A stretch of DNA of 35,580 bases from an uncultured Enterobacteriaceae bacterium (GTDB taxonomy: Bacteria > Myxococcota_A > UBA796 > GCA-2862545): positions 1 to 35,580 of the forward strand of contig CAYYHT010000001.1 of NCBI GenBank assembly GCA_964471355.1, in the 5' to 3' direction. Under the pieces are notes generated by a model. It saw nothing but the letters and a program-made list of their open reading frames with translations. It did not search any database and was not told the DNA's origin. Shown here piece after piece: positions 1-35,580 of the stretch (positions are counted from its first letter, which is position 1; each line of letters opens with the position of its first letter). The translations under genes and the position numbers were made by a program.

Positions 1-11
1 CCCTGTGCGCC

Positions 12-383
12 ATGGACGGCACCATGGCGCGCCGGTGGGAGCAGAGTCGGGTGCGCGCGAAACTGTCCTGTGTCTTGTGGGTGCCAATCGATGGTCGTCG
101 AAAGATTCCCCCTGCAAAGCGCGTCGTGAGGAAGCCGGTCCTGTGGAGGCCGACCGAAGAGCAGGAGGCACGCATGCGCGACGACTGGGAATTTCACGCC
201 GAGGCGATTGGCCTGGGCGAGCTGTGGCAGCTCGATGCGTCGAAAGGAGAAGTGCTGCAGGTGCGCCCCAAGGCCGCGAATAGCCGGGAACGGGTCTGGA
301 CCTATGACGACGAGGGCGAGCAGGTCGCCGAGAATCCTCGGGGCTTCTACCTGCGGCGCAGCTTTACGCGGACGCTGTTCTAG
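12..383 (+). CDS. hypothetical protein (123 aa; the frame is open to the left window edge, so the true start may lie upstream)
   Basis: ATG at 12. TAG at 381-383 directly abuts the ATG of the next gene (TAGATG). Codons show the G/C-ending bias of the rest of the window. No recognisable motif. Confidence 0.45.
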   Translation: MDGTMARRWEQSRVRAKLSCVLWVPIDGRRKIPPAKRVVRKPVLWRPTEEQEARMRDDWEFHAEAIGLGELWQLDASKGEVLQVRPKAANSRERVWTYDDEGEQVAENPRGFYLRRSFTRTLF

Positions 384-2045
384 ATGGCGCGTCGGCGCAT
401 CATCGAAGGCACCTGGACCTGCGGAGAATGCGACACCCAGAAGATCAAAGGGCGACACAAGGAGTGTCCATCCTGCGGGTCTCCGCGCGAGAAGCACGAG
501 GCGAAGTTCGACTTTGGCGGCACCACGGCCACCGGTGCATCCACCGAGCCGACGGTCACCGATGCCAAGGGACTCGAGCTGGCGCGGGCGGGCAGGGACT
601 GGGTCTGCAGCTACTGCGGAGCCTCGAACAGAGGCGATTTCGATAGCTGTGTGGAGTGTGCAGCGGCACGCGGCGATGCGGTCGAGGTCGACCTGGCCAC
701 GCCTCCCCCGGCGCCAAAAAAGAAGCGCAAGCGCGACGACGATGACGATGACGACATCAACTGGGAGACCCCTGCGGCAGCGGGCTTCTTCGGGCTGACC
801 GGGTGCTCGATCTTCATGGTGCTGGGACTGCTGTTTGGCATCCCGCTGGTCATGATCGTCTGCTTGGCTCCGATCTCAACCGATGCCACGGTGACCGAGA
901 ACACCTGGGTGCGGCAGAGCACGGTCGAACGCCTGGTTCCCCAAGACCAAGAGGGCTGGAAGAACCGCATGGACACCACCATGGCCTCGCCTCCACCTTC
1001 AAAGGAACTGGCGGCGGGAATGGGGCAGACCTACAGCTGCGAGACCAAGCAGTGCTGGCCGCGTCCTCCGGCAGGTGGCGGGCTTGCAAAGGTCACCGGC
1101 CGTTCCTGGAGCCGAACCATCAGCACCAAGCGCATGAGCGCCAGCAGTGGCAGCGGGTGGGATGAGCAGGTTCCGCGCGGTCGCGGCGCCTATCCATCCG
1201 GCGGCAGCGGAGGCGCCGAAGGGCTCGACGGAAGCGCGAACTGCCACAGCAAGCAGCGGGTGGCCGAGAAGTGCCGCAGCGTCAGCAAGAAGGTGGCGTG
1301 CGGCACCGACGAGCGCTGCACGGTCAATGACCTGGGCAACGGCTTTGCCGAAGAAGTGTGCACCGACCACACCCGCTACTGCACCGAGTCCGAACAGGTG
1401 TGCGACCCCGCCGAGTACGACCAGTGGTGCACCTGGACCATGTTGCGCTGGACCAGCGGACGTCGCGTCGACGCCACCGGCAGGCTCAATCAGCCGCACT
1501 GGCCATCCCTGCGGGCCCAGAGCGACGAGAGCGTGTCCAAGTCGTCGTCGTACTCGGTGCATGTCACCCCACTGGCCGGGGATGTGCAGCAGACGGTCAA
1601 GGTGAGCTCGGCGGACGCCCTGATGCGGCACCAGGTCGGCGCGCAGTACTTCTTCACCGGTGGCTCGTCGACGCCGGTTCCGAGGCGTCTGCTGAGGAAG
1701 ACCGGTGTGGACTGCGGAGACGGAATCACGCGGGACAGCTTGAGCAGCCGAGACCGCTGCCGCTACCAGACCTGGTCGTGGCACGATGACGCGCCCTTGT
1801 ACACCCGTGGCGATGGCAGCACCGCCTGGCCGGTGGTCGACCTGAAGGACGACGGCCGCGAGAAGCGAGCCGAGTGGGTCGACCTGAAGCTCGAGTGGGC
1901 GCGGGGCAGCAAGGAGCGCAGCCAAGACTTCTCGGTCGAGACCGACGAGGGCGGTCGGTGGCCCGTGGGCCGCGCGGTTCGGGTCAGCGTGAGTGCGGAC
2001 GGCAGCATTCGCGAGTGGGAAGAGGACAAGCCAGTGACGCGGTAG
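384..2045 (+). CDS. double zinc-ribbon membrane protein with a Cys-rich extracytoplasmic domain (553 aa)
   Basis: Two CxxC...CxxC zinc ribbons: C13/C16/C28/C31, and C75/C78/C89/C92 (the second reads WVCSYCGASN..CVEC, RanBP2-like). A KKKRKRDDDDDDD charge cluster lies at nt 717-755. One long hydrophobic segment spans about residues 133-163. It is followed by a roughly 390-aa domain with many Cys. Confidence 0.75.
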   Translation: MARRRIIEGTWTCGECDTQKIKGRHKECPSCGSPREKHEAKFDFGGTTATGASTEPTVTDAKGLELARAGRDWVCSYCGASNRGDFDSCVECAAARGDAVEVDLATPPPAPKKKRKRDDDDDDDINWETPAAAGFFGLTGCSIFMVLGLLFGIPLVMIVCLAPISTDATVTENTWVRQSTVERLVPQDQEGWKNRMDTTMASPPPSKELAAGMGQTYSCETKQCWPRPPAGGGLAKVTGRSWSRTISTKRMSASSGSGWDEQVPRGRGAYPSGGSGGAEGLDGSANCHSKQRVAEKCRSVSKKVACGTDERCTVNDLGNGFAEEVCTDHTRYCTESEQVCDPAEYDQWCTWTMLRWTSGRRVDATGRLNQPHWPSLRAQSDESVSKSSSYSVHVTPLAGDVQQTVKVSSADALMRHQVGAQYFFTGGSSTPVPRRLLRKTGVDCGDGITRDSLSSRDRCRYQTWSWHDDAPLYTRGDGSTAWPVVDLKDDGREKRAEWVDLKLEWARGSKERSQDFSVETDEGGRWPVGRAVRVSVSADGSIREWEEDKPVTR

Positions 2046-2151
2046 TCGACAGGCCGACATTGACCGAAACGAGCGACCCACATGTTCGGTCGGTCGCAAT
2101 TGCGCCCGGGCCGTCCATAGAAGCGTGGCATCAAACCAACGGAGTCACCCC

Positions 2152-2325
2152 ATGGAAAACGTCGCCATCTTCTTTGCAGTCATCATCATGATCGGCGTCC
2201 GCATCACGGTCCGCCACCTCATCCGCGAGGCCCTCTTCGGACCTGCAGAGACCCAGAGCTCGTGGGAGCGCGTCTTGGCCGAAGAAGAAGCCAATGACCG
2301 CATGTTCGGCACTGTCGGCCGCTAA
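2152..2325 (+). CDS. small single-pass membrane protein (57 aa)
   Basis: ATG at 2152 is preceded by GGAG at 2141-2144. The N-terminus is hydrophobic (VAIFFAVIIMIGV). C-ending codon bias is very strong. The tool's ORF starts at GTG 2125, but the ATG with an SD is preferred. The stop overlaps the stop of the convergent gene. Confidence 0.45.
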   Translation: MENVAIFFAVIIMIGVRITVRHLIREALFGPAETQSSWERVLAEEEANDRMFGTVGR

Positions 2326-3725
2326 GAATCCGCCGACTGTGCCGCCAGCACCCCGCTGATCGCACAAAAGCTGACCCACTGACCTGGGTGGGTCGAGCTT
2401 CCACACAAGAACAGGTTGTCTGCCACCGGTGAGTGGTGAGGAATGCGTCCCTGGCGCATGAACTTCGCCGTCATGACTGGGTTCATGCTGTCCCGGTACA
2501 GGTGGTATTTGCGCCCCCATGACTGGGGAATGCGCGTATCGAGCACGGTGTGTTTTCGAATGCCCTGGTGCCACCAGTCCTCGCCGAGCATCTGATTGAG
2601 CAGCTCGGTCTGGCCTGGTTCGCCGACCCCGGCCGCCCAGGTGTGATCGGTCGGGCTGACCAGGCGGGCGTTGCCGATTCGCGTGCCGTCGACCGCCGCC
2701 GGATGGACCAGCACGCGGCATTTTTCGGTGGGCCCAGCCGTGCCCGAAGCGGGCAACCAGAACTGCAGAAAGGGCAGGTCGGCTTCGGCCTCGATGTCCA
2801 GGTAGGCGGCGACCCCTGGCGACTGCAGGGGCAGGGCTGTGAGCCTTGAGTTGAGGTCGGCGTCGGGCGGTGAGAGCAGCTCGGCATAGGTGCCCACACC
2901 CGCCGCATTGCTGAACACACGGTCGGCCGAGATGCGCTCGGAGCCGATCTCGACGCCCAGAATGCGCCGGCCATCGCGCACGATTCGCTCGACTCGCTCG
3001 CCCAGCCGGAAGCTCACACCGCAGGCGCGAGCCAAGTTCTCGAGTACCTCGGGGATTCTGCGAATGCCTCCCTGCACGATCCACGCGCCATGGGTGTGGA
3101 TGATCGGAGGCACAAAGGCCAGAGGAGCTGGGGCCTCGGAAAGGGGCTGGCCGGCGATGTGCGTCCAGATGGCCAGGGCATCGATCACCCGCTGCGGCAG
3201 GCCCGTGGAGTTGAGGTGGTGCTCGAGGCCGCGAAGCAAGAAGGGGATCTCGCGGAACAGCCCGCCGAAGAGCAGCGACAACGGACCCGGTCGGTCCTGC
3301 CGTTGAAGGGGTGCCAGGCGGTCATAGGTCGTCGCCATGTGCTCGATGTACGAGCGATAGGCCAGTCCAGAACCCCTGAATTCCGCCTCGAGGTGGTCGA
3401 CGGTCTTGTCGAGCTCGCGGTAGATCGACACGCGCGAGCCGTCGGGCCAGCGCACCCGGTAGGCCTCGTCGACGGGCAGGAAGTGCAGCAGCGCTTCAAT
3501 GTCGGCACCCAGCTGCTCAAAGGCCCAGGTGAGCCCTGGTCGGTCCAACAAGATGTACGGCCCGCCGTCGTAGCGTCGCTCCCCGAAGTCGACGCCACCA
3601 GCCAGCCCGCCGACCTTGTCTCTGGCTTCGATGACGGTCACGTGGTTGCCGGCCCGGGCCAGTGCGATGGCCGCTGCGAGTCCGCCCATGCCGGCACCGA
3701 TGACGATGTCCTGACTGGCACTCAT
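2322..3725 (-). CDS. phytoene-desaturase (CrtI/CrtD) family FAD-dependent oxidoreductase (467 aa)
   Basis: N-terminal Rossmann motif DIVIGAGMGGLAAAIALARAGNHVTVIEARDKVGG. C-terminal family signature LFLCGSSTHPGQWVSFCAISG. Start taken at ATG 3725 (MSASQ...), which overlaps the upstream stop as ATGA. The tool's longer ORF to 3839 would overlap the upstream gene. Confidence 0.85.
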   Translation of the reverse strand: MSASQDIVIGAGMGGLAAAIALARAGNHVTVIEARDKVGGLAGGVDFGERRYDGGPYILLDRPGLTWAFEQLGADIEALLHFLPVDEAYRVRWPDGSRVSIYRELDKTVDHLEAEFRGSGLAYRSYIEHMATTYDRLAPLQRQDRPGPLSLLFGGLFREIPFLLRGLEHHLNSTGLPQRVIDALAIWTHIAGQPLSEAPAPLAFVPPIIHTHGAWIVQGGIRRIPEVLENLARACGVSFRLGERVERIVRDGRRILGVEIGSERISADRVFSNAAGVGTYAELLSPPDADLNSRLTALPLQSPGVAAYLDIEAEADLPFLQFWLPASGTAGPTEKCRVLVHPAAVDGTRIGNARLVSPTDHTWAAGVGEPGQTELLNQMLGEDWWHQGIRKHTVLDTRIPQSWGRKYHLYRDSMNPVMTAKFMRQGRIPHHSPVADNLFLCGSSTHPGQWVSFCAISGVLAAQSADS

Positions 3726-6385
3726 GGTTTCTCCAAGAAGTCGTCGATCGCTGCGGCCACCCACTCGCTGCGGGCCCAGCTCATCCAGTGGGTGCCGTCT
3801 GGCACCGTGGTCAGCCGGGCCTCGGGCAGCAGTGCGCACAGGCGCTCGGCCTGGGGCAGCGGGAAGTGGTGGTCATGCTGGGCCCACAGCGCCAGCACCG
3901 GTGCCGTGATCTTCCAGTAGTGCTCGGGCAGTGACGCCAGCTCGATTTCGTAGGCATCGCACATCGCCGACAGCCACGCTCGAACAGCCGGTCGATGAAA
4001 GGCACCGGTGAAGTCCGCGTCCAGCTCGTCCGGCCACTCGGTTCCTGCAGGCAGGAACGTGCGCTTGCACTGGCGATAGACCAACCCGGGGGTCCAGGCA
4101 AAGGCGGTGCGCTGCAGTCCGCTGCGCCGCATCAGGGCGATCTCGGGGCTGGTCGGACCGTCGGCAAACAACAGGCTGTTCATGACCACGACGCGACGGA
4201 CTCGCTCGGGGCGGGTCGCGGCGAACAACAGCGCGGGCTGTCCACCCATGTCTTGGCCGACTAGCTGAACGGTGTCCAAGCCCCAGGCATCGAGCAAGTT
4301 CTCGAGCATGTCGGCCAGGGCGGCCGGTCCGGCGTCTTCTCCCCACTGCTCGCTGTAGCCTTGGCCGGGCCAATCAAACGCGATGACCTGGTGTCCGCGG
4401 GCCAGAATAGGCGCCATCCTGGACCAGATCTGAAGCGTCTCGGGGTAGCCGTGCAACAGGACGACAGGCGGACCCTCGCCGATTCGGCACACCCGCAACA
4501 GGCGGCCGTCGTGGCGTTCCCAGGTGACCGGCAACAGGACCTGGCCATGCTCCACCGTGGCTTCCGGCTCGGTCAGGGCCCTGACTAGGCTGCGTGCGGC
4601 CTTCAGCGCGGTTCCCGCCGGGTCGATCTCGGGGAAGGCAGCGGCATCCATATGGGGCACGAACAATGAGCCCTGCGCGCTGGCGTGGGTATAGACGGGC
4701 AGTGCCATGCGCGCTAGCAGGGCCGATCGACGGCTGTGGTCCGGGGCGTCCCACACGCCGATTGGCTCGTCGGGTCCCCGCACAACCGTGTCCTCTCGTG
4801 GGTCGCCGAACCAGTCAAAGGCGATCGAGACCAACATGTTGCTGGGAATGGGCTCGGCACCGATGTGGCGCGCCACAACTGCATCGAGCGCCACCGCGTC
4901 GCGGCTTGCGTACAGACGCATGGGCTGGCGAGGGTGCGGCTGGCCCATCATGCCCAACAGGCCATCGGGCACATCAGACCAGACATCGAGCATGGCGACA
5001 TGCGGTGGAAACGCGTCTGCCATCATCATCGCAGCGGTCTCGCGGTCGGCCTTTCTGTCCCCAAAGATGTAGGCGTCGTGCCGCTCTCCGAGGCCTTCGA
5101 GCGCGGCGAAGGACAGCATGGCGACCCCGGTCGGGTGGCCGCGCAGCTTGCCCAGGACGATGCGCAGGTCGGCATCGGCCCAGGTCGCACACACGCTGTG
5201 CTGCCCCAGTCCTCGGACGTATTCGTGGTCCCTCTGGTCGAGCTGGGCGTCGACGATGCGTATGTCTGGCGAGCCCAGCTGCAGGTAGTCGGCGACTTGG
5301 GCCACCGTTCGGTTGGCAAAGAAGCGGTCGTAGACGTTGCGGCTGTCGATGAGGGAGACCTCGCACCCGCGCTGGGCCAGCCACGCACAGAGCGCTGCCA
5401 TGAGCTTCGGCGACACGATGGGCGACGGGTCGTGGCGATTGGCGGCCAGCATGAACGTGGTCTTGATGGCGATCTTGGGCGCCTGTCCATGGTGCTTGAG
5501 CAGGGCGGGCAGTTCAATCGCCTCGAGTGTGGCGTGCAGCTCAGCCTGAAGGTCGGTGTGGCTGGCTCCCTCGCGCACGACGACCGTGCCGCCCTTGCCG
5601 AGTGGATTGGTCCAGGCGCGATCTCCGGCCTGGGGTTCCGCTAGAAAGCGCTGGCCGATCTCTCCGAGTTGCTCGAGCAGCCAATCGGCGGTGAGCGTGT
5701 CGTGCAGTGCGTCGTCGGGTCCGAACGAGTCGGCGAACAGCTCGAAGACCAGCGAGTGCCGGCGCTCGTCTTCTTTCATGCGCACAAAGGCGTCGATGTC
5801 GCTCTGGGTGCAGCCTGCAGCGGGTCCGAGCTCGGCCATTCGCGCCCAGCCCATGCCCGCTGTGCGCTCGGCGGCCACCGCGAAGTGACACCAGTCGCAG
5901 AATCGATTGAACTGAAGCTCAGCCCGCACTTCCGGCGGAATCCGTCCGGTAGCGTGTCCGGCGACTTCGAGTAGCTCGGCCACCAGGCGGGTCATCGGGG
6001 CATGGCGCCAGCGATTGTGCACTTGGCGGCTGCTTGTCCATCCGGCCACGCGCCCCTCGACTTGGGTGAGCCAGGCCTTGGCCCGCTCCGGCAAGCTGCC
6101 CTCGCGCAGGAGTGCTCCGCGGATGTACAGCGCGTGCATCTCTTCGTCGCGCCAGGCCCACCGAATCGCTCGCTGCACCGCGCTGCGTACTCTGGGCTCG
6201 ACCGGCATTCCGCTGAGGCGCTTGTGGATGACATCGCGGCGATACGCGACGGTGACGAGGTGCTCCCGTTCGAGGGCGAGCAGCCAAAGCCGCGTCATCT
6301 CGTCTTGAGGTCGCCCCTCATATTCCCGTTCCCAGTCGTCGAGTTGGAGTGCGAATCCGTGGATGATGGCTTGAAGATCGGCCAA
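3722..6385 (-). CDS. three-domain fusion protein (887 aa): N-terminal ferritin-like di-iron domain, central DUF362-like domain, C-terminal alpha/beta-hydrolase (epoxide-hydrolase/dehalogenase-like, Asp nucleophile)
   Basis: Residues 1-225 carry three ExxH motifs (EREH 39-42, EEMH 81-84, ERRH 207-210) in helical context. Residues about 300-525 match the DUF362 pattern (KIAIKTT...SPKLMAAL...ADLRIVLGKLRGHPTG...YASRDAVALDAV). Residues about 615-887 show the HGYP oxyanion motif, G-Q-D-M-G-G (Asp712, codon 4250-4252) and a C-terminal GTHW. The start is TTG at 6385 with no convincing SD, so it is uncertain. Confidence 0.85.
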   Translation of the reverse strand: MADLQAIIHGFALQLDDWEREYEGRPQDEMTRLWLLALEREHLVTVAYRRDVIHKRLSGMPVEPRVRSAVQRAIRWAWRDEEMHALYIRGALLREGSLPERAKAWLTQVEGRVAGWTSSRQVHNRWRHAPMTRLVAELLEVAGHATGRIPPEVRAELQFNRFCDWCHFAVAAERTAGMGWARMAELGPAAGCTQSDIDAFVRMKEDERRHSLVFELFADSFGPDDALHDTLTADWLLEQLGEIGQRFLAEPQAGDRAWTNPLGKGGTVVVREGASHTDLQAELHATLEAIELPALLKHHGQAPKIAIKTTFMLAANRHDPSPIVSPKLMAALCAWLAQRGCEVSLIDSRNVYDRFFANRTVAQVADYLQLGSPDIRIVDAQLDQRDHEYVRGLGQHSVCATWADADLRIVLGKLRGHPTGVAMLSFAALEGLGERHDAYIFGDRKADRETAAMMMADAFPPHVAMLDVWSDVPDGLLGMMGQPHPRQPMRLYASRDAVALDAVVARHIGAEPIPSNMLVSIAFDWFGDPREDTVVRGPDEPIGVWDAPDHSRRSALLARMALPVYTHASAQGSLFVPHMDAAAFPEIDPAGTALKAARSLVRALTEPEATVEHGQVLLPVTWERHDGRLLRVCRIGEGPPVVLLHGYPETLQIWSRMAPILARGHQVIAFDWPGQGYSEQWGEDAGPAALADMLENLLDAWGLDTVQLVGQDMGGQPALLFAATRPERVRRVVVMNSLLFADGPTSPEIALMRRSGLQRTAFAWTPGLVYRQCKRTFLPAGTEWPDELDADFTGAFHRPAVRAWLSAMCDAYEIELASLPEHYWKITAPVLALWAQHDHHFPLPQAERLCALLPEARLTTVPDGTHWMSWARSEWVAAAIDDFLEKP

Positions 6386-6438
6386 AGAGGACCCTGTGTG
6401 GAGCGAAATCCTAGCCCGTTCAGCGTAGAATCGCGCCC

Positions 6439-8175
6439 ATGACTCCGGACACCGTGCAATCCAACTCCCCGGCCCGCAGCGAAGCGGGCGGAAGTCGGCT
6501 GTACGAATGGCTGGCAGAGCCGTCGGATGGGCTGGCGCTGGACGATGCGGATCGGGATCTGTACCAGCTAAGCAACTGGGCGATGTTGCTCGGAATGACC
6601 TCGCACGCCATGTTTATGGGCGTCTTTGCTGTTCTCGATATTCCGGTGCTGGTCGCATCGAACATCGTCAGCGTGATGTGGTGGGGGGCGGCGCTGTGGC
6701 TGTCCAAGCGGGGCATGCTGATCATCGCCATGTACGTCGCGACGCTCGAGGTGGTGGTCAACGCCGTCCTCGTGACCGCCATGCTGGGGATCGGAGTCGG
6801 CTTTCACTACTACATCCTGCTGGCGATCGTGTTCCTGGCACAGTTTTCAATCGAGCCTATGCGCCGGCGGGCCATCGGCTCCACCTCGCTGGGTTTTGGC
6901 TATGTCTTGCTGATCGGCTGGGCATCGCAGAACGCCATGGTGCTTGTCGTTGATGACGCGGTGGTGGCCAGCTTTGGGGTGTTCAACGCCCTTGGCTTCA
7001 TCGGACTGTTGGTGGGGTTGTGCCTTTGGTACACCTACCGAGTTCAGCAAGATCGGCAGGGCCGACTGGACGCTGAACGGCGCCTGAGGCGGGCTCATCG
7101 GCACAACAGTGCCACGCTGAACTACATGGCCGACGGCCTGTTCACCGTCGACGCACAGGGCCTGGTCGCCTCGATGAACCAGTCGATGTCCTTCATGCTC
7201 TCGAGTCGTCCAAGTGCGGCGGGGGATCGCTCGCGCATTCCCCAGGGCTTGATCGATCTGGGCCACACCGCGATGTGGGAGGGCAAGGTCAAGCGACTCG
7301 AGCTGGCGTTGACCGACAACCGCACGGCGGCGGCGGTGGCCTCTCCGTTGCTGGCCGAAGATGGCGGCATGGCCGAAGGTGCCGTGGTGTTGGTGCGCGA
7401 CATCACGATCGACAAGGAGGTGGACCGCATGAAGACCGAGTTCACGTCGATGGTCTCCCACGAGCTTCGCACGCCGATGACGTCGGTGATTGGCTTCGCA
7501 AAAATCGTCAAAAACAAGCTAGAGAAGCAGGTTTTCCCTGTCGTCACCACCGACGATGCCAAGGTGCTCAAGTCGATCGGTCAGGTACGCCAGAATCTCG
7601 ACATCGTCGTCGATGAGGCGCAGCGATTGACCAATCTGATCAACGACGTGTTGGACATCGCCAAGATGGAGGCGGCCCAGGTCAGCTTCGCATCGAAGCC
7701 TGTACAGGCAGACGAGCTTGTGAAGCGGGCTCATGACGCATGTGCAGCGCTGTTCGAGCGGGGTGAGGTGACCCTGAAGACCGAAGTGGAGCAGGGCTTG
7801 CCGGCGGTGCTCGGCGACCGCGACCGTCTGCAGCAGGTGCTGGTCAATCTGGTCTCGAATGCATCGAAGTTCACAACAGAAGGCTCGGTCACCATCGAGG
7901 CGGCGCGCTTGGCAAACGCAGTGGTGTTCCGCGTACGCGACACGGGTCCCGGCATTCATATCGACGATCTCGTGCGGGTCTTCGACCGCTTCAGGCAGCT
8001 CGAGGGCGGCGACACGGACAAACCAAAGGGCACGGGACTTGGGCTGGCCATCTGCAAGCAGATCATCGAGGGCCACAAGGGAAAGATCCGCGCCGAGAGC
8101 ACACTTGGCCTTGGGTCGACCTTTCTGTTCGAGCTGCCCGTTGCCGAGTCAGTGAATCACGCAGATCTCCAATAG
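6439..8175 (+). CDS. sensor histidine kinase (578 aa): polytopic membrane N-terminus, PAS-like region, HisKA, HATPase_c
   Basis: About 5-6 hydrophobic segments in the first 200 aa. H-box SHELRTPMTSVIGF. N-box LVSNASKFT. G-boxes DTGPGI and GTGLGLAICK. No response regulator is adjacent. Confidence 0.9.
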   Translation: MTPDTVQSNSPARSEAGGSRLYEWLAEPSDGLALDDADRDLYQLSNWAMLLGMTSHAMFMGVFAVLDIPVLVASNIVSVMWWGAALWLSKRGMLIIAMYVATLEVVVNAVLVTAMLGIGVGFHYYILLAIVFLAQFSIEPMRRRAIGSTSLGFGYVLLIGWASQNAMVLVVDDAVVASFGVFNALGFIGLLVGLCLWYTYRVQQDRQGRLDAERRLRRAHRHNSATLNYMADGLFTVDAQGLVASMNQSMSFMLSSRPSAAGDRSRIPQGLIDLGHTAMWEGKVKRLELALTDNRTAAAVASPLLAEDGGMAEGAVVLVRDITIDKEVDRMKTEFTSMVSHELRTPMTSVIGFAKIVKNKLEKQVFPVVTTDDAKVLKSIGQVRQNLDIVVDEAQRLTNLINDVLDIAKMEAAQVSFASKPVQADELVKRAHDACAALFERGEVTLKTEVEQGLPAVLGDRDRLQQVLVNLVSNASKFTTEGSVTIEAARLANAVVFRVRDTGPGIHIDDLVRVFDRFRQLEGGDTDKPKGTGLGLAICKQIIEGHKGKIRAESTLGLGSTFLFELPVAESVNHADLQ

Positions 8176-9726
8176 ATCGTCGCAGCGAATGGTCAGGATC
8201 TGGCCGTCGGTGACCTCGACAGCGGCGGCGCCGTGCAGTGGTCCGCCTCCGAACGCAGCTGCGATGGAGTAGCGACCCGGAGGGACGCGTCCGGGCACGG
8301 CGTAGCGATTCAGGACGCCCACAAGCACGACTTGGTCGGCGTCACCGACAACTTGAACGACTCCATGGGGCTCTTCTGCCGACAGCTCGGGAGCGGTTTG
8401 CGCCGATGCGGGCTGGACAGGAGTCGGGACCGCGACTGGTGCTGCGGGCGCCTCGACGGGCTCGGGAATGGTCTTGGCGGGCACGATTGGGGCCGCCACT
8501 TCCTCTTTGGGTTGGGTCGAGGGCTCAGCAAGCTCGGGCGATGCGGTCAACGGAGTGGGCATGACCAGCGGCGTCGATGGCGCTGGGGTGGGCGTCTGAC
8601 CGTCCGAGAGCCAAAAGAAGATCGACCCGGCTGCTCCTCCGCCGACGACGGCGAGCAGCAGCAGCGCGGCGATTGCGCTTGCTCCGCGCAAGCCGGCCGA
8701 AATCAATCCATCGTGCTCGGTCGGGCGGCGTCCTCCGAGCAGGATGGTCTCGGATCCAACGTTGTAGACCGCTGTGGCGTCCTCACGCATGATGCGCGCG
8801 ATGTCCATCGGCACGTCGGTCTCGTCACGGATCAGCGCTGGCACCGTGCGCTCGGCCCAGAACCGAAGTGGCTCGGATGACATCTCGGCCTTTAGCTCCA
8901 GGCAGCGGCGCTCGACGTCGCGAGGTGCTGGTCGTTTTTCCGGGTCATAGGCCAACATTTCGCGGGTGAGCTCAAGAATCCCGGGGGTGACATTGGCGTG
9001 GCGCAGCAGCTCGATGCGCTCTTGCACGAAGCGTGCGTGTCGGGACTCGATGGGCGAGGTGCGGCCGAAGGGGCGACCCAAGACCAGCTCATAGAGCACC
9101 AGGCCGAGGGAGTAGATGTCCGTCGATGAATGGTCCGGCTCGTCGATGCTCTGGTCGAATCGCTCGGGAGCCATGTAGTTGGGGCTTCCGAAGCTGATGT
9201 CGGTGGTGAACGCCTCGCGCTTGTCGAACTCGGCTCGGGCAATGCCGAAGTCGAGCACCTTGACGTCTCCTGCTGGGGTCAGCAAGATATTCTCGGGCTT
9301 GATGTCCCTGTGGACGAGCCCGAGTGACTTGTCTCCGTGTCCGGTGCCATCGAAGGCGGCGTGCAGCGCACTGGCCACCTCGCCCACAATCTCCATGGTG
9401 TGTTGCGATTTGATGGGGCCCGCGCCCATCAGGATTCGCAGGTCGACGCCGTTGACGTATTCCATGACAAAGGCCCAGCGGTCTTCGACCTGGACCAGGC
9501 GATCAACGCGGACAATGGCGCGGTGGTCCAACATGCCCAACATGCGCGCCTCGTCCCGCAAGCGCTGCGCGAGGCTCTCCATTCCTTGCAGATTGGCGTT
9601 CAGCACCTTGATGGCCACCTGCTTGGTGAACCCACCTTCGCCCGTGAAACGCGCCCGATAGACGGTTCCGAAGCCACCTTTTCCGAGCGTGGCCAAGATT
9701 TCGTATCGGTGCTCCGCTCGCTCCAT
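8149..9726 (-). CDS. membrane-anchored Ser/Thr protein kinase (525 aa)
   Basis: Kinase motifs: LGKGGFGTVYRA, VAIKVL, HRDIKPENILL, DFGIAR, YMAPE. A TM helix (AIAALLLLAVVGGGAAGSIFFWL) follows, then a Pro-rich linker and a roughly 90-aa C-terminal beta-rich domain (PEGA-like, tentative). Start taken at ATG 9726 (MERAEHRYEIL). Confidence 0.9.
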   Translation of the reverse strand: MERAEHRYEILATLGKGGFGTVYRARFTGEGGFTKQVAIKVLNANLQGMESLAQRLRDEARMLGMLDHRAIVRVDRLVQVEDRWAFVMEYVNGVDLRILMGAGPIKSQHTMEIVGEVASALHAAFDGTGHGDKSLGLVHRDIKPENILLTPAGDVKVLDFGIARAEFDKREAFTTDISFGSPNYMAPERFDQSIDEPDHSSTDIYSLGLVLYELVLGRPFGRTSPIESRHARFVQERIELLRHANVTPGILELTREMLAYDPEKRPAPRDVERRCLELKAEMSSEPLRFWAERTVPALIRDETDVPMDIARIMREDATAVYNVGSETILLGGRRPTEHDGLISAGLRGASAIAALLLLAVVGGGAAGSIFFWLSDGQTPTPAPSTPLVMPTPLTASPELAEPSTQPKEEVAAPIVPAKTIPEPVEAPAAPVAVPTPVQPASAQTAPELSAEEPHGVVQVVGDADQVVLVGVLNRYAVPGRVPPGRYSIAAAFGGGPLHGAAAVEVTDGQILTIRCDDLLEICVIH

Positions 9727-9820
9727 GGCTCCTCGTTGGCGGCGATTGCCTATCATACGCCACCGCGCGGGAGTATCCTCACGGCGGAGGTGACGGCTGA
9801 GTCCGCCCAGAATCGCCGCA

Positions 9821-10543
9821 TTGTTGGTGGCCACGCTGTGGTTCTCGGCGCCTGCTTTGGCACAGGACCCGTCGGTCAAAGACCTCTACAACAACGGCCA
9901 GGTGCACTACGACAGCGGTCAGTACGACCTGGCCATCGAGGCGTGGGCCGAGGCTCATCGCCGCAGCGGTCGGCCCATCCTGCTCATGAAGATGGCCGAT
10001 GCGTGCGAGGCGGGTGGCAAGCACGCTCAGGCGGTCGAGCTGCTGGAAAAGTACCGCGACGAGGCAGACGAATCCGAAGTCGAGGGCATCGATCAGCGCA
10101 TTGAGCAGCTTCGTGCGCTCGTGAGCGCGCCACCGGTCGAGCCCGATCCCGATCCGCCGCCCGATCCGAACCCCGTCGTGGATCCTGTGGTGGCTGACCT
10201 GCCGGATCCACCCGCCGAGGCGTCTTCAGAGGGACCGCTGCCCAGCGTGTTGCTGGGGGCCGGGGTCCTCGGCTTGGGCACAGGCGTTGGCTTTGGCCTT
10301 CGAGCTCAGGCGGCACGCGCCGAGGCCAAGGGCTTCTGTGTGGGTCCAGATGATGATCTGATGTGCTCGGATGAGGCGCAGCCGGCACTGAAGCGAGACC
10401 GGTCGTCGAGCACCGTTGCGGACGTCGGCTTCATCGTTGGCGGAGCTGCCTCGGTAGCGTTCGTGTCCGTGCAGCTGGTCTCCGGCGGCCCGGTCGTTCA
10501 GCTGTCTCCACGCCAGGTGGCGCTGCACTGGACTATTCGCTGA
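9821..10543 (+). CDS. secreted or membrane protein (240 aa): TPR-like helical N-domain, Pro/Asp-rich linker, C-terminal Gly/Ala-rich hydrophobic hairpin
   Basis: Signal-like LVATLWFSAPALAQD, a PDPDPPPDPNP linker, and two hydrophobic segments near the C-terminus. The start is ambiguous: TTG 9821, TTG 9824 and GTG 9827 are consecutive, and CTG 9797 would add a positively charged n-region. Confidence 0.6.
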   Translation: MLVATLWFSAPALAQDPSVKDLYNNGQVHYDSGQYDLAIEAWAEAHRRSGRPILLMKMADACEAGGKHAQAVELLEKYRDEADESEVEGIDQRIEQLRALVSAPPVEPDPDPPPDPNPVVDPVVADLPDPPAEASSEGPLPSVLLGAGVLGLGTGVGFGLRAQAARAEAKGFCVGPDDDLMCSDEAQPALKRDRSSSTVADVGFIVGGAASVAFVSVQLVSGGPVVQLSPRQVALHWTIR

Positions 10544-11945
10544 CGTACTCGACTTGGATGGTCGAGTCCTCGATGGTCCACACCTCGATGGCGGCGGTGG
10601 TCTCTTCGGTATCGGGGTCGTAGTCGAGCGCTCCCGAGGTGCCGACGACGTCGATGGAGTTGCCCAAGGTGAACTCGGAGCGAACGTCGTTCCACGTGTT
10701 TACGCGGATCTGCACCGCCGTCCCATCGCTGAGCTTCCTCAATCCCCGGGCAAAGTCCACGCTGTTGCTGGTGTCGCCGTTGTATGTCGCCCAGGCCGAG
10801 CCGTAGATGACCATCCACGACGCGTCGTAGGTGTGGGCGGCAAAGGAAAAGGCGTCTGCATCCTGGCCGTCGTACTGCGAGGCGTAGCTGGCCAGGAAGG
10901 TGTCGTACAGGTTGCCTGATGGGATGGAGGGCTTGGTGCCTCGAATCTGCCCGAACAACGCCGAGGCGTCGGATGCATCGGTCAGCACGCTGGCCGTAGC
11001 GGCGGCATCGGTCAGGAAGATGCCAACGTCTTCGTACGCGGGGATGTCTGCGGCAGCATTGAGGAATGCCACGATCTCGTCCACTTCGGATGAGATGAAC
11101 AGCACTTCATCAGCGTTTGCGGCAACGGCGTCGAGGGTCGCTTGATCTCGCCCGTCCGCATCCGAGAACAGAATCAGGTCGATGTGGACATCATCGGGCA
11201 TCTTGGCTGCAAAAAGCTCTGACAGACCGTCTCCGTACGCGCCGCTGTGGACCAGCACGACAGGGGCAACCACGTCACGGGCGATCATGTCATTGGCGAT
11301 GACTTCAGCCTGCAGTGTGTCCGGAGGGGCGGTGCGCCACAGCAGTCCCGGGGTCTCATCGCTTGGGGTGAAGCGATCGAGCGACGTCAACGATGGACTG
11401 GTGGCAGAGGGCGAGACCATCAGGGTGTCTGGTGTGGAGCCGAACGCGGAAAACGCCGCCTGCACGTCCGTCGACGACGCGGGCCCGACGATTGCGGGCA
11501 CGTCGATGGTCTCTGCGAGGTAGGTCGAGAGCTCTTCGACGGCGTCGGCCTGGCTCAGGCCGTCGAGCTCGCTATTTTCCTCGATCGTGCACTCGAGAAT
11601 GGCGTATTGGCGCCCATCGAGGCCGCCCAGGCCATTGGCTTGAATGGCTGCCAGACGGGCAGATCGAACCCGGACGCGATGGGTCTCGCTGCTGTGGTTG
11701 AACATCGTCGCGTAGAGCAGGTGCTCCACCGGATCGAGCGGCAGCGTCGCGTCCTCGGCGTACAGGCTGCAGCGGGGATTGTCGGCGGCGATGCAGAACG
11801 AGTCCGAACAGACCGAGCCCATGCCGAAGTTTTCGCGGCATTCAAGGTGGGTGTCACACCCGGTGGGATCGAGGGTCGACAGGCTGCAGCCTGCGAGGCC
11901 GACGAGGAGCAGCGTGACCAGCCGTGGGGCGATGCCCGGCATCAT
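10533..11945 (-). CDS. lipoprotein of the LivK/Peripla_BP_6-like solute-binding family (470 aa), orphan
   Basis: Lipobox LLVGLAGC|S. Family-typical segments are IVGPASSTDVQAA, LMVSPSATSPSLT and LWRTAPPDTLQAEVIA. No permease or ATPase gene is nearby. Confidence 0.8.
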   Translation of the reverse strand: MMPGIAPRLVTLLLVGLAGCSLSTLDPTGCDTHLECRENFGMGSVCSDSFCIAADNPRCSLYAEDATLPLDPVEHLLYATMFNHSSETHRVRVRSARLAAIQANGLGGLDGRQYAILECTIEENSELDGLSQADAVEELSTYLAETIDVPAIVGPASSTDVQAAFSAFGSTPDTLMVSPSATSPSLTSLDRFTPSDETPGLLWRTAPPDTLQAEVIANDMIARDVVAPVVLVHSGAYGDGLSELFAAKMPDDVHIDLILFSDADGRDQATLDAVAANADEVLFISSEVDEIVAFLNAAADIPAYEDVGIFLTDAAATASVLTDASDASALFGQIRGTKPSIPSGNLYDTFLASYASQYDGQDADAFSFAAHTYDASWMVIYGSAWATYNGDTSNSVDFARGLRKLSDGTAVQIRVNTWNDVRSEFTLGNSIDVVGTSGALDYDPDTEETTAAIEVWTIEDSTIQVEYVSE

Positions 11946-12051
11946 GGGTCGTCTCCAGTATCCCAGCCTAGCATGCCAGTCTCAGCGTCTGAGCGCGTCA
12001 TGCGGTAGCATGCCTCGGGCGAAACGCGGACGCCAGACCAGAGGAATCAAC

Positions 12052-13047
12052 ATGCCGGTCCTGCTCATCACGGGCGGAGTGCAGCGTAGTCCAGTAGGCA
12101 TTCAAGCGGCGACCGAGTGGAAGGCCTACCGCACCGGACGCATGCTGATGCTCGACACCGACACCGGCGAGGTCAGCCGAGTGCTGGACTATGCCTCTCC
12201 GACGGGTCGAATTCCGCCATCCGAGCCCAGCCACGTGTTCAAGGCGGGAGCATGGGTGGACGGTCGCTTGCTGCTGTGCACCCAGACCGAGGCGCTCTGG
12301 GTCGATCCCGAGTCCTTCGAGGTCACGGGCACCGTGTCTCATCCGTGGCTCAATGACGTGCACCATGTCGATGTCTTCGACGGCGGAATCCACTTCGCGA
12401 ATACCGGGCTGGACTGCCTGATTGTGCTTGAGCCAGACGGCGCATTGAGGCGCTGCGATCCGGCCCAGGACGAAGACCTCTGGGCCCGCTTCGACAAGGA
12501 CATCGACTACCGCACCGTGCCGACGACCAAGCCGCACAAGTCGCATCCGAACTACGTGTTCCGCACCAAGCATGGCGTGTGGCTCAATCGCTCCCTCGAC
12601 AAGGACGCCGTCTGCATGGACGACCGCAGCCGGGTGATCGACCTGACAGCCCCCGGTGTGCCCCATGACGGCATCGTGCGCCCCGATGGGGTCTGGTTCA
12701 CCACGACCGAGGGTCACCTGCTGCAGTGCGACCCCGACGCCGCCAAGGTGGTGCGCAACATCGAGCTGGGCACGCTCGATCCCGACGCAGCACCGACGCG
12801 CTGGTGTCGAGGACTGCACTTCCAAGACGACCTCGCCTATGTGGGCTTCAGCCGCCTGCGTCCGACCAAAGCCCGCGCGAACCTGTCATGGGTCAAGCGC
12901 AGCCTGGGCTTCAAGGACACTGCCACCCACAACAGCCGGGTCACGGCCTATGACCTCAAGGCCGGCAAGCTCGTGGGGTCCTGGGACATGGAGGAGCACG
13001 GTCTGAACGCCGTCTTCTCGATTCTGCCGCGCCGACCACTAAGCTAG
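12052..13047 (+). CDS. hypothetical protein, beta-propeller-like (331 aa); possibly DUF4915/TIGR03032-like (unverified)
   Basis: ATG 12052 is preceded by GAGGA at 12040-12044. The composition is repetitive and beta-strand-like, with an RGLHFQDDLAYVGFSRLR segment. The tool's ORF from 11779 overlaps the start of the divergent gene and was trimmed. Confidence 0.65.
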   Translation: MPVLLITGGVQRSPVGIQAATEWKAYRTGRMLMLDTDTGEVSRVLDYASPTGRIPPSEPSHVFKAGAWVDGRLLLCTQTEALWVDPESFEVTGTVSHPWLNDVHHVDVFDGGIHFANTGLDCLIVLEPDGALRRCDPAQDEDLWARFDKDIDYRTVPTTKPHKSHPNYVFRTKHGVWLNRSLDKDAVCMDDRSRVIDLTAPGVPHDGIVRPDGVWFTTTEGHLLQCDPDAAKVVRNIELGTLDPDAAPTRWCRGLHFQDDLAYVGFSRLRPTKARANLSWVKRSLGFKDTATHNSRVTAYDLKAGKLVGSWDMEEHGLNAVFSILPRRPLS

Positions 13048-15020
13048 CGCGCTTGGCCGCTCAGTCCTCGCCTGGCACGCTCGGCTTGATCGGAGTCGGG
13101 GTAGTCCCGCAGCAGCTCTTCGTACAGGGCCCGGGCCCGAGCGGGCGCGCCGGCCTCGTACACCCGTGCCCATCGGTCGGCGGCTCGTAGGAGCAGCTCG
13201 GGCGGCTTGCGAAAGCTCGGGTGCTCGCGCCAGAGCTTCTCTTGTGCCCTTGCTGCGGCCCCAAGCAGGCCGGCGCTGCGCAGATCGCCCGCGTAGTCTT
13301 CGAGGGCGTCGGCAAGGGCCTCTTCGACATCCTCGCGGTCCTCGCGCACATCCTTGATGGCTTCTTCAACATAGCGCTTGGCGTCGTCGCCCTTGGTCTC
13401 GGACGCGAGCATCTCGGCGAGCAGCTTCTCGAGGGCGTCTGTGTCGCCGAAAGCCCGCAGGTGGTCCTTTCTGGCGTGCCAGGTGTATCGGTGCTCTGGC
13501 CACTTGCGAATCATCTGTTCGAGGGCCCGGTCCGCTTCGTCGAACCGCCCTCCCTTTCGCAGCAGGCCCAGGTCACTGCGCGCGGTGTAGGGGCGATATC
13601 CCTCGGCATCGATGTCTTTGAGCCGGTCAGATGCCCGTTGTGCCGCCTCCAGTTGCTTTGGGAGCGTCTCGTCTCGAGCGCGGACTAGGTCGTCGACCTC
13701 CCAGCCGCGGTCCGTGGCGACGGCGATGAGATTGCCGTAGCCGGCCGAATGACCGGTTGCCTTGTACCGCAATGAGATGACGTACAGGTCGTGGTCGCGG
13801 GCTTCGACGCCGGGATGGTCCCTGAGGAAGGTCGCCCAGGCGTTGCATGGCTCGACCACCCGCCGCAGGTCGGGCTCATCGGTGCAGTGACTGTCCAGGA
13901 CCTGCTCGCGGCGTTGCAGTCGCCTGTTCTCTTCGACGTCGGCGGTGCGGGCGCGCTCCTCCTTCTTGATCAGCTCGATCAGCCGATCGAGGGACTGCCG
14001 GACTTGATTGAACTGCGGCGACTGTGGGTAGCGCTCGACGAAGGCTTGGCCCCAGGACAGAATCGCCGCGCGCTCGCGAAGCTCGTCTGCTGCCCGAAAC
14101 ACGGTCCACATGCCGACTTCATTGATCGACACATCCCACTGCCCGGTGCCGGTGCGGACTGACTCATCGAGCTCGAGGTTCAGCAGCTTTCTTCCCAGGA
14201 GCATGCGCTCGCTTGCGGCCAGGGTCTGCGCCCCCCGAAGGTCTTTGACCGCTGCGATGAGCGCTTCGTCATCGACGGGGTCTGCGGCATAGGCATCGAA
14301 CGCCACGAAGAGCCGCTTGGCTTCGGCATCCATCGCCTTTTCACGAATGACCTGGGCTGCCTTGAGGGTGCCCTCAAGCTCGGTCAGTCTGGCGGTGGCG
14401 TCCCCGAAGCCCGAGTCGTGGGACAGCGCTCTCTCGAAGCGCCGCTCGGCGTCCGCGATGGCGCCTTGGTCCAGTGCTTCTAGTCCCTCGGACCACGCCT
14501 TGAAGGCCGCGAAGGACTCGGTCGACACCCGTCCGACCTTGGCGGCTTCCCGCGCCGAGACGCTGACTCCAAGCTCTTCTGTCAGGGCCAGGGCAAGGTC
14601 CTTTTCGACCAAAAAGAACTCGGCCCGCGTGCCCTCTGCAGACACCGCGTCGACCAGCTTTCCACTGCGCACATCGACAATGCGGGCGTCCAGGCGCATC
14701 TGTGGCTCGATGGCGCTGATGCTTCCGACCAGAATCCACTTGGCTCCGACTCCATTGCCCGCTTTGGCGGCGGTCTTGGGGTCGATGAAGTCCGATTCGG
14801 TCAGCTTGAGCTCTTCGAGCACGTCGGCCAGCCTCGAGCGCTCGACCAGCTGCAGCCCGGCCACATGGGAGAGGTCGGTGGTCAGCATGTCGGCGATGCC
14901 CACGCCCAATGCGTCGTACTGCTCGTCCCCGGTGTGGTTGTCGAAGGGCAGGACCGCAAGGGTTGGCGTGCCTGCATGTGCAGCCGTGAGCCAGAGCCAT
15001 GTGAGCAGAAGAGCGGTCAT
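13044..15020 (-). CDS. secreted TPR/helical-repeat protein with an N-terminal LpoB/FlgO/CsgG-like domain (658 aa)
   Basis: Signal peptide LLTWLWLTAAHAG. The N-domain pattern is LAVLPFDNHTGDEQYDALGVGIADMLTTDL...LVERSRLADVLEELKL...GAKWILVGSI. The C-terminal 450 aa are alpha-helical and TPR-like. Confidence 0.75.
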   Translation of the reverse strand: MTALLLTWLWLTAAHAGTPTLAVLPFDNHTGDEQYDALGVGIADMLTTDLSHVAGLQLVERSRLADVLEELKLTESDFIDPKTAAKAGNGVGAKWILVGSISAIEPQMRLDARIVDVRSGKLVDAVSAEGTRAEFFLVEKDLALALTEELGVSVSAREAAKVGRVSTESFAAFKAWSEGLEALDQGAIADAERRFERALSHDSGFGDATARLTELEGTLKAAQVIREKAMDAEAKRLFVAFDAYAADPVDDEALIAAVKDLRGAQTLAASERMLLGRKLLNLELDESVRTGTGQWDVSINEVGMWTVFRAADELRERAAILSWGQAFVERYPQSPQFNQVRQSLDRLIELIKKEERARTADVEENRRLQRREQVLDSHCTDEPDLRRVVEPCNAWATFLRDHPGVEARDHDLYVISLRYKATGHSAGYGNLIAVATDRGWEVDDLVRARDETLPKQLEAAQRASDRLKDIDAEGYRPYTARSDLGLLRKGGRFDEADRALEQMIRKWPEHRYTWHARKDHLRAFGDTDALEKLLAEMLASETKGDDAKRYVEEAIKDVREDREDVEEALADALEDYAGDLRSAGLLGAAARAQEKLWREHPSFRKPPELLLRAADRWARVYEAGAPARARALYEELLRDYPDSDQAERARRGLSGQAR

Positions 15021-15071
15021 GGAGGCAGCCTAACGGCGGGTTGGGGGTGGCCAATCGATTGACATGCCTGG

Positions 15072-15956
15072 CTACCTTGGCTTGCAGGTGGCGGGGTCGA
15101 GGTTCGGTCCCTTGATCGATTCCCCGGGCTTGATGGAGCCGGCAATCCACCGCCAATAGCCCTTGCGGTGGCGGTTGGGGTCGATCCACTGCAGGGTCAG
15201 GTCGTAGTAGGGGCGGCTCTCGAGGCCATTGGCTTTGAACGAGGCGACCAGCTCACTCAGGCTGCAGCCGAAGGTCGGCGGAGGCGGGACGGCCTCTTCC
15301 TTGTCGCGCTGGCTTTCCTCCGCGACGCGGCCTTGAGTCACGCTCTCTGCAATCACGATGACGAACTCACTCTTGATCTTGGTCTCACTCACCTTGGCCA
15401 TCTCGAGAGACGACTTGCGCAGGGTGGGCGAGGCAAAACGAGCGCGAAGCTCAAAGTCGTCCCGTGCAGAGACATCGAGCACGCCGTCGGCTCGGACGCC
15501 GGACAGGTCGAGTCGACTCAGGCGAACGTCGGCGGTCCAAGCACGCGCAATGCCGGTCATCCACGGGATGTTGGCGACGGGATCGATGGCAGTGAACGCG
15601 CCAATGCGCCCGGGGGCGTCGAGTGGACGGTAGCCAAAGAAGCCCTCGAGCTCTTTGAGCTTCGAGATGGGAAGGGGAGCCTTTGGCCGACTCACCGGAC
15701 CTTTTTTAACGGTGGGCGTGTGCGCTGACTCCACCGCAGCGATCGTGGCCACCCCACCCGCGGCGAGCATTCCGGTCAGTGTGGCGCCGAGGATTCCGAC
15801 CACCGTGAACAAGCCGATGCCGATGATCAGCACCTTGGCGGCGCCTGATCCAGTGGGCACCACGAACGTGCTGTCGCAGTGACTGCAGGTGACCGACTCG
15901 CCCGGTGTGACGTTCGTGAGCTGCGCGCCACAGTTCGTACAGTTGTGCTGCTTCAT
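15072..15956 (-). CDS. zinc-ribbon membrane protein (294 aa)
   Basis: N-terminal CTNCG...CSHCD zinc ribbon (C6/C9/C24/C27). A long hydrophobic stretch at about residues 40-75 is followed by a roughly 215-aa extracytoplasmic domain. ATG 15956 is preferred over GTG 15974. Confidence 0.65.
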   Translation of the reverse strand: MKQHNCTNCGAQLTNVTPGESVTCSHCDSTFVVPTGSGAAKVLIIGIGLFTVVGILGATLTGMLAAGGVATIAAVESAHTPTVKKGPVSRPKAPLPISKLKELEGFFGYRPLDAPGRIGAFTAIDPVANIPWMTGIARAWTADVRLSRLDLSGVRADGVLDVSARDDFELRARFASPTLRKSSLEMAKVSETKIKSEFVIVIAESVTQGRVAEESQRDKEEAVPPPPTFGCSLSELVASFKANGLESRPYYDLTLQWIDPNRHRKGYWRWIAGSIKPGESIKGPNLDPATCKPR

Positions 15957-16024
15957 GGGGGAAGAGTAGACCACGGGCTGCTTGTCTGCGGGCGGTTAGG
16001 CTCCAGACGGCTTATCCGGCGCTT

Positions 16025-17806
16025 ATGTCCAGTGAAGAACCGTCCAGTTTTGCGTCCTTTGAGCTCGATGACCGACTCGCATCTGCGGTTGCCGATCTCG
16101 GGTTCGAAAACGCTACGCCCATCCAGGCTGCGGCCATTCCGGCCCTGTTGACCGGTGTCGATGTCATTGGGCGAGCCCGCACGGGTTCGGGCAAGACCGC
16201 AGCCTTCGGCCTGCCCTTGCTCGAGAAGGTCAAGGAAGGCGGCAAGAAGGTGCGTGCCGTCGTGCTCGCTCCCACCCGTGAGCTGGCGATTCAGGTCACT
16301 CAGGCCATCAAGTCCTATGGGGCGCACCTGCCCCAGGTTCGCATGCTGACCATCTACGGTGGTGCTTCTTTCCAGGCCCAGGCGGCGGCACTCAGGCGCG
16401 GTGTCAGCGTTGTTGTCGGCACTCCCGGGCGTGTGCTCGACCATCTCAATCGCGGCACCCTCGACCTGTCCAATGTCGAGGTCTTCGTGCTCGACGAGGG
16501 CGACGAGATGCTGCGCATGGGCTTCATCGACGACGTCGAGGCCATTCTGTCGGCGACTCCCCAAGAGCGCCAGGTGGCGCTGTTCTCGGCGTCGATGCCC
16601 GACCGCATTCGCAAGATCGCCACCCGCTACATGAACGACCCACAGATCGTCCAGGTCGAGAGCAAGGCGCTCACGGTCGATCACATCAAGCAGTACTGGA
16701 TGCTCGTTCCCCAGCGGCACAAGCTCGACGCGCTCGAGCGTCTGTTGGCTGTCCACGAGGGCACCAAGCTGGTCTTTGCCCGCACACGACGCGGATGCGC
16801 CGAGGTAGCCGACGCACTGGCAAAGCGCGGCATGGCCGTCGACGCCCTGCACGGCGACCTGAATCAGTCCGCTCGCGAGCGTGTGCTGCAGCGACTTCGC
16901 GCCAAGAGCCTCGGCGTGGTCATCGCCACCGATGTTGCTGCGCGCGGCATCGACGTCGAGCACATCGCCATGGTCATCAACCTCGACCTGCCCGAGGAAT
17001 ACGAGACCTATGTGCACCGCATCGGCCGGACCGGTCGAGCGGGTCGCAGCGGCGTGGCCATCAGCCTGTCGACTCCCAAGCAGAAGCGCTTCATTCGCGA
17101 CTTGGCTCGCACGCTCAAGGTCGACATCGAGGCCATGGATGTGCCCAGTGACCGGGCCATCGGAATGCAGCGTCGCGGACTGCTGCGGACAGCCCTCGAA
17201 GGTGCTCTTGAGCACCCCGACATCGATGCCGCCCACGCCCTGATGGACGAGATTCTCGAGGGCTCTGAGGTTCGCCGACGCGACCTCGCGGCGGCCGCCA
17301 TCGCTCTGCTGGCCGGGGACCGGAAGATCCGCTTGGCGACTGCAGTCGACGAGGCACCGCCAAACTGGGCCCGCCCGACAAGCTCCTTTGGCCGCGGCCA
17401 AGGCGACGGGCCACGTCGCGATGCCCCCCCTCGTCCGAACTGGGACAACGTGGACATGGTCGAGCTGTTCCTGCCCATCGGACGTCGTGACAACGTTCGT
17501 GCGGGCGATCTGGTCGGCGCCATCGCCAACGAGGCCGACATCCCAGGCAACGCCATCGGGCGCATTCAGATCTTCGACAACAAGTCCTTTGTGGGCCTGC
17601 CTCGTGAGCTCGCCGAGCGTGTCCTGCATCAGTTCAGCGAAATCGCGGTTCGCGGCCGCTCGGTGCCCATCTCGGTCTCCAAGCAGCGTGACCAGGACTT
17701 CAGCGGTCCTCGTCCCCAAAAGCGCGCACCCAACCAGCGCAACAAGTGGGGCAAGGGCGGCGGCAGGCGGCCCGGTGGCTTCAAGCCCGGAAAGTGGCGG
17801 CGCTAG
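16025..17806 (+). CDS. deaD: DEAD-box ATP-dependent RNA helicase, DeaD/CsdA type (593 aa)
   Basis: Q motif (TPIQ), motif I ARTGSGKT, Ia PTRELA, Ib TPGR, V ATDVAARGIDV, VI HRIGRTGRAGRSG. There is a C-terminal DbpA-like RNA-binding domain and a basic Gly/Arg/Lys tail. Motif II reads DEGD and motif III reads SAS. Confidence 0.92.
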   Translation: MSSEEPSSFASFELDDRLASAVADLGFENATPIQAAAIPALLTGVDVIGRARTGSGKTAAFGLPLLEKVKEGGKKVRAVVLAPTRELAIQVTQAIKSYGAHLPQVRMLTIYGGASFQAQAAALRRGVSVVVGTPGRVLDHLNRGTLDLSNVEVFVLDEGDEMLRMGFIDDVEAILSATPQERQVALFSASMPDRIRKIATRYMNDPQIVQVESKALTVDHIKQYWMLVPQRHKLDALERLLAVHEGTKLVFARTRRGCAEVADALAKRGMAVDALHGDLNQSARERVLQRLRAKSLGVVIATDVAARGIDVEHIAMVINLDLPEEYETYVHRIGRTGRAGRSGVAISLSTPKQKRFIRDLARTLKVDIEAMDVPSDRAIGMQRRGLLRTALEGALEHPDIDAAHALMDEILEGSEVRRRDLAAAAIALLAGDRKIRLATAVDEAPPNWARPTSSFGRGQGDGPRRDAPPRPNWDNVDMVELFLPIGRRDNVRAGDLVGAIANEADIPGNAIGRIQIFDNKSFVGLPRELAERVLHQFSEIAVRGRSVPISVSKQRDQDFSGPRPQKRAPNQRNKWGKGGGRRPGGFKPGKWRR

Positions 17807-17808
17807 CA

Positions 17809-18639
17809 GTGCTGAACACACTCATCGAGGCGGACTGCCTGGATGCCCTTCCGGACGTGCCCGACGCCTGTGTTAACCTCGTGCTGGTCGACTTGCCCTA
17901 TGGCACCACCGAGAACAAGTGGGACTCGGTCATTCCGCTTGAGCCGCTGTGGAAGCAGTGGTGGCGAATTCTCAAGCCGAATGGAGCGGTCGTGCTCACC
18001 GGGCAAGGACCGTTCACCGCCCGGTTGATCCTGAGCCAAGAGAAGTTCTTCAAGTACAAGCTGGTGTACATCAAGAGCAAGCCGACCAACTTCCTCAACG
18101 CCAAGAAGCAGCCCCTGCGAAAGCACGAGGACGTGTGCGTCTTCTATCGAAAGCAGCCGACCTACAACCCTCAGATGACCCCGGGCGAGCCCTATGACAA
18201 GGGCGTGCGCAAGAACCAACTGACGGGCTCCTATGGCGACTTCAACGCCGTGCGTGTCAAGAGCGACGGCGCTCGGTACCCCACCGACGTGCAGTACTTC
18301 AAGACCGCCGAGAGCGAAGGCAAGGTCTGGCACGCGACCCAGAAACCCGTGGCACTCGGCAGGTACCTCGTGCGTACATACACCCAGCCCGGCGACACGG
18401 TGCTCGACTGCTGCTTTGGCTCGGGGAGCTTTCTGGTGGCCGCGCTATCCGAGGGGCGAAACTTCATCGGTATGGAGCAGAACTCGAAGATGCGGATGTT
18501 CAAAAACCGGCATGTGGACTACATCGACGTCGCTCGGCGGCGCCTGGCAAGCACCTGGTCCGATCTGCAGCCGCCAATGCGGGATTGCGTCGCGGTGGTC
18601 GGCGAGATCGCGGACATCGGCTACAGTGCCCCCCAATGA
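17809..18639 (+). CDS. site-specific DNA methyltransferase, N6_N4_Mtase family, beta-class motif order (276 aa), solitary
   Basis: Motif IV-like VLVDLPYG lies N-terminal. HATQKPVAL and the AdoMet motif VLDCCFGSGSF lie C-terminal. GTG start at 17809 begins 2 nt after the deaD TAG. The TGA overlaps the next ATG. No restriction endonuclease gene is adjacent. Confidence 0.85.
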   Translation: MLNTLIEADCLDALPDVPDACVNLVLVDLPYGTTENKWDSVIPLEPLWKQWWRILKPNGAVVLTGQGPFTARLILSQEKFFKYKLVYIKSKPTNFLNAKKQPLRKHEDVCVFYRKQPTYNPQMTPGEPYDKGVRKNQLTGSYGDFNAVRVKSDGARYPTDVQYFKTAESEGKVWHATQKPVALGRYLVRTYTQPGDTVLDCCFGSGSFLVAALSEGRNFIGMEQNSKMRMFKNRHVDYIDVARRRLASTWSDLQPPMRDCVAVVGEIADIGYSAPQ

Positions 18640-20132
18640 GCGAGTTTGAAGGCCCGTGCTGGATGGCGCAGGGCCGCTACATTCTGGTCTGGCATCTGGG
18701 TTCTGGCAGCCTCGGCGACGTGTACCGAGCGTGGGATACCCACGCCAACGAGTGGCGGGCCATCAAGGTCCTGTCGGCTTGGTACAGCAAAAAGAGGGTG
18801 GCTCGGGGCCGCTTTCTGGCCATGGCCGAGAACTGGCGTGCCCTCAATCATCCCCATGCGGTCCAAGTGCTCGACGTCGGCGAGCAGTACGAACGCCCGT
18901 ACTTGGTGTGCGAATACCTCAACAGCGGAACCCCGGCTGATTGGGTGAAGATTTCAGGGCCGATGGCCGAGCAGATGGCACTCGACGTGACCATTCAGGT
19001 CTGCCGCGCTGTCCGGGCTGCCCACGAGCAGGGGCTGCTGCACCTGGACATCAAGCCCGAGAACATCCACATCGCGTCCGATGGCTTGTGCAAGGTGACT
19101 GACTTCGGTCTAGGGCGCGTGCGCGAGACCGGCGTGGACCTGGCCAAAGACTCCGAGATGGGCGTGATGGACTTCATGGCCCCCGAACGGCGCATCAACA
19201 TGGACGCCGCCGACGAGCGGGCGGACGTCTACAGCATCGCGGCCATCCTGTACAACCTGCTCACGGACCGGCGCTGGCGCTTCCGCGACACCGAGACCGT
19301 GCAGCCGGTCGCCGGAATGATTCGCGAGGAGTTCGCCGACGTTTTGAATGGGGCGCTCGTGAAGTTCCACGTTCGAACCTCCACGGTGGCCGAGCTCGAG
19401 GCCCAGCTGACGCGGCTGTACGAGATCTCCTACATGCCCGACGAGGGCTCGGCTCCTCTGGCGCGTCCGCCGCTGCCGGCGCCTCCGGTTCCGGACATCC
19501 GCACCCTGCCTGAATTCCTGGCTCCCGATGACTTCGAAGAAGAGGATCTCAGCGTCGTCGCCCCCGAGATCCACACCAAGCGACGCATCACCCGCCGCAA
19601 GAGCAGAATCGCCAAAAAACCGAGCTTTCTAAAGGTCTATGGTCGATACATTTTGGCCGTTTTTCTGGTCACCATCTTGGTCTTGGTGGTCGCTGTGCCC
19701 GCAAAGCAAGGTGGAACCTCAGTCAGCGTCGTGGCCGAGGCGTCGGTCTCATCATGGGAGGCCTATGACAAGTACTTCGAGCAGCAGGCAATGCGCCTCG
19801 TGGGCGAGTTGATCGCACTCGGGGGCAACAAGGACCTGCTCAAGCTTCAGGGGGCAAAGTACTTTGCGGCTCGGGGCGTGGAACACCGCTACGTCGCCGG
19901 AAATGAGCTGCTGAAGCTGTGCGAAAAGGAAGTCACCTCGGTGTCGCGCAACGTGCCCAAGAACGCGCGCTTCAATCCCGATGACATCCGGCAGAGCATC
20001 GCCAACATCCGCACCAAGCGGGCTGTCTATGAAAAGACGGTCCGCGAGTGGGAAGCCGAAGCGGCCACGTTTAATGGCCGGGTCGCGACGGCGGTGGGCG
20101 CGGCGCCATGGCCTCCCGTGATCTCCCGATAG
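18636..20132 (+). CDS. membrane-anchored Ser/Thr protein kinase, non-RD type (498 aa)
   Basis: Kinase motifs: LGSGSLGDVYRA, RAIKVL, catalytic loop HLDIKPENIHI (Leu in place of the RD Arg), DFGLG, FMAPE. A TM helix (YILAVFLVTILVLVVAV) is followed by a roughly 135-aa helical ectodomain. ATG 18636 overlaps the methyltransferase stop (ATGA). Confidence 0.85.
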   Translation: MSEFEGPCWMAQGRYILVWHLGSGSLGDVYRAWDTHANEWRAIKVLSAWYSKKRVARGRFLAMAENWRALNHPHAVQVLDVGEQYERPYLVCEYLNSGTPADWVKISGPMAEQMALDVTIQVCRAVRAAHEQGLLHLDIKPENIHIASDGLCKVTDFGLGRVRETGVDLAKDSEMGVMDFMAPERRINMDAADERADVYSIAAILYNLLTDRRWRFRDTETVQPVAGMIREEFADVLNGALVKFHVRTSTVAELEAQLTRLYEISYMPDEGSAPLARPPLPAPPVPDIRTLPEFLAPDDFEEEDLSVVAPEIHTKRRITRRKSRIAKKPSFLKVYGRYILAVFLVTILVLVVAVPAKQGGTSVSVVAEASVSSWEAYDKYFEQQAMRLVGELIALGGNKDLLKLQGAKYFAARGVEHRYVAGNELLKLCEKEVTSVSRNVPKNARFNPDDIRQSIANIRTKRAVYEKTVREWEAEAATFNGRVATAVGAAPWPPVISR

Positions 20133-20142
20133 ATCGGGTCGC

Positions 20143-21360
20143 ATGGACAGCAACGACATTGTGATCGTCGGAGCTGGTGCGGCGGGCTTGTGGGCGGCGG
20201 CGGTCTGTGCTCGGTCCGGCCGCGACACCTTGGTCCTCGAAAAAACAGGGCGTACCGGCACAAAAGTCCTGGCCAGTGGAGGAAGCCGCTGCAACCTCAC
20301 CACGACATTGGGGGCACGTGCGGCGTCGCAGCTGTTCGGCAAGGAGGGGGCCCGCTTCGTCAGCCCGGCGTTTGCCGCCCTTCCTCCCCAGGCGGTTCGA
20401 GAGCGCTTTTCGGCGTTGGGCGTTCCCACCAGCATCGAAGCGCAGTTCGAGAAGGTGTTTCCGACCAGCAACAAGGCGCGCGATGTGCGCGATGCGCTGC
20501 AGGCCGATGCACTGAAGTCCGGGGCCGTGATTGAAACCAACCAAGCAGTGCTCAACGTCTCAACAGACGCCAATGGCTGGCAGGTGCAGACCGCTTCGGC
20601 GACCCTGAGCTGCCGGGCTGTGTTGTTGTGCTGCGGAGGGCAGAGCTTCCCAAAGACGGGCACCACGGGCGATGCCTATGCTTGGCTCAGGGCGCTCGGG
20701 CTCGAGGTGGTGCCGCCGGTTCCAGCGCTGGTTCCGCTCACCAGCACGGCGAAGTGGGCCAAGGCGCTGAGCGGGCTGTCGGTCGATGCCGAGGTGCGCA
20801 TCGGCAAGTACCGTCGCCGTCGGCCTGTGCTGTTCACCCACCTGGGCTTGTCCGGTCCGGGGCCCATGGACGCGTCGGTTCACGTCTCGCGAGCGACGCG
20901 CAGCGTGGACCTGTTGGTCGACTTGCTGCCGGACCACAGCTGGGAGGCACTGCGACAGATGCTGGTCGAGGCGGCCTCTCGCAAGGGCGCTCCACGGCTT
21001 GTTCGCCTGATTCCGTTGCAGCGCCGTCTGGTCGAGACGGTGGCCATGGTGGCCGGCCTGAGCGAGCCCAACCCCCGGGCCGCAGACATCTCCAAGGCGC
21101 AGCGCAACCAGCTGGTCAACACCCTCAAGGGCCTGCCGGTGCCGATCGACGGCACAACGGGCTTCGATCATGCCGAGGTCACGGCTGGCGGCCTGGCCCT
21201 GCACGAGGTCGACCGCAAGACCATGGAGGTCAAGGCGCACCCGGGACTGTACGTGTTCGGCGAGCTTCTGGACCTGACCGGACCGATCGGAGGCCTCAAC
21301 TTTCAGGCGGCATTCGCGACGGCGGAGCTTGCTGGATTGGCGGCTGGAAAGCCGCGTTGA
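20143..21360 (+). CDS. HI0933/YhiN (BaiN-like) family NAD(P)/FAD-dependent oxidoreductase (405 aa)
   Basis: Family pattern DIVIVGAGAAGLWAA...VLEKTGRTGTKVLASGGSRCNLTT and C-terminal GLYVFGELLDLTGPIGGLNFQAAF. Confidence 0.88.
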   Translation: MDSNDIVIVGAGAAGLWAAAVCARSGRDTLVLEKTGRTGTKVLASGGSRCNLTTTLGARAASQLFGKEGARFVSPAFAALPPQAVRERFSALGVPTSIEAQFEKVFPTSNKARDVRDALQADALKSGAVIETNQAVLNVSTDANGWQVQTASATLSCRAVLLCCGGQSFPKTGTTGDAYAWLRALGLEVVPPVPALVPLTSTAKWAKALSGLSVDAEVRIGKYRRRRPVLFTHLGLSGPGPMDASVHVSRATRSVDLLVDLLPDHSWEALRQMLVEAASRKGAPRLVRLIPLQRRLVETVAMVAGLSEPNPRAADISKAQRNQLVNTLKGLPVPIDGTTGFDHAEVTAGGLALHEVDRKTMEVKAHPGLYVFGELLDLTGPIGGLNFQAAFATAELAGLAAGKPR

Positions 21361-21466
21361 GGCTGCGGCTTAGGTTCGGCTCGTGACCATCCACGCCCCA
21401 ACTGAACGTGAACAGCGCAGAGTCTTGGCCAATCGAGAAAGCTCCAAGGCGATGACCAACTCTGGA

Positions 21467-21709
21467 CTACTCCGGCGAGAACACTCCTGGATTTCGCCTT
21501 GCATGCCACACGCGCATCACGAACACGGCCTCATCGCGGACCTCGTAAATGATCCTGTACTTCCCTTGGACGATGTGGCGGAATCGCCCCGATGGCAGCA
21601 GGTCACACGTCATCGTGAGCCACCGTACGACCCGCCTCGGCGCGTGTCCCGTTCTCCTTTCCGAGCCCCTCTCGACTCCACGCTGCAGCGCAGCGCCGCA
21701 GGTCCTCAT
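21467..21709 (-). CDS. RelE/ParE-family toxin-like ORF (80 aa), probably decayed or truncated
   Basis: The C-terminal core LLPSGRFRHIVQGKYRIIYEVRDEAVFVMRVWHARRNP is the classic ParE/RelE pattern. The N-terminal 30 aa are atypical. The expected N-terminal A-x-x-D-L...W...GLG segment is readable only in another frame (see findings). Confidence 0.5.
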   Translation of the reverse strand: MRTCGAALQRGVERGSERRTGHAPRRVVRWLTMTCDLLPSGRFRHIVQGKYRIIYEVRDEAVFVMRVWHARRNPGVFSPE

Positions 21710-22070
21710 CCTCGTCGACGCGCTCGTCCTCGATGCCTACCGCCTTGTTGCGTTCACAACAGCGACTTGTCCCCCCGCGATTTCAGTACCCATCCCACCG
21801 AAACCTGCGTCAGCAACACCAACCCGGCGCCGTTGTACATGCCCCCGGGAACGGACTCTGTCAGGCGGTAGGCCGCCCCTACTCTAGCGTCCATGAACAG
21901 CTGCGCATGGGGCTTGGCTGGCAGTCCATCCCCTGACTCGCGCTTTGCCTGCGGACGCGGCGGGAAGGGCTGTAGATCAGCCATCAAATTGCTTCCGCAC
22001 GACAGTACACCGTTCCTTGACAATCGCATGCAGAAAATCTCGATTCACTACTGCATTCACGAACCGTAGC

Positions 22071-22084
22071 CTTGATGCATCAAG
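22071..22084. promoter_or_regulatory. perfect 14-bp palindrome CTTGATGCATCAAG just upstream of the SD of the lipoprotein gene (candidate operator)
   Basis: The palindrome is read directly. AGGAAGG lies at 22086-22092 and the ATG at 22098. A TTGACA hexamer lies at 22017-22022 in an unusually AT-rich stretch. Confidence 0.3.
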
Positions 22085-22097
22085 CAGGAAGGTCCTT

Positions 22098-22742
22098 ATG
22101 AAGTCGTCATTTGCAGCAAAGAACGCCATCGCTCTGGTCACCATCGGCACCTTGGTCGCCCTGGCCCCTGGCTGTACGCCGAACCCGTACAGCCTCGACG
22201 ATGTCGACACGCCCACAGGCGACAGCACCCCGATCGATGTGTCCGCGGCGGATGCGTTCGGTCCCTCGGACATCATGGACATTCCGCAGGGCTCTGCAGA
22301 GCCCGATGTCGAGCCTGACTTGATCGACCAGAACCTTGCCCGCCTGGCTGCGCTGGAGGTGTTCGAGGTCGGCTACTTGCTGGTTGACGCCCCCGAGGGT
22401 GCGTTCAATTGCTACGGGCCATGTCCCGAGTTTGCCGATGAGATCGCAGCGGCCGAAGCCGAGGCGGCAGAGCGCCTGGCAGACCTCGTCGAGGTGGCTG
22501 AAGCAGCGGCTACGAGTCCGCCAGCGGCCTATGCCTGCGACGAGTCGCTCGTCAGCGCCAACCTCGATGCCCTGCGCTCGCTGCAGATCATCACCGTGGG
22601 CAACTTGGTCCAGGCGGTGCCCGAGAACGCTGCGGCTTGCTACGGCCTGCCCTGCCCTGATGATGTGCTCGCGGCCGAGCAGCTGACCTGCGAGCGGGCG
22701 GGAGTGTTGTCGAACATCGCGGCAGACGCCGAGCAGCTGTAG
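22098..22742 (+). CDS. lipoprotein with an internally duplicated CYG-x-PCP domain (214 aa)
   Basis: Lipobox LVALAPGC|T, with SD AGGAAGG. Two roughly 60-aa repeats share NL..L..L....VG.L....PE.A..CYG(x)PCP....AE....ER. Confidence 0.7.
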   Translation: MKSSFAAKNAIALVTIGTLVALAPGCTPNPYSLDDVDTPTGDSTPIDVSAADAFGPSDIMDIPQGSAEPDVEPDLIDQNLARLAALEVFEVGYLLVDAPEGAFNCYGPCPEFADEIAAAEAEAAERLADLVEVAEAAATSPPAAYACDESLVSANLDALRSLQIITVGNLVQAVPENAAACYGLPCPDDVLAAEQLTCERAGVLSNIAADAEQL

Positions 22743-22746
22743 CTCG

Positions 22747-23139
22747 CTAGGGACAGGGGTCTGCCCCGACCTCGACCAGGTCGATGGACGCCTGCTGTCC
22801 TCGAATTCCTTCGATGCGGAACTCGACGCAGTGCGGTTTGCCGTCTCCGTTACAGTTGCCGCAGCTGTGCCCGAGCTCCGAGAAGCGAAAGTCCGGCTGC
22901 AGGCGCTTTGCGGCACGCAGGGACTCCGTCGCTCCGGCTTCGTCGCCGTCGGTGAAGCGTCGGATGGCGGTGAGGCGGTGCACCCTGGCGGCGAAGGCGG
23001 GGGTGACCTCGTCCGACAGACAGGTCAGCATCAGCTGCATTTCGTCGAGGGCGGCGAAGAACTGCTCCACTTCGAGGTCGGCGTAGGATTGCTCGGCTTT
23101 GTCGAGCTCGGCGAGCACGTCTGCAGACGTTGGCGTCAT
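22747..23139 (-). CDS. hypothetical protein (130 aa), paralogous to the N-domain of the 29756-30721 product
   Basis: ATG at 23139 and strong G/C3 bias. The shared motif is L.CLS[DE]..T...AA..HRL.AI...(18-20 aa)...S.RAA. No signal peptide. The C-terminus is Cys-rich (CGNCNGDGKPHC...C). Confidence 0.55.
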   Translation of the reverse strand: MTPTSADVLAELDKAEQSYADLEVEQFFAALDEMQLMLTCLSDEVTPAFAARVHRLTAIRRFTDGDEAGATESLRAAKRLQPDFRFSELGHSCGNCNGDGKPHCVEFRIEGIRGQQASIDLVEVGADPCP

Positions 23140-23201
23140 GGGGCATGCGGCCTATGCCAGACCGGCGAGCATCGCGAAAAGGAGCATTGGCGCAGCGTAG
23201 C

Positions 23202-24866
23202 CTAGGGCTCGTCGGCAGCCCAGCGATCGATGTGTGCCCACGCGCTCAGCGGACCGACATCGGCGTCATCGATGCGCTTGTTGACCGCCACCACATCGTC
23301 GCGCCACCACAGAAAGACCCAAGGTTGCTCGGCGTGAATGCGGGCCTGTGCTTGCTTCCACAGGACACTCGCCTTGGTGGGGTCGGTCTCGCGCAGTGCC
23401 GCCTCCATCAGACGGTCGGTCTCGGCATCGCTATAGCTGGCGTAGTTCCAAAGGTATTGGTCCCCGCTGTGCCAGATGGGGGTCAGCTGGGGCCAGAGCA
23501 TGGCGGACCGCCCACTGATGGCCGCGTCGAACTGCTTGGCCCGCAGTCCAGCCCAGAAGGTGTGGGCCTCGGTGCGCTGCAGCTCCACTTTTACGCCGAC
23601 TTCGGCGAGCATCGCCTGCATGCGTACACCGGCCATGGCCCGGCGCGGATTTCCAGCGTTGGTGCCGAGGGTGATGTGCATGGGGACGCCATTCTTGTCG
23701 CGAATGCCGTCCCCGTCGGCGTCGATCCATCCTGCCGCTGCCAGCTCGGTCCGGGCTCGGTCCGGGTCATAGGGCCACGGGACGATGTCCTGGGCATGCG
23801 AACCGCACAGCTCTGGGCTGATGGTGCTGACAGCGCGGCGGCCGTAGAGGTCGCCTGTGGTCGTTCCGAGCAGGTCCTTCATCAGCGAGTCGATGTCGAG
23901 AGCGGTGGACAGCGCCTGACGGACCGCGAGGTCGCCCAGGACCGGGTGCGGGGCCACCGTGTCCCAGTCCAACACCTGACCGGGCTGCAGCGCCGCCTTC
24001 TTGGCCTTGTAGTCGGCGGGATCGAGGCGATTCCAGACCAGGTATTCCAGGCTGCGCCATCCGCGCCGATGCAGGGTGTGAGCTCCAGCCTGTTTTAGCC
24101 TGGGCACGTCGTTGACGTCGATTTGATCCAGCACGTCGACGCTTCCGTTCTCGAGCTCGATCAACCGGGTTGTGTACTCCGGAATCGGTCGAAACACGAC
24201 GCGCTCGATGGGGCGTGCGCCGGCCTGCTTGCTGACGTCGCGCTGGATCACGAGCGCCTGTCCCTGGCGCCAGGTGTCCAGACGCCACGGGCCGGTCACG
24301 AGCGGGTCGCGTCCCAGAGCATGGCCGCGAAGTGTGGACCTGTCCGCATCGCCGAAGGCATGGGCAGGAACCGGTGCGATCCACGTCGCATGAGCCAGCA
24401 TGGCGGTCTGATCGTAGGCTTCGGTGAATGCGAAGCGCACCGTATGGGCGTCGATGGCCGTCGGTGGCCCGTCCATGCGGGCCACATAGTCCAGGCGCGG
24501 GCTGGCCACGATCGGGTCGGCGATCAACGAGTGGGTCATGACCACGTCGGCCGCGGTGAATGGCGTTCCATCGGACCAAGTGACGTCTGAGCGCAGGTGC
24601 AGAGTCAGCTGCTGGCCGTCCTCTGAGAACTCCCAAGACGACGCCAGCCCGGGCGAGAAGGTGACGCCGCAGTCAAAGGAGCGCTCAAGCAATGGCCTCT
24701 GCAGGTTGTCGATGAGATCCATGTCCAGCGCGCTGTTGGCGACCACCGGAACCAGGGTGCCAAAGTCCATCATGGCAGCGACGACGATGGTCTGTCCCGG
24801 TGCCTTGCTGGTGGGTTCTGGCGAGCCAGAGCAGGCCGCCAGCAGTGCCAGAATCAGTAGTGCCAC
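23202..24866 (-). CDS. family-5 (OppA/DppA-like) ABC solute-binding lipoprotein (554 aa), orphan
   Basis: Lipobox LLAAC|S. Family pattern PGLASSWEFSEDGQQLTLHLRSDVTWSDGTPFTAADVV. The GTG start at 24866 overlaps the 3' end of menB by 13 nt. No permease or ATPase genes are present. Confidence 0.85.
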   Translation of the reverse strand: MALLILALLAACSGSPEPTSKAPGQTIVVAAMMDFGTLVPVVANSALDMDLIDNLQRPLLERSFDCGVTFSPGLASSWEFSEDGQQLTLHLRSDVTWSDGTPFTAADVVMTHSLIADPIVASPRLDYVARMDGPPTAIDAHTVRFAFTEAYDQTAMLAHATWIAPVPAHAFGDADRSTLRGHALGRDPLVTGPWRLDTWRQGQALVIQRDVSKQAGARPIERVVFRPIPEYTTRLIELENGSVDVLDQIDVNDVPRLKQAGAHTLHRRGWRSLEYLVWNRLDPADYKAKKAALQPGQVLDWDTVAPHPVLGDLAVRQALSTALDIDSLMKDLLGTTTGDLYGRRAVSTISPELCGSHAQDIVPWPYDPDRARTELAAAGWIDADGDGIRDKNGVPMHITLGTNAGNPRRAMAGVRMQAMLAEVGVKVELQRTEAHTFWAGLRAKQFDAAISGRSAMLWPQLTPIWHSGDQYLWNYASYSDAETDRLMEAALRETDPTKASVLWKQAQARIHAEQPWVFLWWRDDVVAVNKRIDDADVGPLSAWAHIDRWAADEP

Positions 24867-25744
24867 GGGAACTTGGACCAGTCTTTGGGGCGCTTCTCGA
24901 GGAATGAGTCGCGACCCTCGGTGGCCTCGTCAGTGCCATAGGCGAGCCGAGTGGCTTCTCCGGCAAAGATCTGCTGCCCGACCAAGCCGTCATCGACCAG
25001 GTTGAAGGCGAACTTCAGCATGCGCTGGGCGGTTGGACTCTTGCCGTTGATCTCAGCTGCCCACTGCAGGGCGGTGTTCTCGAGCTCAGCGTGGGGCACG
25101 ACCGCATTGGCCATTCCCATGTCATAGGCGTCTTGGGCGCTGTAGTCCCGACCCAAGAAGAAGATCTCACGGGCGCGCTTCTGGCCCACCATTCGCGCCA
25201 GATAGGCCGAGCCATAGCCGGCGTCGAAGCTGGCTACATCGGCATCGGTCTGCTTGAAGATGGCGTGCTCTTTGCTGGCCAGGGTCAGGTCGCAGACCAC
25301 GTGCAGGCTGTGTCCGCCGCCCACGGCCCAGCCCGGCACCACACAGATGACAACCTTGGGCATGAAGCGGATCAGGCGCTGGCACTCGAGAATGTGCAGG
25401 CGGCCCAGCTTGGCCTTGTCGACGCCCTCGGCGCCCTCGTATTTGTAGCCGTCCTTTCCGCGGATGCGCTGGTCTCCGCCGCTGCAGAAGGCCCATCCAC
25501 CGTCCTTTGGTGAGGGGCCGTTGCCGGTCAGCAGCACGCAACCGACGTCGCTCCACTGCCGAGCGTGGTCGAGTGCTGTGTACAGCTCGTCCACCGTCGC
25601 GGGTCGAAAGGCGTTGCGCACCTCTGGCCGATTGAAGGCGATGCGCACCGTGCCCTGCTTGAGGGCGCGGTGGTAGGTGATGTCCTTGAAGTCGAAGCCC
25701 TCGACAGGGCGCCAGTGGGTCGGGTCGAAGATCTCAGAGACCAT
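24854..25744 (-). CDS. menB: 1,4-dihydroxy-2-naphthoyl-CoA synthase (296 aa)
   Basis: Crotonase fold with MenB-specific stretches: FKDITYHRA..GTVRIAFNRPEVRNAFRP, LLTGNGPSPKDGGWAFCSGGDQRIRG, YKYEG, VCDLTLAS. ATG 25744 is preferred over the upstream GTG 25765. Confidence 0.93.
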   Translation of the reverse strand: MVSEIFDPTHWRPVEGFDFKDITYHRALKQGTVRIAFNRPEVRNAFRPATVDELYTALDHARQWSDVGCVLLTGNGPSPKDGGWAFCSGGDQRIRGKDGYKYEGAEGVDKAKLGRLHILECQRLIRFMPKVVICVVPGWAVGGGHSLHVVCDLTLASKEHAIFKQTDADVASFDAGYGSAYLARMVGQKRAREIFFLGRDYSAQDAYDMGMANAVVPHAELENTALQWAAEINGKSPTAQRMLKFAFNLVDDGLVGQQIFAGEATRLAYGTDEATEGRDSFLEKRPKDWSKFPWHY

Positions 25745-25774
25745 GTGAGCTCCAGGGTGGGACACGCTCTAATC

Positions 25775-25901
25775 GGCGAGACGAAGCTCGCCGCTCCTTG
25801 GGGTAGGCAAGGGGCGGCGAGCTTCGTCTCGCCGACGCCTGCAAGGAGCGGCGAGCTTCGTCTCGCCGACGCCTGCAAGAAGCGGCGAGCTTCGTCTCGC
25901 C
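25775..25901. repeat. cluster of an 18-nt hairpin element (GGCGAG-CTTCGT-CTCGCC): one inverted copy plus about 3 tandem copies at 34-bp period
   Basis: Copies lie at 25775-25792 (inverted), 25816-25833, 25850-25867 and 25884-25901. The tandem 34-mers 25834-25867 and 25868-25901 differ at 1 nt. A perfect 26-bp inverted repeat pairs 25775-25800 with 25842-25867. Confidence 0.85.
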
Positions 25902-25914
25902 GTACACTTCCCCC

Positions 25915-26508
25915 ATGCTGTTCTGGCTCCTCGTCTCGTGCACACCCGTCGACTCCGACTTGCCGGACGACTCCGACGTTGCCGACGGCGATGCCGACAC
26001 AGACGCCGATGCCGATACGGACACAGACTCAGACAGCGACAGCGACGCCGACAGCGATGCCGACACGGACACTGACAGCGGATCGGCTCCAGTGCCTACA
26101 CTGCAGATCGGGACCTATGACGGCTCCTGGGCGCCGATGGTCGATGGCCAGGACCAGGTGATGATCTTCGGACCCCAAGGGGGGTTCCACATGGAACCTG
26201 CTCTGCGCATCTGTCACCTGCCGGTACCGGTCGACCTGTACGGACAGCTCATCGATGAGCCGAGCGCCCAGAGCCTGGGATGGAGTGAACACTCGCTCTC
26301 GAGCGTGGTGTCCGACCCCGAACCGGGGTGCCGCATCGAGCCTGCGGTCATCCTGTACATCGATGCGCGCAACGTCAGCGGTGGCGCCACCAGCGACCCG
26401 ACGGGAGTCGTCACCGGCCACATTGTGCAGATGGAGCTGCGTGTCGTGGAATCCGTGAGTGCCGTACAGGCGTTGGCATCGGTCCGGGTGACCGCCGTCG
26501 ACGAGTGA
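25915..26508 (+). CDS. lipoprotein with a poly-(Asp-X) acidic tract (197 aa)
   Basis: Lipobox LLVSC|T. Residues 13-55 read DSDLPDDSDVADGDADTDADADTDTDSDSDSDADSDADTDTD. A roughly 135-aa uncharacterised domain follows. Confidence 0.7.
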   Translation: MLFWLLVSCTPVDSDLPDDSDVADGDADTDADADTDTDSDSDSDADSDADTDTDSGSAPVPTLQIGTYDGSWAPMVDGQDQVMIFGPQGGFHMEPALRICHLPVPVDLYGQLIDEPSAQSLGWSEHSLSSVVSDPEPGCRIEPAVILYIDARNVSGGATSDPTGVVTGHIVQMELRVVESVSAVQALASVRVTAVDE

Positions 26509-26967
26509 TCAGCTCTCAGTACAGGTCGCGTTGGTACCACTGAAGCTACACGACAGGCTGCTGTTGCCCTTGATAGGCCCCCAGCTGGCCCGTTTTGCGC
26601 CCTGGAAGAAGACCCGGCAGCCGATGCCACGGTCGAGTGGAACACCGGTCATGCTGCACTGGTTGCCGTTGAAGTTGCAGCGCTTGCGAAATCCCGTCTC
26701 GGTGCAGCTGATCTCAGCGGCGTTGTAGGCCGAGCCCGGCTTCACCTTGATCGTGATCGGGCCTTCGGTTGCCTTCTTGGGCATGGCTGCCAGTTTCTTG
26801 CGACGTGCCTTCTTTTGCTTGGCGCTCTTGCGAGAGGCCGTGTCGTCCCAGTCTTCTTCAGCCGTGTCGAGCTTCTCTTCGGTGTCTTCCTTTTCTTCTT
26901 CGAAGAGTCCGGCACAGCCGAGCGACATCGCGCTCACCAGAACGATCGAGAACCAAGCTCGTCTCAC
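26509..26967 (-). CDS. small Cys-rich lipoprotein (152 aa)
   Basis: The GTG start at 26967 overlaps the upstream TGA (GTGA). Signal and lipobox read RRAWFSIVLVSAMSLGC|A. An acidic then basic linker (EEEKEDTEEK...KQKKARRKK) is followed by a roughly 85-aa domain with 6 Cys. Confidence 0.65.
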   Translation of the reverse strand: MRRAWFSIVLVSAMSLGCAGLFEEEKEDTEEKLDTAEEDWDDTASRKSAKQKKARRKKLAAMPKKATEGPITIKVKPGSAYNAAEISCTETGFRKRCNFNGNQCSMTGVPLDRGIGCRVFFQGAKRASWGPIKGNSSLSCSFSGTNATCTES

Positions 26968-29759
26968 AGATTGCCTCCGAGCACGACGTATACCGCACCT
27001 GCGTCTGCTGCAGCCTCGTCGTCTCTCCACGCGCCGACCAGGAAGTCCGGCACGCCATCACCGTCCACGTCGCCGTTGCCATCCATGGCCAGGCCGACTT
27101 GATCGAACACGTTGTCGCCGAGCAACTTGCTGTGGGCGTTGGTGAGCGAGACTGTTCCACTCAACGGAGAGAGGAGCATGTACAGCGCTCCCGAGCCGCT
27201 GCCGCCTTCGTCGTCGGAGCGCGCGCACAGGGCGATGTCGTCGAGTCCGTCCCGGTCGATATCGCCAGCGCCTGCCACCGAGTCACCTGCAAAGTCGCTG
27301 GCGACGACGCCGGCGAGGATCGCCTCGGCGTCGGAGAGTGAAACGGCGCCGCTGATGGGTCCGTGAAGGGTGTAGGCCGAGCCCGCGTCGTTGGCGCCGA
27401 CGTCGCTGTAGCGAGCACCTACGATGAAGTCGGCGTATCCGTCGCGGTCGAGGTCGCCGGCCTCTGACAGCGATGCTCCGGCGAGGTCTCCGGCGCCTTG
27501 TCCGGTCAGGATCGCCCTTGAATCGGCCAGCGAGACCGTGCCGGTCACCTGCCCATCGATGAGGTAGACCGTGCCATTTGGGGTGCCTGTGGCCGAGACC
27601 AGGAAGTCGGGAATGCCATCGGCGTCAACGTCGCCCGCGGCCGAGACCACCAGTCCTGCGTCGTCGTCGGTGCCCACAGCGGTCACGGTGGCAATGGCTG
27701 TGCTCAGGCTGCCCGACGCGGTGCCAGCGGCGACCAAATAGGCGCGTCCATCGTTGCCATAGGCTCCGATGACGACGGAGTCCGAGCCGCTGCCGTCGAC
27801 GTCTCCGACGAAGGCCATGGAGCGCCCTGCGAGGTCGTTGGCCTGTTCGCCCGTAAACATGACGTCGGCGGTGTCGAGGATGGACGTGCCGTTGACGGGG
27901 CCGAAGATGATGTAGGCCGCGCCCGCTGAGGCACCGGCGCTGGCCTCTCGGAATGCGCCCACCATGACGTCTGGGGTGCCGTCGCCGTTGTAGTCGCCGC
28001 CGCCGCTGACTGCGACACCGGCGCGGTCGCCTGCGGCGGTCCCCCGAAAGATGGCCGTTGCGGTTCCCGTGTCGACCGAACCCGAGACGGGCATGTGCAG
28101 GACGTAGGCGGCGCCAGCAGAGGTTCCGTTCGTGGAGTTCTGGAACGAGCCCAAGATGACGTCGTCGTTGCCGTCGCCGTTCAGATCGCCGGCAAAGGAC
28201 AGAGCGCGGCCGGAGCGCTCGTTGGCGGACTCGCCAAGCAGCTTGTCGCCGGCGTTGCCCAGGGTGTCGGTGCCGCCAATGAAGCCCGTGCAGCCCGCGC
28301 TCGGGTTGACCGCGGCGTCGCCGTCATTGCAGTCGTCCCCGCGATCGACAAGGGTTCCGGTCGCGTCACAGGCCCAGACTGGCCCGGTGGGATCACCCGC
28401 TCCGTCACCGTCGCTGTCGGTCCAGAACCGAACCTGCAGCTGTGCGCCTTCTGGGTCGTCATCGTCGGCCAAGCCGTCGCAGTCCTCGTCGGTATCGAGG
28501 AAGTCGCAGACCTCGGTGCCGTCGGGGCTGAAGTCGATTTCGGAGTCGTCGCAGTCCGTGTCGTCGAGCAGGCGTCCTGCGGGGGTGCCGCAGTCGGTGA
28601 GGGCGTCAGCGGGGTCGCCGAAGCCGTCGCCATCGCTGTCGAGGTACCACTGCTGTGGTTGGGTCGGGTCGCTGACGGCGCAGTCGTCCGAGTTGTCGAC
28701 GTGATCAACGGGCTGGGTGCAGGCGTCAACCGATGTGGCGCTGTCGCCGTAGCCGTCGCCATCTGAGTCGAGGAACCACGTCGTCAGGCCCGACTCGTCG
28801 ATGCCGCCATCGCAGTTGTTGTCGATGAGATCACAGACCTCGTCTGCGCCGGGATGCACGTCGCCATTGGTGTCGTCGCAGTCGGTGTCATCGAGCGAGG
28901 TGTCTGCGGGTTGGTCGCAGGCCACCGTCTCGGCCGCGGAGTCTCCGAAGCCGTCGGTGTCGGTATCGGCGTACCAGGACAGGGCGTCCGTCACGCCGGT
29001 GTCGGCGTCATCTGCGGTGCCGCTGCAGTCTTCGTCGACGTCGCTGTCGTCGCAGATTTCATCGGCGTCGGGGTGAATTGCCGAGCTGGTGTCATCGCAG
29101 TCGGTCTGGTTGTCGACGTGATCGAGGGGCTGGCTGCAGCCCACGGTCACCGATGTGGCGTCGCCAAAGGTGTCTCCGTCGCTGTCGAGGAACCAGCGGG
29201 TCGACGGGTCTTCGTCCGTGACTCCATCGCAGTCGTCGTCGGTGTCGTTGCAGTCATCGGTCGTGACGCCCGGGTTGACGGTGTCGTCTGAGTCGTCGCA
29301 GTCGCCGCCGTCTGAGACGGTGCCCGTGGGGGCGCTGCACGCTTCAGTCGTCGATGAGGCGTCGCCATAGCCATCGCCATCGGCGTCGGTGAACCAAGTC
29401 AGCAGGCTGTCGGCGTCGTCCACGGTGCCGTTGCAGTCGTTGTCGGCGCCGTCGCAGACCTCGAGGGCCCCGGCAAAGACGGTGTCGTCGGTGTCATCGC
29501 AGTCGTCAGAGATGGCAGCGAAGCCCTCGGGCTGGTCGCATGCTTCAGTCGTCGACGCAGAGTCGCCGAAGCCGTCTCCGTCGTCGTCGCCGAACCACGT
29601 CGAGGCGGCGCCCACAGCGGCATCGGCATCGTCGCAGTCATCGCTGACGCCCACACCATCACCGTCTTGATCGAGACGCTCTTCGTATTGCGCGTCGGTG
29701 ATCATCTGGCAGCCGCTGATGGCGATGAGCCCCAGCCCCAGAATCAATAGTCGACTCAA
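26964..29759 (-). CDS. large surface lipoprotein (931 aa): Cys/Asp-rich 'putative metal-binding (MopE-like) motif' repeats plus a 7-blade FG-GAP (integrin-alpha-like) beta-propeller
   Basis: The TTG start at 29759 overlaps the upstream TGA (TTGA). Lipobox LIAISGC|Q. See the two repeat features within this gene. Confidence 0.85.
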   Translation of the reverse strand: MSRLLILGLGLIAISGCQMITDAQYEERLDQDGDGVGVSDDCDDADAAVGAASTWFGDDDGDGFGDSASTTEACDQPEGFAAISDDCDDTDDTVFAGALEVCDGADNDCNGTVDDADSLLTWFTDADGDGYGDASSTTEACSAPTGTVSDGGDCDDSDDTVNPGVTTDDCNDTDDDCDGVTDEDPSTRWFLDSDGDTFGDATSVTVGCSQPLDHVDNQTDCDDTSSAIHPDADEICDDSDVDEDCSGTADDADTGVTDALSWYADTDTDGFGDSAAETVACDQPADTSLDDTDCDDTNGDVHPGADEVCDLIDNNCDGGIDESGLTTWFLDSDGDGYGDSATSVDACTQPVDHVDNSDDCAVSDPTQPQQWYLDSDGDGFGDPADALTDCGTPAGRLLDDTDCDDSEIDFSPDGTEVCDFLDTDEDCDGLADDDDPEGAQLQVRFWTDSDGDGAGDPTGPVWACDATGTLVDRGDDCNDGDAAVNPSAGCTGFIGGTDTLGNAGDKLLGESANERSGRALSFAGDLNGDGNDDVILGSFQNSTNGTSAGAAYVLHMPVSGSVDTGTATAIFRGTAAGDRAGVAVSGGGDYNGDGTPDVMVGAFREASAGASAGAAYIIFGPVNGTSILDTADVMFTGEQANDLAGRSMAFVGDVDGSGSDSVVIGAYGNDGRAYLVAAGTASGSLSTAIATVTAVGTDDDAGLVVSAAGDVDADGIPDFLVSATGTPNGTVYLIDGQVTGTVSLADSRAILTGQGAGDLAGASLSEAGDLDRDGYADFIVGARYSDVGANDAGSAYTLHGPISGAVSLSDAEAILAGVVASDFAGDSVAGAGDIDRDGLDDIALCARSDDEGGSGSGALYMLLSPLSGTVSLTNAHSKLLGDNVFDQVGLAMDGNGDVDGDGVPDFLVGAWRDDEAAADAGAVYVVLGGNL
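26967..28247 (-). repeat. coding repeats: seven FG-GAP/VCBS blades
   Basis: Seven Ca-binding-loop-like motifs: GDLNGDGNDDVILG, GDYNGDGTPDVMVGA, GDVDGSGSDSVVIGA, GDVDADGIPDFLVSA, GDLDRDGYADFIVGA, GDIDRDGLDDIALCA, GDVDGDGVPDFLVGA. Confidence 0.8.
28290..29672 (-). repeat. coding tandem repeats: 7-8 modules of W-x-x-D-x-D-G-D-G-[FY]-G-D...C...D-C-D-D-x-D...C-D-x-x-D-x-[DN]-C-[DNS]-G
   Basis: Read from the translation, residues about 30-490. Modules start at W55, W122, W189, W262, W328, W371 and W446. Confidence 0.7.
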
Positions 29760-30721
29760 AATTCCACCACCATGCCGATAGTTGCGAGGCCAACCGCTGT
29801 GGCCAGCGCCCCCTGGGCGGCGTAGCCCATTGTGTTCGAGGTCGAGCGAAGCCCGTCGAGCTCATCGACCGGAGTGTTCGGGTCATTGAAGGCGCCCTTG
29901 GCGCTCGAGGAAACGCCGTACAGAGCCATGCCCAGCAGCGCCGAGCCCCCAGCAGCAGCCAGAATCGGAACGTTGGGGCCGAGTTCGGGTTCGGGGTCTT
30001 CTGGGGGACGCGGCTCCGGAATTGGGATGGCGTCGTTGCCGTCGGCAGCGGTCTCGACTGCATCGCCTTCCCAAAGTGGCGGAGCCTCGGGAATGACTTC
30101 GGGTTCGACCTCGGCGACAGGTTCGACGTAGTTGGCCCACTCGGGAAGGTCGGCGCCCGGGCTGACGTAGACGGTCTCGGTGACCGCGCCATCTGCGCCC
30201 AGGAGCTGAAGGATGGTCGGCAGACCGTCGGGCCGCGTGTCGTTGGCTTTGCCATCGACCACAGCGCTGTGTTCGGGGGGCAGCACCAGCTCGACTCGCT
30301 CGGCGACCGGCACTCCGACCGCCACGGTGTAGCCATTGCGCAGGGTTGAGCCCCGGCCGGCGATGGTCATCGGGAAGATGTAGGTCTTGTCGGCCTCGAC
30401 GGCAGCCCGGAAGGACGGAGCCATCTCGTCGGGCTTGTCGAGCAGATCGGCACCGATTGCCTTGAGGCGATGGTAGGCCGCTGCGTCTGGGGCAGTCAGG
30501 GCCTCGCTCAGGCAATCGAGGTGTGTGGCTGCAGAGGTCTGAGCCGCGGTGAATCCTTCCTTGTCGGGTGTGCGCGCACCGTCCACGTCGCGCTTGGCAA
30601 AGGCGTCGATGGCGAGCGACAGGTCGTCCGAGAGAGTGGCCACCGTCGCGGGGCAGTCCGCCTGTGCGAGAGCTGGGACCAACAATACGGCTATCAACGT
30701 AGCAATGCCGGGGTTCTGCAA
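29756..30721 (-). CDS. secreted or membrane-anchored protein (321 aa): helical N-domain, beta-rich middle, Pro/Glu linker, C-terminal hydrophobic hairpin
   Basis: The TTG start at 30721 is preceded by a strong SD (GGAGGA, 4-5 nt spacing). Signal peptide IATLIAVLLVPALAQA. Linker PEVIPEAPP...PEPRPPEDPEPE. The C-terminus is Gly/Ala-rich and hydrophobic, ending VVEF. Confidence 0.7.
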   Translation of the reverse strand: MQNPGIATLIAVLLVPALAQADCPATVATLSDDLSLAIDAFAKRDVDGARTPDKEGFTAAQTSAATHLDCLSEALTAPDAAAYHRLKAIGADLLDKPDEMAPSFRAAVEADKTYIFPMTIAGRGSTLRNGYTVAVGVPVAERVELVLPPEHSAVVDGKANDTRPDGLPTILQLLGADGAVTETVYVSPGADLPEWANYVEPVAEVEPEVIPEAPPLWEGDAVETAADGNDAIPIPEPRPPEDPEPELGPNVPILAAAGGSALLGMALYGVSSSAKGAFNDPNTPVDELDGLRSTSNTMGYAAQGALATAVGLATIGMVVEF

Positions 30722-30768
30722 GCTTCCTCCGAGTCGCCCATTGGCGGGGACAGCCTACCGCAAGCGCG

Positions 30769-32196
30769 TCACGCCCGCGCGCCCACCTTTGCCCAGTGTT
30801 CAGCCTTGTACTCGTAGGTGCCCCAGACGGCCTTGATCAGGAACGACAGCGGGAACCCAGCCCAGACACCCCAGACGCCCATTCCCAAGGTGAAACCCAG
30901 GATATAGCTGGCGGGAATCTGGAAGGCGAAGGTCGTCCACAGGTTGATTCTGAGGCTCCGTCGGGTCTGGCCAGAGCCCTGCAGCATGCCCACAAAGCTG
31001 ATGTAGTACCCCACGAGCGGCATGCCATAGCCGAGCAACTGCATCCACATGACCGAATAATCGTAGATTGGCGTGCCCGGTGGAATGTCGAATAGCTCGA
31101 CCAATGGGCCTGCCGCGCCCACGATGACCAGCGCCAAGCTGCACATGACCACCATGGCGAAGATCACCGATGCACGCACCACGCGACGCGCTTCCTCGAT
31201 GTGTCCTGCGCCCAGAGCTGCGCCGACTAAGGCACCGGTCGCTTGGCTGATGCTCATGCCGGGAACAAAGGCCAGGGCCTGGACACGAAGGCCCACTCCG
31301 TGTGCGGCGACCGCCCGCTCATCAAAGGCTCCGAGCATGCCGATGATGGACAGGAAGGCGGCGTTGAGGACCACCATGTCGGTTGCTGCAGGCCAGCCGA
31401 TGCGTGCCAGATCGCGGGCCATGTCCCAGTCGATGGGCTTCCAGCCAAAGTTCGGGTGCACGCCCTTGATCGCGTCGCGATGAAGCAGGTTGTACATCAG
31501 TACCGCTGCGCACAGCTGGGCCAGCACGGTGCCGATGGCCGCTCCTTGGATGCCCATGGCGGGCAGCCCGTAGTTGCCCAGGATGAGCCCGTAGTTGAAC
31601 ACGACGTTCAGCACGTTCATGAACAGGCTGACAAAGAACGCCAGGCGCGTGTTGCCGACCCCGCGCAGGGTCGCGGCGTACAGGATGTTCAGGTAGTTGA
31701 ATGCGGTGCCCAGCAGCAGGGGACGCAGGTAGTCCAGTGCCGGTCCAAGTGACGCGTCGCTGGCTCCCAGCAGGGTGATCAGTGGACTGGCAATCACGTT
31801 GCCAAACACGGCAATGAACAAGCCCAGCATGAGCGTGAGCTGTGTGGACTGGTGCAGGATGTGATTGACGCGCTCGTCGTGGCCCGCGCCGTGAGCGCGC
31901 GAGATGAACGCGACCGTGCCCACGGTGAGGCCAATCATGGCCACCATCAGCAAGAAGATCAGCTGGCTGGCGTAGCCCATGCCGGTGAGCGCCATGTCGG
32001 CACCCGGGGTGCGCCCCACCATGGCGGTGTCGACGGCCAGGGCCAGGACCTGCAGCACGTTGAGTCCGATGATCGGCCATGCGAGCTGGTACAGCCGCTT
32101 TGTGATCTCCCACTGTGAAGACCCGGGATCTTTAGGCGGCGCGGGGTTTTCGGGCTGGGGACTGGCCTCGCCCTTCTGCTCATCACTCAAGTGCAC
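30769..32196 (-). CDS. MATE family efflux transporter (475 aa)
   Basis: About 12 hydrophobic segments with the NorM/DinF-like pattern (LAWPIIGLNVLQ..., RAHGAG, QGSGQTRRSLR). The GTG start at 32196 overlaps the upstream gene by 14 nt; TTG 32190 is an alternative. Confidence 0.9.
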   Translation of the reverse strand: MHLSDEQKGEASPQPENPAPPKDPGSSQWEITKRLYQLAWPIIGLNVLQVLALAVDTAMVGRTPGADMALTGMGYASQLIFLLMVAMIGLTVGTVAFISRAHGAGHDERVNHILHQSTQLTLMLGLFIAVFGNVIASPLITLLGASDASLGPALDYLRPLLLGTAFNYLNILYAATLRGVGNTRLAFFVSLFMNVLNVVFNYGLILGNYGLPAMGIQGAAIGTVLAQLCAAVLMYNLLHRDAIKGVHPNFGWKPIDWDMARDLARIGWPAATDMVVLNAAFLSIIGMLGAFDERAVAAHGVGLRVQALAFVPGMSISQATGALVGAALGAGHIEEARRVVRASVIFAMVVMCSLALVIVGAAGPLVELFDIPPGTPIYDYSVMWMQLLGYGMPLVGYYISFVGMLQGSGQTRRSLRINLWTTFAFQIPASYILGFTLGMGVWGVWAGFPLSFLIKAVWGTYEYKAEHWAKVGARA

Positions 32197-32851
32197 GCAC
32201 CTCGACCACGGATGGAGGCCACTGGGCTAATGCACACAGCCGGTTCACGAGCGGGACAGGGTGTTTCTCAATCAGGAATCGGTCGCCTTCGAGCTCAAAG
32301 AACAGCTTCTCGACGCTGCGGGAGTAGAGCAGCACGACGTCGCCTGGCTGCAGTTGCAGGGTCTGGACCTGTGGCGGCGCCCAGGTGCGTGGGTCGGCTT
32401 GCAGGCGTCCGACCACGGTTCGCAGTGGCAACCCTTCTGGCCAATCCGTGCGCAGCAGGTGCGGCGTGCTGCGCCACAGCACCTCGTCGTTGCGGATGTG
32501 GGCGGCTCCCGTGGCCCCGGCCCATGCGACCAGCGCGACATCGGCGGTGAGCACGCCAGCAGCGGTGCTCCACGAGGCGTGGATGCCCATGTCGTCGATG
32601 AACTTGGGGCCCAGAGTCAGGCAAGTCCGTTGGAATGCCGACACCATCGCGTCGGCTGTCATTGCGGATCGGACCGCATCGGCCAAGAAGTGGGCGACCG
32701 TCTCGGTGGCCTCGGGACCGCGCGCAAAGTCGCCGCCTGCGTCGCACAGGGCCACCACCGCCAAGTCGTCGGTGTGGTGGAACGCGGTCGCAGAGAGCTG
32801 CCCATCGCGGCCGGGGACCGGATCGCGGTGTTGAACGGCGAACGTGGGCCC
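32183..32851 (-). CDS. PP2C-like (PPM-fold) protein with substituted metal-binding residues; start codon unresolved (possible pseudophosphatase or pseudogene)
   Basis: PPM-like order of segments: LAVVALCDAGGDFARGPEATETV (compare vaDGMGGh..ge.AS), AAGVLTADVALVAWAGATGAAHIRNDEV (compare GTT...vGDSR.y..r), LQLQPGDVVLLYSRSV (compare gD.lLLCSDGl). Good G/C3 bias. 32851 is only the first codon boundary clear of the upstream gene, not a start codon. Confidence 0.4.
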   Translation of the reverse strand, partial: GPTFAVQHRDPVPGRDGQLSATAFHHTDDLAVVALCDAGGDFARGPEATETVAHFLADAVRSAMTADAMVSAFQRTCLTLGPKFIDDMGIHASWSTAAGVLTADVALVAWAGATGAAHIRNDEVLWRSTPHLLRTDWPEGLPLRTVVGRLQADPRTWAPPQVQTLQLQPGDVVLLYSRSVEKLFFELEGDRFLIEKHPVPLVNRLCALAQWPPSVVEVRALE

Positions 32852-34059
32852 TACAGGCAGCTGTTGATCGCGTGTGCGAGCGCCAACGCGCGCTTGCTGC
32901 GGATGTGGAAGTCCATCTTGTTCATGACATAGCCGATGGACACGCCTTGATCGGGGTCGCACCAGCCCAAGGCTCCTCCGGCTCCGGGGTGACCAAAGGA
33001 GTTCGTATTGGGAGAGAACAGGTGGGTCTGTTCTTTGACGAAGCCGAGTGAGAAGCCCATGGGCTTGCACATGATGCGGTCGTGCTCCCAAGATCCACGC
33101 TCGTGGGGCAGCTTTGCAGCGGCCTGGCTGACAATGCGCACGCCATCGAGCTCGCCGCCATTGGCGAGGGCCGCATAGATGCGAGCCAGGCCGCGGCCAT
33201 TGGCGATGCCGTTGGACCAGGGCAGCTCCATTCGGTGCACGCGTGGACTGTTGAAGTTGTGCAGGCCGTCTGGTCCCAGCTCTTTGGGGTTGCCGAACGC
33301 GCGGCGGCCGACACCACCGCCGCTTCCGTACAGGACCGAGCGATAGACGCGACCCTCGACCTTTGGCGAGAACAGGGCCCTCGGGATGATTTGAGTGATG
33401 CGCTCGCGCGTGGTCGTTGGGTACAGCGTCGCGAAGCGGCTCTCATGCTCGGGCGGCAGCCCTAGAAAGGCGTCGGCGCCAAGCGGACCGGCGATCTCGC
33501 GCTGCAGAAAGCGACCCAGGCTCTCGCCCGCGACCCGCCGGAACAGCTCGCCCACCAAGATTCCCCAGCTGATGGCGCCATAGCCCTGGGCCGAGCCGGG
33601 CTCCCACATCGGTTGTTGGGCCACACAGGCCGCGGCCATGTGAGCGGGCTTCTCGAGGTCGGACAGCGACAGCGGACGGTCCAGGCCGGACAATCCCGAG
33701 CGGTGGTTCAGCAGCATGCGCACGGTGATGTGCTGCTTTCCTCCCCATGCGAACTCGGGCCAATATTCGGCCACCGGGGCGTCGTAGTCCAGGCGACCGC
33801 GGTCGTGCAGAACCAACATGCACAGCGCAGCCAAGCCCTTTGTCGAGCTGAAGATGATGCCGATGTGGTCTTCGCCCCACGGGGTCTTGGACTCGACGTC
33901 GGCCCAGCCGCCCCACAGGTCGACCACCTTTTGCCCTTGGTGGTAGACGCAGACGCTTGCGCCGACTTCGCCGCGGCGCTCGAAGTTCTCGACAAACGCC
34001 TCCCAGACGGGCTCGTAGCCGCTGGAGACATGACCGTGAATGGCGGAGGAGTGAGGCAT
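32851..34059 (-). CDS. beta-lactamase-related serine hydrolase (class C / EstB-like esterase family, 402 aa)
   Basis: S-x-x-K motif in IIFSSTKGLAALC. Family-typical LLNHRSGLSG, and GHPGAGGALGWCDP near the C-terminus. Confidence 0.88.
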   Translation of the reverse strand: MPHSSAIHGHVSSGYEPVWEAFVENFERRGEVGASVCVYHQGQKVVDLWGGWADVESKTPWGEDHIGIIFSSTKGLAALCMLVLHDRGRLDYDAPVAEYWPEFAWGGKQHITVRMLLNHRSGLSGLDRPLSLSDLEKPAHMAAACVAQQPMWEPGSAQGYGAISWGILVGELFRRVAGESLGRFLQREIAGPLGADAFLGLPPEHESRFATLYPTTTRERITQIIPRALFSPKVEGRVYRSVLYGSGGGVGRRAFGNPKELGPDGLHNFNSPRVHRMELPWSNGIANGRGLARIYAALANGGELDGVRIVSQAAAKLPHERGSWEHDRIMCKPMGFSLGFVKEQTHLFSPNTNSFGHPGAGGALGWCDPDQGVSIGYVMNKMDFHIRSKRALALAHAINSCL

Positions 34060-34161
34060 GGCGGCGATCTAATGCACTGGGCACCGATCGCCCGGCAGCT
34101 TGTCCATGTAAGCCGAAGCCAGTGCTGTGCGTTCCCCCGGCGTCAAACAGGTGGTGCCCCG

Positions 34162-34689
34162 ATGAATCCCTTGCTCCTCGCAATCCTGCTCGCGTCTGCT
34201 CCCGAAGCTTTGGCCGACGGCGACACCCCAACCTTGGGCGATCCTGGCGCCGATCAGGGCCTGCCCGACGGGGACTGCGTGGCGCTGTACCCGCGCTCGA
34301 GCCACAGCGTCGATACGCCCACCGCGAACACCAACAACCTGGCCCAAGAAGAGATCACCTGCCGCAAGTCCGGAAAGACGACCTGCGATGTCGCCAATGT
34401 CATCAGCCAGCAAGCGGCTCTGTGCGTCGCAGCTCAAGCGGGATTGACTCGCCTTGATTCCGCCTACTTGTCGGCCCCCAATGCCTATCGAGGCAACGGA
34501 AAGCCCTCTCCGGGACTGGTCTGGACCGTCTATGACTGGAGCCGAAACGGGCAGCAGGTGACCATCGATGCAACGACTGCCCAGGTGTTGGACATCCGGC
34601 CGATTCCGATGCCGGTTCCGGGTCGACCGGCAACGGTGGGGACGGTTGCGCGTCGGGCCCGGGTTGTGCCTCGAAAGGGGTGGACCTGA
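34162..34689 (+). CDS. secreted PepSY-like domain protein, tandem paralog 1 (175 aa)
   Basis: Signal peptide MNPLLLAILLASAPEALA. PepSY-like pattern ISQQAALCVAAQAGL...LVWTVYD...VTIDATTAQVLD. The C-terminal tail is basic. The tool's ORF from 33613 is an antisense extension. Confidence 0.65.
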   Translation: MNPLLLAILLASAPEALADGDTPTLGDPGADQGLPDGDCVALYPRSSHSVDTPTANTNNLAQEEITCRKSGKTTCDVANVISQQAALCVAAQAGLTRLDSAYLSAPNAYRGNGKPSPGLVWTVYDWSRNGQQVTIDATTAQVLDIRPIPMPVPGRPATVGTVARRARVVPRKGWT

Positions 34690-35187
34690 ATGAACCCAAT
34701 GCTCGTCGCCATCTTGCTCGCCGCTGCTCCCGAAGCCTTGGCTGATGGAGACGCGCCGTCGCTCAGCCCACTGCCAGAGGTGCCCGTGGACTCCGATGTG
34801 GCCTCATGCACCGAGACCTTTCCTCGGTCGATGGGCACGGGGCCCACATCCCGCGATCCGATCACGCTTCAGCAGCTGTGTCGCGATGTCGGCGGGCCAG
34901 CCAACCGGTGTGACATCGATCGGGTCATCAGCGCCCAGGCAGCCCTGTGCATCGCCAAGAGCCACGGCGTGACGAGCCCCATCGGCACCGAGTTGTTGCC
35001 GGCTGGGCCCACTCAGGACTCGCCCGGAGGACTGATGTACGACATCGGGCCGGCCTATCCAAAGGGCGACGTCATGCTGATCGACGCCACGACCGGTGGT
35101 CTGGTGCGCTCATTCTGGTTTGTGGGACGCCCGTGCCGAACCGAGCGCGGTGTGCGACGCTCAACAGTCAGAAGGCGGCGGTGGTGA
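34690..35187 (+). CDS. secreted PepSY-like domain protein, tandem paralog 2 (165 aa)
   Basis: The ATG directly abuts the previous TGA. Signal peptide MNPMLVAILLAAAPEALA. Pattern ISAQAALCIAKSHGV...MLIDATTGGLV. Basic tail RRSTVRRRRW. Confidence 0.65.
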   Translation: MNPMLVAILLAAAPEALADGDAPSLSPLPEVPVDSDVASCTETFPRSMGTGPTSRDPITLQQLCRDVGGPANRCDIDRVISAQAALCIAKSHGVTSPIGTELLPAGPTQDSPGGLMYDIGPAYPKGDVMLIDATTGGLVRSFWFVGRPCRTERGVRRSTVRRRRW

Positions 35188-35300
35188 GTCCGCTGCTGCT
35201 GGCGATCTTGGGCACCCTGGCTCATGCAGATGGCGACGCACCGACACCCCTGTACGATGGGTCGTCGCGTGGCCCGCGCCCCTGCGGTTCGACGTGGTGA
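35184..35300 (+). pseudogene. truncated third copy of the tandem paralog family (38 codons: signal peptide plus ADGDAPTP only)
   Basis: The GTG at 35184 overlaps the previous TGA (GTGA). The product (M)SPLLLAILGTLAHADGDAPTP aligns with the N-termini of the two upstream paralogs, then stops after 38 codons. Confidence 0.35.
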
Positions 35301-35312
35301 CTGGAGTTGTTG

Positions 35313-35580
35313 ATGACCACCGAGCTCGATGCGGTCCTCGCCGAGGCCTGGACCGACACCGCCCTCGATGAGCACGCGTCGATCGCGTCGTTCGCGCGGC
35401 ACGTGCTGGAGCTGATGGCACTGGGTGCACCGGCCACACTGGTCACCCAAGCGACCCAAGCCATGGCCGATGAGATCGACCACGCACGCCGAGCCTTCAA
35501 GCTGGCCAGCCGCTTTGCCGGTGAGCCCCTGGGTCCCGGACCGCTGGACGCGACCGACAAGGTGCGCGATAAAATCATGC
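35313..35580 (+). CDS. ferritin-like domain-containing protein, 5' partial (runs off the window)
   Basis: ATG 35313 is preceded by GGAG at 35303-35306. The frame is open to the window end. The product MTTELDAVLAEAWTDTALDEHASIASFARHVLELMALGAPATLVTQATQAMADEIDHARRAF shows E-H...E-x-x-H helices typical of Myxococcota ferritin-like proteins. It is absent from the ORF track only because it has no stop in the window. Confidence 0.6.
   Translation, partial: MTTELDAVLAEAWTDTALDEHASIASFARHVLELMALGAPATLVTQATQAMADEIDHARRAFKLASRFAGEPLGPGPLDATDKVRDKIM

What the first reader, a model, noticed from the sequence alone, without database searches (positions are those of the whole stretch)
2322..6385. Ferritin-like di-iron + DUF362 + Asp-nucleophile alpha/beta-hydrolase fused in one 887-aa protein, coupled to a CrtI-like flavoprotein
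One polypeptide joins three normally separate modules. The first is a four-helix-bundle-like N-domain with three ExxH motifs (E39xxH42, E81xxH84, E207xxH210), as in di-iron oxygenases. The second is a DUF362 domain of unknown function. The third is an epoxide-hydrolase/dehalogenase-type hydrolase (HGYP, G-Q-D-M-G-G, C-terminal His). Its stop overlaps the start of a phytoene-desaturase-family FAD enzyme as ATGA at 3722-3725, which implies co-translation and matched stoichiometry. Together, a desaturase, an O2-activating di-iron centre and a hydrolase suggest a compact oxidative tailoring pathway for a lipid, isoprenoid or carotenoid substrate. I do not recognise it as any described pathway, and DUF362 has no assigned chemistry.
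Basis: partly seen in the sequence, partly recalled or inferred. Interest (0 to 1): 0.72.

Follow-up and report, generated by a model that had tools for sequence, protein, structure and literature searches.

The report
Conserved di-iron/DUF362 oxidative enzyme cassette
The 887-residue protein is a real, lineage-specific fusion within a three-enzyme set (a di-iron domain joined to DUF362, a carotenoid-desaturase-like flavoprotein and an Asp-type hydrolase) that is conserved in about 200 bacterial species and has no known function, so it gives a testable handle on the uncharacterised DUF362 family.

Summary
Window 3722-6385 (-) encodes an 887-aa protein with three parts: a helical N-domain, DUF362 (Pfam, 44 bits) and an alpha/beta hydrolase (HGYP, Asp712, His866). 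Its stop overlaps the start of a CrtI-family flavoprotein gene (2322-3725) as ATGA.

One correction. Only two of the three ExxH motifs are conserved, because His42 occurs in 3 of 120 relatives. The conserved ligand set is E39/E41, D80-E81xxH84, E173 and D206-E207xxH210. This is the classical ferritin-like di-iron pattern, carried on four long helices.

The fusion is not an artefact. About 45 protein clusters share it, and they form one Myxococcota clade. In Acidobacteriota, Planctomycetota and other phyla the same parts are adjacent genes: [N-domain-DUF362] > [flavoprotein] > [hydrolase]. All three were present in 62 of 72 loci with enough sequence, and no fourth conserved neighbour was found. 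A split form, with the N-domain and DUF362 as separate adjacent genes, also exists.

The DUF362 region folds like LarA. The N-domain gives only sub-threshold Rubrerythrin matches. No NCBIfam model and no paper assigns a function.

The most likely reading is a self-contained, O2-dependent three-step oxidation of one hydrophobic substrate. The chemistry and the substrate are inferred, not shown.

The parts
3722..6385 (-). Gene for the 887-aa fusion protein (N-domain + DUF362 + alpha/beta hydrolase), TTG start, TGA stop
   Evidence: The start agrees with homologue N-termini. A 100% identical protein, P0001, is in a JGI metagenome, and about 45 clusters have the same architecture.
5621..6385 (-). 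N-domain, residues 1 to about 255: an all-helical, ferritin/rubrerythrin-like putative di-iron domain
   Evidence: AF2 gives pLDDT 83, with long helices at 26-47, 64-95, 162-186 and 194-220. Of 31 relatives, 18 give weak Pfam Rubrerythrin matches, best E 1.9e-5. The window copy itself gives none.
6263..6271 (-). Codons E39-R40-E41 on helix A; one of the two Glu is the predicted first carboxylate ligand
   Evidence: E39 and E41 are present in 119 of 119 aligned relatives. H42 is present in only 3 of 120.
6134..6148 (-). D80-E81-E-M-H84 motif on helix B (ExxH ligand pair plus preceding Asp)
   Evidence: D80, E81 and H84 are invariant in 120 of 120. Coordinates.
5867..5869 (-).
   Evidence: Invariant in 120 of 120. 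It lies mid-helix in H162-186.
5756..5770 (-). D206-E207-R-R-H210 motif on helix D (second ExxH ligand pair)
   Evidence: Invariant in 120 of 120. Coordinates.
4556..5620 (-). DUF362 region, residues about 256-610, with a LarA-like alpha/beta fold
   Evidence: Pfam PF04015 covers residues 305-506 and profile positions 1-200 of 200. AF2 gives pLDDT 93. In Foldseek, only LarA and LarA-like racemases are significant (E 4e-6, TM 0.33-0.41). This region occurs as a separate 347-aa gene in the split form (L096).
3725..4510 (-). C-terminal alpha/beta-hydrolase domain, residues about 626-887: HGYP 645-648, nucleophile Asp712, His866
   Evidence: Pfam Abhydrolase_1, E 3.8e-33. It is 50% identical to the stand-alone hydrolase genes of the three-gene cassettes. 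H645, G646, Y647, P648, D712 and H866 are invariant in 57 orthologues.
3722..3725 (-). ATGA stop/start overlap between the fusion gene and the flavoprotein gene
   Evidence: The same 4-nt overlap is seen in L001 and L002.
2322..3725 (-). Gene for the 467-aa CrtI-family FAD flavoprotein
   Evidence: Pfam Amino_oxidase covers residues 13-463. NCBIfam crtI_fam scores 140.6 bits, below the 238.1 cutoff. PDB 4rep and 4dgk match residues 6-290 at E 7e-20 and 6e-18. Orthologues at 46-79% identity sit next to the DUF362 gene in other phyla.
6386..6438 (.). 53-bp intergenic region between the fusion gene and a divergently transcribed histidine-kinase gene (6439-8175 +); presumed promoter region
   Evidence: The scan found no sigma-70-like consensus. 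The kinase is not a conserved neighbour.

Best explanation
The two genes at 2322-6385 (-) are the Myxococcota version of a conserved, self-contained three-enzyme cassette.

The core protein joins a ferritin/rubrerythrin-like four-helix-bundle domain to a DUF362 (LarA-like fold) domain. The helical domain carries a complete di-iron ligand set: E39 or E41, E81xxH84, E173 and E207xxH210. The core's operon partners are a CrtI-family FAD flavoprotein and an alpha/beta hydrolase with an Asp nucleophile. In one Myxococcota lineage, which includes this window, the hydrolase gene moved and fused to the C-terminus of the core protein. This gave the 887-aa polypeptide.

The architecture, its conservation, the ligand pattern and the folds are shown here.

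The mechanism is inferred. The three activities probably act in sequence on one hydrophobic substrate, either a fatty-acyl or an isoprenoid chain:
1. The flavoprotein dehydrogenates or isomerises a C-C bond.
2. The di-iron site uses O2 to oxidise the product, by epoxidation or hydroxylation. The DUF362 domain either binds the substrate or a cofactor, or feeds electrons to the metal site.
3. The hydrolase resolves the product through a covalent Asp-ester intermediate, for example by opening an epoxide to a diol.

The substrate is unknown.
For: Architecture and conservation:
- About 45 clusters carry the full fusion, and more than 70 clusters are 2-domain proteins of about 616 aa.
- 206 species-level genomes across Myxococcota, Acidobacteriota, Planctomycetota, Verrucomicrobiota, Armatimonadota and other phyla encode a relative.
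- Among 83 non-redundant loci, 56 have [core]>[flavoprotein]>[hydrolase] and 6 have [core-hydrolase]>[flavoprotein]. That is 62 of the 72 loci with enough sequence.
- The gene junctions overlap or are within a few bases.
- No fourth conserved neighbour was found.
- The fusion forms a single clade.
- A split form exists: N-domain gene, then DUF362 gene, then a gene starting with an FAD-binding motif.

Di-iron site:
- D80, E81, H84, E173, D206, E207 and H210 are invariant in 120 of 120 relatives. E39 and E41 are in 119 of 119.
- Each ligand lies mid-way along one of four long helices. These are arranged as hairpin, long crossover, hairpin.
- 18 of 31 relatives give Rubrerythrin Pfam matches.

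DUF362:
- The Pfam match is above threshold, and the fold is LarA-like.
- DUF362 shares Pfam clan CL0471 with the LarA domain (PMC11770544).
- It is often fused to Fe-S domains (PMC5742341). This suggests it works with a redox module.

Hydrolase:
- HGYP, Asp712 and His866 are invariant. Tyr812 and Tyr823 are at least 93% conserved.
- The N-terminal half matches epoxide hydrolases and fluoroacetate dehalogenases at about E 1e-13.

Precedent:
- UfaD, a phytoene-desaturase-like FAD enzyme, pairs with UfaO, an O2-incorporating DUF protein, on phospholipid acyl chains (PMC7380195).

Lineages without the two partners:
- In these, the core gene sits beside acyl-CoA or lipid genes. Examples are PlsC-type acyltransferase, SDR and crotonase, and CoA-transferase and carboxyltransferase.
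Against: - No substrate, product or metal content is known.
- The window's own N-domain has no Pfam hit. Most Rubrerythrin matches in relatives fall below the gathering score.
- Foldseek gives no significant match for the N-domain. The best are ferritin at TM 0.54 and E about 1, and PolF at TM 0.39. The PDB profile search was also not significant.
- Residues 112-160 of the N-domain are modelled with low confidence.
- The hydrolase's catalytic acid is not invariant (Asp838 is below 93%).
- The two conserved Tyr are only 11 residues apart, unlike the known epoxide-hydrolase lid pairs as I recall them.
- Over its full length the hydrolase is most similar to Ser-type C-C hydrolases and enol-lactonases.
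- The flavoprotein scores below the crtI_fam cutoff and aligns with CrtI only over its first 290 residues.
- Eight loci have the core gene without either partner.
- The acyl-CoA neighbours occur in only a few lineages.
Confidence: 0.4

Rival explanations
1. Terminal-oxidase reading. The di-iron domain does not oxygenate the substrate. It acts as an electron sink that reduces O2 (or H2O2) to water. In doing so it re-oxidises the DUF362 domain or the CrtI-like flavoprotein, as the di-iron oxidase PTOX does downstream of plant phytoene desaturase (from my own knowledge). The oxidative chemistry on the substrate is then only dehydrogenation, followed by hydrolysis.
For: The closest Pfam family is Rubrerythrin, a family of peroxide- and O2-reducing proteins. 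Elsewhere DUF362 is fused to Fe-S electron-transfer domains (PMC5742341), so the di-iron domain could fill the same role in aerobes. CrtI-type desaturases need an electron acceptor, and O2 dependence was seen for UfaD (PMC7380195).
Against: The DExxH...DExxH pattern, with an Asp before each motif, is also typical of O2-activating desaturases and hydroxylases. The only PDB hint was acyl-ACP desaturase, and it was not significant. Eight loci keep the core without the flavoprotein. No quinone- or rubredoxin-type partner domain is present.
Confidence: 0.2
2. Carotenoid- or squalene-specific tailoring. The cassette modifies a carotenoid or triterpenoid end group by desaturation, then epoxidation or hydroxylation, then hydrolysis.
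For: The flavoprotein's best matches are CrtI and CrtD. From my own knowledge, the host phyla are commonly pigmented and many make hopanoids.
Against: No crt, hpn or shc gene is a conserved neighbour in 83 loci. The flavoprotein fails the crtI_fam cutoff, and its substrate-binding half is divergent. CrtI-like enzymes also act on fatty-acyl chains (PMC7380195). The neighbours in partner-less lineages are acyl-CoA enzymes.
Confidence: 0.15
3. Catabolic or detoxifying module for a soluble small molecule, such as an amine, lactone or halogenated or aromatic acid. The flavoprotein would act as an amine-oxidase-type dehydrogenase and the hydrolase as a lactonase or dehalogenase.
For: The flavoprotein belongs to the Amino_oxidase Pfam family. 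The hydrolase's best NCBIfam matches are 3-oxoadipate enol-lactonases, and it also matches dehalogenases. The cassette moves as a unit through unrelated genomic contexts. None of the proteins has a membrane segment.
Against: No transporter or regulator is consistently linked. The Asp nucleophile is atypical for lactonases. The Trp that follows the nucleophile in haloalkane dehalogenases is replaced by Met713. Beyond the FAD-binding region, the flavoprotein's similarity is to CrtI and CrtD only.
Confidence: 0.12
4. The fusion is an assembly or frameshift artefact, or a one-off event.
For: None was found for this window. Damaged copies do exist elsewhere: P0129 and the locus L093 show deletions or frameshifts.
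Against: About 45 independent clusters of 850-900 aa come from NCBI, ENA, JGI and Logan assemblies. These include a 6.87-Mb contig. They form one clade. The reading frame is continuous, and the linker and the hydrolase N-terminus are conserved.
Confidence: 0.01

Closest known systems
Ferritin-like di-iron carboxylate proteins: Pfam Rubrerythrin PF02915; by ligand pattern also soluble acyl-ACP desaturases, aldehyde-deformylating oxygenase and RNR R2 (the last group from my own knowledge)
   Same: There are four long helices arranged as two hairpins joined by a long crossover. Ligands E / (D)ExxH / E / (D)ExxH sit mid-helix and are invariant. Rubrerythrin matches recur weakly in relatives.
   Different: There is no significant sequence or fold match to any solved member. 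A conserved insert of about 65 residues (96-161, including G111, G115, W116 and H123) lies between helices B and C. The domain was found almost only fused or adjacent to DUF362.
LarA lactate racemase and LarA-like nickel-pincer-nucleotide enzymes (DUF2088; Pfam clan CL0471)
   Same: These are the only significant structural matches for residues 256-625 (E 4e-6 to 8e-4, probability 1.0). DUF362 and DUF2088 share one Pfam clan (PMC11770544).
   Different: TM-scores are only 0.33-0.41, with 10-16% identity. The Pfam match is to DUF362, not DUF2088. No larB, larC or larE-type genes were seen among the annotated ORFs of the window. DUF362 has no assigned activity.
CrtI/CrtD phytoene-desaturase family (PDB 4dgk, 4rep; TIGR02734) and the fatty-acyl desaturase UfaD
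   Same: The N-terminal FAD-binding fold matches, and there is similarity to residue 290. The C-terminal motif THPGQWVSF...SG is conserved. Like UfaD with UfaO, it is paired with an O2-dependent partner of unknown family (PMC7380195).
   Different: It scores below the crtI_fam cutoff (140.6 against 238.1). Its C-terminal half is divergent. It is not linked to carotenoid genes.
Alpha/beta-fold epoxide hydrolases, fluoroacetate dehalogenases and haloalkane dehalogenases
   Same: It has the HGxP oxyanion motif, an Asp nucleophile in the elbow (G-x-D-M-G-G) and a C-terminal His. Its N-terminal 110 residues align with these enzymes at about E 1e-13.
   Different: Met, not Trp or Arg, follows the nucleophile. 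The acid residue is not invariant. The two conserved Tyr are 11 residues apart. The best full-length matches are Ser-type C-C hydrolases and enol-lactonases.
Multi-component di-iron epoxidase pathways for CoA thioesters (BoxABC, PaaABCDE); a functional analogy from my own knowledge, not tested here
   Same: The logic is the same: a di-iron oxygenase, a flavin-containing partner and a hydrolytic ring or epoxide-opening enzyme, all in one operon. In two lineages the core gene neighbours a crotonase or CoA-transferase gene.
   Different: There is no detectable homology to BoxB or PaaA. The flavoprotein is CrtI-like, not a ferredoxin-NAD(P) reductase. The hydrolase has an alpha/beta fold, not a crotonase or aldehyde-dehydrogenase fold.

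Membership tests
Ferritin-like / Rubrerythrin (PF02915) di-iron proteins | Conserved ligand set: Glu on helix A, ExxH on helix B, Glu on helix C, ExxH on helix D | tested here: met
   E39 and E41 are in 119 of 119 relatives. E81, H84, E173, E207 and H210 are in 120 of 120. The residues lie on helices 26-47, 64-95, 162-186 and 194-220.
Ferritin-like / Rubrerythrin (PF02915) di-iron proteins | Four-helix-bundle fold that superposes on solved members | tested here: inconclusive
   The order and lengths of the helices fit the family. In Foldseek the best ferritin matches have TM 0.54, probability 0.8 and E about 1. Nothing reaches E <= 0.001.
Ferritin-like / Rubrerythrin (PF02915) di-iron proteins | Pfam model match at or above the gathering score (22.8 bits) | tested here: inconclusive
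   The window copy gives no hit. 18 of 31 relatives match, best E 1.9e-5. One relative, P0191, reaches 25.1 bits, and the others score 13-22.7 bits.
Ferritin-like / Rubrerythrin (PF02915) di-iron proteins | Binds two Fe (or Mn/Fe) ions and reacts with O2 or H2O2 | not testable with these tools
   This needs metal analysis and spectroscopy of the purified protein.
DUF362 (PF04015) | Pfam model match above the gathering score over the whole model | tested here: met
   44.0 bits against a cutoff of 24, covering residues 305-506 and profile positions 1-200 of 200. The same holds for all relatives checked.
LarA / nickel-pincer-nucleotide racemases (DUF2088) | LarA-like two-domain alpha/beta fold | tested here: met
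   18 LarA-family chains match at E <= 0.001 with probability 1.0, though TM is only 0.33-0.41.
LarA / nickel-pincer-nucleotide racemases (DUF2088) | Match to the DUF2088/LarA sequence model | tested here: not met
   No PF09861 or LarA hit appears in Pfam or NCBIfam.
LarA / nickel-pincer-nucleotide racemases (DUF2088) | Cofactor-tethering Lys, Ni-binding His and catalytic His residues | not tested
   No residue-level structural alignment was available. The family has its own conserved K413, R415 and H417, but equivalence to the LarA residues is unknown.
LarA / nickel-pincer-nucleotide racemases (DUF2088) | Cofactor-synthesis genes (larB, larC, larE) nearby | tested here: not met
   None is among the annotated ORFs of the window. 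None is a conserved neighbour in 83 loci.
CrtI phytoene-desaturase family (TIGR02734) | Score at or above the curated cutoff of the family model | tested here: not met
   140.6 bits against a cutoff of 238.1. The CrtD models are also far below their cutoffs.
CrtI phytoene-desaturase family (TIGR02734) | N-terminal FAD-binding Rossmann motif and overall amine-oxidase fold | tested here: met
   The motif GAGMGG is at residues 10-15. NAD_binding_8 and Amino_oxidase match over residues 13-463. CrtI (4dgk) and CrtD-like (4rep) are the best solved matches.
Alpha/beta epoxide hydrolases | HGxP oxyanion motif, Asp nucleophile in the nucleophile elbow, and His base | tested here: met
   H645-G-Y-P648, D712 and H866 are invariant in 57 orthologues.
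Alpha/beta epoxide hydrolases | Charge-relay acid and two lid Tyr that polarise the epoxide | tested here: inconclusive
   D838 is present here but is not at least 93% conserved. Y812 and Y823 are at least 93% conserved but only 11 residues apart, and their position relative to D712 could not be checked.
Haloalkane dehalogenases | Halide-stabilising Trp directly after the nucleophile Asp, and a model score above the cutoff | tested here: not met
   Met713 follows Asp712 and is invariant. The haloalkane dehalogenase models score 48-60 bits against cutoffs of 241-466.

The most novel reading that the evidence does not exclude
The ferritin-like/DUF362 protein is a new class of O2-dependent di-iron enzyme. 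In it, the LarA-like DUF362 domain carries the substrate or cofactor site. This would give the first biochemical function for DUF362. Together with its flavoprotein and Asp-hydrolase partners, it would make or remodel a not-yet-described oxidised lipid or isoprenoid metabolite shared by Acidobacteriota, Planctomycetota and Myxococcota.
Probability: 0.25. Interest if true: 0.8.

Novelty: new variant of a known kind. Interest (0 to 1): 0.6.

Why it matters
DUF362 is a widespread family with no assigned chemistry. It sits in the same Pfam clan as the nickel-pincer enzyme LarA.

This cassette gives DUF362 a defined set of partners: a di-iron site, a CrtI-like flavoprotein and an Asp-type hydrolase. 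The link between them is supported by three independent gene arrangements (split, adjacent and fused) across at least six phyla. That is strong genomic evidence that the parts work on one pathway. It turns an unknown domain into an experiment that can be designed now.

If the chemistry is a desaturate, oxygenate, hydrolyse sequence on membrane lipids or isoprenoids, it would also point to an unrecognised metabolite. The host groups are abundant in soil and water but are poorly studied biochemically.

Tried and rejected
- Foldseek of the N-domain model against the PDB gave no significant match, so fold membership rests on helix order and ligands.
- A profile of 31 N-domains against PDB sequences gave only non-significant hits: a designed maquette and acyl-ACP desaturase at E 0.76.
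- hhalign of the two halves of the N-domain aligned only the DExxH motif (probability 1.3%). An internal duplication is therefore not demonstrable.
- I looked for a fourth conserved neighbour by clustering all ORFs in 83 loci. Nothing appeared in more than 13 loci, and those cases are lineage synteny.
- Neighbours of the eight core-only loci have unrelated functions: GT87, Dus, PBP, FHA and kinases.
- A defence-system reading finds no support. PADLOC gives nothing beyond a generic FAD-motif match.
- NCBIfam has no model for the core protein.
- Literature searches for DUF362, PF04015, COG2006, and phytoene desaturase + epoxide hydrolase + diiron found no functional study.
- No tRNA or Rfam element lies in the window.
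- No sigma-70-like promoter was found. The terminator-like hits lie inside coding sequence.
- A PDB profile search with A3, meant to align DUF362 with LarA, was swamped by hydrolase hits. LarA active-site residues were therefore not compared.
- P0129, which looked like a core-flavoprotein fusion, lacks the FAD-binding N-terminus and is followed by an 81-aa remnant. I treat it as a decaying copy, not a third functional fusion.

Full report
**1. What is in the window**

- The minus strand carries an 887-codon ORF at 3722-6385 with a TTG start.
- A 467-codon ORF follows at 2322-3725. Its ATG overlaps the upstream TGA as ATGA.
- The TTG start agrees with the N-termini of homologues.
- Neither protein has a predicted membrane segment.
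- Upstream, only 53 bp separate the fusion gene from a divergently transcribed histidine-kinase gene. Downstream, a convergent 553-aa ORF without Pfam matches ends the unit. This is therefore a two-gene operon.

**2. Domain content**

- Pfam places DUF362 at residues 305-506 (44 bits, cutoff 24) and Abhydrolase_1 at 639-870 (E 3.8e-33). It finds nothing in residues 1-300.
- The downstream protein is an Amino_oxidase/NAD_binding_8 flavoprotein.
  - Its best curated matches are crtI_fam (140.6 bits, below the 238.1 cutoff) and CrtD.
  - Its best solved relatives are a CrtD-like desaturase (4rep) and CrtI (4dgk), over residues 6-290.

**3. The N-domain**

  - Three such motifs in 225 residues is only mildly unusual (P about 0.04).
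  - Conservation separates them. In 120 relatives H42 occurs 3 times (it is mostly Q, E or A).
  - D80, E81, H84, E173, D206, E207 and H210 are invariant. E39 and E41 are present wherever the position is aligned.
- The conserved pattern is therefore E...(D)ExxH...E...(D)ExxH. This is the classical di-iron carboxylate set.
- The AlphaFold2 model (pLDDT 83) is all-helical.
  - Each ligand lies mid-way along one of four long helices: 26-47, 64-95, 162-186 and 194-220.
  - These are connected as hairpin, long crossover, hairpin, which is the ferritin-like order.
- Support from databases is weak.
  - The window copy has no Pfam hit.
  - 18 of 31 relatives give Rubrerythrin matches. The best E is 1.9e-5, and one relative is above the gathering score.
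  - Foldseek found nothing significant. Ferritins had TM 0.54 at E about 1, and the di-iron enzyme PolF had TM 0.39.
  - A profile search of PDB sequences gave only a non-significant acyl-ACP desaturase alignment over the ER...DExRH stretch.
- I conclude that this is a divergent ferritin-like domain with an intact di-metal ligand set. Metal binding itself is untested.

**4. The DUF362 region**

- Residues 256-625 model with pLDDT 93.
- The only significant structural neighbours are lactate racemase LarA and LarA-like nickel-pincer enzymes (E 4e-6 to 8e-4). TM-scores are modest, at 0.33-0.41.
- This fits the Pfam clan that joins DUF362 to the LarA domain DUF2088 (PMC11770544).
- No paper in the library assigns DUF362 a function.
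- One paper notes that DUF362 is often found with iron-sulfur-binding domains (PMC5742341).

**5. The hydrolase**

- In 57 orthologues, H645-G-Y-P648, D712-M-G, H840-F841 and H866-W867 are invariant.
- Y812, Y823, E748 and D791 are at least 93% conserved. The expected acid, D838, is not.
- The N-terminal half aligns with epoxide hydrolases and fluoroacetate dehalogenases at about E 1e-13. The best full-length matches are Ser-type C-C hydrolases and enol-lactonases.
- The Trp that follows the nucleophile in haloalkane dehalogenases is Met here.
- The enzyme therefore has an Asp nucleophile of the epoxide-hydrolase/dehalogenase type. It is not a member of any curated family.

**6. Is the fusion real, and what is the unit?**

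- A search of 5.8 billion proteins returned one identical protein, about 45 clusters with the same three-part architecture (850-900 aa; Sandaracinaceae and other Myxococcota), and more than 70 clusters of about 616 aa covering only the N-domain and DUF362.
- Gene order:
  - In the closest genome (65% identity, a 6.87-Mb contig) and in a Sandaracinaceae MAG, the fusion is followed by the flavoprotein gene with the same 4-nt overlap.
  - In 616-aa-type loci the order is core, flavoprotein, then a 270-aa hydrolase.
  - That hydrolase is 50% identical to the fused domain and has the same HGYP and Asp. The flavoproteins are 46-79% identical.
- A scan of one genome per species found 206 genomes with a relative. 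The 83 non-redundant loci break down as follows:

| Arrangement | Loci |
|---|---|
| core > flavoprotein > hydrolase | 56 |
| core-hydrolase fusion > flavoprotein | 6 |
| fusion, no flavoprotein within 2.1 kb | 1 |
| core > flavoprotein, then contig ends | 8 |
| core > flavoprotein, no hydrolase | 1 |
| core alone | 8 |
| contig ends right after the core | 3 |

- Clustering every ORF in these loci found no further conserved neighbour.
- In a neighbour-joining tree of the core region, the eight fusion sequences form one clade. Its sister group is two core-only Myxococcota sequences. The fusion therefore arose once.
- A profile of the N-domain alone found only 413 clusters in 1.84 billion representatives. 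The 150 best are all this family or fragments of it.
- One lineage encodes the N-domain (260 aa) and DUF362 (347 aa) as separate genes 25 nt apart. The next gene opens with an FAD-binding motif.
- The split, adjacent and fused arrangements together give strong genomic evidence that the parts function together.

**7. How it most likely works**

- Shown: the architecture, the invariant ligand pattern, the folds and the linkage.
- Inferred: a sequential oxidation of one substrate.
  - CrtI-family enzymes dehydrogenate or isomerise C-C bonds in long hydrophobic chains.
  - UfaD is a documented case acting on phospholipid acyl chains. It is followed by an O2-incorporating enzyme from a DUF family (PMC7380195).
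  - A di-iron site with the DExxH...DExxH pattern is suited to O2 activation.
  - An Asp-nucleophile hydrolase with HGxP is suited to opening an epoxide or a similar electrophile through a covalent ester.
- The DUF362 domain associates with redox modules: Fe-S domains elsewhere and the di-iron domain here. This suggests it either binds the substrate or a cofactor next to the metal site, or feeds electrons to it.
- There are weak hints of a fatty-acyl or CoA-linked substrate. They come from lineages where the core gene lacks its two partners.
  - In one, it follows a PlsC-type acyltransferase, an SDR and a crotonase.
  - In another, it sits beside a CoA-transferase and a carboxyltransferase.
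- I put 0.4 on this general mechanism. The main rival, at 0.2, is that the di-iron domain is a terminal oxidase that only re-oxidises its partners.
- A strictly carotenoid-specific role is possible but not favoured, because no carotenoid or squalene gene is linked.

**8. Comparison with known systems, and novelty**

- Each module belongs to a known superfamily.
- Of the curated functional family models, the two non-DUF modules fail theirs and NCBIfam has no model for the core. The DUF362 Pfam model is met, but it carries no function.
- The combination has no counterpart in the searched literature.
- NCBI-derived names for members are only 'alpha/beta fold hydrolase', 'DUF362 domain-containing protein' or 'hypothetical protein'.
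- I rate it as a new variant of a known kind (multi-component di-iron/flavin oxidative systems).
- There is a real chance (about 0.25) that it represents a new enzyme class and gives DUF362 its first function.

**9. Verdict**

- Its interpretation is partly supported. The ligand assignment needs correcting, and the chemistry is still open.
- Interest: 0.6.

Noticed in passing
window 12-383 (+), 384-2045 (+) and 17692-18639 (+): A 123-aa ORF matches only the C-terminal half of MutH (Pfam profile 51-103 of 103). It is followed directly by a 553-aa ORF with no Pfam, NCBIfam or PADLOC match. An N6/N4 DNA methylase gene lies 15 kb away. These may be remnants of a restriction-modification or nicking system.
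   Followed up: partly
window 26964-29861 (-): A 965-aa protein combines three MopE-type putative copper-binding motifs with FG-GAP repeats. This is an unusual pairing for a probable surface protein.
   Followed up: no
window 13044-15029 (-): A 661-aa protein has an N-terminal CsgG/LpoB-like lipoprotein domain and a C-terminal TPR. A CsgG-domain gene also lies about 5 kb from the cassette in the closest genome (L001 15911-16909), but on the other side of it, so this is not simple synteny.
   Followed up: no
L088 82-4164 (protein P0129): A 1006-aa ORF joins the core protein to a flavoprotein that lacks its FAD-binding N-terminus. It is followed by an 81-aa remnant ORF and an intact hydrolase gene. 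The same sequence is seen in three contigs from different samples, so it looks like a decaying cassette rather than an assembly error.
   Followed up: partly
L096 279-2194 and L097 198-2113: This is the split form of the core: a 260-aa N-domain gene, 25 nt, then a 347-aa DUF362 gene. The next gene starts MKRAIVVGGGAGGL, an FAD-binding motif.
   Followed up: yes
L094 1-2144 (protein P0144): A 249-aa stand-alone N-domain gene follows an NAD-dependent epimerase/3-beta-HSD gene, and no DUF362 gene is visible in the short contig. The same SDR type also lies upstream of the core gene, with a crotonase gene between them, in the Actinomycetota locus L006.
   Followed up: no
protein P0187 (1274 aa) and protein P0096 / L061: Two odd relatives were seen. 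One has the core followed by CAP, fibronectin-III and DUF4214 domains. The other has an N-terminal hydrophobic extension of about 180 residues before the N-domain, and its locus has the flavoprotein but no hydrolase.
   Followed up: no
fusion protein residues 96-161 (window 5903-6100): The stretch between helices B and C of the N-domain is modelled with low confidence (pLDDT 42-57). Yet it contains invariant or near-invariant residues: G111, G115, W116, H123, W126, P130 and G143. It may be a lid, a partner interface or an extra ligand site.
   Followed up: no
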